Under the pieces are notes generated by a model, which saw only the letters and a list, made by a program, of their open reading frames with translations, made no database searches and was not told where the DNA came from. This document shows, in pieces, positions 1 through 64,000 of a stretch of DNA of 64,000 nucleotides. The stretch spans positions 1 to 64,000 of the forward strand of contig CAWEJX010000006.1 of the NCBI GenBank assembly GCA_963809485.1. Direction: 5' to 3'. The position numbers were made by a program, and so were the translations under genes. How positions within the stretch are numbered: position 1 is the first letter of the stretch; each line of letters opens with the position of its first letter. This DNA comes from an uncultured Acidobacteriota bacterium (lineage in GTDB: Bacteria > Acidobacteriota > UBA6911).

Positions 1-174
1 GCCCCCGCGTCAAGCGGCGGATCGCGCCCCGTTTAACCAGGCGGTGTAATGCGAGTCGGACAGCTTCAGGGCCTCCAAGATCAAGGAAAGCCTTTGGTGT
101 GAAGCATGTACCCCTTGATTTGCCCTGTATGCGAGCAAGCATCCTGTTTTCAATCGATTGCATATAATGTTTGC

Positions 175-220
175 CTTGAATTTGTAACGAAAAATAGCCT
201 TTATTCGTTACAAATTCAAG
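175..220. repeat. 17-bp perfect inverted repeat (CTTGAATTTGTAACGAA / TTCGTTACAAATTCAAG), 12-nt spacer
   Basis: Read directly; AT-rich, downstream of the broken integrase; function unknown. Confidence 0.7.
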
Positions 221-267
221 CGGTAATTTTGACGAACTGGCTGTTTCGGCGGTGATCTCTCGCGAAA

Positions 268-1154
268 CTAGACGACTTTTTTAGAGGCTAGACAGTCATT
301 TAGCTTTTTAAGAGATTTGACCAGCCTGTCGGGAATTGGAACTTCACGACCCTTGTACGCTTTCGGTGAAAATCCAAACTCCGGCTTATAGCGGACCGTC
401 ACCACTCCCCGGACGAGGTTTATTTCCGACCAGGTGCAATACATCACTTCCTGTTCCCGCAACCCGGTCATCAGGAAAAACTCGAACCACAATCGTTCGT
501 CGTCCTTAGCAGGCTGCGAAGAACTTTGTTCAGCTCTTCCCGCTCATAGATCTCGGGTTCATCTTCGACATAGCGCGGCCAGTCGTTTTTTCCGACCAGG
601 CCGCGAATGCCGTTGGTCTTGAGAAACGACATTATGCTTTCGAACTTGTTGTAGACGGTGCGTGGCTGGAGCTTTTTGGTGTCGCGGAGAAAGGCGCTGT
701 ATTGAAGCAGGTCAGATCGAGCAATATCGGCTACGCGGGCTTTCGTGCAGGATTCCAGGAAATATTCCAGCGCTGTTTTATATGCCGCATATGTCTTATG
801 CTTCTTGGTCTTCTTTATGTCTTCGAGATAGATAGACAACGGCATCTCCCAGCAGAGTGCCATCGGAGTTGCTTTCGTCGGCAATTTGATTCCGGCGGCT
901 TTGCTGGCCAGGATTTGCTCCTGTTGATGCCGTCGTGCGGCTGCGGTTGCGGCATCTTTGCCGACAGATCGGCGAACTCGCCTGGAGCCTTCGTACCATT
1001 CCAGGTAATAGGCTCCCTCTGGATGCCGTTCTTCTTTGTCGCCGATCACCACGTAATCCGGTTTAACCCGGCCGTTGGCAGAGATAACCACTGGACAGAA
1101 GCGAAGGCCATTTGAAGTGCGGATGCGTTTTGTGAGGTTGACTTGGCGATTCAT
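268..1154 (-). pseudogene. Tyrosine recombinase/phage integrase, frameshifted and C-terminally truncated
   Basis: ORFs 471..1154 and 268..492 join: SAM-like core region, then FLMTGLREQE (catalytic Arg box) and SPK; HxxR and the catalytic Tyr are missing; starts ~70 bp from the tRNA-Ser 3' end. Confidence 0.85.
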
Positions 1155-1227
1155 TGGTGACCGAACCTCCCGATTTCGGTATCACCAATGGTATCATAGC
1201 TTGTTAACTAATTGAAAATAAAAGGTG

Positions 1228-1317
<90 letters not shown>

Positions 1318-1627
1318 GGTTGATGCGGTCCGCCGCCTGAAGCCCCGGCGGAGTGTTGATTGTATTCCGCGAACTGGGGAACCGCAAGTCCCGAAAACGC
1401 ACACCGTTTTCTGTCGCACGTTGGAGATTCGACTTCTTGCAGATAAATTTCCCGTGAATAAAAAGGGGAAACGCGAAACGTTTTATTCCGTTCCAGGCGT
1501 TGGGATCGGAATCGGACCGATGACCCCGATGCTAACCGCAAAAAACGCGGCCAACCCCGGGCACTGTGACGCGGCCTGAGCTTCAAGGCAGGGGTTTTGA
1601 GACAGGTCTCCGGGGAGACCCTCCGCA

Positions 1628-2436
1628 CTAAACCTTTTTCGCGGGCGGCCGGGGTGCTTGCTTCTCAGGTGCGCGGTCCGGAGGGCCGCGGCGTTTCATC
1701 TGCCGGTATACGTTTTTTCCCAGCTTGATGTTTTTGAAACCGCCTTTGCGAGTCATGGCTTTTACGGTTTTTGGCGCCGGCGGCCCATCCTCTGGCGCGT
1801 TGGCCGGCTTGGGACCGACACGCTCGACGACGACGTGTTTGATCACCACCGGCGTGATCGGACGTTCTTCCTCAGCCGGAGTTCTTGCGATTGCTTTTAT
1901 ACCGGAGAGTTCTTCGCATTGGCCGAAGATCGTGTGCTTGTCATCCAGATAGGTCGTGCGGCGACTTCCGTGATAAAGAACTGGCTTCCATTGGTATTCG
2001 GACCGGCATTTGCCATCGCCAGGCGGCCGGGATGTTGAAGCGGAGGGCTGGAGTGAACTCGTCTTTGAAGGGAAATCCGGGCCCTCCCGGTTCTCCTTCG
2101 CCGGTTCCAAGCGGATCGCCTCCCTGGATCATAAACTGCGGGATGACGCGATGGAATGTGAGACCGTCATAGAAAGGCTTGCCGGATACCTTCTGTTTTG
2201 TGCGCGGATCTATATAGGATAGTTTGCCTGTCGCCAGTCCGACGATTGTCTTAACGGTCAGCGGCGCTTCCTTTTCGAACAATTTGCAGTGGATATCTCC
2301 CATGCGAGGTTTCGAACGTCATGTAAAGGCCGGGCGCGCCGTTCTGTTCCGGACGTTCTGCCGGCGCGGTTGCTTGCTGTGCAGCTGCAGACATGGCAAA
2401 GCCAGCAATAACGATGATCCATAAAAATCGATGCAT
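1628..2436 (-). CDS. Cyclophilin-type peptidyl-prolyl cis-trans isomerase with signal peptide (apparent frameshifts; 3' end uncertain)
   Basis: FYDGLTFHRVIPQFMIQGGDPLGTGEG and LDDKHTIFGQ motifs spread over several frames; ATG 2436 with GAGGA RBS. Confidence 0.85.
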
Positions 2437-3438
2437 GGTTCCTCTTTTCGTCCACTCGATGCCAACTGCCGTGCTTTCCTGTTCTTCGTATTCCACAACT
2501 TTAGTCAGGATGCTGTCAAGGTCGTAGGTATTCTTATAGCCGATCAAATCAGCTATTTTGGAGATGTCCGGAACGCGGCGCTCCATGTCTTCGAAACCTT
2601 CCTGGTAGGCTTCATCGTAGGGGATGTGCTGGATCGGCGAGGCGCTGTTGGTAATGGATTTGACCCGCGCGGCAAGATCATTCATGGAAATCTCGTCGTT
2701 CCCGCCGATGTTGAATATCTCGCCAACCGCCCTGGGTTCATCAATCAGGCCGATGACTCCGCGCACGACATCTTCGACATAAGTGAAATTGCGGGTTTGG
2801 TTCCCATCTCCATAAACCGTGATCGGGTTCGTTTCTCAATGCCTGTCCCACAAAGCGCGGAATAACCATCCCGTATCGCCCCGTCTGCCTGGGCCCGACC
2901 GTGTTGAAGAATCGCGCGATAATGATCGGAAGCTGTTTGGTCCGGTAATAGGCGAGCGCCAGGAATTCGTCCATGGCTTTGGTGGCGGCATAGCTCCAGC
3001 GGGCAAGGTGGGTCGAACCGTAGATCCGGATGTCGGTTTCTTTCAGAGGCACCTGCGAGTTCCTTCCATAGATCTCCGAGGTGGAGGCGAGGAATGTCTT
3101 CTTGCGGAACTTGTTGGCCAGTTCGAGAACGATCTCAGTCCCGACAATATTGGTGTGGATGGATTTGAGCGGTTCGTCGATGATCAGCTGGACTCCGACG
3201 GCGGCTGCCAGGTGGGCGACCACATCGCAGATGCCGATGAGCTCCAGCATCGACGTCCCGGTTCAGAATGGTGTCGTTTACGAAATGGAACAGGGGATTC
3301 TTGCATGAAGGGCTGGATATTGGCCAGGCTTCCCGTCGAGAGGTCGTCAATGACGTAGACCTCATCGCCTCGGGCCAGATAGCCTTCGGCAAGATAGGAG
3401 CCGATAAAACCCGCTCCTCCGGTAATCAGAACTTTCAA
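2437..3438 (-). CDS. NAD-dependent nucleotide-sugar epimerase/dehydratase (apparent frameshifts; true stop uncertain)
   Basis: MKVLITGGAGFIGS, ASTSEIYG, YAATK (YxxxK), RFFNTVGPRQ in ORFs 3184..3438, 2741..3250, 2251..2766. Confidence 0.88.
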
Positions 3439-3573
3439 TGGGTCACCTCCGCGCGAAGCATGAATCTAGTTCTCTTCCGCAAGCGCAGCCGTCAACATTG
3501 AGCTTCATAGACGGACTCAGGGAAGATCCGCGGCCATGGTCTATAATAAGTATTTCCGAGTCTTGCGGACACT

Positions 3574-5865
3574 ATGACCGAACTTTCTGGCTTCACGAAT
3601 CCACCGGAATGGGAACGGGTCCCGAACCCGCCGCTATATTCTTGCCGGCATCATTTTCCTGGTTCTCTCGCTGGCCGCCACGCAGACCTTTTTGCACCGG
3701 ACGTCGGTCGGGAGCCCGCGATTCATACGAATGACCTTCCTGCTCTACACAGCCACGGTCGTGGTCGTGCTGGCGCTATTGATTCTGGCCACAGTCCTCG
3801 GGCGGAACCTGATCAAGCTCTATTTCGAAAGAAAAAGCGGACAGGTCGGAAGCGGATTCAAGAGCCAAGATGGTCCGGACATTCATCGTCGCTGTCGCTT
3901 CTGCCGGCGGTGCTGCTCTTTTTTCTGGCCTACAGCCTGATCAGTTCCTCCATCGAGCAATGGTTCCGCGCACCTCCTGCCCAGATGATGGAGAACAGCC
4001 GCGCTGCTGGCCCAGCAGTACTATGCGGAAGCGGAGCAGCGGGCGAAATACTTTGCCGCGAACATTGCCGGATATCTCCAGTCCGCGGAAGGATTGCAGT
4101 CCCGAGTCGCAGCCGAAGCTTCAGCAGAAACTGCAGGAATTCTGCCGCCAATACGTCCTGGGCAACGTGAGGGTATACGACAACCGAGCCCGGCCAACCG
4201 CGGATGCCGGGAACGCGGTTTCCTCGAGCAGCCATCAATATTTCCATAAAGCGCCTGGTCGACCAGGCGCTCCTCGGCCAGCAGGGATTCCTTGTAGCGC
4301 GCGCCTATCCAACCGATGCCTTGAATGAGATCACCTGGGCCACGGCTCCCATACGGGACGCCCGCGGCAGCGATTATCGGGCGCTGTTCTGACGGAAACG
4401 GTCGAATCCGCAAAGCGCCAAATTCAGGGCGGATTCGGTGATGGAAGCCTATGATAAATATGAGCAGCTGCAGGCAGAAGAATCCGCACTCCGCTTCAAC
4501 TCTCTTCTGATGCTGGTGCTCGCAACCCTCCTGATCATTTTCGCTTTCTCCTGGTTTGCCCTGTATCTGGCCAAACGCATTACGGTCCCGATCAAGGCGC
4601 TGGCGCAAGGCGCCGCCGCGGTCGCCATGGGAAACCTGGGTCATCGCGTGGAATGCCAGGCTTTCGACGAGCTCGAGAGCCTGGTGGTTTCCTTCAACCG
4701 GATGACCGGCGACCTGCAGGAAAACGAGAGGCGCATCGAGGCTGCCCAGCAGAATCTGCGCCGAACGAATGTTGAGCATGCTGACCGCCGCCGCTATATC
4801 GAGACGATTCTGCAGACGATCGCCACAGGGGTGATATCCCTGGACCGCGAATACGGCATACGCACTATGAACCGGGCCGCCATCCAGATGCTGCAGGTTG
4901 AGGATTTCCGGGGAGGCGCCAGACTCGAAGAAGTGGTCCACCCCCCGACAAGCGATATTATGCGCGCTCTCCTGCAGAAATCGGCGGTGCTGGGGACGGT
5001 CGTGAGAAATATCGAACTCGCTTTCCCCGGGAAAAGTCTGCAGCTCGCCGCCACGGTGACACCGCTCGAAGACAGCGCCGGTCAGCGCACGGGCTGGGTG
5101 ATGGTGCTGGACGATATGACCGAGCTGCTCAGGATGGAAAAGATGTCGGCCTGGCAGGAAGTGGCGCGCCGCCTGGCCCACGAAATAAAGAATCCTTTGA
5201 CCCCCATCCAGCTGTCCGCCGAACGCCTGCTGCGCAGGTACCGGCAGATGGCGCCGCTGCCGTCGGGCATTTCGGGCACATGGCAGGCCGATTTCTCAAG
5301 ATTTGAAAAACTGCTCGACGAATGCGTTCAGACAATTATTCAGGAAGTCGCCTCCCTTAAAAATCTCGTCGATGAATTTTCACGGTTTGCGCGGCTTCCC
5401 GAAGCCAGGCCGGAGGAAACCGACCTCCACCGCATTCTGGACAACACGCTGAGCCTTTATAACGGGCGCATTTCGGACATAAATGTCCAAAAGAACTATG
5501 ATGCGGGCATCCCGAAGCTGAAGCTGGATCCCGAACAAATGAAGCGTGTGTTTATCAACCTGTTCGACAATGCGCTGGAGGCCATGGCGGAGAATGCGCA
5601 CAAAAAGATCCTGCATCTCCGAACTATCTGCAACGCGCAGCAGGGGTGCGTGACCGTCGAGGTCGGGGATACCGGGCGGGGATTTCCGGAAGAGTATCAG
5701 GATGACGTGTTTCTTCCCTATATTTCGACCCGGAAAGGCGGAACCGGCCTCGGTCTGGCGATTGTGCGCCAGATAATATCCGATCATCACGGCAATGTGC
5801 GCGCGGAGCCGAACGTGCCGGTAGGCACCCGCATCCTGATTGATTTGCCCTTGGCTCCGGCCTGA
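3574..5865 (+). CDS. NtrY-like membrane sensor histidine kinase (HAMP-PAS-HisKA-HATPase); 5' part frameshifted
   Basis: AWQEVARRLAHEIKNPLTPIQL H-box, NLFDNA, DTGRG, GTGLGL; N-terminal TM segments split over several frames. Confidence 0.88.
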
Positions 5866-5888
5866 AACCGGTTCACAATAAAGCCCCT

Positions 5889-7272
5889 ATGATTCGTCCT
5901 GCAATATTGATCGTTGATGATGAAAAAAACGTCCAGACGTCGATCCAGGGAATCCTTGAGGATGCCGGATTCGACGCCCAGGCCGTCTCCAGCGGCGGAG
6001 GAGGCTTTGGAACTCCTGCTGAAGAGGGAGTTCTCGGTGGTGCTCCTGGACATCTGGCTGCCGGGGATGGACGGCCTTCAGGCGCTGGGGAAGATACGGC
6101 AGATCTCTCCCGGAACGGGTGTGATCATGATTTCGGGCCACGGATCGATTGAGACCGCGGTGCGCGCGACCAAACTGGGTGCCTTTGATTTTGTCGAAAA
6201 ACCGCTATCGCTGGAAAAAACCCTGCTGGTCGTCAAAAACGCCCTGAACCAGCACCAGCTGCAGGAGGAAAATCGTCTCCTCAGGGAGCAGATCGCCCAG
6301 AAATACGTGATGATCGGCGACTCGGTCCCGATGCAGGCGCTGCGCCAGCAAATCGCATTTGCGGCGCCGACCAACGGAAGGGTCCTCATCTGCGGGGAAA
6401 ACGGGACAGGCAAGGAACTCGTTGCCCGGCTGCTCCATTTGCACAGCCTGCGCTGCGACGGCTCCTTCGTGGAAATGAATTGCGCCGCTATCCCCGAGGA
6501 GCTGATCGAAAGCGAGCTGTTCGGCCATGTCAAAGGTTCCTTTACGGGCGCTTCCGAAGACAAGGAAGGAAAATTTGCCCGGGCCGACGGCGGGACGCTG
6601 TTCCTGGACGAAGTGGGCGATATGAGCCCCAAGACGCAGGCCAAGGTGTTGCGGGTTCTGGAAGAGCAGCGATTCACGCCCGTGGGCGGAAATGCGTCCA
6701 TGAATGTGGATGTCCGTGTCATCGCCTCCACCAACAAGAACCTGGAGCGCGAGATCGAGGCCGGCAATTTCCGTGAAGATCTGTACTACCGGCTCAACGT
6801 TCTTCCGTTTCAGCTGCCGCCTTTGCGGGAGCGGCGAGAGGATATACCGGTGCTCACGGTCTACTTCCTGGATGATTTCGCCCGGCGGTACGGCCGCAAG
6901 CCGCCCGTGTTGACGCGCAGGGCTTCCGAAGTTCTCGACAGCTATCCGTGGCCGGGCAACGTGCGGGAATTGAAGAACATCATGGAGCGCATCATTATCA
7001 TGACGCCCCAGCCGCGCATAGATATCTACGACCTGCCCGAAGCGCTGTTGAACCGGACCCTGCTGCCCCAGGCGGGCCAGGAGGAAGCGTATTCGCTCCA
7101 GGGCGCGCGCGAGAAGTTCGAGAAGGAGTTCATCCTGCAAAAACTGGTGGAAAACAAAGGAAACGTCAGCCGGGCGGCCCAGGCTCTGCAGATAGAGCGC
7201 AGCAATCTCTACAGAAAGATCCGGCAGTTGGGCATCCCCTACTCCGGCAGAGAGAACGGAGAAAATGAATAG
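5889..7272 (+). CDS. NtrX-like sigma-54-dependent response regulator (frameshift near 5995)
   Basis: ILIVDDE/LLDIWLPGMDG receiver, GENGTGKE Walker A, GSFTGA, LFLDEVGD, C-terminal Fis HTH. Confidence 0.9.
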
Positions 7273-7284
7273 GAAATCCCGCGG

Positions 7285-8292
7285 TTATGGGGTGCCGCTA
7301 CGCCGCCTCTGAATCACGAATGAATCCAGCAATACCGAGACAAGAACCGCTGACGGTATCGCCATCATCGCCCCGGTGATCCCTGCGAGTTCACTCCCGA
7401 TCAGGAGCGCGATCAGGATGGCTGAGGCCGAAAGCTGGACCTGGGATTTCATGATTCTGGGCGTAAGAATTGCGTTTTCGATCTGCTGATATATAAGGAA
7501 AAAAACAAGCACCCCGATGAGCTTGCCCCACGAGTCGAACGCGGCCACCAGTCCCGCAAGAATCACGCTGACTATCGGCCCCAGCATCGGAACAAAATTG
7601 GCGAGGCCGGCGAATACACCCAGCAGGTAGAAGTACCGGACCTTGAGCAGGCCGAATACCAGCACACTCGCGGATCCCAGGATCAGCATCAGCAGCGCCT
7701 GGCCCACAAGCCATTTGCGCATGCGCACTGCAGCCGCGATCAGCGCGGGTCTCAACCGGTCCCGTGTCTCCTGCGACAGCAACGAAAGGGACCGCTCGAA
7801 TACCTGCTCCCCTTCGAGGATGAGATATGCGGTCAGAACGACGACCGCAGCGATGGAAGCAATGCCGCTGGCGATGCTCCCGAACACTCCGGTGATGTTC
7901 GAAGCCAGGGTAGAGGCGTATTTTTCCAGCGTAAGGCTGTCCGGCTGGGGGAAGTAGGGAATACCGATGAGACGCTCGTGGAGCTTCCTGAGTTCCTGGG
8001 GAAGGAGAACAAAGAGCTGCTGGATATCGGCGATCACCTGCGGCAGACCGAATCCCAGGAGGACAACCAGGGCGGTGAGGATTGCCATGACAAGAAGGGC
8101 AATAGCCACGCCCCGGCTGGGATGCCATCGGAGAATCTTCAGGCCGCCGACCCATTGGACTGCGGGGCTCAGCACGATGGCGAAAATGCAGCTGACATAA
8201 ACAGTCAGCAAGGAATACCGGATCAGGTATGCAAAGAATAGCCCGATTGCGGCGACGGTTGCGAAAAGAATGGTTTTTTTAATATTGTCCAT
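7285..8292 (-). CDS. AI-2E family transporter
   Basis: Multi-TM; NFVPMLGP, QQIENAILTPRIM and GAMMAIP patterns. Confidence 0.85.
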   Translation of the reverse strand: MDNIKKTILFATVAAIGLFFAYLIRYSLLTVYVSCIFAIVLSPAVQWVGGLKILRWHPSRGVAIALLVMAILTALVVLLGFGLPQVIADIQQLFVLLPQELRKLHERLIGIPYFPQPDSLTLEKYASTLASNITGVFGSIASGIASIAAVVVLTAYLILEGEQVFERSLSLLSQETRDRLRPALIAAAVRMRKWLVGQALLMLILGSASVLVFGLLKVRYFYLLGVFAGLANFVPMLGPIVSVILAGLVAAFDSWGKLIGVLVFFLIYQQIENAILTPRIMKSQVQLSASAILIALLIGSELAGITGAMMAIPSAVLVSVLLDSFVIQRRRSGTP

Positions 8293-8406
8293 TTCGGATC
8301 AATTCCCCTGGCTGCGAGTCAGGTGATACCCAGATCAGATTTTACAGCCCCGTAGTGTTTTTCTCATCCGATTCTCCTCACAGGCTGCCCTTGGGGGCTT
8401 CGGGCT

Positions 8407-8874
8407 TCAGTGCATAGTGAAGTCCCCGGATATTTGCCGCAAAGCTTCATACACGACTACGGCGGCCGCCGTTGCCAGGTTCAGGCTCCGCACGTTTGCG
8501 GAGCTCATCGGAATACGCAATGCATGATCCCAATTATTGCGCAGCACATCCTCCGGAAGCCCCCAGGACTCCGGGCCAAAAACCAGGCAGTCGCCGGTCT
8601 GATAGCGGACATCCGTGTAAAGGCGTTCGGCGCGGGCGCTCAAAAAAAAGAAGTGCGCAAGCGGCAGTCTGGATTTCAGCTCCTCAAGAGTCGTTTCGCG
8701 CCGAAGGTCCACATGGGGCCAGTAATCGAGACCGGCGCGACGGACGGCCCTGTCGTCAGTGCGAAAGCCCGGATTCCCCACCAGGTGCAACGGCAATCCG
8801 TTGGCGGCGCACAGACGCGCGATATTCCCGGTATTTGGATGTATTTCGGGCTTCAGCAGCGCGACGTGGATCAA
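8407..8874 (-). CDS. trmL: tRNA (cytidine/uridine-34 2'-O)-methyltransferase, SPOUT family
   Basis: PEIHPNTGNIARLC, RRAGLDYW, FGPESWGLP, RSLNLA. Confidence 0.92.
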   Translation of the reverse strand: MIHVALLKPEIHPNTGNIARLCAANGLPLHLVGNPGFRTDDRAVRRAGLDYWPHVDLRRETTLEELKSRLPLAHFFFLSARAERLYTDVRYQTGDCLVFGPESWGLPEDVLRNNWDHALRIPMSSANVRSLNLATAAAVVVYEALRQISGDFTMH

Positions 8875-8899
8875 AATGCAAACCTCTATACAAACATAC

Positions 8900-9829
8900 C
8901 TAATGATAGTGGGAATTCATCTCACCTGCGCGGATCGCAACTGTCAGTGTGTTCGATTTCGGTGGAACCGGGCAGTTGTAATAGTCCGAAAAGGCGCAGG
9001 CGGGATTATAGGCCTGGTTGAAATCCAGCAGATAATTTCCGTTCTCGAGTTTTTTCAGATCCACGTACCGTCCCATCGGATAACTTTCTTTTCCGCTGGT
9101 CGCGTCCCGGAAAAAGACCGACAGGTCGTCCGCTCCGGAACCGGGTTCCAGAAGACGGGTTACTTCGAGCCGGCAAGGCGTATCGTTGACGTAAAAGTCC
9201 ACCCATCCGGCGCGTTCGGCCTGCCTCTGATTCCCCCGGGTGGACATAATAATCACCGGTTCTGCTTTGGGATCACGCTTCAGCGGGAGTTCATAGCGGA
9301 AAGCGAAGTCTATCGGAAAATACTCGATGCCCTTGTACTTCTTAAACCTGGGGCTCCGGGCGTCAAAAACTATGATGGCCGGGTATCTTTGATGGGAAAG
9401 GCGCAGTTCAAAGCGCCCGACCCGGATGGCAGCAGGCCCCGTGGTTGCTTCACGGACGGGCGAATCCTTGATAATAAAACCGGCTTTATCATCCAGGGCT
9501 TCGACGCGAAACTGCTCACCGGTTACGGTTACTTTGAGATGGTGAGGCTCGATGCCTTCGGCATCCAGCCGGACATCGTTGTCGGCTGCGCGGCCGACAG
9601 CCAGAGAGGGCTTGTCGCCGAAATTGATGCGCTCGACAGCGGCGAGATAGGATCTTGGGCTGCTGCGCAGCCACTCCCTGGTGTCCGCACGATCCTTCTC
9701 TACCTCCCGGATCACTTTGGCGGCCGCAGCCTTATCCAGTGTGACTGGCCTTGCCGCCGCTTTTTCGGTTTGCATTCCGGCACAGCCGGCCAGAACAATG
9801 GGTAAAAGGCAATACAGGATCCTTTTCAT
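8900..9829 (-). CDS. DUF1684 family lipoprotein
   Basis: Lipobox LAGC; FRDATSGKESYPMGRY and LDFNQAYNPACAFS-CPVPP motifs. Confidence 0.85.
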   Translation of the reverse strand: MKRILYCLLPIVLAGCAGMQTEKAAARPVTLDKAAAAKVIREVEKDRADTREWLRSSPRSYLAAVERINFGDKPSLAVGRAADNDVRLDAEGIEPHHLKVTVTGEQFRVEALDDKAGFIIKDSPVREATTGPAAIRVGRFELRLSHQRYPAIIVFDARSPRFKKYKGIEYFPIDFAFRYELPLKRDPKAEPVIIMSTRGNQRQAERAGWVDFYVNDTPCRLEVTRLLEPGSGADDLSVFFRDATSGKESYPMGRYVDLKKLENGNYLLDFNQAYNPACAFSDYYNCPVPPKSNTLTVAIRAGEMNSHYH

Positions 9830-10119
9830 GCAATCGATTATGAATCATTTTGCCCTGCCCAGAAATAGAGATGTTTTCGGAGCCTTCGAGTCCTGGAAGC
9901 TGCAGAGCAAAACTTAAACCGGCAGGGGCTTCCCGAAGGTTAGCGCATAGGGAATTCCCCTTCATCGATCAAAAAGGCCATAGCCTTTCCCGGCGCGATG
10001 CCGATACCAATAGAACCGGCGGAGTTTCGGTTTTGCCGGGGCATGCACAAATTTCTTGTGGCAGGCTGTCGCGCGATCTATTACTCTTGAGGTTGAAACT
10101 GTTGCGGATCTGACGAACC

Positions 10120-11028
10120 ATGCAGGCCTCTTCGGAAATCAGGAAAAAGCTGGCTTTTTTAATAGGGAACCTCATCCGCCGCTGTATCCATGATGCACGG
10201 ATGATTCCGTACATCCTCAGCCGGGATGAGGTCATAAAAATGCTGGTTGACGATCCCGCCTCATTCGAAAAGCTGGTGCGGGAAGAGCATGCGGATCAGA
10301 CCGCCTATTCCAAAGAGGATCTGACGGTCAAGCTCGATGCCGCTTCGGAGCTCGGGAAACTGGACTCGCTGCAAGCTTTTGAAAAAGACTTTTGGGGAGG
10401 ACCCGAGGTCGACATTTCCCCGATTCTGGACCTGACCAATCAGCTGACCCGGACTTTTGCGGTCTACCTGGGGAATGCCTCCACGCTTTTCGATAAAACC
10501 TTTGAAGAATTCATGCGCAAATTTCGCCAGTCGCTTTTCCGGGCAGGGATGTCGCTCAGGACGGTGGATTTCACGCTGGAAGACGTGGCGGCTCTGGAAG
10601 AAAATGCCCGGGAATACCTTTCAGCCGGCGAGCTTCTGCAAGCCTTCACTTTTGACCGGCTGCTCAGCTCTCAAATCATGATCGAGGAGGTGGTCCATCT
10701 TCCCAAGGAGGGCTTTTCACTGCGGGAGAGCCTGATGCGGCAGGCCTTAAATTCGCCGGATCTCTGCCGGGCATTGCCAAAATTTGTGATCCGTATCTCC
10801 TACATCAGCCAGGGCGTCTGGGAAGACCTGTTTCCCGAGCTTGTCCGGCTGGTCCACAGCGAAGCGGGGCTGTGCACCCCTTCGCACCTGGTCGATCTGA
10901 TTGAACAGGATATAGTTTTCACGTGCAACCTTCTGTGCACGTCTTATGCGGATCTCAGGCAGTGGACGTCTGTTCGGAGGAAGGAAGGTATCAAAAACAG
11001 CATTGGGAAACACATGATTTCTGCATGA
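10120..11028 (+). CDS. Hypothetical protein (302 aa; start may be further downstream)
   Basis: Long ORF with helical, coding-like composition; no motif recognised. Confidence 0.65.
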   Translation: MQASSEIRKKLAFLIGNLIRRCIHDARMIPYILSRDEVIKMLVDDPASFEKLVREEHADQTAYSKEDLTVKLDAASELGKLDSLQAFEKDFWGGPEVDISPILDLTNQLTRTFAVYLGNASTLFDKTFEEFMRKFRQSLFRAGMSLRTVDFTLEDVAALEENAREYLSAGELLQAFTFDRLLSSQIMIEEVVHLPKEGFSLRESLMRQALNSPDLCRALPKFVIRISYISQGVWEDLFPELVRLVHSEAGLCTPSHLVDLIEQDIVFTCNLLCTSYADLRQWTSVRRKEGIKNSIGKHMISA

Positions 11029-11032
11029 GATC

Positions 11033-11275
11033 TTAAGCCTGCTTCACGAGATCGGTAAGATTCAGATCCGTGACTTCGAGCACCGATTTGATCCCCATCC
11101 TGGCACATGCGCCGTCATATATCTGCTTTACAGCCTTTTTGGCCTGCTGAAGCTCAAGCAGCCTGTCCTTCACTTTTGCCAGTTCCATGCTGATCTCTTT
11201 GTCGAGCTCCTCCAATTCCTCCTTTGCCATTTGCCGTGTCACCTCATACTTATGCTTCTGCTGTTCTGTCAACAT
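11033..11275 (-). CDS. Small coiled-coil hypothetical protein (80 aa)
   Basis: GGAGG RBS, heptad-like E/K/L pattern, 12 bp downstream of TonB gene. Confidence 0.7.
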   Translation of the reverse strand: MLTEQQKHKYEVTRQMAKEELEELDKEISMELAKVKDRLLELQQAKKAVKQIYDGACARMGIKSVLEVTDLNLTDLVKQA

Positions 11276-11287
11276 TCTGCCTCCGGA

Positions 11288-12778
11288 CTATTTGTTCAGA
11301 TTAAAGTTCATCGTCACTCTGGCCTGACTGGGCACGTTGGCGCCGTTGATGGTGGCAGGCCTGTAGCGCCACTTTAACGCTGCGTTGACGGCCGGATAGT
11401 GAAATATGTTGGGGCCGCTCACCGGGGTAGCTTTGACCACCCGACCTTTTTCGTCTATTTGAAGTTCAAGGACGACGGTGCCTGAGGTGCGCATTCTGAC
11501 CGCTGCTTCGGGAAAAGACGGGCTTGCCTGTGAAATCGGGACTGCGGGAACCAATGCCCTTGCCTGGGAGGGAAGTGCAGGCAGAGGCTGGGGTATCGGC
11601 TTCAGGGCTTCGGCTCTTGCCGGAGCCGGGCCCGGGTTAAGCGCCGGAGGGGTGTCAACCGAACCGGATGGAAGCAGACCGGCAGCGGTTGCCGGTGACT
11701 GGTTCCTCTCAATGGATGGGGATGGTTCCGACGCAGCAGCCTGGGGCGGCATTGGATAGGCGGCCGGCCTATCCAGAGCTGCTCTTTCTCCCATTACCGA
11801 GCCCGCCTCGGCCGAATTGCCGTTGAAAGATGGTGCCGGTGGATTCGCTTTGGCATTGTTTGCAGTTTGCTGAGGTAACGGCGTTTGCACTTCCTTCACA
11901 GGAGCAGCGGACCGCTCTGCGGCAGGAGCTGTTGTGCCGGCCTCGATGGAATTTTTGGATGGAGGCGTTTTTTGCGGCTTTGCAGGCTTTTGGGCCGTTT
12001 GTACGGGCGCCGGTGCGGCATTGTTTAAGTCGGTAGCCGCTACAGGAGCCGGATTGTCCGGCGGCAAAGCAGAATTTTTTGAAGCGCTGCTTGATAAGCT
12101 CGAGTAATAATAGGCTGCGCCTCCCGCAAGCATCAGCAGAACGACCGCCGCAACTGCGGCAAGCGGCACCTTCCTTTTGGGCACGAGAGCCGGCGTGAAT
12201 ACACTTTCCCTTTTCCGGATTGACGGGTGAGGTTTGTTGTCGGTCGTCTCCGGGGAGAGACCAGCCGAAGGCCGGTCCTGGCCTGTATCATGGGGTGTCA
12301 GAGGAGGAGCCGAGAGTTCATCAGGAAGCGGCAGGGAATCACCGCCGATCTGTTCGGTTGCGGCCGGCGGCGGCTCTGCGCCCTGGCTATCCCAGATGTC
12401 CGATTCGGTCAGACTCTGGCTGAGCCCGCGGTTGAGGTTCACCAGCAGGTTGCTATCCGCCGGCAAGGCGTCTTCCGTATCCGGCATCATGCCCGTTATC
12501 AAGGACTGCCTGTCCTCGGATAATTCTGCCTGTCCCGGCTGATGCTCGTCCGATTCGGTCATCACCTGCTTCAGCAGGTCCGAAACAAGCGCATCCAATT
12601 CCGCCGACTGGTCATTGGGGCCCCGGGCGGGTTGGACGGCTGCTATTTCCTTGTTCAGGAAGTCCAGGACGGTTGCTTCATAATTGTCTTCCGGGGACTC
12701 CAATCCAGTTCTCTGCTTATCCCTGCTGCTCATGGCTCCGCTCCAGGCCCTCCGATTTTTCCGGCATTCGGTATCCAT
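11288..12778 (-). CDS. TonB family energy transducer with long N-terminal cytoplasmic region (start possibly ~12733)
   Basis: Single TM, Pro/Ala-rich linker, C-terminal PSFPEAA...GTVVLELQIDEKGRV...WRYRPA TonB_C domain. Confidence 0.85.
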   Translation of the reverse strand: MDTECRKNRRAWSGAMSSRDKQRTGLESPEDNYEATVLDFLNKEIAAVQPARGPNDQSAELDALVSDLLKQVMTESDEHQPGQAELSEDRQSLITGMMPDTEDALPADSNLLVNLNRGLSQSLTESDIWDSQGAEPPPAATEQIGGDSLPLPDELSAPPLTPHDTGQDRPSAGLSPETTDNKPHPSIRKRESVFTPALVPKRKVPLAAVAAVVLLMLAGGAAYYYSSLSSSASKNSALPPDNPAPVAATDLNNAAPAPVQTAQKPAKPQKTPPSKNSIEAGTTAPAAERSAAPVKEVQTPLPQQTANNAKANPPAPSFNGNSAEAGSVMGERAALDRPAAYPMPPQAAASEPSPSIERNQSPATAAGLLPSGSVDTPPALNPGPAPARAEALKPIPQPLPALPSQARALVPAVPISQASPSFPEAAVRMRTSGTVVLELQIDEKGRVVKATPVSGPNIFHYPAVNAALKWRYRPATINGANVPSQARVTMNFNLNK

Positions 12779-12970
12779 AATGCCGCTGTTCTTAGTTATT
12801 CATCGGCCGAGAACCGTCAGACTTCACATCGGATTGATGGGCAATTCAGCCCTCCGGACAGGACACAAATACCATAAAGCCCAAATGCAGCCACCAATTA
12901 CGCGGCGCGGCCGGGTAACCGCAAGCCAATGGAGGTGAATTTGCAGGTCGGCCCTAGGCGTGCGGTTCAA

Positions 12971-13188
12971 TAATTAAATTGGTAAAACCCCGGCTCTGCC
13001 GGGGGACTCAAAGAGTTTGACAGCTCCGTATTTTGAAACGCTGATAAAAGCGCTGACAAACGCCGATTTGTTCGGCGAGGGTCGGCTTTTGCCCGCGTAA
13101 GTCAGCGTTCAAGCCCGGCATATCTCCTCCAACCGCTTTGAGCGGTTCAAATCTTTCAAGCCTCAGGCTTTGCCGGAGGTGCCTGACT
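12971..13188 (+). mobile_element. Non-autonomous IS200/IS605-type element (MITE/PATE), copy 1
   Basis: Left hairpin CCCCGGC-TCT-GCCGGGG; right AACCGCTTTGAGCGGTT and CCTC(C/A)GGC-TTT-GCCGGAGG-TGAC; similar copies elsewhere in window. Confidence 0.8.
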
Positions 13189-13415
13189 TTGCCGAAATAA
13201 TCCCAAACCGGGTGTTTGCATCCCGAATTCAATATATTCAGGCCATTTGCGGCTTGTTGTTTCAGGTTTGCCGGCGAATTACCTGCTTGCCGGGAGCCGA
13301 CCGATGGGGATATAAGTATTCATAATCACATTGGTGGCGTTTCAAGCAGCGTGTGCCGTGATGATGCGGATGCAAGCTCTTTGCCGTCCAGCAACCTGGA
13401 CATAGGACGAGCGCT

Positions 13416-14843
13416 ATGGATGTTGTGACGCTTTCGCGCATACAGTTTGCCCTGACCATAATGTTTCACTATCTTTTCCCTCCGCTGGCGATAGGAGTCG
13501 GGGCATTTCTCGTTTTTCTCGAAGCCCGGTATCTCAAGACCAGGGACCCTCAGTATGAGATTGCGGCGAAATTCTGGACGAAGATTTTTGCGCTCAACTT
13601 TGCTCTGGGCGTGGCCTCGGGCATTGTCATGGAATTCCAGTTCGGGACGAATTGGGCCACATATTCCAGGTATGTGGGGGATATTTTTGGGTCCGTGCTG
13701 GCGGCCGAGGGCATCTTCGCATTTTTCCTCGAGTCAGGCTTCCTGGCGCTCCTTGTGTTCGGGTGGGACAAAATATCGGCCCGGATGCATTTCTTCGCCA
13801 CCCTGATGGTTTTTCTGGGATCGGTATTCTCGGCGATCTGGATTATTGTTGCAATTTCCTGGCAGCAGACGCCGGCTGGATTTGTCATCCGGGACGTTTC
13901 CACTCCTGCGGGGATCGCAAAGCGGGCGGAGCTGACCGATTTCTGGAGCGTGGTTTTCAATCCCTCCGCAATGGACCGCCTTGTGCACGTTCTGATCGGG
14001 GCCTTTATTCTCGGCACTTTCTTTGTACTGAGTATATCCGCCTATTACCTGATCCGGCAGAAGCACGTCGAAATTGCCCGCAAATCGTTCACGACCGCTT
14101 TGGTTGTAGCTGCAATTTCGTCCCTTGCCATGCTTGTTTCGGGAGATTCGAGCGCGAAGACGGTCGGGCGCTATCAGCCGGCCAAGCTTGCCGCCATGGA
14201 AGGTTTGTTTCACTCGTCCGAAGGCGGCGCTCCCATGCAGATTTTCGGCATACCCGACACTGCATCCAAGACCGTGCGCTACAACCTCGAAATTCCAGGG
14301 ATGCTCAGCTTTCTGGTTCACCGCGACGCCACAAAACCGGTGCCCGGTCTCGACCAGTTTGAACCGGATATCCCTCCGGTCGCGCTTCCGTTTTTTTCGT
14401 TCCACGTCATGGTCGGCCTGGGAACCTACTTCATTGCATTGACGCTTTATGCTCTCTGGCGTCTTAGAAGAGGAACCTTGTTTCAGGCGAAATGGCTCCT
14501 CTGGGTTTTCGTTTTTTCAGTGATCGGGCCGTTTGCGGCCAATCAGCTCGGCTGGGTCGCCGCCGAAGTGGGGCGTCAGCCCTGGATCGTCTACAACCAG
14601 CTCCGGACCAGCGAGGCAGTGTCCGGAAATCTTGTCGCCTCTCAAGTGACGGGTTCGATCGCAATGTTCGGCGTTATATATCTTTTGCTGTTTGCAGTCT
14701 GGATTTATCTGTTGAACGAGAAAATCCAGAAGGGACCGGAAGCTGTTTCGCTGCCGGGGAAAGCATCCGTTAAAGACGCTTTGGATGTCGCCTCCCGATA
14801 CCCGGGACACCTGGATTCTCTGACCGAGGAAAAGGACAAATAA
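13416..14843 (+). CDS. cydA: Cytochrome bd ubiquinol oxidase subunit I
   Basis: RIQFALTIMFHYLF, EFQFGTNW, QPAKLAAMEG, GWVAAEVGRQPW. Confidence 0.97.
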   Translation: MDVVTLSRIQFALTIMFHYLFPPLAIGVGAFLVFLEARYLKTRDPQYEIAAKFWTKIFALNFALGVASGIVMEFQFGTNWATYSRYVGDIFGSVLAAEGIFAFFLESGFLALLVFGWDKISARMHFFATLMVFLGSVFSAIWIIVAISWQQTPAGFVIRDVSTPAGIAKRAELTDFWSVVFNPSAMDRLVHVLIGAFILGTFFVLSISAYYLIRQKHVEIARKSFTTALVVAAISSLAMLVSGDSSAKTVGRYQPAKLAAMEGLFHSSEGGAPMQIFGIPDTASKTVRYNLEIPGMLSFLVHRDATKPVPGLDQFEPDIPPVALPFFSFHVMVGLGTYFIALTLYALWRLRRGTLFQAKWLLWVFVFSVIGPFAANQLGWVAAEVGRQPWIVYNQLRTSEAVSGNLVASQVTGSIAMFGVIYLLLFAVWIYLLNEKIQKGPEAVSLPGKASVKDALDVASRYPGHLDSLTEEKDK

Positions 14844-14949
14844 AAGGAAACCCCCGCCCTGATTCCGGGAAATCAATCCGGGAGGGAACCGGCGGGCATT
14901 CACTCGCAATGCCGTCCGGAGGGCAACCCAAAAACGGAGGAGTCGATTT

Positions 14950-15966
14950 GTGGATCTAAACCATTTGTGGTTTGTTCTGCTGGGAGTTCTTCTTGCCGGA
15001 TACGCAATCCTGGATGGATTTGACCTGGGAGTCGGCATCCTTCATCTGACGGGTCGTAACGATAAGGAGCGCCGGCTCACGCTCAATTCCATCGGCCCGC
15101 TGTGGGACGGCAACGAAGTATGGCTGGTCACCTTCGGCGGCGCCATGTTCGCGGCGTTTCCCAATGCTTACGCCACGGTTTTTTCGGGATTCTACGCCGC
15201 GTTCATGCTGCTCCTGTTTGCGCTCATCTTCCGGGCGGTTTCGATCGAGTTCCGGAGCAAGCGCAGTTCGGCCGCATGGAGGCGATTCTGGGATTGTTCC
15301 TTTTTCGGGGCCAGTCTGCTGGCGACATTCCTTTTTGGCGTAGCCGCAGGAAACATACTGCTCGGCATCCCGGTGGACAGCCGCGGATCTTTTGTGGGCG
15401 GATTTTTCAATCTTGTGCGGCCGTACCCGGTTCTCGTTGGACTGCTGACGGTTTCCTTTGCCGTAATGCATGGCGCCATCTACCTGTATCTGAAAACCGA
15501 AGAGGACCTGCAGCAGAGGGTGCACCGCTGGATGTGGCGCGGCTTCGGCCTGACCCTGGTATGCTACATGCTCGCGACCATTTTCACGCTTGCCGTCATC
15601 CCGGATGCCACACGGAATTTCCACGATTATCCGTGGTCATGGGGTATGGTCCTATTTACGGTCCTGGCCTTTGCCAACATACCCCGCTCGATCTTCCTGG
15701 GCCGCCCGTTGCAGGCCTTCATTTCTTCCTCGTGCACCATCCTGGCGCTGGTATTTCTGTTCAGTCTTACCCTGTATCCGAACCTGGTTGTTTCGAGTTT
15801 GTCGTCCGGTTACAGCCTGACGATCTATAACGCGGCTTCGTCGGAAAAAACATTGGGCATCATGGCCATTATCGCCATGATCGGCATGCCGTTTGTGCTG
15901 GGCTATACGATAGCCATCTATTGGGCGTTCCGGGGCAAGGTGAGGATTTCGGAACACAGCTATTAA
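14950..15966 (+). CDS. cydB: Cytochrome bd ubiquinol oxidase subunit II
   Basis: LDGFDLGVG, GPLWDGNEVWL; follows cydA. Confidence 0.97.
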   Translation: MDLNHLWFVLLGVLLAGYAILDGFDLGVGILHLTGRNDKERRLTLNSIGPLWDGNEVWLVTFGGAMFAAFPNAYATVFSGFYAAFMLLLFALIFRAVSIEFRSKRSSAAWRRFWDCSFFGASLLATFLFGVAAGNILLGIPVDSRGSFVGGFFNLVRPYPVLVGLLTVSFAVMHGAIYLYLKTEEDLQQRVHRWMWRGFGLTLVCYMLATIFTLAVIPDATRNFHDYPWSWGMVLFTVLAFANIPRSIFLGRPLQAFISSSCTILALVFLFSLTLYPNLVVSSLSSGYSLTIYNAASSEKTLGIMAIIAMIGMPFVLGYTIAIYWAFRGKVRISEHSY

Positions 15967-16261
15967 AAGAGTTCCAGGGTGCAGGTTCGGGAGTTAGGCG
16001 CTTACTCGGATAATTGCATATCTGAATAGCTAAAGAAATTCAGTTTCCAGCTCAGAGTTCCCAGTTAAAACTCTGATAAAAAGTGATATCTGGACTGACA
16101 AAACTCCAATTCCCGCTTCGGGATGGGGTCGGACCACGATAAAAGTATGACAGACCTGAAGATCGGTCTTGTCGGGTGGCTGATAGATCGGAGAAGCGCG
16201 TTTTTTGCCTTTGGTTGCCCGGCAGCGGCTGCGTTCGATCATCTGGGCCTATCCAACCGAG

Positions 16262-16607
16262 CTATCTCAGATTGACATCCTGCCGATTCCAAAGCTCATC
16301 GATAAGAGATGGCCTGAGGGTGCTGCCTATTTTGCTGATCCTCTGCGCCAGCGCCTCCCCTTCGACCAGCTCAAGCACGATGAAACGTTTCCCCTCGGCC
16401 TGTTCAAGTCCGTATATGGCGGCGATGTTGGGATGAGTGAGCGATGCGCGAAGTTTGGACTCACGCTCGAAACGGGCTATTCGTCCGGGATCGCCTGCAA
16501 AAACATCAGGCAGAAACTTGAGAGCGACCGTGCGGTTCAGATTGAGATCATCGGCCGCGTAACCTTCGCCCATGCCGCATTCGCCTGGTTTCTCGGCAAT
16601 TTCGTAA
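16262..16607 (-). pseudogene. Ser/Thr protein kinase N-lobe remnant
   Basis: YEIAEKPGECGMGEGY (degenerate Gly loop), VALKFL, RFERESK, HPNIAAIYGLE; no HRD/DFG. Confidence 0.8.
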
Positions 16608-17357
16608 CTATTTTATCGGCCGGAGAATTGCCCGGCACGGCCCTGCGTCGCCGTGGTACATAAGAAGCGGCAGGCAGAGCAGCTCATAGTCACCCGGCGG
16701 CACGTTTGCCATCGCGCAGTCCTCCAGAATGTAAATCCCGGCCGAAAGCAAAGCCCGGTGCACATGGGCGATGCTATTTCCGTCTTTGGCGTTGCCGACC
16801 GTCAGGTCATCCAGTCCGACCAGAATGACCCCTTTTTGCGCCAGGTAGTCGGCAGCAGGATTGTCAATATACACATAATCCTCAACCCATTTGGGAGATT
16901 CATAGGTCCGGGGCGAGTTGCGTGTCTTGAACAGCAATCTCTCGCCTTTCTTGATGTTGTATTTCTCGAGCTCCGCCACTCTAATCTTCTCCGGGTCTTT
17001 GATCTCGATAACCCGCGCGGGGCCGATCGTGGCGTCCAGCGGCATGTCCGATATCGTGGAGCCGTCGGCAATGAAATGTAAAGGGGCGTCAATGTGGGTG
17101 CCGGTGTGAGTGATGATCTCCATGAATGACAATGTGACGCCGCCGCCGAGTGCCCGGTCCGTTAAACGATAAATTTTCGGAGCTACCGGGTCGACGGGAT
17201 TGTAGATCATCCCCTGTTTGATGGGCACGGTGATGTCGTACCAGCCCTGAGGAGCTTTGACGCCGATATTGGTTTGACTCTTTTGGGCTTGTCCGAGCAG
17301 CATCGCACAGCCCAATAACAGAACAAGCAGGACAAAAATTACCGAAGTCTTCTTCAT
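16608..17357 (-). CDS. Cyclase family metal-dependent hydrolase (KynB-like) with signal peptide
   Basis: HTGTHIDAPLHF motif, DAGPCRA C-terminus; hydrophobic N-terminal leader. Confidence 0.88.
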   Translation of the reverse strand: MKKTSVIFVLLVLLLGCAMLLGQAQKSQTNIGVKAPQGWYDITVPIKQGMIYNPVDPVAPKIYRLTDRALGGGVTLSFMEIITHTGTHIDAPLHFIADGSTISDMPLDATIGPARVIEIKDPEKIRVAELEKYNIKKGERLLFKTRNSPRTYESPKWVEDYVYIDNPAADYLAQKGVILVGLDDLTVGNAKDGNSIAHVHRALLSAGIYILEDCAMANVPPGDYELLCLPLLMYHGDAGPCRAILRPIK

Positions 17358-17734
17358 AGGTCATCTCCCGGATTGAAATTTGCCAGCGTCCGATTCTAAC
17401 ATGGAGATGCTTTGCAGCGTTCATAATCGAGGATTTCACTTGAAGGTGCGGAGCTAGGTATGCGATGCCAGGCACAAATCCGGCAAATTTCGGTAGCCTC
17501 CCGGAAATTCCCAAAGATTCCGCGAACCCCCGGGAAATTCCGGAATAACAAAACCAAACAGAACGGAACCGCGGCGGGTGGATCTTCCGATCGTTAGGGA
17601 ATCTTCCGTATCGCTTTCCAATACTGCAGCGTAAATTTGCGGCGGTCTGATCTCTTCCTCCGATAGCCGTGTCAAAACACGTTTGTGTGCTATCGTGGAG
17701 GTATCATCAAGAGGTCCGGCGGGCCTGCCGTCGC

Positions 17735-17970
17735 TAATTACATTGGTAAACCCCCGGCTCTGCCGGGTGACTCAAAGAGTTTGACAGCTCCGTATTTTGA
17801 AACGCTGAGACTTAAAAGCGCTGACAAACGCCGATTTGTCCGGCGATGGTCGGAAGCGCCTCATCGGTTTTTGCCCGCGTAAGTCAGCGTTCAAGACCGG
17901 CGTAACCCCTACAACCGCTTTGAGCGGTTCGAATCTTTCAAGCCTCCGGCTTTGCCGGAGGTACCCGACT
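17735..17970 (+). mobile_element. IS200/IS605-type MITE, copy 2
   Basis: Same ends and core as copy 1. Confidence 0.8.
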
Positions 17971-18137
17971 CCCTTCAAAAAGCGCCGGGAATTCAGTAGA
18001 GGCCTGCGTGAATTCTGCCCCCCGCCACACAATTCGGATGTAGAATTAGGATCAATGCCATTGGCGGGCTCTAAAGCCGCAGATTCCGGCCATAACCAAA
18101 GCCCCGATATTCGGAACGGAATCGCAGAGTTAGGGGA

Positions 18138-19100
18138 TTGAACTTAAACGACTCACGGGCAGGAACGACGTTGTCTCGCCGAATGCCTTTTCTGGTCCTT
18201 TGTCTGATCTTCTCGGTATGGTACCCGATATCCGCACCACATCTGCCTGGCCAGGCCTTTCAGGAGACAGCAGCTGTCAAAAGTGTGCACACCGTTGTCG
18301 ACATGACTCCCGATGAATTACTTGCCTATTATCCAGCAGAGATCAGAGGCCTGGAATTTGGCCCAGACCAGGAGGAACTTGGATCTCTTCTCGGAAAAAT
18401 GGGGGAAAGGGTGGAGGCATTCTTCCGGAATTTCGCCAATACTTCATCGAAAGAGCAGGTGCTCCTGGAAAGGCTTCGATCCGATGGGTCTCGGGACGCC
18501 TCCAGCAAGCATGAATACAACTACCTGATCTTAGTGCATCCCGAGAAGACGGGAATCGAGCTCCAGGAAGACAGAGTCGACGACAGGGGGCGCCCGATCA
18601 GTCAGAAAAGAACATCAGGTTTCATGGCAAGCTCGGGTTTTGCAGGCCTTTCCATCTTGCTTCACCCCAGACATCATTATGGTTCCCGTTTTCGATACCT
18701 GGGAACGCAGTTAACGGATCCGCCCGCCAAGGTCATCGCTTTTGCTCAGAAGATGGAAGTTGGGGATTATTTGGCGGGCATTAGCGATCCTGAGTTTGGT
18801 ATGATTCCCTTGCTTTTACAGGGAATCGCCTGGGTGGATCCCGATACCTATCAAATTGTGCGCATCCGAACCGACCTCCTGATGCCCGAGACTCGAATTG
18901 CCTTGATGAAGCAGACTACAGACGTCCGATTTGTCGAAGTTCGCTTCGACAAGATCCCGGAGCCGTTCTGGTTGCCTGGCGAGGTCACAGTCACCTGGGC
19001 AATAAAAGGAACGACCTACCGAAGCCGGCACATCTATTCCGACTACAAGCTGTTCACGATTGAAAGTTATGACAAAATCGAGTTGCCGATGCCGAAATAG
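18138..19100 (+). CDS. Secreted hypothetical protein, beta-rich
   Basis: Signal-like N-terminus; QGIAWVDPDTYQIVRIRTDL and FWLPGEVTV segments; ATG near 18183 is an alternative start. Confidence 0.7.
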   Translation: MNLNDSRAGTTLSRRMPFLVLCLIFSVWYPISAPHLPGQAFQETAAVKSVHTVVDMTPDELLAYYPAEIRGLEFGPDQEELGSLLGKMGERVEAFFRNFANTSSKEQVLLERLRSDGSRDASSKHEYNYLILVHPEKTGIELQEDRVDDRGRPISQKRTSGFMASSGFAGLSILLHPRHHYGSRFRYLGTQLTDPPAKVIAFAQKMEVGDYLAGISDPEFGMIPLLLQGIAWVDPDTYQIVRIRTDLLMPETRIALMKQTTDVRFVEVRFDKIPEPFWLPGEVTVTWAIKGTTYRSRHIYSDYKLFTIESYDKIELPMPK

Positions 19101-19159
19101 AGATTTGCCTGCGGACAGGCCCTTTATCCATGACTTCTTTGTTTTTCTGCAAGATATAT

Positions 19160-19316
19160 CAGGGCGATCAAATTCGACCAGAAGCTCCACATCGCTTCCA
19201 GATCCAGCCTCATCCCGCGAAACCGAGCCAAAAAGGGCCAACCATTTGACACCGAATTCCCGAACCAATTCCGGCTTATGGTCGGGCAGAGTGCGTATGG
19301 CTTGTTCTCGATTCAT
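19160..19316 (-). pseudogene. Minimal nucleotidyltransferase (MNT antitoxin-like) N-terminal remnant
   Basis: FGVKWLALFGSVSRDEAGSGSDVELLVEF (GS...DxD degenerated to DVE); similarity lost afterwards; no HEPN partner. Confidence 0.7.
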
Positions 19317-19522
19317 GGTTGAATTCTAATAGGAGACCTTAGCAGATTGAACCTCGTGCATTTTGACAACTGATCGGCTATCCGCCCCTAGCTTTACATT
19401 GTATACTGGAAGGAAAATGCACGATACAGCCTATGCGACAAAGCGCCGCCTTATGACAGCAACGTCCTGTGGCGAGATATGGATTTTTGATAAGCTTTTG
19501 CCTAATTGCAAAGGAAAGGGAT

Positions 19523-19996
19523 ATGAAACGATCTGTCGTTACGATTCTTTTTATCTCGGCAGCATTGGCCGCGGTCGCTATGGCTGCGGAGCCTTGGGTC
19601 GGGACATGGAAGCTAAACCCAGCCAAGTCTAAAGCTCCGGGAGGTCAGCTGCCCCACCCAAGCGCCACAAATATAATTGAAATCGAGGGTGACACGATGC
19701 ACATGATCGTGCACCAGACTGATACGGCCGGGAATCTGCAGCAGATGGAGTACACTGCGACACTCGATGGCAAGGAATACCCCGTCAAAGTATCACCACC
19801 CGGGCCCAAACCATATACGGTCTCGTTTAAGCGAATCAATCCGCGTACCAGGGAATATGTCTTAAATATGGGGGGCATGGTAATCAAAGGCCAGGATGTT
19901 TTGTCTGAGGATGGCAAGACCTTTAGCCGGATAATAGCTGGAAAGGACGCTGAGGGCAACGACGCCAGTGTGATTCAGGTTTTCGAGAAGCAATAG
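19523..19996 (+). CDS. Secreted hypothetical protein, lipocalin-like beta-barrel
   Basis: Signal peptide ending AMA; GTWKLNPAKS and LSEDGKT patterns. Confidence 0.75.
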   Translation: MKRSVVTILFISAALAAVAMAAEPWVGTWKLNPAKSKAPGGQLPHPSATNIIEIEGDTMHMIVHQTDTAGNLQQMEYTATLDGKEYPVKVSPPGPKPYTVSFKRINPRTREYVLNMGGMVIKGQDVLSEDGKTFSRIIAGKDAEGNDASVIQVFEKQ

Positions 19997-20229
19997 AGTT
20001 GCTAAGGATAAGTAGCGTTGGCTGCCGATTTGGGCGTAATCCTGGCTTGGGCTCTCTTCCCTTCAGCTTCTGATAAGCGTCTTGAAGCATATTTGAATCA
20101 AGGAACAATCATGGTGCCTGAGATTGGTGTGCCTTATACTTTTTTGTGAAGCGGCAACGGTCCCCAGTGTCTCCCCTGACTCAAAACCTCCATACAGCCC
20201 AATTGGCAAATGTGTTTTGACTCAATAAG

Positions 20230-20400
20230 TCGCGCCGGTTCAGCGCTGTGATGGATCTTGCCTCCTGAATAAACCTTTCACTGTTCGGCTGCTTGACCTT
20301 CCTGATCGCGACGATGCGGCCGAGGCGCGTGTCCCGCGCTTTCCAGACCTCTCGCTTCCCGATGCGTTTACACGTAATCCTGATCGGATGGCCCGCATCG
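20230..20400 (-). pseudogene. Ser/Thr protein kinase N-lobe remnant (boundaries approximate)
   Basis: EVWKARDTRLGRIVAI...SERFIQEARSITALN within ORF 20181..20495. Confidence 0.7.
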
Positions 20401-20720
20401 AGCGCGAGGCGAAGCTTCCGGGCTGATAGGCCGGATAAGCGCGTTTTTACCACTGCCCGCTTTCCTGCGCAAGAAAGCGAATACCGTTTGAACAAATATG
20501 CGATGGCTATCGGCTACCAGCTTTGAATCGTACGCCATACGAAAGCGCAATGTATACGGAAGTGTAAGCGCCCGTTGCCGGACAGAAATCTCCGGAAACA
20601 CGCGGTTCACAAGATGCGCCGCGGCGCAACAACTTTGGCATCGCGCACTCCCTTTCCCGAAATGAATGACAGGCTTGCACGATCGCGGCATATCGAATAG
20701 AATGTTTACTCTTTATCCGA

Positions 20721-20796
20721 GGCGCCGTACCCAAGTGGCTAAGGGGGAGGTCTGCAAAACCTTTATGCAACGGTTCGAGTCCGTTCGGCGCCTCCA
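20721..20796 (+). tRNA. tRNA-Cys(GCA)
   Basis: GGCGCCGTACCCAAGTGGCTAAGG; anticodon arm GAGGT CT GCA AA ACCTT; GGTTCGAGTCC...CCTCCA. Confidence 0.96.
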
Positions 20797-20978
20797 TCAG
20801 TTCCCCCGTCGCGGATGGCTGAAACTCCTCGCTTCCAGATAAATGTTGAACTGCAACGCCGGCGCATGTCGAGGAGCTGAATCTGACTGGTCTAACTATT
20901 GAGACCTGCAGGATTTGAGGTTGTTTCTTCAACCTCCGGGGTTCCAATCCCCGAAGAACACCCCGAGGTACTCTTTGT

Positions 20979-22082
20979 ATGGTCTGGCTATATTCCGGTT
21001 TTCTGGCGCTTGTTCTCCTGCTGCTGGCTTTGGACCTGGGAGTCTTTCACAGAAAGGCTCACGTGGTTTCGGTAAAAGAGGCTCTCGGCTGGTCCGCCTT
21101 CTGGATCTGTCTTGGGCTCATGTTCAGCGGCTTCATTTACCTGGGCTACGAAAACCATTGGCTCGGCCTCGGCCTAACCCCGGACATGATGGGTTCCGTC
21201 GCCACCAACATCCCGGGGGTGGGAGCGGTCTATAACGAGGGTTCCTCGGCCCTGATGAAGTACCTCACGGGCTACCTGGTTGAAAAATCTCTCTCCGTTG
21301 ACAACATATTTGTTATCAGCATGATTTTCTCATTCCTCGCGGTGCCTCCCATCTACCAGCACCGGGTGCTGTTCTGGGGCATCCTTGGGGCGCTCCTGAT
21401 GCGCGGCGTAATGATTGCGGTCGGCGCCGCGATGATCCAGCGTTTTTCGTGGATCATCTATGTTTTCGGGGCTTTTCTCATCATTACGGGCATCAAGATG
21501 CTGCTTTTGAAAAATCAGCATACGGATCCGCATTCGAATATCCTCGTGCGCCTGACGCGAAGGCTTTTCCCCATTACGCAGCGTTTTCACGGGCAGCACT
21601 TTTTCGTTCGCGCAGGATCCAAGGCATCCTCGGAAGCGCCGGCGCCGGGCATGGAGATACTCCGGGACGAAGTTGTTGATACGGCAACCCGTGGAGCGCT
21701 TTTGGCCACTCCGCTGTTTCTGGGCCTGGTCATGGTCGAATTCACAGACCTTATTTTTGCGGTTGATTCCATCCCTGCAATCTTTGCGATTACGTCGGAT
21801 CCCTTCCTGGTCTTTACCAGCAACGTATTTGCGCTCCTCGGCCTCAGGAGCCTGTATTTTGCTCTGGCCGGAATGATCGAGAAATTCCGCTACCTTAAAG
21901 TCTCGCTGGCTCTCGTCCTCGTGCTGGTAGGAATCAAGATGATGATCCACACGTGGCTGAAAGAGGTGCTGGGCGGCGGCTTCAATCTATTCGTGCTGGC
22001 GGCAGTCGTGCTGATCCTGGCCGGGGGCGTCGTGGCTTCGCTGGCGGCGGCCCGGAGGGATGTCCGCGCAGATGCCCCCTAA
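20979..22082 (+). CDS. TerC/Alx family membrane protein (putative Mn2+ export)
   Basis: EKSLSVDNIFV, QHRVLFWGILGA, DLIFAVDSIPA, SNVFALLGLRSLYF. Confidence 0.92.
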   Translation: MVWLYSGFLALVLLLLALDLGVFHRKAHVVSVKEALGWSAFWICLGLMFSGFIYLGYENHWLGLGLTPDMMGSVATNIPGVGAVYNEGSSALMKYLTGYLVEKSLSVDNIFVISMIFSFLAVPPIYQHRVLFWGILGALLMRGVMIAVGAAMIQRFSWIIYVFGAFLIITGIKMLLLKNQHTDPHSNILVRLTRRLFPITQRFHGQHFFVRAGSKASSEAPAPGMEILRDEVVDTATRGALLATPLFLGLVMVEFTDLIFAVDSIPAIFAITSDPFLVFTSNVFALLGLRSLYFALAGMIEKFRYLKVSLALVLVLVGIKMMIHTWLKEVLGGGFNLFVLAAVVLILAGGVVASLAAARRDVRADAP

Positions 22083-22091
22083 AATTCCGGC

Positions 22092-22141
22092 TAATTACAT
22101 TGGTAAACCCCCGGCTCTGCCGGGGGACTCAAAGAGTTTGA
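22092..22141 (+). mobile_element. IS200/IS605-type MITE, left-end-only fragment
   Basis: TAATTACATTGGTAAACCCCCGGCTCTGCCGGGGGACTCAAAGAGTTTGA, then diverges. Confidence 0.75.
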
Positions 22142-22214
22142 TACCTCCAGGATGAGATTACGCCGACATACGCTGAAAAGGGCGCTGACGCACGCTGATC
22201 ACCGGCGTCGGTTT

Positions 22215-22832
22215 TCAGGGGACCATGTTCATGGCCGAAACGATCAGCCGGGCTACTTTCTCCGGCTGGTTTTTCGAGTCGATCATGATGTCGTAGAGCA
22301 GCGGGTTGAACCTGTCCTCTCCATAGTGAAGGCGGACATAGTCCAGCCGGATGGCATCGATTTTGCGGATCTGTGCTTCCACGTTTTTGCCCGGCGGAAT
22401 GCGCGTTTGGATCCTGCGAACCCGGTCTTCCCGGCGCGCATAGATGAGGGCATGGTACACGTCTTCTTTTCCCCGCAGGACGCACTGTGCGCCGCGACCG
22501 ACGATTACGCAATTTCCCATATTGTACGCTTCTTCAATAATCTGCCTGGCGAGTTGCGCCGCCTTCTGAGCATCGAATAAATCCACCGGCGCAACGGGGG
22601 AGATCCCATCGGCTCCGAGGCCCCAGATCGAGCGCGTCAGGCGGTGCATCCACGGATCCACCATCTCGTCAAAAGCCGCCACCTCGCTGGCCGGCACCTG
22701 CTCTTTGTGGCTGATCTCGGCGATCAGTTCCCTGTCCATGAGCCTCCAGCCCAGTTCGCGCGCAATGATTCCGGCAATTTCCGCGCCGCCGCTGCCGTAC
22801 TCCCTGGATACCGTCAAAACCTTGTATCTCAT
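22215..22832 (-). CDS. Cytidylate kinase-like family protein
   Basis: TVSREYGSGG P-loop variant, CVIVGRGA, YDIMIDS. Confidence 0.88.
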   Translation of the reverse strand: MRYKVLTVSREYGSGGAEIAGIIARELGWRLMDRELIAEISHKEQVPASEVAAFDEMVDPWMHRLTRSIWGLGADGISPVAPVDLFDAQKAAQLARQIIEEAYNMGNCVIVGRGAQCVLRGKEDVYHALIYARREDRVRRIQTRIPPGKNVEAQIRKIDAIRLDYVRLHYGEDRFNPLLYDIMIDSKNQPEKVARLIVSAMNMVP

Positions 22833-23144
22833 TTTTCCCCTCGTCCAAGTTTCTTTTAGCCGATGCCCAAATGCCCGTCCGGATTCAACAATTCAGATCC
22901 GGTTTGCCGCACCCCAATTGCGTCTCTTGCGCCAACCAATCAGGCCAAAACTGAAAAACGCGCCCTTTGCACATTATAGGTGAAACCCGCAGGTTTCACG
23001 CCGCAACGTGCCCCCGCCACTGATTATAATCAAGCGGCGACCGGGTCTGGAGAATATTCGCGATAAATCGACAGACGTGTAATCATCCCGAAATCCCCGG
23101 CTACAAGGATGCGGGTTGGGGACAAACCCTTGGAGCCGAGATCC

Positions 23145-23978
23145 CTACCTGGGCGTGGCTCCGGCTCCCCACTTGGTGCCGGATTCGCTGAGTGCGGCCC
23201 CTGCAACATCGACAACCGATGCCCCGCCATCCAGAAGAAGAACGGATCCGGTCATGAAAGAAGAATCCTCGCTTGCCAGATAAACGCAGATACCGGAGAT
23301 TTCCGAAACCAGTGCGATTCGGCGTAAGGGCACGTTGGAGGATAGTTTATGGAACACGCCTTCGATGTCGGTCCCCATCGCTTTGGCCACCGGAGTGAGA
23401 GCTTCTGCCAGCATCTCGGTTCTGGTGCCGCCCGGGCAAACAACGTTGCAGCGGATATTGGCCGGGCCATAGTCCAGCGCAACCTGCTTGGTGAAGTGGT
23501 TTAGACCCGCCTTGGATGCGCAATAGGCCGGCATAGCGGGCAGGCAGCGCAGCCCGCCCAACGCAGAAATGTTGATGATCGATCCGCCGCCGGCATTGAT
23601 CATCGGTTGGAGGGCAGCCTTTGTCATGAGGAATGGGCCGGTCAGGTTTACATCAATCACCTGCCTCCAAAGCTCCGGGCTGAGATCCAGCACCGCACCG
23701 CCCGGATCGATGGCGGCATTATTTATCAGGACATCGATTTTTCCGCCGAAGGAGAGAGTGGTTTTCACCATGCGCTCGCAGTCCTCGAATTGGGTTACAT
23801 CTCCGGCACAAATGGTAACCTTTTCTGCCGGCAGCGCCTGCGCCACCTTTTCAAGCATGGACCGGCGGCGGCCGCTGATACAGACTTTTGCGCCTTCCTT
23901 TACGAACCGCTCGGCTATGTCGGCGCCAATGCCCGTGCCACCACCGGTGATCAAAGCGACTTTTCCATCCAGTTTCAT
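23145..23978 (-). CDS. SDR family oxidoreductase
   Basis: TGGGTGIG, NNAA, YCASK; AGGAG RBS before ATG 23978. Confidence 0.92.
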   Translation of the reverse strand: MKLDGKVALITGGGTGIGADIAERFVKEGAKVCISGRRRSMLEKVAQALPAEKVTICAGDVTQFEDCERMVKTTLSFGGKIDVLINNAAIDPGGAVLDLSPELWRQVIDVNLTGPFLMTKAALQPMINAGGGSIINISALGGLRCLPAMPAYCASKAGLNHFTKQVALDYGPANIRCNVVCPGGTRTEMLAEALTPVAKAMGTDIEGVFHKLSSNVPLRRIALVSEISGICVYLASEDSSFMTGSVLLLDGGASVVDVAGAALSESGTKWGAGATPR

Positions 23979-24033
23979 TATGGATCTCCTTATCCGTCCC
24001 GTTACGCGCCTCCGCCCAAAACTTTGTACAGCG

Positions 24034-24321
24034 CTACGAGATTGGCCAGCCTTGCCAGGCGGTGACATAGCTGCCTTCCTCGAAAAGGCGCTTTTGAAGA
24101 AGCCCGCTCACCTGCGGGCGGATCTCCGCGACAAGGAAAGCATTGATCCTGCCCGGCAACTCGGTTGTCAAAACGACCCGTTCCGGTTTAACGGTCACAA
24201 CTGCGACCTCCGCCGGACCGGCCGCGGGTGGAGCTTGCCTGGGTTTGCAGTTCGATAAGAATAGTCCGGCAAGAACGCACGCTGCGGCACCGACATATCT
24301 GGACCAATTTTTATAAGGCAT
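24034..24321 (-). pseudogene. RND periplasmic adaptor (AcrA/MexA-like) N-terminal remnant
   Basis: Lipoprotein leader, TTELPGRINAFLVAEIRPQVSG...FEEGSYV; stops after ~95 aa. Confidence 0.8.
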
Positions 24322-24686
24322 GTGAAAGCTCCTCAAGGCAGCAACCGGTCGATAGCCCAAAACCGTATGAGATCAGGCTATCGGACACAGCACATGGGAA
24401 TAAGAAATGGAATACTAATCCGACGCGGTTCGGGAGGCAAGCACTGCCGGTCGCTGTGCCTCTCTGCCGGCAGCCGGAAAAGGAACAAGACGCAGTTGCA
24501 GCAAGATTTGTGCCAATTGGGCCCGGGAGTCCCGGCATCGCGATAAATTCCGGCGCGTGCTGGTTTCCAAAAACCCTGCAGCCCTTTTCTTGAAATTCAC
24601 GGGACCCGCCGCACGCTTTTTGAATTACAATCAGACCGTTCGGGTGATGCATCGTTGTAGAGTTGACTGACTCAAGGGAGGCGGCT

Positions 24687-25802
24687 ATGGCGCGCAGGAG
24701 TCGAAAGAGCAGAATACGAAGGGTACACGCAGCGATATTCTCCCGGCGCTCTCTCCCCGGCAGCGCACCGGGGACGCTGATCGTGGATCCTGATGCTCCG
24801 AAACCGGTCATACGCCTGGTATCCTTCAGCCCCGACAAGGTGATCGAAAAGCAGGTCGAGGATGTACAGGCTGTGCGGTCCTTCGTAGGCATTTGGCCGG
24901 TTACCTGGATCAACGTGGCGGGACTCGGAGATCTGTCCGTTATCACGAAACTGGGCGAAATCTTCAATCTTCATCGATTGGCCCTGGAAGATGTCCTCAA
25001 CGTGCACCAGCGTCCGAAGGTGGAGCAGTACAAGGACTATATCTACATAGTTGTCCGGCTGGTGAAAGATGCGGAGAAATACGATTCGGAGCAGATCAGC
25101 ATTTTCTTCGGCAGGAACTTCGTATTGAGTTTTCAGGAACAGTCCGGCAAATATTTCGATCCTGTCATCGAGCGCATTCGGGCTGGGAGCGGCCGTGTAC
25201 GCACCGCCGGCACCGATCATCTGACCTACGCCCTGATCGATGCGGTCATCGACTGCCAGTTTCCGGTGCTGGAGCGTTTTGGCGAGGTGGTTGAATCCCT
25301 GGAGGATTCTATCGTCGCCCAACCCGACAGCCGCCTCATCGGGCAAATACATGGATTGCGCCAGGGACTGCTCACTTTCCGGCGCATTGCCTGGCCGATG
25401 CGGGAAGCCATGAGCGTCCTCTATCGCGACCCCATCCCGCTGATCGACGAGGAGGAGCGCTTCTACCTGCGGGACTGTTATGACCACATGGTGCAGATCA
25501 TGGATTTGATCGAGAATTACCGGGATGTGACCTCGGGATTGATGGAGGTGTTCCTGTCCAGCATCGGGAACCGCACCAACGAGATCATGAAGGTGTTGAC
25601 CATCATTTCGGCCGTATTCATACCCCTCACGCTCATCTCCGGCATTTACGGAATGAATTTCAACACGAAGGTCTCGCCCTGGAACATGCCCGAACTGGAT
25701 TGGATCCTGGGATATCCGTTTGCCTTAAGCCTGATGGCGCTGGTTGCGCTGCTCCTTCTGCTCTTCTTCCGGAAGAAAGGCTGGCTCGGAAAAACGAGCT
25801 GA
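24687..25802 (+). CDS. corA: Magnesium/cobalt transporter CorA
   Basis: LALEDVLNVHQRPK, NEIMKVLT, GIYGMNF, MPEL. Confidence 0.95.
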   Translation: MARRSRKSRIRRVHAAIFSRRSLPGSAPGTLIVDPDAPKPVIRLVSFSPDKVIEKQVEDVQAVRSFVGIWPVTWINVAGLGDLSVITKLGEIFNLHRLALEDVLNVHQRPKVEQYKDYIYIVVRLVKDAEKYDSEQISIFFGRNFVLSFQEQSGKYFDPVIERIRAGSGRVRTAGTDHLTYALIDAVIDCQFPVLERFGEVVESLEDSIVAQPDSRLIGQIHGLRQGLLTFRRIAWPMREAMSVLYRDPIPLIDEEERFYLRDCYDHMVQIMDLIENYRDVTSGLMEVFLSSIGNRTNEIMKVLTIISAVFIPLTLISGIYGMNFNTKVSPWNMPELDWILGYPFALSLMALVALLLLLFFRKKGWLGKTS

Positions 25803-25817
25803 TAGAACCCTGGATAC

Positions 25818-26576
25818 TCAGGAGCGCAAGAACATTCTGGAGAAAAGCTGCAGGAGAGGATCCCCGCCCTGAGTTTCCCCGAAGAGGTCACGAAAGCCGG
25901 TATCGGTTTGAATCGGATGCGCGGCATTCTCGATCTGCTTTATTCTTGACTGCTCCTCCTGTTCCCGGAGCCTGGCCCGGTCGCGTTCGCGCGCCTTGCG
26001 CAGCCCGCCGTTTCGAATGAAAGACACGATCCGCTGAAGCTCCTGCCTGTCGAACCAGCTTCCATGGTCCCGGCACCAGTCCAGGACGATGCCCGAGCAT
26101 CCGGAAAAGTTTTTGTGATTCATCAGCTTCCCGCATTCCGGGCAGGGGATATAGGCGCGTTGCGGTTTGCTTGACGACGTCACCGGAGAATCATCTGTTT
26201 TGGATTGGAATCCGAGAACGGCTTCCTGGTCTTCCTCCTGCGTGCAGATAACCTGAAAGCTGTCTTTGTCCACCCAGATACCGCCGCACCGGGTGCATAT
26301 CTGCAGAGAATGTCGTCCGACGGTTGCCGGCGCCAGGCCGGTTTTGCAGCGAGGGCACTGCAGGGAGCCGGGTTTTTGCGGAACGGCGGGATCCATTTTG
26401 GCGCCGCAAAAGGGACAATGTTTCATCCCAATGGCAACCGCGCCAAAACAGGAAGCACACACGCGGACAGCGAGGGCGGACCGGCAGTATGGACAGGATG
26501 GGCTGTCTGGGGCAACCGCCGCACCGCAGCTGGGGCAGTGGAATGCCGTTATTTTGGTGTTCCCCGATCCGTCCAT
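25818..26576 (-). CDS. Multi zinc-ribbon protein (double zinc ribbon plus two zf-TFIIB-like domains)
   Basis: Many CxxC pairs; CTRCGGIWVD and CRDHGSWFDRQEL. Confidence 0.8.
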   Translation of the reverse strand: MDGSGNTKITAFHCPSCGAAVAPDSPSCPYCRSALAVRVCASCFGAVAIGMKHCPFCGAKMDPAVPQKPGSLQCPRCKTGLAPATVGRHSLQICTRCGGIWVDKDSFQVICTQEEDQEAVLGFQSKTDDSPVTSSSKPQRAYIPCPECGKLMNHKNFSGCSGIVLDWCRDHGSWFDRQELQRIVSFIRNGGLRKARERDRARLREQEEQSRIKQIENAAHPIQTDTGFRDLFGETQGGDPLLQLFSRMFLRS

Positions 26577-26722
26577 CCCAAATCCTCTTTCGTGTTCGCG
26601 CTTAGTTAGTTTCTGCTCCGAAAATAGCGGCCGCGATGGATCAATTACACCATTCGTTCACCCAACTGAGCGTCGGCGAAGCCGATTTTCATGCGCTTGG
26701 GTGCGCCCCGGCGCATGGAGGA

Positions 26723-27012
26723 CTGTCGCGAAACTGGTTTGTGCCGCGTAGCGGCACTATGATTTTAGCCCGGCCTTTCAAGGCCGGGAACCATGGTACA
26801 GCGAGCAGCGCGTCGCGTAGCGACGCCTGAGATTCAGCCGTCGCTACGCGACGGAAAACTTAACTCCTTTCGATCCAGGCCTTTTAAGGCCTGGCTAAAT
26901 TCAGCTGGCCGCTACGCGGCCTGACTCCAATTATCGGCTTCTATGTAATATCAAATATCCTATTGACGGTTGAAAAATTTGGCTTTTTCACAAAACCCGA
27001 GTTTCGCGACAG
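26723..27012. repeat. Inverted dimer of REP-like palindromes enclosed by 13-bp inverted repeats
   Basis: CTGTCGCGAAACT (26723) / AGTTTCGCGACAG (27000); six internal hairpins including GTGCCGC-GTA-GCGGCAC and CGTCGC-GTA-GCGACG. Confidence 0.75.
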
Positions 27013-27076
27013 AAACTAATTACAGACGCTCGGATATTCCATCGGACGGAAGAGGAAGCGTCATTAGCGAAGTACA

Positions 27077-30000
27077 TCAGGAAAGCTGCAAGCCGGAAAA
27101 GCTTTTTGGCTGGCGCTTTACCTCAAAGTTCCATTTCCAGATTTCATAAATGGCGGGATAGACGAGCAGCTCAAGCAGGAATGATGTCAGGATTCCTCCG
27201 ACCATGGGGGCAGCGATCCGTTTCATGACATCGGATCCCTCGCCGATCGCCCACATGATCGGGACGAGCCCGATGAAGGTTGTGGCGACAGTCATGAACT
27301 TCGGCCGGATCCGTTTGACCGCGCCGTGCATAATTGCGGTTTGCAGATCTTCGAGGTTGCGCATCCGCCCTTCCTTTTTCGCCTGCTCATAGGCCAGGTC
27401 AAGGTAGAGCAGCATGAAGACACCGGTTTCGGCATCGACGCCAAGCAGCGCGATGAGACCGACCCAGACGCCGACGCTCATGTTGTATCCGAGAAAGTAG
27501 AGAAACCATATGGCGCCGATGGCGGAGAAGGGAACTGCCAGCACCACGATGCCCACCTTAACCATGGACCTCGTGTTCATGTATAGCAGCAGCAGGATGA
27601 GAAAGAGCGTCAGGGGAATAACAACGAGCAGGCGTTCTTTCACACGCTGCATCGCTTCGTACTGCCCGCTCCAGAAATAGGCATATCCAGGCGGCAGTTT
27701 CATTTGAGCGCGCAGCAGTTGGTCGGCTTCTTCCACGTAGCTGCCGAGGTCCCGGTCCGCTACGTCGACAAACACGTAGCCGGATAGCAGCCCGTCCTCG
27801 TTTCGAATCATGGCCGGCCCGCCGCTTGGCTGGATGGTGGCAAGTTGCGACAGCGGGATCTGGCGGTCGCCGCCGGCCGCGACAAGCACACGGCCGAGCG
27901 CGCCGAAATCCGACCGGAAATCGCGCATATAGCGGACGTTGACCGGATATCGCTCGCGTCCTTCTATCGTGGTCGTGACATTTTCGCCGCCGATGGCGTT
28001 CTGGACAGCCCCTTGCGCCTCCTCGACGCTCAGCCCGTACCGGGCCAACTCGTCGCGGTTCCACTGGATGTCGAGGAAGAAGCCTCCTCCCGTGCGCTCT
28101 GCGAAGACGTTCCGGGTGCCGCGAACTTGAGGCAGGAGAGACTCGATCTCGACGCCCACCTCCTCGATCTTTTTAAGGTCGATGCCGGAAATCTTCAGAC
28201 CCAGCGGCGTGCGTATGCCCGTGGTGAGCATGTCGGTGCGGGCTTTGATCGGCATGGTCCACGCGTTGGATAGCCCCGGCAGCTTTACGGCTTCGTTCAG
28301 CTGGTTGACCAGTTCCTCCTGGGAGATATGATCGGGCCAGATGCGGCGGAATGCGGGCTTCAGCCACTCCGGCGCCCAGGAGGAGTACCACGTCTCCGTC
28401 TTGCGCCATTCCGATTTCGGTTTCAGGGTAATGACGGTTTCCAGCATGGACAGGGGCGCCGGGTCCGTGGAGGTTTCTGCCCGCCCGGCTTTTCCCAGAA
28501 CGCGATCCACCTCCGGGAATTGCTTGATGATGCGGTCAGTGACCTGCAGGACTTTCTGCGCCTCGGCAATCGATATGCCGGGCATGGTCGTGGGCATGTA
28601 AAAGCGAACCCTCATTGAGCGGCGGCATGAACTCCGAGCCGAGCTTCATGAATACGGGGATCGTGATCAGCACCAGGGCCGTCGCTGAACCGATCACGGT
28701 CCACTTCCAGCGCAGCACCCAGGCTGCAACGGGCTCGTAAATCCGCACAAGATTCCTGCTGATCGGGTGGCGGCTCTCCTCATGCACCTTGCCGATCAGA
28801 GCCGTATTCACGACACGGCAGATCCACAACGGCTGGAAACTGAAAGTGCGGATGTGCGTGAGGGCAAGCCTCAAGCGCGGGATCGAGCGTGATGGCCAGG
28901 ATGGCCGCCACGATCATCGACAGGTTCTTCGTGTAGGCAAGCGGTTTGAAAAGACGGCCTTCCTGCGCTTCCAGGGCGAGAATGGGAATGAACGATACGC
29001 CGATGACGAGCAGCGCGTAAAAGCTGGTGCCGCCGACCTCTTTTACGGCCGCAATGATCGCTTTCCGAAATCCTCCTTCCGGTCCCCTTTGCCCCATTCC
29101 TCGAGTTTCTTGTGAGTCTGTTCGACCACCACGAGGGCGGCATCGTCCAGGGCGCCGATCGCGATCGCAATGCCGCCGAGCGACATGATATTGGCCGTGA
29201 TCCCCATGGCGGTGAAAGGGATGAATGAAATAAGCACGGCGAATGAGATTGTAATGATCGGGATGAGGGCGCTGGGGATATGCCAGAGGAAAAGGAGAAT
29301 CATGAAGACCACGGTGGCGAGCACTTCAAGGACTGTCTCCTTCAGGTTGCTGATCGCCTTATTAATAAGATCGGATCGGTCGTAGATAGGGACGATCTTC
29401 ATTCCTTCGGGCAGGCCTGGCTCGATCTCGCGAATGCGGTCTTTGACACGGTCGATCACCTTCAGGGCGTTCTGCCCCTGGCGCATCACGATGATGCCGC
29501 TGACGACCTCACCCGTGCCGTCGAGGTCCGAAACGCCGCGGCGGATGTCGGGGCCCAGTGTGACCTGGCCGATATCTTTGATGCGGATCGGGGTGCCGCT
29601 CTCGCTTGCCCGCAGCACGATGCTCTCGATGTCCTCGATCGATTTGGCGTATCCGCGTCCCCGCACCATGTATTCCGTGCCGCCGAAATCGATCAGCCGG
29701 CCGCCGGACTCGGCGTTGCCTCCACGCACGGCCGTGACGACCGTCTGGATCGGGATGCCGTAGAACTGCAGCCGGTTGGGATCGACGTTGACCTGGTACT
29801 GGCGGCCGAAGCCGCCCAGGGAGGCGACTTCAGCTACTCCCGGTACGGCCTTGAGATAATATTTGAGGTACCAGTCCTGGTAGGAGCGCAGGTCGGCGAG
29901 GCTGCGCTTGCCGGAAGTATCTACCAGGGCATACTGATAGATCCAGCCGAGGCCGGTGGCGTCCGGGCCGATTTCAGTCTGAACCCCCTGCGGCAGGCGC

Positions 30001-30164
30001 GACTGGACGCTCGACAGGTATTCCAGGGCCCGCGAGCGCGCCCAGTAGATGTCGGTGCCGTCGTCGTAGATGACATAAACAAAGGAATAGCCGAAGTCGG
30101 AGAAACCGCGTACCGCTCGGACCTTGGGCGCGCCGAGCAGAGCGCTGACAATCGGGTAAGTGAC
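27077..30164 (-). pseudogene. cusA: CusA/CzcA family heavy-metal efflux RND permease, 5'-truncated, two frameshifts
   Basis: DIYWARSRALEYL, GPDATGLGWIYQY, GGIAIAIGALDDA, RIRPKFMT; begins abruptly at VTYPI, TM1 region missing. Confidence 0.88.
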
Positions 30165-30975
30165 TAGGTTGACTTCGGCGACAAACAATTTCCCTTCAGG
30201 AAACCTGCGTTTAAGCATCAAGACGCCGATTGGGCTCGGAGCAAGCGGGGGTTTGGGGCATACGGTGAGGGTTCCGGATGCGCGGGAGCGTTACTTTGCC
30301 CTGAAGAGAATGGGGACCGATTGGGTTGGAAATCCGCTGCTGAAGCCAAGCCGCAACACGGGAATGGATGGGAGTGTTTCCTATCGTCGTCAAAGCCTGC
30401 TGCTGGAGTCGAATCTTTACCTGGATTATATCGAGAACTATGTTTCAGTCATTCCGCAGGCTAAAGTCAACATGGTCGGCGGAGTCATGAACAGCAAAGC
30501 CCGTTCGTATCAGAATGCTGATGCCAGGATGTATGGAGGAGAGTTCCTGGTTTCCTATATTTTTACGAAGAGTCTGTTTCTCAGCAGCGACCTGTCCTTC
30601 ATCAGGGGTACACGGGATGTCGATCCGGCGAACGGAATTCTGACTCCCGATCTGGCCGAAATGCCTCCAATGCGGTCCCGGACAAGCCTGCGCTATGACT
30701 CGGGGTGGCTTTATGGGGAGATCGAAGGAGTGTTTGCCGGGGCCCAGAAGCATGTGGACACAACGCTGGGTGAACAGCCAACGGCAGGTTATGGGATTGC
30801 GAATATTCGTGTGGGTTTAAGCTATAAGAAGGCAGTTCTGAGACTGGGCCTGGACAACATTTTCGGCCGGAAATATTTTGAGCATCTTTCCTATCAGCGG
30901 GATCCCTTTCGCTCGGGCGCGCGCGTTTACGAGCCCGGCAGGAATTTCCTGGTACATATTTCCTATCGATACTGA
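30165..30975 (+). pseudogene. TonB-dependent receptor C-terminal barrel fragment (possibly OprC-like copper receptor)
   Basis: RVPDARERY, GNPLLKP, LDNIFGRKY, EPGRNF, terminal aromatic residue; no signal peptide or plug. Confidence 0.8.
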
Positions 30976-31300
30976 AACAGGGCGTGGAACGCCGACATAC
31001 GCTGAAAAAACCGCTGATGAACGCCGATCTCATATGAGGACTAACGTGTAAGGGCGGATAAAGAAAACGCCGGCCTCCCAAGGCATCGGAAGCGCCTCTG
31101 CCTGCAACCTGAAACCTTTTAGATAGATAGAAACGAATGATCTTACGGCGCATCTGCCGGAATTGTGATCTGCATCACTGAACCGGGCGGGTTATCCCCA
31201 TAAACTTGTAAACCTCATAGATAAGTGCGTCTTGAGCAGGACATAGACGGTGCGCTTCCCCTCGCATTCTGGCCGTGAACCTGTTTCCAGGAGATGGCAA

Positions 31301-33053
31301 ATGTATCGAAAAAGGGGATTACTGTCGGTTCTGACAATAGCTTTCGTTCTTATGGGCGGATCGGCCTCCTTCGGCCAGTCGCTATCGGATATCCGGCACA
31401 ACATCAAAGCGAAGGGGCAAAAGTGGATTGCGGGCGAAACATCGATTTCCGTTCTGCCGGAGAATGAGAAAAAGCGGCACCTGGGCTTGCTCAGGCAGGC
31501 CGCAAACGGCAAGGAAAAAGTTGTCCAACTGCAGGAACCGGCGACGGGCCTGGCACCATCCGTCGATTGGACGAATTTCGCCACTGCGGTGAGGTATCAG
31601 GGAAACTGCGGGAGTTGCTGGGCTTTTGCCGTCACGGCTGCCCTGGAGTCCAACATTCTGATCCGTGAAAACATGCCGCTCGGAGAGGACGACCGGGCGG
31701 AGCAGATTCTTGTTTCGTGCAGCGGCGCGGGAAGCTGCAATGGCGGGTATATAGGTTCGGCGTCGAGCTATGTACAGTCCATCGGCCTGCCGCCGGAATC
31801 GGCCTTCAGCTACACAGCCACGGATAACTCTTGCTCGAATGCCGAGATGGGATGGCAGGATGATACCAGCAAGATCGGCTCCTGGTCTTACGTGAACACC
31901 ACCCCGGCGAATCTTGCGGCCATAAAGAATGCTCTGTCCACCTACGGCCCCCTGGTCACAACGATGGATGTCTTTGGCGATTTCTATTCCTACAAGGGCG
32001 GAGTCTACGAGTATTCCACGGGGTCTCTAAGGGGAGGTCACGCCGTTCTGATCGTTGGATATACCGATGATCCGACGCGCCCCGATGGGGGCTATTTCAA
32101 GGTTAAAAACAGTTGGGGAACCGGTTGGGGCAGCAGCGGCTATTTCCTGATCGGCTATTCGCAAATGAACGGGCCCGTTTATTTCGGCGAGTGGACCATT
32201 GCGTACACGGCGCCGGTTTTGGTCTCGCCTCCGGAAGCGCCAGGCAGCTTGACTGCATCCGCGATATCCGCCAGCCGGATCGATCTGGCCTGGACCGACA
32301 ACTCGGACGATGAAGACGGATTTAGAATCGAGCGCTGCACCGGTTCAGGCTGCAGCAATTTTTCGCAGCTGGCCACGGTCGGAATCGGTGTTACCTCCTA
32401 CTCCAACACAGGTTTGACCGGAGGCACAAGCTATTCCTACCGGGTGCGCGCGTACAACAACGGAGGCAATTCGGCCTCTTCCAACACTGCAGGCGCGACG
32501 ACTCAGGCGGTCCAGCCTCCGGCAGCCCCGAGCGGTTTAACAGCAACGGCGGCTTCCACCAGCCAGATTAATCTTGCCTGGACCGACAATTCGAATAACG
32601 AATCCGGCTTTAAAATAGAGCGCTGCACCGGTTCCGGTTGTACCGGCTTCGCGCAAATAGCGACGGTTGGAGCGGGCGTCCGGTCTTACAGCAACACCGG
32701 GCTTTCGGCAAATACAATCTACAGGTACCGGGTGCGTGCCTATAATGCGGACGCAAACTCCGCATATGCGAATGAAGCGGGCGCCACGACTTTATGCAGC
32801 TGCACCATTTCACCTACCAGCAAAAGTTTCCCGGCTTCTGGGGGCACCGCTCAGCGTGACTGTTACTGCGGCCGCAGGCTGCAACTGGACGGTAAATGAA
32901 AGCCTGTCATGGGCAAATAGCGTGATTGGGACAAGCGGCACCGGCAACGGCACGTACACTTACAGGGTTGACGCAAATACAACGCGCGCCCGCCGCGCCG
33001 GGACGATCAATATCGGGGGAAAGACCCACACCATCACACAGGCGAAGAAATAG
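31301..33053 (+). CDS. Secreted papain-family (C1A) cysteine peptidase with two FN3 repeats and BACON-like tail (frameshift near 32845)
   Basis: QGNCGSCWAF, GGHAVLIVGY, VKNSWGTGWG; two LAWTDNS..E.GF.IER FN3 units; tail completed in ORF 32667..33053. Confidence 0.9.
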
Positions 33054-33105
33054 CCGCAGCAACAGCATGGGAGGGCTGAAGTTCCTGCTGTTTAAAACGC
33101 TTCAT

Positions 33106-33139
33106 TTTGGAGGGGGCGGCCGGAAGGCCGCTCCCCAAA
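33106..33139. terminator. GC-rich hairpin after the peptidase gene, possible terminator
   Basis: GGGGCGGCC-GGAA-GGCCGCTCC flanked by short T/A runs; no strong U-tract on + strand. Confidence 0.4.
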
Positions 33140-33879
33140 CAGCCTCGTTTCAACAAAAGGGCAATCCTGCGACCTTCAGCCGGGAGCACGTATGTCCGCC
33201 TGAACCGCCGTAGCAGGAATTTCAGCGGATTTAACCGCTATTCACGGTGTTAGGAAAATTCCATTCGCGTTGTAAGCAGGCCTTCCGGCTTCTGGCACTC
33301 CAAAAACATCTAATCCGCCATTCCTGTCTGTTTGCCGCCTCCAAAAACCCGTTGCGAATTTATCGCTCATCATAATCAGATCCAATTCGGGGCTTTTGGC
33401 GTGTTTACATCAGCCGTTGCGGAATCGCTGCCTTTCCCGATAACTCGTTGACGATTGCCTGAATATCTTTTAAAATAGGTGATTTTGAAAATAAAAACAG
33501 GCTAAAGAAAAGGTCCATAGGGGTGCCCCGTAACATAAAGCACACGCATCAAAGCGGTTATAGCATCTCTAAGAGGGGCAATCGAATACATCGGCTTCCA
33601 GGGTCAGCTGCCGGAGGATCCCATGTTGGCTATGAGGAGACGCGATTTGAAACCCGCGGAAGCCATGTTATAGGGACTCCAAGCCGGCTGCAACCATATG
33701 CCGGAGCAAAGGTCGACAAGCTGGTGGCGCGGAAAATTTTAGTTCCTTTGCAATAGGGAAAAGCCTGGTCAATTTTTATGTCTTTGAGAACGTTTGGCTG
33801 GTAGCCGGGATGCTCTCACGGATCCAGCGCAGGGCATGGATTAAGGCCGATTCAAAATAAACGGGCCTGAGGAGGCAAG

Positions 33880-35925
33880 TTGAAGGAAAGGCAGCTGATA
33901 AGCTCGATCTGTCCTTACTGTGGATGTGGCTGCGGATTGTATCTTTGTGTTGAGGACGGAGTAGCCAAGAACATAGAATACATGGAGGACCATCCTGTAA
34001 CCGGAGGGGCTCTCTGCCCCAAGGGCAACGCCGCACTCGAGGTGATCTATCACCCGGAGCGGCTCCAATATCCAATGAAGAGACAGGGTGGTGATTGGGT
34101 AAAAATCAGTTGGGAAGAAGCGCTCGGCATGCTGGCGGATCAACTGGCGCGCATCCAGAAAACCCACGGCGCCGACGCCCTGGGCTTTTTGGCCTCAGCG
34201 AAATGCACGAATGAGGAAAATTACCTTTTCCAGAAATTAGCCCGGCTGATCGGCACAAACAATATCGACCACTGCGCCCGCCTCTGTCATGCCCCCACGG
34301 TGACCGGCCTGGTCTCCACACTGGGAAGCGGGGCGATGACAAACCCCATCCCCGACATCATCAACGCGAACTGTATTCTTATTATCGGCGCAAACCCCGC
34401 CGAGGACCATCCGATCATCAGCGGATGGATCTGGGACGCCAAGGAACAGGGCGCCAAGGTCATCGTGGTGGATCCGCGGCACACGCCCACCGCCTGGATG
34501 GCGGATAAATTCATTCAACTGAAACCAGGCACCGACATCGCCCTGATCAACGGCATAATCCACGTCATCCTCAAAGAGGGGCTGTATAACAAAGAGTTTG
34601 TGGAGGCGCGTACCACCGGTTTTGCCCAGATCCAGGAGCTTGCGGCCAAATACGATCCGGCGAGTGTCGAGAAGCTCACGGGCGTACCGAGCCATCAGCT
34701 TGAAGAGGTAGCCCGGCTTTATGCAAAATCGGCGGCCTCCTCAATTATCTACTGCATGGGGATTACGCAGCATTCCTCGGGGCACCAGCACGTTGTCAGT
34801 CTGTCCAATCTGGCGTTGATCTGCGGGCACATAGGGCGGCCCGGGACGGGCATGTTGCCGCTCAGGGGGCAAAATAATGTTCAGGGCGCTTGCGATATGG
34901 GCGGCTTGAACTCTTTCTTCCCCGGTTATGTGCGGGTTACAGATGAAGAGGGCAGAAGGCGGTTGGCCGAAAAATGGGGCGCAAAAGGCTTGCCTGGCGA
35001 ACCGGGGCTCACCGTGGTTGAAATGATCAATGCCGCCGGCGAAGGCAAAATCAAGGGCATGTACATCATGGGGGAAAACCCCGTTATCAGCGATCCGGAC
35101 TCCAATCATGTCGAAGAAGCTTTGAGCCGGCTCGAGTTCCTTGCGGTTCAGGACTTGTTCCTCTCCGAGACCGCCAAGCTGGCGCACCTGGTCCTTCCTG
35201 CTGCCAGCTGGGCGGAGAAGGAGGGGTCGTTTACGGGAACGGAACGGCGCGCCCAATGGATGCACAGGGCCATTGAGCCTCAGAGCGGCACCAAGACGGA
35301 CTGGCAAATCGTCAGCGAGGTCGCTAAAAGGCTGGGCTTCAATTTCAATTATGCCGGTCCACAGGATATCCTAAGGGAGATAAATGGGGTTGTCCCACAA
35401 TACGCCGGGATCACTCCGGAACGGATTTCACACCGGATAGGCGGCCTCACATGGCCCTGCCCTACCCCCGAACATCCCGGCACGCCCATTCTGCATGTTG
35501 AACGGTTCGCGACCCCGGACGGACTGGGCAGATTGATTCCGGTCGAGTATAAACCACCGGCGGAGGAAACAAACAGTGAGTATCCCCTGTTATTGACCAC
35601 CGGGCGGGTAGTGATGCACTACAACTCCGGCTCCATGACCAGGAGAAGCAAGGCCCTGCTTAAGCGAAGCCCCGGTCTGTTTGTCGAGATCAACCCGGGC
35701 GACGCCGAAACAGCCAAAATTAAAAACAATGAGGAGGTAAAAGTGCTGACCAAGCGCGGTGAGGCTTCGGCTGTGGCCAGCGTCACCGACAAGGTGCCTC
35801 CCGGCATAGTTTTCGTGCCTTTCCACTTTGAGGGAGCCAATGCCCTAACGATAAGCGCTTTGGACCCTGTAGCCAAAATTCCGGAATATAAGGTTGCCGC
35901 CTGCCGCATTGAAAAGAGGTCATAG
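33880..35925 (+). CDS. fdhF: Formate dehydrogenase alpha subunit, FdhF-like Mo/W-bis-PGD enzyme, Cys-type, cytoplasmic
   Basis: CPYCGCGC...CPKG Fe-S motif, NIDHCARLCHAPT, PLRGQNNVQGACDMG, PEYKVAAC; no Tat signal. Confidence 0.95.
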   Translation: MKERQLISSICPYCGCGCGLYLCVEDGVAKNIEYMEDHPVTGGALCPKGNAALEVIYHPERLQYPMKRQGGDWVKISWEEALGMLADQLARIQKTHGADALGFLASAKCTNEENYLFQKLARLIGTNNIDHCARLCHAPTVTGLVSTLGSGAMTNPIPDIINANCILIIGANPAEDHPIISGWIWDAKEQGAKVIVVDPRHTPTAWMADKFIQLKPGTDIALINGIIHVILKEGLYNKEFVEARTTGFAQIQELAAKYDPASVEKLTGVPSHQLEEVARLYAKSAASSIIYCMGITQHSSGHQHVVSLSNLALICGHIGRPGTGMLPLRGQNNVQGACDMGGLNSFFPGYVRVTDEEGRRRLAEKWGAKGLPGEPGLTVVEMINAAGEGKIKGMYIMGENPVISDPDSNHVEEALSRLEFLAVQDLFLSETAKLAHLVLPAASWAEKEGSFTGTERRAQWMHRAIEPQSGTKTDWQIVSEVAKRLGFNFNYAGPQDILREINGVVPQYAGITPERISHRIGGLTWPCPTPEHPGTPILHVERFATPDGLGRLIPVEYKPPAEETNSEYPLLLTTGRVVMHYNSGSMTRRSKALLKRSPGLFVEINPGDAETAKIKNNEEVKVLTKRGEASAVASVTDKVPPGIVFVPFHFEGANALTISALDPVAKIPEYKVAACRIEKRS

Positions 35926-35927
35926 AG

Positions 35928-36431
35928 GTGAAGAAGGTTCTTTACATTGATATAAAGCGCTGTATCTATTGCCGCTCGTGTGAGGTTGCCTGTGAGCGTG
36001 AGCATGAGGGGCATTCACATATGAATGTTGTGCCTATCCATGGAAGGCACGCTGTCCCGATGAATTGCCGCCATTGTGAAAAGCATCCGTGCCTGACGGT
36101 TTGTCCAACGAAGGCCATCACGCGGGAAGAGGGCGGTCCTGTCATCATCCACACCATGAAATGCATCGGCTGCCGAATGTGCGCCATGGTGTGTCCGTTT
36201 GGGATTCTCAACTTTGACGTCCTTGGACGAGTCATGCGGAAATGCGACCTGTGCATTCATCGCCTCAGCGAAGGCAAAAACCCCGCCTGTGTCACCACCT
36301 GCCCGGCTCGCGCGTTGGTATTTGATGACTTCGATTCGATAATGTCGAGAACCAAGGAGAAAGCAGCCCACGCTGTAATCAGCGGAGTGGGGTCACAGCC
36401 GGGTACGGTGATCATCCCACCGAAAGGCTAA
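35928..36431 (+). CDS. hycB: 4x[4Fe-4S] electron-transfer subunit (HycB/HyfA/HydN-like)
   Basis: CIYCRSCEVAC, CRHCEKHPCLTVCP, CIGCRMCAMVCP, KCDLC...PACVTTCP. Confidence 0.88.
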   Translation: MKKVLYIDIKRCIYCRSCEVACEREHEGHSHMNVVPIHGRHAVPMNCRHCEKHPCLTVCPTKAITREEGGPVIIHTMKCIGCRMCAMVCPFGILNFDVLGRVMRKCDLCIHRLSEGKNPACVTTCPARALVFDDFDSIMSRTKEKAAHAVISGVGSQPGTVIIPPKG

Positions 36432-36459
36432 TCTAGAACTTAACGTGTAACTGAGGCAG

Positions 36460-38148
36460 ATGCTGTTTTATGCAAGATACCAAAAAAGTGCTGTCGTAAG
36501 AGAATCGGTTGACCAACTCGTCCGGAAATTCCCGCAAGCCGTTCTCAAAACCGAAATGGTGGATTCACAAACCGTTTCCGTAAACATAATCCCCTCCGCC
36601 ATCCAAGGCGTTTGCAAAGAAATTTACGACCAGGGCGCCCGATTTGTCTCCTCCGCGGCTACCGATCAGATCAGGAAAAACAACACGCTCGAGCTTAGCC
36701 ATTTCTTTTCTTTTGATGAGGAGCACCTGACCTGTATCGTCAAGACCCAGATCGATGCTGCAGCCCCATCGGCCCAATCCATTTCCTCCATTATCCCGGG
36801 GGCAAACTGGGCCGAGCGTGAATGCCAGGATCTGTTGGGGATTGAATTCGTTGATCATCCGGATTCAAGAAGACTCATTCTGGCCGATGATTGGCCGAAA
36901 GGGGTTCATCCGCTAAGGAAGGATTTCCCTTATAACTACAAGCCGCCATCGGCGCCCGAAAACGCAGTCATCCTTAAGGCGCCGGATCCCCCGGCAAGTG
37001 TCGTGCCAATCGGCCCGTTCTACCCGGTCCTCGAAGAACCGGCATATTTCAGGGTTTTCGTCGAAGGCGAAAAGATAACCGGTTGTGATTATCGGGGATT
37101 CCACAATCACCGGGGCATTGAAAAGTTGGGCGACAGCTCGATGACCTATAACGAGGTGTGCTTTCTCGCAGAGCGCATATGAGGGATATGAGGATATATA
37201 CACAGTACGTGCTACTGTGAGGCCATCGAAAACGCAGCAAACATAGAAGTCCCCCAAAGAGCCCGCTTTATCCGGACTCTGCTCCTGGAGCTGGAAAGAA
37301 TCCACAGCCACCTTCTCTGGCTTGGTATCGCCGGGCATATCATCGGCTTTGACACGATCTTGATGCAGGCATGGCGAGTGCGCGAGCCGATAATGTGGCT
37401 TTGCGAGCTCATCACCGGCAATCGCAAAACCTACGGCATGAATCTGGTCGGGGGCGTGCGGCGGGACATCACCAAGGAGCAAAAGCCCAAGATCCTTGAA
37501 GTCGTCGGCAAAATCGAGTCCCAGCTGAAGGAGATCATCGACGCTATTCTGGGTGACACGACTCTCCATCTGCGGCTCAAAGACGTGGGGGTTCTGACAA
37601 AAGAAACCGCGCGGCAATTCTGCCCCGTCGGTCCAACGGTGCGTGGTTCAGGCATTGCCATCGACAGCCGTGTGAACCACCCCTATGCGGCTTATTCAGA
37701 AATACCGCCTCAGGTAATAACCCAATCGGAGGGAGATATCTGGGCGCGAACCATTGTCAGACTGCTGGAAACGCTCGAATCTGTCAACATGGTAAGGCGA
37801 GCCGTGCAGGAAATGCCCGGTGGCGAGATTATGGCGGACGTCCAGGAAATCCCCCCCTGGCAAGAGGGCATCTCATACATCGAGGCTCCGCGCGGGGAGT
37901 GCATGCACTATGTGATAACGGGTCCCGATAACCGGCCTCACCGATGGCGCGTGCGGGCGCCCAGCTATATGAATCTGCAATCCGTTCCTGCCATGCTTAT
38001 GGGGTATTCCATCGCGGACGCGCCCATAATCATCGGCAGCATCGATCCGTGCTTTTCCTGCACCGAGCGGCTTGAGGTGGTGGACACCAGAACCAATAAG
38101 GCTAGGATTTACACCCAGAAAGAATTGCTGGCGCTCAGTAAGAGATAA
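36460..38148 (+). CDS. hycE: Group 4 [NiFe]-hydrogenase large subunit (NuoC-D fusion, HycE/HyfG-like), 562 aa, read through two in-frame TGA codons (candidate Sec241 and Sec244)
   Basis: One frame: HPLRKDF, HRGIEKL, AERI*GI*GYIHS, ELERIHSHL, EAPRGE, SIDPCFSCTER plus C-terminal extension; TGA at 37180 and 37189. Confidence 0.9.
37201..37219 (+). promoter_or_regulatory. Candidate bacterial SECIS hairpin
   Basis: CACAGTA-CGTGC-TACTGTG perfect 7-bp stem; loop has G at position 2 and starts 16 nt after the second and 25 nt after the first TGA. Confidence 0.6.
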
Positions 38149-38153
38149 GAACC

Positions 38154-38675
38154 ATGCTGCTAAGCAAACTCAAAGAGGCGCTGATCTGTTTTAAAAACCT
38201 GCGGGTGACCTTGCCTTACCCCTTCCAGCCTGCGCCGCCTCCTCCGGGATTCAGAGGACGGGTGGAGGTTGACATCAATAAATGCATCGGTTGCGCCGCC
38301 TGCGCCGTAGCTTGCCCGCCAAAGCTGATTGACATCAAGGACCTGGATGGCAAGCGCATCCTTGAGTTTCGGATGGGGAGATGCACCTACTGTGCCCGGT
38401 GCGCCGAGGTCTGTCCCACAGTCGCCATCACCATGACCCCGGACTTTGAACTGGCTACCGATAACAAGGCCGACCTGAACATCAGCGTGGAGTTAAACAT
38501 GGTGAAGTGCGAGCACTGCGGAGATGCCTTCACCACCCAGCGCATCATGCACAAGCTGGTGGCTGAAGCGTCCAAAGAATTGGGCATGGAACCTGCCGAC
38601 ATGAAGTGGCTCCATTTATGTCCCGAATGCCGCGTTGCTTCGGAGGTTGAAAAAATGATGGAGGCGGAAAGCTAA
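38154..38675 (+). CDS. hycF: 2x[4Fe-4S] subunit (HycF/HyfH/NuoI-like)
   Basis: PPGFRG, CIGCAACAVACP, CTYCARCAEVCP, extra CEHC...CPEC. Confidence 0.9.
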   Translation: MLLSKLKEALICFKNLRVTLPYPFQPAPPPPGFRGRVEVDINKCIGCAACAVACPPKLIDIKDLDGKRILEFRMGRCTYCARCAEVCPTVAITMTPDFELATDNKADLNISVELNMVKCEHCGDAFTTQRIMHKLVAEASKELGMEPADMKWLHLCPECRVASEVEKMMEAES

Positions 38676-38678
38676 GGC

Positions 38679-40145
38679 ATGAATGGCTTAATGGCAAGCC
38701 TCATACTAATACCGATGGCAGGGGCTTTCCTCAGCTATCCCTTAAAGTCCCGTACGGGCGACAGGATACCGGCCCTGGCGGCCGGTATCACTTTTATTAT
38801 CGCGATCGTCTCAATAGTTTTGGGTTATCCCCGCACGAACCAAACCTTCGTAGGCCAACTCCCCTGGCTTGAAACCAAAGTCCAGCTCTTTGGATTTCTT
38901 CTGGATCCCCTAAGCTCATTAATGCTTATTGTAATCACCGCCATCGGCGTGCTGGTGGTTATCTATTCCTCCGAATACCTGAGCCCCAGAAACAAAGACC
39001 ACGCATATTCGGAGGCTAAAGGGAGTTACTACTTCTGGCTGCTGTTGTTTATTGGTTCTATGGTGGGTATCGCGGTCTCCCCGAGTTTTCTGCAGCTTTT
39101 TATGTTCTGGGAGATGACCACCATGTGTTCCTGGGCGCTCATCTCTTACCATAAGGACAGCAAGTCCCTGTTTAGCGGATTCAAGGCACTGCTTTTGACT
39201 CACCTGGGCGGTGCAGCGCTTCTCACCGCCCTGGCGATTCTTTTTGTGAACACGGGATCGCTGGCCTTCAACGCCCTGGACAGTCTGACGCCCAATACGA
39301 GATTGGCTGTCTTCCTGTTGATTGTGGTAGCCGCCTGGGCCAAGGCGGCTCAGATTCCGTTCTACACCTGGCTGCCCGATGCCATGGCAGCTCCGACGCC
39401 GATCAGCGCCTATCTTCATGCCGCTGCTATGGTCAAGGCGGGCGTTTACCTGGTAGCGCGGGTGGCCGTATCGAATGCCGAAATCCCTCACACTGGGGGA
39501 ATGATATTGGGCATCATGGCCGTGATCACCATGATTGTGGCCGTCATCATGTACTTTTTCCAAGACGACCTGAAACGGCTGCTTGCCTTTTCCACCATCG
39601 GGCATTTGGGCTATATCCTCTTTGGCGTCTCGCTTGGAATCATGGGCTCCAACACCGGCCTGCAAGGCGGCATTCTGCACATTATCAACCATGGCTGCGC
39701 CAAAGGCCTGTTGTTCCTGTCCGTCGGCGCTATAGCCTATGCTACGGGTTCCAGGAGCATAAAGGAGTTGAGTGGTCTGGGCAGCAAGTTGCCCGTGATT
39801 TCAATGGGATTTATCATCGGCCTTTTTGCCGTGACCGGAGTGCCGCCCCTCTCCTGTTTCTGGAGCAAGTTTATGATGTTCACCGGCGCTTTTGAAATTG
39901 GCGGAGTTGCCGGACCCGTTATGGGAGTGCTGGCGATAGCGGAAAGTCTGGCGGCCTTCGCATGGTACCTGCTGGTGGGACAAAAAGTGTTTTTTGGAAA
40001 AGTTTCGGAAAGGGCGGATACGGCTACCAGGAATATTTCACCGCTGATTACCGTGCCGCTGATCATTCTGATGGCATTATGCTTTTTGGCGCCCTTGATC
40101 GGATGGCCGTTCGTGCAATATCTGAAGATAGGAATATTTCACTGA
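38679..40145 (+). CDS. hyfD: Antiporter-like membrane subunit (HyfD-like)
   Basis: FWEMTT, AKAAQIPFYTWLPDAMAAPTPISAYLHAAAMVKAG, LKRLLAFST. Confidence 0.82.
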   Translation: MNGLMASLILIPMAGAFLSYPLKSRTGDRIPALAAGITFIIAIVSIVLGYPRTNQTFVGQLPWLETKVQLFGFLLDPLSSLMLIVITAIGVLVVIYSSEYLSPRNKDHAYSEAKGSYYFWLLLFIGSMVGIAVSPSFLQLFMFWEMTTMCSWALISYHKDSKSLFSGFKALLLTHLGGAALLTALAILFVNTGSLAFNALDSLTPNTRLAVFLLIVVAAWAKAAQIPFYTWLPDAMAAPTPISAYLHAAAMVKAGVYLVARVAVSNAEIPHTGGMILGIMAVITMIVAVIMYFFQDDLKRLLAFSTIGHLGYILFGVSLGIMGSNTGLQGGILHIINHGCAKGLLFLSVGAIAYATGSRSIKELSGLGSKLPVISMGFIIGLFAVTGVPPLSCFWSKFMMFTGAFEIGGVAGPVMGVLAIAESLAAFAWYLLVGQKVFFGKVSERADTATRNISPLITVPLIILMALCFLAPLIGWPFVQYLKIGIFH

Positions 40146-40167
40146 TGAATCCACAGGGAAGCAGGCT

Positions 40168-42234
40168 ATGGGCCCAGTAGTGTTTTTATTTATCGGATTT
40201 CTGCTTCTTGTTGCAGGGGCTGTGCTGGCCATGGCGACCCATCGGTCGCGTTTGGTTTGCTCATGGCTTTCTTTTTCCTTCGTTTTGCCGGCGGCAGGGT
40301 GTTTTCTGTATCTGGCCATCCTGGTCTTCACCCATGGCCCGATTACGATGCCCGCGCCGTTGCTCGTCCTGCCTGGAATTGGAGCCGGTCTCACCATTGC
40401 TATTGATCCGCTCTCGGCTCTGCTGCTTCTAATCGTGGGCATAATTTCCACGTGCACGACCCTTTTCTCAGTCAAATACACACTGCGCTATCAGGGTGAA
40501 TCGCTGATTCGCTATTATCCTTTCCTTTTGCTGCTCTTTGCTTCTATCGTCGGCGTTGTTTGCACCCGCGACATGCTTTTCCTCATCGCCTTCTGGGAAA
40601 TAATGACCCTAACCTCTTACGCCTTGGTGGTGTTTGAGCGGGGCAACACGGTCGGCCTGAAAGCGGGATTCACGTATTTCCTGGCGACTCACATAGCTAC
40701 TGCCTGCCTGATCATTGCGGCGATTATGCTCTATATCAGAACACCGGCGCCGCACTCGTTCGCTTTCGAGAGTATCAGCGCATCGCTTGGAACAATGATG
40801 GCGGCTCATTCTGGCCTGGCCCATCTGGTTCTGGCTCTGTTTTTCATCGGTTTTGTCACCAAGGCGGGCGTTCTGCCTTTCGGCTTCTGGCTCCCGGACA
40901 CCTATCCCGCGGCGCCCAGCGGCGCCTCAGCGGCCTTTGCGGGAACCATGACCAAGCTGGGTGTCTATGGCGTGGTCCGTGTTTTCTGTGAGATTCTGCC
41001 CATATCCCATCATTCTTACGTATGGGGACAGGTCATTGCCGTTTTGGGCACTCTCTCCATTTTTGTCGGCACCCTGTCGGCCCTGGTTCAAGATGACTCG
41101 AAGAGACTCATGTCCTTCCATGTTATCGGGCAGATCGGATATATGCTTCTCGGAATCGGCCTGGGCGTATTTTTGCTGCCGGTGAATCCGCCTCTGGCCA
41201 CGATAGCGCTCGTCAGCGGCATCTTTCACCTGCTCAACCACACGATGTACAAGTCGTGCCTCTTCCTCAATGCCGGCTCGATTCTTTACCGGACGGGGAC
41301 TCGCGATTTGAACAAGGTCGGCGGGTTATTGAGAATAATGCCGTTCACGGGGGCTACCGCTATCATCGCGTCGTTATCGATTGCCGGCCTTCCGCCTTTC
41401 AGCGGCTTTTCCAGCAAACTGCTCATTTTTGAAGCCTCTATAATAAGCGGAGTAGGATCGCCCCTTTTTATTGTCCTCGGCCTGATTGCCATCTTTATTT
41501 CAGCGGTCACGCTGGCCTCTTTCCTGAAGTTCCTGAACACCGCTTTTTTGGGGAAACTTTACGCCGAGGGAGGGATAAATGATCTAAAGGATGTCCCTCT
41601 CTCAATGAAAATACCTCAGGGCGTGCTGGCTTTCCTGTGCATCTTTTTTGGTGTGGTGCCCCTGTTGCCCATCCGGATGATACACAGCGCGGTCAGCTCT
41701 ATACTGCCGGCAAATTACTCGCCGGCGGCGGGCTCTCTCTTTGGAACATCCATGCCCGGGTTTAGCCTGGATCTGGGGCAGGGAGTTTTTGGCACCTGGA
41801 ATCCCCTTTGGGCTTTGATTGCCATTACGATCCTTTTTGCTTTTGGGTTCCTGATATCCAGGGCCGGGGTAGCACGGAAAAGGGAGGCAGAGACGTGGTA
41901 CGGGGGCAGGGATCACGAGGTGGAACATGTCCGCTACCCGTCGCACAGCTTCTACATCCCTTTCAAACAGCTGTTTTCCTTTACTCTTGGGAATACCAGG
42001 TTTGAAGGGATGTACCCCAAGTCCCTCGAATTGCCCAAGTTGGCCGTGCCCGGTGGACTAAAAGCGGTGCTGGATATCGACCGCTGGCTCTACTATCCCT
42101 TTGTCAGCGGCTTTATGAGGCTGAGCCGGTGGTTCAGCCGAATCCATGTGGGAATACCGCAGGTCTATGTGTTATGGATCATCATGGGAGTAATCGCCTG
42201 TATCATCGTTCTTTTCCTGTTGCCGGCGAATTAA
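40168..42234 (+). CDS. hyfB: Antiporter-like membrane subunit, long (HyfB/HycC-like)
   Basis: FWEIMT, KAGVLPFGFWLPDTYPAAPS, GLPPFSGFSSK; 688 aa with C-terminal extension. Confidence 0.8.
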   Translation: MGPVVFLFIGFLLLVAGAVLAMATHRSRLVCSWLSFSFVLPAAGCFLYLAILVFTHGPITMPAPLLVLPGIGAGLTIAIDPLSALLLLIVGIISTCTTLFSVKYTLRYQGESLIRYYPFLLLLFASIVGVVCTRDMLFLIAFWEIMTLTSYALVVFERGNTVGLKAGFTYFLATHIATACLIIAAIMLYIRTPAPHSFAFESISASLGTMMAAHSGLAHLVLALFFIGFVTKAGVLPFGFWLPDTYPAAPSGASAAFAGTMTKLGVYGVVRVFCEILPISHHSYVWGQVIAVLGTLSIFVGTLSALVQDDSKRLMSFHVIGQIGYMLLGIGLGVFLLPVNPPLATIALVSGIFHLLNHTMYKSCLFLNAGSILYRTGTRDLNKVGGLLRIMPFTGATAIIASLSIAGLPPFSGFSSKLLIFEASIISGVGSPLFIVLGLIAIFISAVTLASFLKFLNTAFLGKLYAEGGINDLKDVPLSMKIPQGVLAFLCIFFGVVPLLPIRMIHSAVSSILPANYSPAAGSLFGTSMPGFSLDLGQGVFGTWNPLWALIAITILFAFGFLISRAGVARKREAETWYGGRDHEVEHVRYPSHSFYIPFKQLFSFTLGNTRFEGMYPKSLELPKLAVPGGLKAVLDIDRWLYYPFVSGFMRLSRWFSRIHVGIPQVYVLWIIMGVIACIIVLFLLPAN

Positions 42235-42238
42235 AGGA

Positions 42239-43147
42239 ATGAGATTTGTAATTGGCATCAGCATATTAAACCTGTTTGTCGCCCTGGGCCTTTCGCCGCT
42301 GTTTGAGGGCCTGGCCAGGAAACTCAAGGCCCTGGTGCATTCCCGCATCGGCCCGCCCGTAATCCAGCCCTACTACGACTTGCTGAAACTGGCAGGGAAA
42401 GAAGACCTCCAGCCGAAGGGCATGCCTTTCGCCCGGTTTCTTCCCGGGATTTGCTTTGTTACGGTGGCTGTGGCAGCCCTATTCGTACCGATGGGCACCG
42501 GCAGAGCTCCCCTGGGAACCGCCGGGGATTCCATGTTCTTTATCTACATCGTTACTTTGGTTGCCGTAAGCATGATCATGACCGCGGCGGCGTCGGAAAA
42601 TCCGTTCTCTTATATCGGCGCATCGAGGGAAGTGATGCTGCAACTGACGGTGGAGCCGGTGATGGTGATCGCCCTGGTCACGGCTGCCTTGAATGCCCGT
42701 TCCTTCGGTTTTGGTGATATGGTGGATTGGTATCACTTCAGCGGTCCCTCGATTTCAATGATCATCGCCACAATCTCCCTTTTCCTGGCGCTTCAGGCAC
42801 AGGTAGGCAAGCTGCCTTTTGACATGGCTGAAGCTGAAACTGAGATAGCGGGCGGATTATTTATCGAGCAAAGCGGTCCCAAATACGCGCTTCTGCGGTG
42901 GACGATGATGGCGAAGCAGGTCATCTTCGCCTCCCTTTTCGTGCAAGTTTTCATCCCCTGGCCGAGAACGGGGAATCTGGCTTGGGATGTCCCAATTCAC
43001 CTGGCCAAGGTTCTTGTGTTGGTGGCGATCATCAGTGTCATCGATACGGTCAATCCCCGGCTCAGGATTGACCAGGCAGTGAGATATTATCTGATATTGG
43101 TTTTCTTCTCACTGGCCGGTATTGCCTTTGCCGTTATCGGCGCCTAG
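42239..43147 (+). CDS. hyfC: NuoH-like membrane subunit (HyfC/HycD)
   Basis: RIGPPVIQPYYDLLKL, KLPFDMAEAETE, PRLRID. Confidence 0.88.
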   Translation: MRFVIGISILNLFVALGLSPLFEGLARKLKALVHSRIGPPVIQPYYDLLKLAGKEDLQPKGMPFARFLPGICFVTVAVAALFVPMGTGRAPLGTAGDSMFFIYIVTLVAVSMIMTAAASENPFSYIGASREVMLQLTVEPVMVIALVTAALNARSFGFGDMVDWYHFSGPSISMIIATISLFLALQAQVGKLPFDMAEAETEIAGGLFIEQSGPKYALLRWTMMAKQVIFASLFVQVFIPWPRTGNLAWDVPIHLAKVLVLVAIISVIDTVNPRLRIDQAVRYYLILVFFSLAGIAFAVIGA

Positions 43148-43167
43148 ATTGACAGAGGAGACCAAGG

Positions 43168-43848
43168 ATGGTTGAGAGCATTGCTCTGGGGGACTTCATT
43201 GTCACCCTGTATCTGATCCATTTTGGATTTTCGCTGCTTGCGGCCGAGCTGCGCAACCTGAAATGGTCTGTCGCTGCTATCGTGGTGCAATCCCTGACGT
43301 TATCCGGCATACTCATTACTTTCGCCAGCATTGGGTCCAACCCCTCATTGTACTGGTGGGGTTTTACTACACTGGGAACCAAGGTCTTCGCAATTCCCTA
43401 TTTGTTGTGGCTTTATATCCGTCGTTTGCCGACCGCCGAGACTCGTCCGTGGCTGGGAACAATTCCTTCTGTGGGAGTTATGCTGGTTCTTGTTGTTGTA
43501 TTCTACAACTTCCTGCATACCCATGTGGAATTTATCGCCCCCAGCCTGGAGGCAGCCCTTGAGCCGGCCAGGTCGAATCTGGCGCTTTCTTTAACAATTT
43601 GTGCCTTGGGATTGTGGGTGCTTCTGGTGCGGAGGGATGCTGTCAAAGCCGTCATCGGCCTGGTCTTGTTGGAAAACGGCGTTCACCTTGCGCTGGTGAC
43701 CCTGGCGCCTACCTTACCTGAGACCACGCTGATCGGCATCGTCACCAATGTCATCATTACCGTTTGGCTCCTTCTGTATCTTGCGGGCAGGATTTTCAAG
43801 GTTCTGGGGACGACCGACACCGCGGTGCTGTCCGAACTGAAGCATTAG
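43168..43848 (+). CDS. hyfE: Hydrogenase-4 membrane subunit HyfE-like
   Basis: ~7 TM, TKVFAIP and LLENGVHL patterns; operon position. Confidence 0.82.
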   Translation: MVESIALGDFIVTLYLIHFGFSLLAAELRNLKWSVAAIVVQSLTLSGILITFASIGSNPSLYWWGFTTLGTKVFAIPYLLWLYIRRLPTAETRPWLGTIPSVGVMLVLVVVFYNFLHTHVEFIAPSLEAALEPARSNLALSLTICALGLWVLLVRRDAVKAVIGLVLLENGVHLALVTLAPTLPETTLIGIVTNVIITVWLLLYLAGRIFKVLGTTDTAVLSELKH

Positions 43849-43863
43849 CCGAAAAATGGAATA

Positions 43864-45375
43864 ATGGAAAGCTCAAGAGAAGTAACCTCTATATTGCCGG
43901 TTCTGGTATTTGCATTGCCCGCAGGCGTCGCCATCCTAATTTTCGCTCTCGGGCGGTTGCACGCCATCTTCCGTGAAGGCCTTGCCCTTTTAGGCCTGGC
44001 AGCCACATTTTTGGTCTCGCTGGCCATCTCAGGGCGGGTGCTGCACGGGGAACTCCTGATAGCCTGGGGACGCAATCTGTATGTCGACGGGTTGAGCGCT
44101 CTAATGGAGACGCTCGGCTCCGCTATGGCCATAATAATTGTCTTGTACTCTACCAGGTACTTGACACAGCACCAGATCGGCATGCCGCTGAATCCTTGGC
44201 GGCACACATATTTTTATGGGTTGCTGGTACTGTTTGTGGCTACTCTCAATTGGACTTGTGCCACCAACAGCCTTATCTGGATGTGGGTCTCGCTGGAAGC
44301 AACCACGCTCACATCGGCGCTTCTGGTGACCTTCTACTGGAAACGGGAATCCATGGAGGCAGGATACAAATACCTGCTTTTGATAAGCGTGGGAGTGACC
44401 CTGGCGCTGTTGGGCTGCGTCCTTATTTACGCGGCAGCCATTCCGCTTCTGCCGGGACCTCATGTGATGCTTCTCACTGAAATTGGCAGGATCGCCAAAA
44501 TGATGCCGGAAAGCGTTGTGCTGATAGCCTGCGCCATGTTTGTGGCGGGTTTCGGCACCAAGGCGGGACTTATCCCGTTTCATGCCTGGCTTCCCGACGC
44601 CCATTCCGAAGCGCCGGTTCCTGTCAGCGCGCTGCTCTCCGGCGTGGTGATCAAGATCGGGGCTTATGCCCTTGCGCGCACCGTTACCATTTTCGCTCCC
44701 CACTATGCCGCTGTGGTCCTCTTCGTCGCCATTCTGGCCTCGGTCAGTATGGTGATCGGCATCGTCATGGCGCTGGTTCAGGACGATCTCAAGAGGCTTT
44801 TAGCCTATTCCAGCATCAGCCAGATTGCCTATGTGATTGAGGGTCTGGGACTGGGCACCTACCTGGGAATCTATGGCGGGCTATTTCACATGGTCAATCA
44901 TGCCATCGTAAAGGCCTTGCTGTTCCTCTGCGCCGGAGCCTTGATGTACGCCGCCGGCACGAGGGAAATAAGCAAGCTGGGCGCGGTGGCAAAAAAAATG
45001 CCGGTGACCACGTTTTGCTTTTTCGTCGGCGCCCTTGCGATTGGGGGTATGCCGCCGTTCAACTGCTTTATGAGCAAGGTGACGATTTTCTTTGCACTGG
45101 CCGAGCGAGGAATACTCTGGGCTGCAATTATAGGAATAGCGACGGGAATACTCACCGTGGCCTGTTTTGCCTGGACTGCCTTCAGGATATTCTGGCAGAA
45201 GCCGACGGCGGAACCGAATCCTGACACAGAGGTGAAGCAAGTGCCGGTCCTCATGCAGGCCAGCATGCTGGTTTTGGCGTTTGCTTGTATTCTTTTAGGG
45301 ATCTATCCCCGAATGCTCTATCCCGTGTTGAACACCGCTACCGAAAGCATACTTAGAATTTTAGGGGCAGGGTAA
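43864..45375 (+). CDS. hyfF: Antiporter-like membrane subunit (HyfF-like)
   Basis: WVSLEATTL, EAGYKY, GTKAGLIPFHAWLPDAHSEAP, LKRLLAYSS. Confidence 0.82.
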   Translation: MESSREVTSILPVLVFALPAGVAILIFALGRLHAIFREGLALLGLAATFLVSLAISGRVLHGELLIAWGRNLYVDGLSALMETLGSAMAIIIVLYSTRYLTQHQIGMPLNPWRHTYFYGLLVLFVATLNWTCATNSLIWMWVSLEATTLTSALLVTFYWKRESMEAGYKYLLLISVGVTLALLGCVLIYAAAIPLLPGPHVMLLTEIGRIAKMMPESVVLIACAMFVAGFGTKAGLIPFHAWLPDAHSEAPVPVSALLSGVVIKIGAYALARTVTIFAPHYAAVVLFVAILASVSMVIGIVMALVQDDLKRLLAYSSISQIAYVIEGLGLGTYLGIYGGLFHMVNHAIVKALLFLCAGALMYAAGTREISKLGAVAKKMPVTTFCFFVGALAIGGMPPFNCFMSKVTIFFALAERGILWAAIIGIATGILTVACFAWTAFRIFWQKPTAEPNPDTEVKQVPVLMQASMLVLAFACILLGIYPRMLYPVLNTATESILRILGAG

Positions 45376-45381
45376 ACAGTT

Positions 45382-46254
45382 ATGCTGAAAAAACCCCCCA
45401 TTGCATTTGCCATCGTCAGCCTGCTCGCATTGCTGTCAGGTTGTATCGCGCCTGCCCCGCCGAAACCCGGCAAAAAGCTGGTTACGATCTGCGTCCAGCC
45501 AATATATTCTCTGCATGTAATGACACAGAAGTACTCGCCCCTTTTTCGATATCTTGCCGATGAAACAGGGTATGACATAAGGGTTGTCTCGGCGATGAGC
45601 TATGATAGTTATCTGCCCACACTGGAGAGCAACCAGGTCCATCTGGGGATTCAGAATCCGCTGGCCTATATCACATTGGTCAAGACCAGGGGCGCGCATC
45701 CCCTGGCAAAGATGGTTGAATTGAATGGGAGTACCTTATATCGCGGTATAATCATTGCACGTAAAGACAGCGGCATACAAAAAATAGAGGATTTGAGGGG
45801 CCAGACAGCCGCCGCCTCCTCCCGCAGGGCGATCGGGGGATTCTTTGCTCAGGCCTATCACTGCAGGCAGCATGGCCTGGATGTCAACAAAGATCTTCGA
45901 CTCTTCCTGGTGGACACTCAGGATGCTGTTGTCAATGCCGTCTATCAAGGAAAAGTGAAGGTGGGTTTTGTGAGGGAGGACGCTTTGCCGCCTGCAAAAG
46001 AAGGAACAGACTTAAAGGCGATTACGGTTATCGCCCATACGGACTATTATCCGACATGGTGCGTAGCAGCTTTCGCCGAAACACCCCCGGAGGTTGAGCG
46101 AGAGATAACCAAGGCGCTTTTGAATCTCGACCCGGGAAATCCGGGACACCGCGGCGTATTGGCATCGATCGGGATCGCCGGGTTTCAGGAGGCATCGGAC
46201 CTCGATTACGACATACTACGAAAAGCCATGGACGGTTTGAGTCTTCCGTACTAG
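45382..46254 (+). CDS. PhnD/PtxB-like periplasmic binding lipoprotein
   Basis: Lipobox LSGC; YRGIIIARKDSGIQKIEDLRG, DAVVNAVYQGKVKVG, ASDLDYD type 2 PBP patterns. Confidence 0.8.
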   Translation: MLKKPPIAFAIVSLLALLSGCIAPAPPKPGKKLVTICVQPIYSLHVMTQKYSPLFRYLADETGYDIRVVSAMSYDSYLPTLESNQVHLGIQNPLAYITLVKTRGAHPLAKMVELNGSTLYRGIIIARKDSGIQKIEDLRGQTAAASSRRAIGGFFAQAYHCRQHGLDVNKDLRLFLVDTQDAVVNAVYQGKVKVGFVREDALPPAKEGTDLKAITVIAHTDYYPTWCVAAFAETPPEVEREITKALLNLDPGNPGHRGVLASIGIAGFQEASDLDYDILRKAMDGLSLPY

Positions 46255-46267
46255 GGAAGGTTGCGGC

Positions 46268-46768
46268 ATGCTGAAATCTCTGATCCAAAAGATAACAGGA
46301 AAGGCTTTCACGAAGGCACTCTGGGTTTACCATGTCAACACAGGGGCCTGCAACGGATGTGATATTGAGGTCATTGATGTCTTGACTCCTTATTACGATG
46401 CGGAACGGTTTGGGATCAAGCTGGTAGGTTCGCCCCGGCAGGCCGATGTCCTTCTCGTTTCCGGACCGGTGACTCGACAGATAGCCTCAGGCCTCCTCAA
46501 AGTATATGAGGCTACGCCCGAACCCAAGCTGGTCTTTGCCATCGGCTCCTGCGCAATCGACGGGAATATTTTTCATGACAGCTATAACGTAATCGGCGGC
46601 GTGGACAAGGTAATTCCCGTGCATTTATACATCCCCGGTTGTCCCCCACGACCGGAGGCTATCCTTTATGGCGTGGCCCAGGCCCTGGGCCTGGTGCCCA
46701 AGAAGGTTAAAGCAGTCCGGTTGACGCAGGAAGGCGATGGGGCGCCCGCCAACTTGCCCCCGAAATGA
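46268..46768 (+). CDS. hycG: Group 4 hydrogenase small subunit (HycG/HyfI/NuoB-like)
   Basis: GACNGCDIE, SPRQAD, GSCA, PGCPPRP. Confidence 0.92.
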   Translation: MLKSLIQKITGKAFTKALWVYHVNTGACNGCDIEVIDVLTPYYDAERFGIKLVGSPRQADVLLVSGPVTRQIASGLLKVYEATPEPKLVFAIGSCAIDGNIFHDSYNVIGGVDKVIPVHLYIPGCPPRPEAILYGVAQALGLVPKKVKAVRLTQEGDGAPANLPPK

Positions 46769-47250
46769 AGACACTGGAGTCGCTGTTTCGGAAAATGGGC
46801 CCCAAGTTTGTGCTGCTGGGCGTGGGGAATCCCTTACGCGGAGATGACGGCGCGGGACCGGAATTATTGCGACGCCTCAGGAACAAAACGAGCGCCATCC
46901 TGCTTGATTGCGAAGAAGTTCCCGAAAACTATCTTGGTGAGATCGCGGCAATTCAGCCTGAAACCGTTGTTGTCATTGACGCCGTGAATCTCGGAACCGG
47001 AGCCGGTGCGGTAGCGCTATTGGAAGAAGACAACTTCCAGTCCATCGGCTGGTCGACACACCATGGTTCCCTGAGAGCGCTGGTCCAATATATTAAGGCG
47101 ACCACACAGGCTGAGGTTTTCGTTCTGGGAATCCAGCCGAAGTCGACAGAACTGGGCGGCGAGCTAAGTCCCGAGGTCACACAGACGATTGACCTATTGC
47201 AGGAGATCATCACAACGCATTCTGTTTCAGGTGAACCGCCCCGTCTCTAG
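46765..47250 (+). CDS. hycI: Hydrogenase maturation endopeptidase
   Basis: LGVGNPLRGDDGAG, VPEN, VIDA, STH, LGIQP; ATGA overlap with small subunit. Confidence 0.92.
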   Translation: MKTLESLFRKMGPKFVLLGVGNPLRGDDGAGPELLRRLRNKTSAILLDCEEVPENYLGEIAAIQPETVVVIDAVNLGTGAGAVALLEEDNFQSIGWSTHHGSLRALVQYIKATTQAEVFVLGIQPKSTELGGELSPEVTQTIDLLQEIITTHSVSGEPPRL

Positions 47251-47409
47251 CCAATGTTTGCCAGGGTAGGGCCGCAATCTATTGAAAACAAGGGGGCGGG
47301 TTTTTGCCGGTGTTCCCTGTGCGGTTTTTTTACGGCTTTGACAAGCGTTGCCAATCGCCAATACAGATGGCGGCGATGGCATTGATTCCCGGACCCTATG
47401 GGTACTGCA

Positions 47410-48840
47410 TCATTGTTCCGCTGCACGGGCGATGCCGCGCAACATTCCGGAAAACACAAACTGATGAGCCAGGTAAAGGGAATACCAATATAGAAGCCCC
47501 CATAAACCTATGGGATCGAAGATGGCGGTTTGCCGGATAACGGAGCCGCCCGCATCCTCCGTTACTTCGAATTCCAGCCATGCGCGGCCGGGCAGTTTCA
47601 TTTCCGCCGTCAGAAGCAGCCTGCGTTCCGGCTCAAACGCTTGCACGCGCCAGAAGTCGAGAGAATCACCGATTTTCAAATGAATCCTGTCGCGCCGTCC
47701 GCGGCGCATCCCTGCCCCTCCCGCAAGCAAATCGATCCAGCCGCGAAGATTCCACAGCCAGTTGCCATAATACCAGCCTGTCGAGCCGCCAATCCGCTGA
47801 ATAGGCATGAAGGCGACTCGAGGGGGGACGGAGACATGGACCGTTCGCGAATCTATCAGTCGGTTGCCGAAACGCACACCTCCCCAGCGGGAAACAACTC
47901 CGGCGGACGAAAGCGCGTCCGCCCAATGGGTTTCGGAATACTCATGGTCTTCATTGCGCAGCGCGCGCGCAATGGCTTCTTCCACGCCCGTCGGCCTGAT
48001 GGAGAATGCGCGCATTGCGGCATCATCCTGCACAATCGTGGTATGACGAATGCTGTCGATTAGCTTGCGGCCGACACGGGCATATAAAGGCGTAACCAGA
48101 CCCAGCCACAGGCTTGACAGGCGGGGCGTTAAAACCGGAACCGGTATCATGAAACGGCGAAGGCCGCGCTGGCGCGCGTATTCGCGCATCAAACCGCCAT
48201 AGGACACCCGGTCCGGTCCCCCGATCTCGAAAATTGCAGATACCTGGACGGGCAAATCCAGGGCGCAGCGCAAATACTGAATCACATCATCAACCGCAAT
48301 GGGTTGGGCGAGCGCTTTGGCCCAGCGCGGTGTAATCATAATCGGGAGCCGTTCGACCAGAGCCCGAATCATTTCAAACGAAAGGCTGCCGGACCCCAGG
48401 ATAATCGAGGCCCGAAACTCGATGACCGGCACTCCCGACCGGCGCAGGATGGCGCCAACCTCCTGGCGGCTTCGCAAGTGAGGAGAGAGCCTGAGGTCGT
48501 TCCCCAAACCTCCGAGGTAGATGATTCTTTCAATCCCCGCAGCCCGCGCAGCGCCGGCGAAATTTTCGGCTGCTTTGCGGTCCATTTCCTCAAATCCGTG
48601 GGCCGTCCCCATGGAGTGAACAAGATAATAAGCCGTGCGGACCCCTGCCATCGCGCTTTTGAGGGAGTCTGGATTCAAAAGGTCGCCGGCAAAAACCTCA
48701 GTTCGGGTTCCGGCATGATCCCGCAGCATTTCAGGTCGCCGGACAATACATCGCACGGGATGCTGTTCGGCCTCAAACCGTTTCAGAAGACGGCCGCCGA
48801 TATAGCCCGTGGCGCCCGTCAGGAGAATCAGGGATTCCAT
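47410..48840 (-). CDS. Atypical SDR/NAD(P)-binding protein with DUF2867 (YbjT-like)
   Basis: TGATGYIGG, AYYLVHSM, AEMKLPGRAWL. Confidence 0.88.
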   Translation of the reverse strand: MESLILLTGATGYIGGRLLKRFEAEQHPVRCIVRRPEMLRDHAGTRTEVFAGDLLNPDSLKSAMAGVRTAYYLVHSMGTAHGFEEMDRKAAENFAGAARAAGIERIIYLGGLGNDLRLSPHLRSRQEVGAILRRSGVPVIEFRASIILGSGSLSFEMIRALVERLPIMITPRWAKALAQPIAVDDVIQYLRCALDLPVQVSAIFEIGGPDRVSYGGLMREYARQRGLRRFMIPVPVLTPRLSSLWLGLVTPLYARVGRKLIDSIRHTTIVQDDAAMRAFSIRPTGVEEAIARALRNEDHEYSETHWADALSSAGVVSRWGGVRFGNRLIDSRTVHVSVPPRVAFMPIQRIGGSTGWYYGNWLWNLRGWIDLLAGGAGMRRGRRDRIHLKIGDSLDFWRVQAFEPERRLLLTAEMKLPGRAWLEFEVTEDAGGSVIRQTAIFDPIGLWGLLYWYSLYLAHQFVFSGMLRGIARAAEQ

Positions 48841-48866
48841 TATCCGTTCCTCTCATCCTGTTCAAT

Positions 48867-48938
48867 CTCCGGTTTCCATTGGCACCAAACTCAGCCTATA
48901 TGGAATCCTCGAGCGCATTGGCGCCGGCGGAATGGGGA
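48867..48938 (+). pseudogene. Ser/Thr kinase extreme N-terminal remnant abutting a MITE
   Basis: IGTKLSLYGILERIGAGGMG, then the element begins at ~48946. Confidence 0.65.
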
Positions 48939-48945
48939 TGTCGGC

Positions 48946-49187
48946 CAATTACATTGGTAAACTCCCGGCTCTGCCGGGGGACTCAAAGAGTTTGACAGCT
49001 CCGTATTTTGAAACGCTGAGAAACGCTGATAAAAGCGCTGACAAACACCGATTTGTTCGGCGGGGATCGGAAGCGCCTCATCAGCTTTTGCCCGCGTAAG
49101 TCAGCCTTCAAGTCCGGCGTAACTCCTCCAACCGCTTTGAGCGGTTCAAATCTTTCCAGCCTCCGGCTTTGCCGGAGGTACCTGACT
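48946..49187 (+). mobile_element. IS200/IS605-type MITE, copy 3
   Basis: Same ends and core as copies 1 and 2. Confidence 0.8.
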
Positions 49188-49221
49188 CGTCAGCAATTCT
49201 TCCAGCCTGGGCCGGAGAGGT

Positions 49222-49416
49222 TCACTTTCGCCCTTTTTTAAGGATTTGAAGAATTTCCGTCTCGCCGAGACCCTGGCTGCGCAAAGCCGCAATCCTTAGT
49301 TTGCGTGCTTCCATGCTCAGCGAGAAGGCTGCCATCATTTTCTGGCCAGGGGACAATGTGTTTCGCGCCAGCCGCCGCTTTATTTTCGCTTCCAGCAGCA
49401 GTTGAGATCTGCCCAT
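49222..49416 (-). CDS. Small basic hypothetical protein (64 aa), possibly antitoxin-like
   Basis: GGAGAGG RBS-like sequence upstream; LSPGQKMMAAFSLS...LRSQ helical pattern. Confidence 0.45.
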   Translation of the reverse strand: MGRSQLLLEAKIKRRLARNTLSPGQKMMAAFSLSMEARKLRIAALRSQGLGETEILQILKKGRK

Positions 49417-49604
49417 CGGATGGAATCCTCTCCCGATATAAATAGCAGGAATTGCGCAGCCTGTCTCTATATTTGTTACAGGCCAATACGACTGACATAG
49501 GGCTGCTTCATAGCCATTAAATTGATAGTAGTTCGCTTTTTCCGAAGGGGGCAGGAAAGAGCTTGTCGGACAACTCCCGGAATTCTCCTGCACTGCATGT
49601 AATA

Positions 49605-49715
49605 TTTGAAACGCTGAGATACGCGTAAGTCAGCGTTCAAGACCAGCGTAACTCCTCCAACCGCTTTGAGTGGTTCCCATCTTTCAAGCCCCCGGCTTTG
49701 CCGGAGGTGCCTGAC
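49605..49715 (+). mobile_element. IS200/IS605-type MITE, internally deleted right-end fragment
   Basis: TTTGAAACGCTGAGATACGCGTAAGTCAGCG...GCCGGAGGTGCCTGAC. Confidence 0.75.
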
Positions 49716-50006
49716 ATCTGTCTCTGATAAATCGGAGAAAAGTCTGCCCTATAAAAGGGCATGGAGTAAAATACATGAGCTGGCGGCGTGGCATGGCGCG
49801 TTGGATGGCCGTTCTCCCCATAAAGATTTCTCCTCGTGCAAATGCCGCGAGGAGGCCAGAAATATCGCCCGATCTCTGCCGTCGGGCATAGGCCGAACTA
49901 TTGCGGATAGAGATTGTGACGAGGCAACAGAAGTGTCCGAACGGTTGACTCATTGAAAAGCTGATGCCTGAAGCAGTGATGAAACCTGCATAGAACGGGA
50001 AAAAAC

Positions 50007-50882
50007 ATGTCCAATGTCAAATATTTCGCGCTTGCAGGACAGGGAAACCCTGTCCATAAATCTGTGGAACCTGAAGACGCCAGAGTCAACGCCGTTTGGA
50101 TGGACGGCGGTGTGGTGGAAGGCTGCATGTTTAATGAGATGTCCTGGTATGTAAAGAGCTGCAGGGAGCCCGGGCTGATAAAACACAATTCCGACAAAGT
50201 AATGTTTTTTCTCGGAAGCGATTTTGAGGATCCTGAAAACCTGAATGCTACCGTGGAGCTATGGATAGAGAACGATAAACTTACTCTCACAAAGACCTGC
50301 GCCGTTTTCGTCCCCGAAGGCGCCGCCCATGGAAATATTCAGGTTGGAAATCTAAAAAAGCCCTTTTTGAATTACGCCTGCCATCTCAACACCAGCAATT
50401 ATCAAACACTTCCCGCAAAGGCAAAGGCGGCTCCCGGAACTTATGCCGGCTATTATGTTGAAAGATTTGAGCGGCCGGACGGGACATTGCCTTTGGCGCC
50501 GGAAGGCTTTCTCAAGTTTCTGGTGTTCCTGGACGGCAAAAGACTGAAAGGCGCACCCTATGCCGAGGCGGTCTGGTTCCTTACCACAAATGACACGGGT
50601 CCCGCGCCGCATACTCATGACAGTTTTGACGAATTTATAGGGTTCATAGGATCTGACCCCGAACATCCTGACGCATTGAACGCTGAGATAGATTTTTATA
50701 TAGAGAATGAAAAAATAACCGTAACAAAGAGCTGTCTTGTCTATATCCCGAGAGGCCTCACTCACAGCCCGATATACGTCCCAAAGCTTCAACGCCCCAT
50801 AATTCATTTCTCCGGCGGCAACGGCGGAGACTATGCCAGAGGGGGCGGTGAACACCGCGATGATAATTTGTTCAAGATGTAG
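50007..50882 (+). CDS. Hypothetical protein with two tandem cupin-like domains
   Basis: Internal duplication: FLGSDFEDPENLNA...FVPEGAAH vs FIGSDPEHPDALNA...YIPRGLTH; HTH..DE in repeat 2. Confidence 0.75.
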   Translation: MSNVKYFALAGQGNPVHKSVEPEDARVNAVWMDGGVVEGCMFNEMSWYVKSCREPGLIKHNSDKVMFFLGSDFEDPENLNATVELWIENDKLTLTKTCAVFVPEGAAHGNIQVGNLKKPFLNYACHLNTSNYQTLPAKAKAAPGTYAGYYVERFERPDGTLPLAPEGFLKFLVFLDGKRLKGAPYAEAVWFLTTNDTGPAPHTHDSFDEFIGFIGSDPEHPDALNAEIDFYIENEKITVTKSCLVYIPRGLTHSPIYVPKLQRPIIHFSGGNGGDYARGGGEHRDDNLFKM

Positions 50883-50957
50883 CGGGATGCGGGACGGCGG
50901 GGGCCGGCTGCCGGAAATCAGGCTGAAGAGGTTTGGATCGCCGGCTCCGCAGTTGCC

Positions 50958-52877
50958 CTACGCGGGCTTGAAAAATGTGACGGCCAGGGGTGGAAGCGTC
51001 AGGCCCAGGGAGAAGCTCCGGCCGTGGGAGGGTATCGGCTCCGCGCAAACTCCACCAAGGTTGCCCATTCCGCTGCCTCCATATTCCAGCCCGTCACTGT
51101 TCAGGATTTCCTTCCAGTATCCTTCCTCCGGGATGCCGAGACGGTATTGGAAGCGCGGGACCGGCGTGAAATTAAATACGGCCAGCACAATCTGGCGGGA
51201 ACCGGTTCCCTTGCGCATGAAGCAGATTACGCTGTTGTCCGAATCGTCGCCGTCCACCCATTCGAATCCGGCTGGTTCCGTGTCCAGGTGCATGGCGGCT
51301 TCGTTTCGATAGAGCCGGTTGACGTCCTCAATCCATCTGTGGAGCCCTTGGTGGGGCTCGTATTCCAACAGGTTCCAGTCCAGGCTGGCATTGTGATTCC
51401 ATTCCCGCCACTGCCCGATTTCGGCCCCCATGAACAGCAGCTTTTTGCCCGGCTGTGCGTACATATATCCGATCAGCAGCCGCAGGTTGGCAAACTTCTG
51501 CCAGTTGTCGCCGGGCATTTTGGATAAAAGAGAGCTTTTCCCATGAACCACTTCGTCGTGGGAAAGAGGCAATATGAAGTTTTCGGAAAAGGTATAGAGC
51601 GACCGGAAGGTAAGCTCATTATGGCGGTACTTGCGATAGACAGGATCATGCCGGATATATTTCAGCGTATCGTGCATCCAGCCCATATCCCACTTGAATC
51701 CGAAACCAAGTCCGCCGACATAGGGGGGCCTTGTCGCCATGGGCCATGAAGTCGATTCCTCCGCCATGGTCTGGGTGTCCGGATAGGATTGGTAAGCCTC
51801 CTGGTTGAACCGGCGAATAAAATCGACGGCTTCCAGATTTTCTCTTCCTCCGTATCGGTTGGGAACCCATTCCGCTTCTTTGCGCGAATAGTCCAGGTAC
51901 AGCATGGAAGCCACGGCGTCCACGCGCAAACCGTCGATATGATATTTGTCCAGCCAGAACAGGCCGCTGCTGACCAGGAAGCTTCTGACCTCGTTGCGGC
52001 CATAATTGAAAATGCACGTGTTCCAGTCCGGGTGTAATCCCTGCTGCGGATCGGCATGCTCGTAAAGGCACGTTCCATCGAAAAAAGCGAGTCCATGCTC
52101 GTCGTTGGGGAAATGCGAAGGCACCCAGTCCAGAATTACCCCGATGCCATGCTGATGCAGGCAATCGATGAGATACATGAAATCCTGGGGAGTGCCGTAA
52201 CGGCTGGTAGGCGCGAAAAAACCTGTCACCTGGTATCCCCAGGAGCCATAGAACGGATGCTCCATGACGGGCAGGATTTCCACATGAGTGAAGCCCAACT
52301 GGGCGATGTATTCGGGAAGCGCAGACGCCAGTTCCCGATAGGTCATCGGTCGATGCCCCTGCTCGGGGACACGTTTCCAGGAACCCAGGTGAATCTCATA
52401 AATGGCCATGGGTGCATGCCGCGAATTGCGGGTACGCCTGTCGCGCATCCATTCCTGGTCTTTCCATGCGTAGTCGAGATCCCAGACAACCGAGCCCGTC
52501 TCGGGCGGGACCTGGCAATAGGAGGCAAAAGGGTCGGCCTTATCCACGACGTACCCGTTATATTTGGTCCAGATTCGGAATTTGTACCGGACGCCTTGAT
52601 CAACGCCGGCCAGGTAACCTTCCCAGATTCCGGAATCCTTCCTGGGCCGGAGTGAATGCCGAATGCCGTCCCACTGGTTGAAATCCCCGATAACGGAAAC
52701 CCTCTCTGCGTTGGGTGCCCAGACGGCGAAATAAGTCCCGCGTTTGCCTGACAGGATCGCGGGATGGGCCCCCAGCTTTTCATAGAGACGGAAATGCGAT
52801 CCTTCATTGAATAGATACAGATCGTCGTCCGTGATCAGGCGCATGTCATAGTTCGCCTCGATAATGGTTTCAGCCAT
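50958..52877 (-). CDS. glgB: 1,4-alpha-glucan branching enzyme (short N-terminus type)
   Basis: FAVWAPNA, IYEIHLGSW, GLRVDAVASM, AEEST, LSHDEVVHGK. Confidence 0.97.
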   Translation of the reverse strand: MAETIIEANYDMRLITDDDLYLFNEGSHFRLYEKLGAHPAILSGKRGTYFAVWAPNAERVSVIGDFNQWDGIRHSLRPRKDSGIWEGYLAGVDQGVRYKFRIWTKYNGYVVDKADPFASYCQVPPETGSVVWDLDYAWKDQEWMRDRRTRNSRHAPMAIYEIHLGSWKRVPEQGHRPMTYRELASALPEYIAQLGFTHVEILPVMEHPFYGSWGYQVTGFFAPTSRYGTPQDFMYLIDCLHQHGIGVILDWVPSHFPNDEHGLAFFDGTCLYEHADPQQGLHPDWNTCIFNYGRNEVRSFLVSSGLFWLDKYHIDGLRVDAVASMLYLDYSRKEAEWVPNRYGGRENLEAVDFIRRFNQEAYQSYPDTQTMAEESTSWPMATRPPYVGGLGFGFKWDMGWMHDTLKYIRHDPVYRKYRHNELTFRSLYTFSENFILPLSHDEVVHGKSSLLSKMPGDNWQKFANLRLLIGYMYAQPGKKLLFMGAEIGQWREWNHNASLDWNLLEYEPHQGLHRWIEDVNRLYRNEAAMHLDTEPAGFEWVDGDDSDNSVICFMRKGTGSRQIVLAVFNFTPVPRFQYRLGIPEEGYWKEILNSDGLEYGGSGMGNLGGVCAEPIPSHGRSFSLGLTLPPLAVTFFKPA

Positions 52878-52892
52878 AAAGCCCCCAAACCT

Positions 52893-52923
52893 AATTACGA
52901 ATTACGAATTACGAATGACGAAT
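52893..52923. repeat. Heptamer tandem repeat (AATTACG)x3 + AATGACG
   Basis: Read directly, just upstream of glgB start. Confidence 0.75.
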
Positions 52924-53066
52924 TTGGACATACCATCCGTTTATCGGATAAACCATTCCTGTAGTTCTGCTTTCTTTCATGGCCAGAGTAAGAAAACGGT
53001 CACAGCTCGTGCAGCCATTGCAGCCGTGGACTGCAATTCGTGAAACGGGCCAACCTATGTGATTCG

Positions 53067-53308
53067 TAATTACATTGGTAAACGCCCGGCTCTACCGGGG
53101 GACTCATAGAGTTTGACAGCTCCGTATTTTGAAACGCTGAGATACGCTGACAAAAGCGCTGACAAACGCCGATTTGTTCGGCGGGGATCGGAAGCGCCTC
53201 ATCGGCTTTTGCCCGCGTAAGTCAGTGTTCAAGACCAGCGCAACTCCTCCAATCGCTTGGAGCGGTTCCAATCTTTCAAGCCTCCGGCTTTGCCGGAGGC
53301 GCCTGACT
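53067..53308 (+). mobile_element. IS200/IS605-type MITE, copy 4
   Basis: Same ends and core as the other copies. Confidence 0.8.
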
Positions 53309-53323
53309 CGTCACTCGGAATTT

Positions 53324-54181
53324 TCAGGCTGCTCCGTGTTTTCGGAACCATGCAAGCAGCCTTTTCCAGGCGTCCTCTGCGTCTTCCTTGCGGTAGCTCG
53401 GACGCACATCGGCAAAAAATCCGTGTCCTGCCTCCGGGTAAACGATAATTTCAGAGGGATTCCCGGCCTTTTTTAGCGCGTCCCGCATGCGGTCGACGGT
53501 GTCAAGCGGGATACCCTGGTCTTTGCCGCCGTATAAGCCCAGAACCGGAGCTTTGAGCGATGGAGCGATATCGATCGGGTGCTTCGGCTGCAATGCTGTC
53601 GGATCGCCAACCAGTCGTCCATACCACGCCACACCGGCTTTTACTTTTGGGTTATGGGCGGGATAAAGCCAGGTGACGCGGCCACCCCAGCAGAACCCGG
53701 TTACTCCCATCTTGCCGGTATTCCCTTGATTTTTGGCAGCCCACTGGACAGCGGCATCCAGGTCGGATAGAACCTGCGCGTCCGGGGACTGGGAAACAAT
53801 TTTGAAAACTTCGTCCATCTTCTCAATTTTGGATACATCTCCCTGCCGGAAGAAAAAATCCGGAGCGATGGACAGATAGCCTTCCTTGGCAAAACGACGG
53901 CAGATGTCCTTAATGTGCTCCTGCAATCCGAATACCTCACAGACAACCAAAGCAATCGGAAAGGGCCCGCCGGAAGCCGGCCTCGAGCGGTAGGATGGAA
54001 TTTCCCCGTCCGGGACAGGGATTTTTACGTCTCCGGAAATTAGTCCGCCTGCATCCGTTGTGATTTTCTGGGCGGAGACAGGCGTTGCGGCCAACGCGAA
54101 TCCGGCCGACACAGTGGCGGCAACAAATTCCCTACGAGTCAGTTCGGTCTCAGACGTATGCTTCACTGGGTCTTCATGCAT
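53324..54181 (-). CDS. Dienelactone hydrolase family protein with twin-arginine leader
   Basis: [19 protein letters not shown] nucleophile motif, AGHGF. Confidence 0.92.
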
Positions 54182-54398
54182 GCCTTTTCCCTCCTTCAAT
54201 CCGTAGCGCTGCCTCAATGTTACCGGAAACCGGGTGGTATTCTGCAACTAATTAATCGCCACTCACCCTTCCTGGCCCCGGGTTGCGGATCCTACAGGAG
54301 GATCGGCTCAAGAGCCGGGTCCCGCGATTTCTTCAAACCCGATGGCGGAAAATGGTAACCTTGCATTCAGAGCCCGATTGCGACGGCGGAGGATGTCT

Positions 54399-55157
54399 AT
54401 GGAATTCACAAACGAAGAATTGCTGCGGTACAGCCGGCAGATAATGATTCCCGAAATCGGGGAAGAGGGACAGCGGAAGCTCAAGGCGGCCAAAGTATTT
54501 GTGGCCGGCGTGGGCGGATTGGGCTCCATATCGTCCTATTATCTGGCGGCAGCCGGGATCGGCTATTTGAAGATCGTGGACAGGGACAAGGTCGATTACA
54601 GCAATCTGAACCGGCAGATCATTCACTGGACCGATGACATCGGCAAGTACAAAACCGAATCGGGCCGGCGAAAACTCCAATCCCTGAACCCTCACTGCAC
54701 GATCGAGGCCATTCAAACGGAAATCACGGAGAACAATTGCCAGGAACTCATCGGCGACTGCAGCCTGATTGTGGACGCGATGGATAACATGAAGGGAAGG
54801 AGGGTATTGAACTCCGCTTCGGTCAAGAAAGGGATCCCGTATCTTTACGGGGGCGTTCATCAGCTGGACGGGATGTCAACCACCTTTATTCCGGGTCAGA
54901 CTCCTTGTCTGGAATGTGTGTTTCCCGGCGGGCACGAGGAATCCCCGCAAGCCCCTCCGGGAATCCTGGGCCCTGCGCCGGGGATTGTCTCATGCATTCA
55001 ATCCATCGAAACCATTAAAATCATACTGGGCATTAAGGGTCTGCTAACCGGCAGGCTGCTCTTTTTCTCCGGATTCGACATGACCTTCAGAGAATACAAA
55101 ATAACCAGCAATCCCCGGTGCCCGGTCTGCGGAGCACAGGCGCAGCAGGCATCATAG
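54399..55157 (+). CDS. HesA/MoeB/ThiF family adenylyltransferase
   Basis: RYSRQI, GVGGLG, SNLNRQ, PCLEC...CPVC; GGAGG RBS. Confidence 0.92.
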   Translation: MEFTNEELLRYSRQIMIPEIGEEGQRKLKAAKVFVAGVGGLGSISSYYLAAAGIGYLKIVDRDKVDYSNLNRQIIHWTDDIGKYKTESGRRKLQSLNPHCTIEAIQTEITENNCQELIGDCSLIVDAMDNMKGRRVLNSASVKKGIPYLYGGVHQLDGMSTTFIPGQTPCLECVFPGGHEESPQAPPGILGPAPGIVSCIQSIETIKIILGIKGLLTGRLLFFSGFDMTFREYKITSNPRCPVCGAQAQQAS

Positions 55158-55267
55158 ACTCGGATTATTAAAAGAGCCATTTGTGACGGCCATCACCTCA
55201 CCAAACTGTCCGAGAACGATACTACATTAATAGGGCAGGGAATCGCGGATATACGGAGGACGTTTCT

Positions 55268-55741
55268 GTGAGAAAATATGGGTGGCTGGTGTTGACCGCT
55301 GCAGCTCTTTTTTTTTGTGGCGGAAGCAGTGTCATTTCCAAAGACAATCAGGCGGCCAAAGGACAGGGGAAGGATAAATCCCAATGGGAAGAACCGACCC
55401 TGGGTGACCAGGTGCGCAAGACGCTCCCGCCCTCGGAAGGGATTTTCACCGAGCACGAGCGGGTGCTGATAAATGGATGGTATCAAAACGGGGCTAAGGG
55501 CCTGCCGCCGGGGCTGGCTAAGAAGGAGCAATTGCCGCCCGGGCTTCAGAAACAGCTCAGGAAAAATGGCACCCTTCCGCCGGGACTGCAAAAGAAGGTT
55601 CAGCCTTTGCCCATCGACATAGAGCGCCGGCTCCACGTGCTCCCCACCGGCTATCGCCGCGTTCTGTTAGGCGACAATGTCCTGATCCTCAATGCCAAAA
55701 ACGCCCTCATTTATGACGTCATGCGTATGGCGATCCCGTGA
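55268..55741 (+). CDS. Secreted protein with PPGLAKK/PPGLQKK repeats (RcnB-like tail)
   Basis: Signal peptide; three LPPGL(A/Q)K repeats. Confidence 0.75.
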   Translation: MRKYGWLVLTAAALFFCGGSSVISKDNQAAKGQGKDKSQWEEPTLGDQVRKTLPPSEGIFTEHERVLINGWYQNGAKGLPPGLAKKEQLPPGLQKQLRKNGTLPPGLQKKVQPLPIDIERRLHVLPTGYRRVLLGDNVLILNAKNALIYDVMRMAIP

Positions 55742-55808
55742 GCCGGCAATCCCGGAAACCCGGGGCCTGTCAGTGCGCGCCCCCGGGTCTCCTGGAAACG
55801 AAGATCGC

Positions 55809-56979
55809 TCATGAGCATTTCCGGAACGCGCGCGCGAAGCTCGGGAGCGAACGCACTATGGTTTCCCGAGGAACGGTCAGTGAGAGGCGGATGTAAGGGC
55901 CGCGTCCAAAGCCTGTGCCGGGCACAGCGAGTACACCCTCTTCCTGAAGTATCCGCAGGAACGCCACATCATCCGGGATAGGTGTCTTCGGAAAGACATA
56001 GAAAGCCCCCTGGGGTTTGCAGACTTCGTATCCGATCTCGGCCAGCCCGTTGCACATCAGGTCCCGCTTCTCCTGGTAGGCAGCCACATCCGGAAGCTCT
56101 TCCGGCGCCTCGGCCGTGACCATCTGCCAGACCGCAGGAGCATTGATATACCCGAGGATACGGTTTGTAAAAGTGCAGGCGTTGGCCAGATCTTCCGCTC
56201 CGGGCAGCCTGGGCGAGATGGCCAGGTAACCGATGCGCTCACCGGCCAATGCCCAGGTTTTGGACCATGAAGTGGCGATGATGCAATTGCTGATGATCGA
56301 TGCGGTTTCCGGACACTTCACGCCATCGTAAACGATGGCTTTATAGGGCTCGTCGCTGATCACCGCGATGGTGTGATCCGCCTTCTGCAGCACGGCCTCG
56401 AGGTCCCTTAGCGATGCTTCAGAATATATGACGCCGGTAGGGTTGTTCGGCGAGTTGATGATGATTGCCCGTGTGCGTGAGGTGATTTTCGACTCGATGG
56501 CCGGCACATCCAGCGAAAAATCTTTGCTGGTTTCCACCGGCACGGTGCGTCCGCCGTGATTGAGGATGTAAAAATTGTAGTCGGGGAAGTACGGATTGCA
56601 AACGATGACCTCGTCTCCCGGGTCGAGAATGGCCTTCAACGCTGTATTCATGGCGCCCGCACAACCGACCGTCATGAGAACCAGGTCTTCGTTGAAGGGT
56701 ACTCCTGTATCCCGCCGCAGGCGCTGGGCAACAGCCCGGCGCACGGCAGGGAATCCGGCGTTGGGCATATAGCCGTGATGCCGTGGGACGGTTTTCACCT
56801 GCCAGCCGGCGAAAAGTTTTCAGCACGCCTGAGGGCGGGTCTTCACTCGGATTCCCGAGCGTAAAATCGAATATGTTTTCTGCTCCCCGTTCTGCCTTCA
56901 ATCGAATGCCTTCCTCAAACATCCTGCGGATCCATGAGGAGTTTTCCAGCTGCTTTTTAATCACATCCGCGACAATCAT
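55809..56979 (-). CDS. PLP-dependent class I/II aminotransferase (frameshift near 56790)
   Basis: SSWIRRMFEEG, NSPNNPTG, SDEPY, SWSKTWALAGERIG. Confidence 0.9.
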
Positions 56980-57117
56980 TATTGGCTCCCATAGCAATGC
57001 CTGTATTCATCCGGCTTGCCGGACGCCTGCGGGGTCCGGCAGACAATGAGCCCAAATTCTAACTTCCGTTGCGGCAGCATGCAAGTCAGTTGCTGACTTT
57101 CCGGCTGCCTGTCTGTT

Positions 57118-58395
57118 TCAGGGGACGTATTCCGGGAAAAAGGAGCGGATGACCATGAACAGCGTCAACGTGATGATCACAATGCATGTAGTCCAGGCGA
57201 TGATATTGAATGTCCGGCTGTTGCGGTGCGAGCCCATGAGATCTTCACGGTTGCACAGCTTTAGCATAAATATCAAAACGAAGGGCAGCAGGATTCCGTT
57301 GGCGACCTGGGTGAACAGAATAATGGGAATCTGTTTGCTCTCGCTGAGAACCAGCACGGCGAGGCCGCCCAGAATGATCAGTCCCGTATAGAGGGAATAA
57401 AACACGGGAGCTTCGTGAGGCCGTTTATCAATGCCGGATTCAAAGCCCAGCCCTTCGCAGACGGTGTAGGCTGTCGCCAGCGGCAGAATGCTGGCTGCGA
57501 ACAGTGAGGCATTGCACAGCCCCAGTGCAAAGAGGGCGCTGGCGGCCCTCCCGGCGAGAGGCTCCAGCGCGAGGGCTGCGTCCGCCGCGCCATTAATCTG
57601 GCGATGACCCCCCATAAAGATCGTGGCCGCGCAAGCCACGATAATGAAGTAGGCGACCACGCTGACGAGGATGCAGCCGATGATGACGTCCAGCCTCGAC
57701 TGCCTGTAATTTTCAACCTTGATGCCCTTCTCGACGACTGCGGCCTGCAGGTAAAACTGCATCCAGGGGGCGATGGTGGTTCCTACCAGGCCCAGTATCA
57801 TATAGAGCTCGCCGGTACTTAGGTTCATCGTGGGAACGATCGTTCCCAATAGCGCCGACTCCCAATCCGGATGCGCCAGGAAACCCGATACCAGGTAGGC
57901 AAAATAAAACACGCAGGCAGTGAGAAATACCCTTTCTACGGTTTTGTGGCTTCCCCGGATCACCAGAAGCCAAACCATGACTGCTCCCAGGGGAACGGAA
58001 ATGAACCTGCTGACATGAAAAATGGACATTCCCGACGCCAGACCGGCAAACTCGGAAACGGTATTGCCCCAGTTGGTCAGCAGAAGCAGCACCATGAGGA
58101 TAAAGGTCATGCGGAACCCGTACTCCTCCCGAATAAGGTCTGCCAGCCCCTTGCCGGTGACGACGCCCATTCGTGCCACCATTTCCTGCACAATGATCAG
58201 AGCCGCCGTTATGGGGATCAGGGTCCATAGAAGCGCATAGCCATAGCGGGCGCCGGCCACCGAATAGGTGTAGATGCCTCCGGCATCATTGTCTACGTTG
58301 GAGGTGATGATGCCCGGGCCGACCACGCTCAAGAAAATTAGCAGACTGGTCCGCCAGCGCCGGAGCTTTGCGATATGCCATGGCAGGGTGAACAT
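57118..58395 (-). CDS. NRAMP-family divalent cation transporter (Mg2+-type, NrmT-like)
   Basis: GPGIITSNVDNDAGG and GTTIAPW in place of DPGN/MPH. Confidence 0.85.
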   Translation of the reverse strand: MFTLPWHIAKLRRWRTSLLIFLSVVGPGIITSNVDNDAGGIYTYSVAGARYGYALLWTLIPITAALIIVQEMVARMGVVTGKGLADLIREEYGFRMTFILMVLLLLTNWGNTVSEFAGLASGMSIFHVSRFISVPLGAVMVWLLVIRGSHKTVERVFLTACVFYFAYLVSGFLAHPDWESALLGTIVPTMNLSTGELYMILGLVGTTIAPWMQFYLQAAVVEKGIKVENYRQSRLDVIIGCILVSVVAYFIIVACAATIFMGGHRQINGAADAALALEPLAGRAASALFALGLCNASLFAASILPLATAYTVCEGLGFESGIDKRPHEAPVFYSLYTGLIILGGLAVLVLSESKQIPIILFTQVANGILLPFVLIFMLKLCNREDLMGSHRNSRTFNIIAWTTCIVIITLTLFMVIRSFFPEYVP

Positions 58396-58401
58396 GACCG
58401 G

Positions 58402-59643
58402 TCACCTTTCTTTAACAACCAGTTCCAGAACGTCGTCGGCTGTTACCACACCCAGAAGCCGGCCGTTATCGTCTACCACCGGCAGAGTAAGCAGGTTGTA
58501 TTTGTGAAAGGTGCTGATGACGGTTTTTTTATCCGCATGGAATGGAACTGATATCGGCGGATCCGCGACCAGATCGCCAAGCCGGGAATCCCTATCCGCA
58601 ATGAGCAGGCGCGCCAGGGGTATGGTCCGTGTCAGGTCCAGGCTTTCCGATATCAAATAGACGGAATGGACGGTCTCGACCGGACCGCTGAAATTCTTGA
58701 GGGCTTCAACGGCGGCCTCCACGGTCGCCGTCTCTGCCAGCACTATGAATTCCGTTGTCATGAAGCCGCCGGCCGTGTTTTCCTCGAACCCGAGCAGTTC
58801 ACGCACTTCTTCGGCCTCCTCGGCCTCCATATTCGCAAGGACCTCCGCCGAGGTTTCCGGCGGCAGTTCCTGCAGCACATCGGCTGCCTCATCCGGAGCC
58901 ATCTCTTCGACAATGTCGGCAGCCTTCCCGGCAGAGAGGCTGTTCAAGAGCGCCACCTGCATGCGTGTCGGAATTTCCGAAACGGCTTCGGCGGCCGTTT
59001 CGTCGTCCAGCGACTCGATGACGGACCTTTGGTCGTCCCGGCTCAATTCTTCGAGAATATCGGCCAGGTCCGCCGGATGAAGCTGGGCCAGCCGGTTGTA
59101 GGAAATCCTTAACTTGACGCGCCTTGCCGGGTCCGGTTCGATCAGGTTGACGAATTTCCAGGGGATGGTCTGCGTGGGCAAAACGGATACGATGGTGCGG
59201 ATCCGGTGTTTTGCGAATAGGCCCTGGAGCAGGCGGCGGACGGCGGCGGCCGCCCCGACGTTCACCGCAACGATGCGCAGTTCCGTCTGTTTGTGATCGG
59301 GCTGAATATCAAAATCCACGTCGATGACACGGACCACCTTCCGGTCATTGACGTCGATAATCTGCTGATCCAGGACATCCTTCTTGATGCAGATCAATCC
59401 CTCGTCGGGAGTGGAGCTGCCGATTTCGTTCGCGGGAACACTGGTCTGCACGGCACGCACCGAAATAGTGGAAATCCATCCATGCTCGATGCACAGAAGC
59501 TTCTTTTGAGGCGTCAGGACATAGAAATAAGCTACCAGAAAGGAATTCTGGCTCGGGTTGATCGCCAGTTCCACAAGACGTCCGAGATATTCACCCTTGG
59601 CGTCATAGGCCGGCAGATTTACGAGTTCGGTGAAATAGATCAT
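58402..59643 (-). CDS. MgtE intracellular N-domain/CBS protein (PRC-MgtE_N-CBS, no TM domain)
   Basis: LHPADLADILE, MAPDEAAD, TAGGFMT, LPVVD...GVVTADD. Confidence 0.88.
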   Translation of the reverse strand: MIYFTELVNLPAYDAKGEYLGRLVELAINPSQNSFLVAYFYVLTPQKKLLCIEHGWISTISVRAVQTSVPANEIGSSTPDEGLICIKKDVLDQQIIDVNDRKVVRVIDVDFDIQPDHKQTELRIVAVNVGAAAAVRRLLQGLFAKHRIRTIVSVLPTQTIPWKFVNLIEPDPARRVKLRISYNRLAQLHPADLADILEELSRDDQRSVIESLDDETAAEAVSEIPTRMQVALLNSLSAGKAADIVEEMAPDEAADVLQELPPETSAEVLANMEAEEAEEVRELLGFEENTAGGFMTTEFIVLAETATVEAAVEALKNFSGPVETVHSVYLISESLDLTRTIPLARLLIADRDSRLGDLVADPPISVPFHADKKTVISTFHKYNLLTLPVVDDNGRLLGVVTADDVLELVVKER

Positions 59644-59832
59644 GGTAGCCTCACTGACTGAGGTAGGATTCAGGAATCATAGTATACCAACACGCTGGAG
59701 AATGGGGGTGGGAAACGCCGCCGGACAACCCCGATGTCTCAGGTCGCAAGTCTCCTGCTGCCATAAACCTGTCACAGGTTTCGGGTGCTTTGGCGCTGTT
59801 TTTCAACCCCGGCTTGGTCTAGAATTTCGGGG

Positions 59833-60747
59833 ATGCATATCCCAGATGGATTTTTGTCCAACCCGATGGCAATTTCCCTGAACGTGGTTTCTGCGGCAAA
59901 CGTGCTCTATGCGGCGCGGCGAACCAAGATTGATCTCTCGGGGCGCATGGTGCCTATGATGGGGATGCTCGCGGCATTCGTTTTCGCCGCCCAGATGCTC
60001 AATTTCCCGGTTCTGGGCGGCACCTCGGGCCACCTGATAGGCGGCAGCCTCCTGTCCATCCTGCTCGGGCCATTGGCCGGATCTCTGGCCATGACAACGG
60101 TGATGGTTGCCCAGGCGCTCTTCCTTCAGGATGGGGGTCTGGTCGCCCTTGGGGCGAATATCTTCAACATCAGCATCATCACTTGCATGAGCGGTTATGC
60201 GATATTCCGGCTCCTCGGGGGGAATGCGGGCGGCGGCAAACGCCTGTTCTTGGCCGGATTTCTTGCCGGATGGTTCTCTACGGTTATTTCGGCTGCGTTT
60301 TGTGCGCTGGAACTGGGCTTGTCGGGAGCCATAACCTTGCGCATCGGTTTGATGACGATGGTCGGATATCATGCCGCCGTGGGGATTCTGGAGGGAATGC
60401 TGACGGCGGGGGTATTAAATTTCCTGCGCAAAGTCAGGCCGGATCTCCTGGCGCTGGAAGGCGTGGGAAAATTCAGGATTCCGGATTGGATCGGGGCTGT
60501 TCTTTTTGTGGCAATCCCCGCCGCCATCCTGGTCATGGCCGGAAGTTCGACTCTTCCGGACCCTCTCGAGACACTGCTGGAAACAAGCCCGCTCCCGCCC
60601 GAACTCGGATCCGGCAATATTCCGGAAAGGCTTGCATCCACCCTGCGCCTTGAGGAGTACCTGTTCCGGGCTGCAATATTCATTGGATTGATTGGCCTCG
60701 GATTCCTCGCGGTTCGCCTGACGCGGCGAAGGAGAAGCCGATCATGA
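59833..60747 (+). CDS. cbiM: ECF Co/Ni transporter substrate component CbiM/NikM with fused N-like region
   Basis: N-terminal MHIPDG motif, GTSGHLIGG, QDGGLVALGAN. Confidence 0.9.
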   Translation: MHIPDGFLSNPMAISLNVVSAANVLYAARRTKIDLSGRMVPMMGMLAAFVFAAQMLNFPVLGGTSGHLIGGSLLSILLGPLAGSLAMTTVMVAQALFLQDGGLVALGANIFNISIITCMSGYAIFRLLGGNAGGGKRLFLAGFLAGWFSTVISAAFCALELGLSGAITLRIGLMTMVGYHAAVGILEGMLTAGVLNFLRKVRPDLLALEGVGKFRIPDWIGAVLFVAIPAAILVMAGSSTLPDPLETLLETSPLPPELGSGNIPERLASTLRLEEYLFRAAIFIGLIGLGFLAVRLTRRRRSRS

Positions 60748-61454
60748 GACACAGCTTCATAGACCGCTACGCTTCTCTGGAATCCCCTCTTCATGTTCTG
60801 GAAGCCCGTTCCAAGCTTCTCGCCTTTACCGCCATGATCGTGGGCGTTTTATGCATCCCGGCTGACCGGGGATCGCTGTTTTTCATCTATTTTTTTGCCG
60901 CTGCAATCCTGATGGGCGTCTCCCAGATCCCGTTGACATACATCGTAGGGCGGACTTTTCTGATCCTGCCGTTCATTGTGCTGGCCGGCCTGGCGGCTCC
61001 CTGGAAGGGGGGATATCTGGGTTTGGGCATCCTGTTTATCCGGGCTGTTCTGTGCCTGTTCCTGCTGGTTCTCCTGACAAACACCACGCGCTTTGTCGAG
61101 CTGCTGCGCGGGCTGCGGAGGCTGGGCTGCCCCCAAATCCTGGTTATGAACCTTGGTTTCCTCTATCGCTATCTTTTTGTTCTCACCGAAGAAGCGATGA
61201 GGATGAAACAGGCGCGCGACTGCCGCCGTGTCGGACGCGCCCGGTTCAGGGAAGAGCTGAAAATATTGAGTTCGATGATCGGAACTCTCCTGATACGCTC
61301 TTTCGAGCGGGCGGAACGCATGCATTCGGCCATGCTTTCCCGCGCCTATGCAGGCGATTTCCCTGTCGTCTCGCCGCGGAAATTTACGCTGCGGGATGCC
61401 GCATTCCTTGCGGGAGTTGCGCTCTTTATCATTTTATCGTTCTGGATACGATGA
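60744..61454 (+). CDS. cbiQ: ECF transmembrane component CbiQ/NikQ
   Basis: YRYLFVL, RSFERAERMHSAMLSR. Confidence 0.9.
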   Translation: MRHSFIDRYASLESPLHVLEARSKLLAFTAMIVGVLCIPADRGSLFFIYFFAAAILMGVSQIPLTYIVGRTFLILPFIVLAGLAAPWKGGYLGLGILFIRAVLCLFLLVLLTNTTRFVELLRGLRRLGCPQILVMNLGFLYRYLFVLTEEAMRMKQARDCRRVGRARFREELKILSSMIGTLLIRSFERAERMHSAMLSRAYAGDFPVVSPRKFTLRDAAFLAGVALFIILSFWIR

Positions 61455-61508
61455 GACCTGGCGGACGACGAGTACGCCCGGATTTACTGTCCGCCGAGCA
61501 GGAATGAT

Positions 61509-62252
61509 ATGACCGACTATGCGGTTCGTATAACCCGGCTGAACTACACCTATCCTGATGGCACGAAGGCGCTGGAAGGGATCGATCTCGATGTGCGTCC
61601 GGGAGAACGGGTGGCAATTGTGGGCCCGAGCGGGGCCGGGAAATCCACGCTGCTCCTGCACCTGAACGGGATCCTGCCGGGCAGCGCGGCCGTGCGGATC
61701 AAGGGCCAAAGCATGGATTCTGCCGATTTAAGGCAAATCCGCAAACAGGTCGGATTGCTCTTTCAGGATCCCAACGACCAGCTTTTTTGTCCGACCGTAT
61801 TTGAGGATGTGGCCTTCGGCCCATTGAATCTTGGAGTGCCTGCAGCCGAAATTCCCCGCAGGGTGGAGAAGGCGCTGCTGGATTCCGGTCTGGACTACGC
61901 CATCCGGTCGCGTTCGTCGCATCATCTGAGCCTTGGTGAAAGAAGGCGGGTTTCTCTGGCAGCCGTCCTTGTGATGGAACCCGAAATCCTGGGAATGGAC
62001 GAACCGACGAGCAATCTCGACCCAAGGAATCGCCGTCATTTGATTGAAGTGGTCTCCGGACTCAAGGCAACCCTGATCATTGCCACGCACGATCTGGAAC
62101 TCGTGCTCGACGTGTGCCCGCGGACGGTTTTGATGGATCACGGCAAGATTTGGGCGGATGGCGAGACGCGGGCCATGCTCGCCGATGCCCGGCTGATGGA
62201 TCTCCACGGTCTGGAGGTGCCGTTGAGCCTGAAATCCGGGACCAGGACATAG
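61509..62252 (+). CDS. cbiO: ECF ATPase CbiO/NikO
   Basis: GPSGAGKST, FQDPNDQLF, LSLGE, DEPT. Confidence 0.92.
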   Translation: MTDYAVRITRLNYTYPDGTKALEGIDLDVRPGERVAIVGPSGAGKSTLLLHLNGILPGSAAVRIKGQSMDSADLRQIRKQVGLLFQDPNDQLFCPTVFEDVAFGPLNLGVPAAEIPRRVEKALLDSGLDYAIRSRSSHHLSLGERRRVSLAAVLVMEPEILGMDEPTSNLDPRNRRHLIEVVSGLKATLIIATHDLELVLDVCPRTVLMDHGKIWADGETRAMLADARLMDLHGLEVPLSLKSGTRT

Positions 62253-62396
62253 GATTTCAAACAGACGGAGGCTGCCGGCTGGGTTGAATCAAAGCCCGGC
62301 GGATGTATGAAGGCCGCAAGCCGCGGATCGTAAATCGGTTATCGGACGATTCCGGGGCGCGGGCTCAAAAGATTTTTTAAAGAAACTGGAGTTCCT

Positions 62397-63032
62397 ATGC
62401 CGTTGACGATTCCGGCCGGATCGGTGCAGCTTGAAGCACATCTGCGGGAGCCCCGGGAAACCCTCCGGGGGGCGGCCGTATTCTGCCACCCCCACCCGGT
62501 CTACGGCGGTACAATGGATAACCGGGTTGTCTACCGGGCGGCCAAATCTGCGGCTGCAGCCGGCTTTGCGGCTTTGCGCTTCAACTTCCGCGGCGCAGGC
62601 AACAGCACAGGTTCCTTTGACCAGGGAATCGGTGAAAAGGATGATGTCGCGGCGGCGTTGGATTGGCTGGAGGGAAGATACCCCGGACGCTTTATGGCGC
62701 TGGGGGGATACTCGTTCGGCGCCTGGGTAGGTCTTCAGATCGGGTGCGAGGACCGCCGCATTCGGGCGTTGCTGGGCCTCGGATTGCCCCTCAATCTTTA
62801 CAGCATGGACTTTCTCGCCGATTGTGCCAAGCCGGCGCTTCACATCGTTGGAACACGGGATGAATTCTGCTCCCCGGAAAACCTGGACCGATTGTCCCAA
62901 CGGCTGCCCGCGACTTCAAGGGTGCACCGCATAGCCGGGGCGGATCATTTTTTTAATGGGCATATAGAATTTGTCGAACGGCTTATGGCTGAATTTTTCG
63001 AGGAATTGCGGACCGATCAGGATACGGCATGA
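62397..63032 (+). CDS. Alpha/beta hydrolase
   Basis: CHPHPVYGGTMDN, RFNFRG, GYSFG, GADHFF. Confidence 0.9.
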   Translation: MPLTIPAGSVQLEAHLREPRETLRGAAVFCHPHPVYGGTMDNRVVYRAAKSAAAAGFAALRFNFRGAGNSTGSFDQGIGEKDDVAAALDWLEGRYPGRFMALGGYSFGAWVGLQIGCEDRRIRALLGLGLPLNLYSMDFLADCAKPALHIVGTRDEFCSPENLDRLSQRLPATSRVHRIAGADHFFNGHIEFVERLMAEFFEELRTDQDTA

Positions 63033-64000
63033 CAAAAGCTTTTTTGGCGGCAGCTCTCGTTTTCGTCCTTGCTCAGGTCCCGGAGACTTCATTTGCCGCA
63101 GCGCGCTTCGAAAGGGTGAGCGATCACTGCTACTGCTTTCAGTCGACCGAGGGCGGGGGAAATGTCGGGGCTGTGGTAACGGATGAAGGAGTTGTAATAA
63201 TTGATCCCCCGCCGGAGCCGGCTTTGTCCGCTGCGGCGGAAGCCCTGAAAAAACTGACCTCAAAAGCCGTACGGTGGGCAGTTTTTACCAGTCCCTCCCG
63301 CATCGGGGAGGAGAGTGCCCGTTATTACTCCGGCCAAGGGGCTGTTCTTGTGGCAAGCGCACAGCTGTACGGCCTGTACGCATCCAGGAATGGCGATTCG
63401 AAGGCTGCGGGCCCCGAAGCCCGCGGAGGAAACCCCGCCAAGCCGACGGACGCATCCTGGTACATTTTCGACCGTCAGATGCGCCTGTTTCCCGCAAATC
63501 TGGAAGTGCGCATAGTCGCATTGCAGCCGAAATCCCGGACCGGCGGGGATGTCTTTGTATTTGTTCCCGCGGAAAAAGTTCTGTTCGTGGGAGGGCTCTA
63601 CGAACCCGCGAGATACCCGGACATCGATGTGGCGCTGGGGGGGAATGCCGATGGCTGGATTGAGGGGCTGAGCCAGGTCGTCGATTCGGTGCCGTTGTTG
63701 AAAGCCGCAATCCCCGCAGCAAAAGCTTCACCTAAATCCTCGCCGAAACCGGCGGCAAAGCCTGAGAAAAAACCTGCCGCAAAACCCGAAGAAGCGGAGG
63801 ACGAAGAGGAGAAGACCCTCGAAGAGTCAGTTACCATCGTATCCGTTTCCGGCAACGCCTCAAATCTTCGGGAAATGAAGGACATGCTGCAAACATCGCG
63901 GAAGCTTCGGAATGATATTTCGAGGTCTGCCAGGACAGGAGGCAGCTGTGAGAATTTCCTCGCTTCCTCCCGGTCGGGAGCGTACCGGAATTTTGCGAAT
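63029..64000 (+). CDS. Secreted MBL-fold protein with degenerate metal ligands (runs off window; absent from ORF track)
   Basis: Manual translation: signal peptide, GGNVGAVVTDEGVVIID, TGGDVFVFVPAEKVLFVG, YPDID..LGGNADGWI; ATGA overlap with upstream gene. Confidence 0.8.
   Translation, partial: MTKAFLAAALVFVLAQVPETSFAAARFERVSDHCYCFQSTEGGGNVGAVVTDEGVVIIDPPPEPALSAAAEALKKLTSKAVRWAVFTSPSRIGEESARYYSGQGAVLVASAQLYGLYASRNGDSKAAGPEARGGNPAKPTDASWYIFDRQMRLFPANLEVRIVALQPKSRTGGDVFVFVPAEKVLFVGGLYEPARYPDIDVALGGNADGWIEGLSQVVDSVPLLKAAIPAAKASPKSSPKPAAKPEKKPAAKPEEAEDEEEKTLEESVTIVSVSGNASNLREMKDMLQTSRKLRNDISRSARTGGSCENFLASSRSGAYRNFAN

What the first reader, a model, noticed from the sequence alone, without database searches (positions are those of the whole stretch)
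36460..38148. Candidate double-selenocysteine (UxxU) group 4 hydrogenase: both N-terminal metal ligands encoded by TGA
Seen: GAG CGC ATA TGA GGG ATA TGA GGA TAT ATA CAC reads ERI*GI*GYIH, where group 4 enzymes have RxCGxC. HycE-like sequence continues in frame on both sides to give 562 aa. The TGAs are codons 241 and 244 and the C-terminal DPCFSC cysteines are 531 and 534, matching E. coli HycE ligand numbering. All other operon genes, including the maturation protease, look intact, and TGA is a normal stop in the same operon (40145, 46768). Established: characterised [NiFeSe] hydrogenases carry one Sec at the first position of the C-terminal motif; the N-terminal pair supplies one terminal Ni ligand and one Ni-Fe bridging ligand. 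Inference: a hydrogenase with two Se ligands, one bridging, which I do not know to be described in nature. Standard gene callers would split it. Alternatives: UGA-to-Cys recoding, pseudogenisation, or a context-specific base-call error, since both sites read ATATGAGG (although ATATGCGG occurs unaltered at 7825-7832).
Basis: partly seen in the sequence, partly recalled or inferred. Interest (0 to 1): 0.95.

Follow-up and report, generated by a model that had tools for sequence, protein, structure and literature searches.

The report
Double-selenocysteine formate hydrogenlyase hydrogenase, already published
The gene is a real, conserved hydrogenase whose two N-terminal nickel-binding cysteines are replaced by UGA (selenocysteine) codons, but this enzyme type was described from genome data in a September 2026 paper, so it is a confirmation and not a discovery.

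Summary
Window 36460-38148 (+) reads as a 562-aa HycE-like large subunit with TGA at codons 241 and 244, where homologues have RxCGxC. The C-terminal DPCFSC motif is intact.

It is not an error or a pseudogene:
- The same two TGAs occur in another species of the genus. Purifying selection acts downstream (omega 0.072, dS 0.81).
- They occur in 15 of 22 species-level genomes and 46 of 68 metagenome contigs found with a motif scan. The remainder are CxxU.
- One conserved hairpin with a loop G lies 9 nt after UGA2 and 18 nt after UGA1.
- The genome has tRNA-Sec, selA, selB and a TGA-containing selD. No tRNA-ReC-like tRNA was found.

The enzyme type is already in print. Takano et al., Front Microbiol 2026 (PMC13582414), report 47 Group 4 [NiFeSe] sequences, 16 of them UXXU, with the same SECIS feature.

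What this work adds is incremental: a Cys-type Fdh partner, selection statistics, environmental counts and tRNA checks. Sec incorporation remains unproven experimentally.

The parts
33880..35925 (+). Formate dehydrogenase alpha subunit, Cys-type (Cys at the Mo/W-ligand position that is Sec in solved relatives)
   Evidence: TIGR01591 Fdh-alpha 864.9 bits. Pfam Molybdopterin, Molydop_binding and Molybdop_Fe4S4. The stretch H-C-A-R-L-C-H aligns with H-C-A-R-L-X-H of 9t1s_L. No in-frame TGA.
35928..36431 (+). 4Fe-4S dicluster ferredoxin subunit (HycB-like)
   Evidence: Pfam Fer4_11 and related families.
36460..38148 (+). HycE-like catalytic large subunit (fused NuoC-like and NuoD-like domains), UXXU type, 562 codons with two in-frame TGA
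   Evidence: The start codon is uncertain; an alternative start is at 36470 with a possible A-run length error.
37180..37182 (+). UGA codon 241, at the position of the first (terminal Ni) Cys of the RxCGxC motif
   Evidence: TGA at this position in G001, in 15 of 22 genome loci and in 46 of 68 metagenome contigs.
37189..37191 (+). UGA codon 244, at the position of the second (Ni-Fe bridging) Cys of the RxCGxC motif
   Evidence: TGA also in G001, G016 and G022. It was required by the scan pattern.
37201..37219 (+). SECIS-like hairpin: 7-bp stem CACAGUA/UACUGUG, loop CGUGC with G at loop position 2 (third base of a Thr ACG codon). It lies 9 nt after UGA244 and 18 nt after UGA241.
   Evidence: In 20 distinct U-type sequences 90% of cells are paired, with a UA-to-CG compensatory change in 3. 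It is the only conserved helix by RNAalifold. It matches the Group 4b description in PMC13582414.
38154..38675 (+). 4Fe-4S ferredoxin subunit (HycF/NuoI-like)
   Evidence: Pfam Fer4_7, Fer4 and Fer4_21.
38679..40145 (+). Antiporter-like membrane subunit; ends in an ordinary TGA stop
   Evidence: Pfam Proton_antipo_M and Proton_antipo_N; stop codon checked.
40168..42234 (+). Antiporter-like membrane subunit (688 aa)
   Evidence: Pfam Proton_antipo_M and Proton_antipo_N.
42239..43147 (+). NuoH/HycD/HyfC-like membrane subunit
   Evidence: Pfam NADHdh.
43168..43848 (+). NuoK/HyfE-like membrane subunit
   Evidence: Pfam Oxidored_q2.
43864..45375 (+). Antiporter-like membrane subunit
   Evidence: Pfam Proton_antipo_M.
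45382..46254 (+). Phosphonate-binding-like (PF12974) protein inside the cluster; role unknown
   Evidence: Pfam Phosphonate-bd, 186.7 bits.
46268..46768 (+). Small subunit (NuoB/HycG-like); ends in an ordinary TGA stop that overlaps the next start
   Evidence: Pfam Oxidored_q6; NF005012; stop codon checked.
46765..47250 (+). HycI-type hydrogenase maturation endopeptidase
   Evidence: TIGR00072 99.2 bits; TIGR00142 hycI 96.9 bits, below its cut-off of 119.1; Pfam HycI.

Best explanation
Window 36460-38148 encodes the catalytic large subunit of a formate-hydrogenlyase-like, membrane-bound Group 4 [NiFe] hydrogenase. It belongs to the 'UXXU type' described in silico by Takano et al. 2026.

Shown:
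- The gene is one continuous, selectively maintained reading frame.
- The two N-terminal active-site ligand codons are UGA.
- The C-terminal pair (C531, C534) stays Cys.
- A single conserved hairpin (37201-37219) with a G in its apical loop lies 9 nt after the second UGA and 18 nt after the first.
- The genome encodes tRNA-Sec(UCA), SelA, SelB and a Sec-type SelD.
- The neighbouring genes encode a Cys-type formate dehydrogenase, two ferredoxin subunits, three antiporter-like subunits, NuoH- and NuoK-like subunits, a small subunit and a HycI-type protease.

Inferred:
- SelB carrying Sec-tRNASec docks on that one hairpin and decodes both UGAs as selenocysteine.
- The mature Ni-Fe site then has Se at one terminal Ni position (residue 241) and at one Ni-Fe bridging position (residue 244). 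It has S at the other terminal and bridging positions.
- After metal insertion, HycI removes the C-terminal extension. This step rests on recalled knowledge of E. coli HycE.
- The complex couples formate oxidation to H2 production, or the reverse, with ion translocation.
For: 1. Frame and family. There is one 562-aa frame with two TGAs. Pfam and NCBIfam support the family. The protein aligns to E. coli HycE 7z0s_E at E 2.6e-134, with the TGAs on the two Cys of the N-terminal motif.

2. Conservation of the TGAs. Of 12 HycE-like loci taken from 41 related genomes, 2 are UXXU (G000, and G001 at 83% identity), 2 are CXXU and 8 are CXXC. A degenerate-motif scan of species-representative genomes found 22 loci: 15 UXXU and 7 CXXU. 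DPCFSC was present in all 18 whose locus reached it. The same scan of metagenome contigs found 68: 46 UXXU and 22 CXXU.

3. Selection. Between G000 and G001, omega is 0.161 upstream and 0.072 downstream of the TGAs, at dS 1.01 and 0.81. Between G022 and G016, omega is 0.103 and 0.096.

4. Hairpin.
- It is present at the same place in all 20 distinct U-type sequences from genomes. 18 share the register, 90% of cells are paired, and 0 of 500 shuffles reached that. A UA-to-CG compensatory pair occurs in 3 sequences. G016 and G022 have a re-registered 7-bp hairpin built from different codons.
- All 47 distinct metagenome segments have a hairpin with G at loop position 1 or 2.
- 0 of 8 CXXC relatives have an equivalent hairpin with such a G.
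- RNAalifold keeps only this helix.
- The loop G is the third base of a Thr ACG codon, exactly as the paper describes for Group 4b.

5. Sec machinery. tRNA-Sec scored 70.6 bits and ARAGORN calls it SeC(tca) with an 8-bp acceptor stem and G73. selA scored 564.7 bits, selB 391.3 bits, and selD 345.5 bits with 1 in-frame TGA. The selD UGA is followed by a 7-bp hairpin after 13 nt.

6. No tRNA-ReC. ARAGORN found 48 tRNAs. The two tRNA-Cys(gca) are canonical 76-nt cloverleaves. All other Rfam tRNA-Sec hits are Ser, Leu, Tyr or Gly tRNAs.

7. Independent assemblies. Logan contigs of three DNA runs bridge 37171-37230, and no difference is listed at 37180-37191.

8. Maturation genes. hypF, hypD and hypE are present at C20:715-720 kb.

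9. Precedent. Takano et al. 2026 describe this type. Engineered Cys-to-Sec changes at each of the four ligands of E. coli Hyd-1 give variants that could be characterised (abstract of PMC8020662). UxxU motifs are listed for other predicted bacterial selenoproteins (passages).
Against: - No protein-level or labelling data exist, here or in the paper, so Sec versus Cys at either site is inferred.
- The first UGA lies 18 nt from the hairpin. That is farther than the 9 nt of UGA2 and the 13 nt of this genome's selD. From recall, E. coli fdhF tolerates little change from about 11 nt, so efficient decoding of UGA1 by the same hairpin is not assured.
- Rfam has no family matching the hairpin.
- Covariation is thin: 2 pairs have changes on both sides, a count reached by 58 of 500 shuffles. 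The stem is also coding sequence.
- The genome is 95.67% complete with 7.32% contamination, so a tRNA-ReC could be unassembled. ARAGORN was used, not tRNAscan-SE as in the paper.
- In this assembly hypD and hypE are each split between two frames. If these breaks are real rather than assembly indels, maturation would be impaired in this organism.
- In one search, 74 difference rows were not shown, and the runs are contigs, not raw reads of the source sample.
Confidence: 0.8

Rival explanations
1. One or both UGAs are read as cysteine, not selenocysteine. This could happen through a SelB-dependent tRNA-ReC (selC*) that was not assembled or not recognised, or through another suppressor. The mature enzyme would then be an ordinary, or only singly substituted, [NiFe] site.
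For: Takano et al. report tRNA-ReC-like tRNAs in about 56% of UXXU genomes against about 2.3% of other Sec-type genomes. They state that either or both UGAs may then be read as Cys. The genome here is 95.67% complete. UGA1 sits at an unusual 18-nt distance from the hairpin.
Against: No tRNA of 80 nt or more with a UCA or GCA anticodon and U73 was found. ARAGORN lists one SeC(tca) with G73 and two canonical 76-nt Cys(gca). Every other Rfam tRNA-Sec hit is a Ser, Leu, Tyr or Gly tRNA. The complete Sec pathway is present, including a Sec-type selD.
Confidence: 0.1
2. Only UGA244 is decoded efficiently. UGA241 mostly terminates or is read at low efficiency. The tandem UGAs would then act mainly as a selenium-dependent throttle on synthesis of the large subunit, with little full-length product.
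For: The hairpin spacing is canonical for UGA2 (9 nt; CXXU relatives have the same hairpin at 9-10 nt) but 18 nt for UGA1. No second conserved helix was found for UGA1.
Against: UXXU is maintained in 15 of 22 genome loci and 46 of 68 metagenome contigs across several phylum labels. Purifying selection downstream is strong (omega 0.072), which requires that the full-length protein is made and matters. At E <= 1e-50 the genome has no second full-length HycE-type copy. Its only other match covers residues 181-460 (43% identity).
Confidence: 0.07
3. The TGAs are assembly or base-call errors, or the gene is a pseudogene.
For: The assembly looks indel-prone. An AcrB-family gene in the window is in four frame pieces. 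hypD and hypE are each in two. Both TGAs share the context ATATGAGG.
Against: These are substitutions, not indels. The identical TGAs occur in independent assemblies of other species and in dozens of metagenome contigs, and in Logan contigs of three further runs. The frame is intact for 318 codons after the TGAs, with omega 0.072 at dS 0.81.
Confidence: 0.02

Closest known systems
UXXU-type Group 4b [NiFeSe] hydrogenase large subunits (Takano, Inoue, Aono, Ochi, Mihara, Front Microbiol 2026;17:1925269, PMC13582414; in silico only)
   Same: Sec codons occur only in the N-terminal motif, at both positions. The gene cluster is formate-hydrogenlyase-like: Fdh, ferredoxins, antiporter-like subunits, HyfC- and HyfE-like subunits and a small subunit. 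There is a single downstream SECIS-like hairpin whose conserved loop G is the third base of a Thr ACG codon. selABCD co-occur. Acidobacteriota is among the phyla they list. Relatives of the same genus here carry Acidobacteriota record titles.
   Different: I could not see their Supplementary Table 1, so I cannot say whether this assembly is one of their 16 UXXU sequences. No tRNA-ReC was found here, whereas they find it in about 56% of UXXU genomes. The Fdh here keeps its Cys ligand, whereas about half of theirs lack Cys/Sec. A PF12974 phosphonate-binding-like gene sits in this cluster and is not mentioned in the sections I read.
E. coli formate hydrogenlyase Hyd-3 large subunit HycE (Group 4a; PDB 7Z0S/7Z0T)
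   Same: It is the best solved relative (E 2.6e-134, residues 92-557 aligned). It shares the fused NuoC-like and NuoD-like architecture, the same two ligand motifs, and a HycI-type protease and Fdh partner.
   Different: HycE has four Cys ligands, and its Fdh-H partner carries the Sec. Here the arrangement is reversed: Cys-type Fdh and Sec codons in the hydrogenase. This cluster also has three antiporter-like subunits and a different gene order.
Classical [NiFeSe] hydrogenases of Groups 1a and 3 (e.g. Desulfomicrobium baculatum; Methanococcus voltae Vhu/Fru)
   Same: A Ni ligand is supplied by selenocysteine encoded by UGA.
   Different: In those enzymes a single Sec replaces the first Cys of the C-terminal motif, a terminal ligand next to the proton-relay Glu (abstracts of PMC13582414 and PMC8020662). 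Here that position stays Cys (C531) and the N-terminal pair is recoded, including a bridging position.
Engineered Cys-to-Sec variants of E. coli Hyd-1 (Evans et al., PNAS 2021, PMC8020662)
   Same: Sec was placed at each of the four Ni ligand positions, including the two N-terminal ones, and the variants could be characterised (abstract).
   Different: These were single substitutions in a Group 1d enzyme, made by engineered translation. Activities per mg were lowered. No natural double substitution was studied.

Membership tests
[NiFe] hydrogenase large subunit, Group 4 (HycE/HyfG-like) | N-terminal ligand motif RxCGxC, with Cys or Sec at the two ligand positions | tested here: met
   The sequence reads E-R-I-U-G-I-U-G and aligns to R-V-C-G-I-C-G of 7z0s_E. 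The Pfam NiFeSe_Hases match at 218-287 spans it.
[NiFe] hydrogenase large subunit, Group 4 (HycE/HyfG-like) | C-terminal ligand motif DPCxxC followed by a cleavable extension | tested here: met
   DPCFSC lies at 529-534, and 28 further residues follow to the stop. That the extension is cleaved is inferred from recalled knowledge of HycE and HycI.
[NiFe] hydrogenase large subunit, Group 4 (HycE/HyfG-like) | NuoD-like fold with fused NuoC-like N-terminal domain | tested here: met
   Pfam Complex1_30kDa at 43-160 and Complex1_49kDa.
Formate hydrogenlyase-like complex (Group 4b as used by Takano et al. / HydDB) | Cluster with Fdh alpha, ferredoxin subunits, several antiporter-like subunits, HyfC- and HyfE-like subunits, and a small subunit | tested here: met
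   Searches show all of these between 33880 and 47250 on one strand.
Formate hydrogenlyase-like complex (Group 4b as used by Takano et al. / HydDB) | Assignment to subgroup 4b by the HydDB classifier or by phylogeny with reference sequences | not testable with these tools
   No HydDB classifier or reference set was available. The subgroup is inferred from cluster content and from the match of the SECIS and Thr-ACG feature to the paper's 4b description.
Bacterial selenoprotein gene | In-frame UGA aligned with Cys in homologues, with the frame conserved beyond it | tested here: met
   8 of 12 same-genus homologues have Cys at both positions. Omega downstream is 0.072.
Bacterial selenoprotein gene | SECIS stem-loop shortly downstream of UGA with G in the first two apical-loop positions | tested here: met
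   A 7-bp hairpin lies at 37201-37219 with loop C-G-U-G-C. It is conserved in 20 of 20 genome and 47 of 47 metagenome distinct sequences. No Rfam family covers it.
Bacterial selenoprotein gene | Genome encodes tRNA-Sec, SelA, SelB and SelD | tested here: met
   all are over the curated cut-offs.
Bacterial selenoprotein gene | Selenium demonstrated in the polypeptide | not testable with these tools
   This needs 75Se labelling or mass spectrometry.
UGA-to-Cys recoding by tRNA-ReC (selC*) | tRNA of 80 nt or more with a UCA or GCA anticodon and U73 (criterion of Takano et al.) | tested here: not met
   None was found among the 48 ARAGORN tRNAs or the 10 Rfam tRNA-Sec hits. The genome is 95.67% complete, and tRNAscan-SE was not available.

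The most novel reading that the evidence does not exclude
Both UGAs, three codons apart, are decoded as selenocysteine by SelB from one hairpin that sits 9 and 18 nt downstream, in a genome without tRNA-ReC. Two things would follow.

1. This would be a natural Ni-Fe site with two Se ligands, one of them bridging. No such site has been characterised biochemically.
2. A bacterial SECIS would have a 'reach' of at least 9 nt. Sec could then spread codon by codon to a neighbouring Cys without any new RNA element.

The second point is consistent with my tree. All 16 U-type sequences form one clade that shares U at position 2. U at position 1 is present or absent in at least three places. One caveat applies: my scan required TGA at position 2, so UXXC forms could not be seen. 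The idea of one SECIS for both codons is already raised as a possibility in Takano et al..
Probability: 0.6. Interest if true: 0.6.

Novelty: already known. Interest (0 to 1): 0.4.

Why it matters
[NiFeSe] hydrogenases are valued for high H2-production activity and oxygen tolerance, and every characterised one carries a single Sec at the C-terminal terminal-ligand position. A natural enzyme with Se at the N-terminal terminal and bridging positions would test how chalcogen identity at each ligand tunes catalysis. It would also test how a bacterial ribosome decodes two UGAs nine bases apart with one SECIS.

That case has now been made in print from genome data (PMC13582414), so this window does not open the question. 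Its value is as a well-supported instance:
- The genome is near-complete and has full Sec machinery.
- No tRNA-ReC was detected.
- The operon is intact and the Fdh partner is Cys-type.
- Close relatives occur in wetland, soil and sediment metagenomes.

It could therefore serve as a template for the missing experiments.

Tried and rejected
- Rfam scan of 37100-37320 at E <= 10. The only hit was a chance snoRNA match (9.4 bits). No curated bacterial SECIS family matched, so the hairpin rests on my own folding and comparison.
- Small 12-sequence tree. It put the UXXU pair sister to the same-genus CXXU pair (80/77). I first read this as a stepwise CXXU-to-UXXU route within the genus. The 24-sequence tree supersedes it. 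G000 and G001 group with two UXXU sequences from records titled Dehalococcoidaceae (100/100), and the same-genus CXXU pair lies elsewhere in the U-type clade. From that tree I left out 8 loci whose gene was incomplete in the fetched stretch (L027, L030, L031, L034, L037, L042, L045, L046) and 2 exact duplicates (L038 = G001, L033 = G016).
- Search for a second, UGA1-specific structure. RNAalifold on 18 sequences of 75 nt kept only the 6-bp core of the one hairpin. A short AUAU/AUAU pairing around UGA2 seen in the G000 fold is not conserved in other UXXU sequences.
- Elevated synonymous conservation around the SECIS. The windows starting at codons 234 and 244 have third-position identity 0.80. 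Other windows reach 0.80-0.85, so this is only suggestive.
- Read-level check. Only Logan contigs were laid, not raw reads of the source sample. No run held half of the sampled words, and the best share was 0.35. The RNA run X20 covered only 37297-37453 with a relative's sequence, so it says nothing about expression or about the TGAs. Parts without cover in X1 are not evidence. 74 difference rows were not displayed.
- Structure prediction, fold search, complex prediction, the search for homologous proteins, the search of protein representatives and the protein-atlas search were not used. The family and the ligand alignment were unambiguous from HMM and PDB sequence searches.
- Supplementary files of PMC13582414 were not seen. 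They list the accessions, so I could not tell whether this assembly is among the 47 sequences.
Full report
**1. Observation**

- The window reads GAG CGC ATA TGA GGG ATA TGA GGA TAT ATA CAC at 37171-37203.
- Reading TGA through, 36460-38148 is a single 562-residue frame. Only two codons depart from table 11: U241 (37180-37182) and U244 (37189-37191).
- Standard ORF calling splits the gene into 36460-37182 and 37360-38148.
- Pfam finds Complex1_30kDa, NiFeSe_Hases (218-287, spanning both TGAs) and Complex1_49kDa.
- The best solved relative is E. coli formate hydrogenlyase subunit 5, 7z0s_E (E 2.6e-134). The two TGA positions fall on the two Cys of its N-terminal ligand motif.
- DPCFSC occupies residues 529-534.
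- TGA is an ordinary stop at 40145 and 46768, and ATATGCGG is at 7825.

**2. Surroundings**

Twelve co-directional ORFs run from 33880 to 47250:
- a formate dehydrogenase alpha subunit (TIGR01591, 864.9 bits);
- a 4Fe-4S ferredoxin;
- the large subunit;
- a second ferredoxin;
- three antiporter-like subunits;
- a NuoH-like and a NuoK/HyfE-like subunit;
- a PF12974 phosphonate-binding-like protein;
- a NuoB-like small subunit;
- a HycI-type protease.

The Fdh has Cys where the solved relative 9t1s_L has its non-standard residue. So the usual E. coli arrangement (Sec in Fdh, Cys in hydrogenase) is reversed here.

**3. Not an error, not a pseudogene**

I searched 41 related genomes with stops read through. 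28 of the 41 had a match at E <= 1e-50, and I took 12 HycE-like loci.
- G000 and G001 (83% identity, another species of the same genus) have TGA at both positions.
- G016 and G022 have TGA at the second position only.
- 8 have Cys at both.

Selection between G000 and G001:

| Region | Omega | dS |
|---|---|---|
| Upstream of the TGAs | 0.161 | 1.01 |
| Downstream of the TGAs | 0.072 | 0.81 |

The part after the 'stops' is therefore under stronger constraint than the part before.

A degenerate DNA pattern for E-R-[IVM]-[C/U]-G-[IVM]-U-G-[FY]-x-H gave these counts:

| Collection | Loci or contigs | UXXU | CXXU |
|---|---|---|---|
| Species-representative genomes | 22 | 15 | 7 |
| Metagenome contigs | 68 | 46 | 22 |

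The pattern demands TGA at the second position, so UXXC and all-Cys forms are invisible to it.

Logan contigs of three DNA runs bridge 37171-37230. No difference is listed at the TGAs, although 74 rows were not shown.

**4. Recoding signal**

- A perfect 7-bp hairpin lies at 37201-37219, with stem CACAGUA/UACUGUG and loop CGUGC. It is 9 nt after UGA244 and 18 nt after UGA241.
- Among the 20 distinct U-type sequences from genomes, 18 share this register. 90% of cells are paired (0 of 500 shuffles as high). Pair 27-35 is U-A in 15 sequences and C-G in 3.
- G016 and G022 have a different 7-bp hairpin at the same place, built partly from a synonymous Ser codon switch.
- All 47 distinct metagenome segments have a hairpin with G at loop position 1 or 2.
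- None of the 8 all-Cys relatives has an equivalent hairpin with such a G.
- RNAalifold finds no other conserved helix within 75 nt.
- Rfam has no matching family.
- The genome's own selD has its UGA 13 nt before a 7-bp hairpin.

**5. Machinery**

- The genome (95.67% complete, 7.32% contamination, 21 contigs) has a tRNA-Sec. Rfam scores it 70.6 bits. ARAGORN calls it SeC(tca), 99 nt, with an 8-bp acceptor stem and G73.
- selA scores 564.7 bits, selB 391.3 bits, and selD 345.5 bits with one in-frame TGA.
- No tRNA fits the tRNA-ReC criteria used in the literature. The two tRNA-Cys are canonical 76-nt molecules. Every other tRNA-Sec-model hit is a Ser, Leu, Tyr or Gly tRNA.
- hypF, hypD and hypE lie together on C20.
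- hypD and hypE are each split between two frames. An AcrB-family gene in the window is in four pieces. The assembly therefore seems indel-prone.

**6. What is known**

A full-text search found Takano et al., Front Microbiol 2026;17:1925269 (PMC13582414). I read its abstract, Methods, Results and Discussion. It reports the following:
- 47 non-redundant Group 4 [NiFeSe] large subunits come from nine phyla, including Acidobacteriota.
- UXXU occurs in Group 4b formate-hydrogenlyase-like clusters.
- A SECIS loop G in Group 4b is the third base of a Thr ACG codon, which is exactly what is seen here.
- selABCD are enriched, and tRNA-ReC is enriched in UXXU genomes.
- The authors suggest that one SECIS may serve both UGAs.
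- They cite earlier reports of N-terminal CXXU in Groups 1 and 3.

A search for 'UXXU' plus 'hydrogenase' found only that paper and two selenoproteome reviews. The reviews list UxxU motifs in other predicted bacterial selenoproteins (passages only). Evans et al. 2021 replaced each Ni ligand of E. coli Hyd-1 by Sec (abstract).

- Record titles of loci identical to G001, G016 and G022 place the genus in Acidobacteriota.
- In a 24-sequence tree all 16 U-type sequences form one clade (87/79), apart from seven same-genus all-Cys sequences.
- G000 and G001 group with two UXXU sequences from Dehalococcoidaceae-titled records (100/100), consistent with cross-phylum transfer.
- UXXU and CXXU interchange at least three times within the clade.
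- One genus thus holds all-Cys, CXXU and UXXU forms.
- The session also adds selection statistics, hairpin spacing relative to selD, the absence of tRNA-ReC, the Cys-type Fdh and the environmental counts.

**8. Verdict**

- This is a genuine, functional, UXXU-type Group 4 hydrogenase gene (confidence about 0.8 that both codons are recoded through SelB and the SECIS, most likely as Sec).
- The kind is already known and the biochemistry is untested.

Noticed in passing
window 36460-36500: The start of the large-subunit gene may carry an A-run length error. An ATG at 36470 opens a short frame whose first residues resemble the N-terminus of the G001 orthologue, but it is one base out of frame with the rest of the gene across the A-run at 36483-36488. 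The residue numbering (241/244/531/534) therefore depends on the chosen start.
   Followed up: partly
window 27077-30221 (-): An AcrB/AcrD/AcrF-family transporter gene is in at least four frame pieces. These are Pfam ACR_tran positions 60-421, 421-487, 506-563 and 566-1019, on ORFs 29043-30221, 28780-29097, 28536-28874 and 27077-28615. Either it is a pseudogene or the assembly is indel-prone.
   Followed up: partly
G000 C20:717898-720056: hypD (profile 5-338 and 323-370) and hypE (1-190 and 186-332) are each split between two reading frames at a single point. hypF next to them is intact. If the breaks are real, hydrogenase maturation would be affected. Assembly indels are the more likely cause.
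   Followed up: partly
window 45382-46254 (+): A PF12974 phosphonate-binding-like (periplasmic substrate-binding) gene sits inside the hydrogenase cluster, between the last antiporter-like subunit and the small subunit. I did not check whether relatives' clusters have it.
   Followed up: no
window 33880-35925 (+): The formate dehydrogenase of the cluster is Cys-type in a genome that has full Sec machinery and puts Sec codons in the hydrogenase. This is the reverse of the E. coli FHL arrangement.
   Followed up: yes
window 31250-32899 (+): A papain-family (Peptidase_C1) protease with fibronectin type III domains lies just upstream of the hydrogenase cluster.
   Followed up: no
L028, L029 versus L014, L015: The closest UXXU relatives of the window's gene outside its genus are in records titled Dehalococcoidaceae (Chloroflexota), grouping at 100/100 support. 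This suggests transfer of the gene, or of the whole cluster, between phyla.
   Followed up: partly
G000 C8:81012: selD itself has an in-frame TGA, followed after 13 nt by a 7-bp GC-rich hairpin with loop GGC. It is an internal example of this organism's SECIS spacing.
   Followed up: yes
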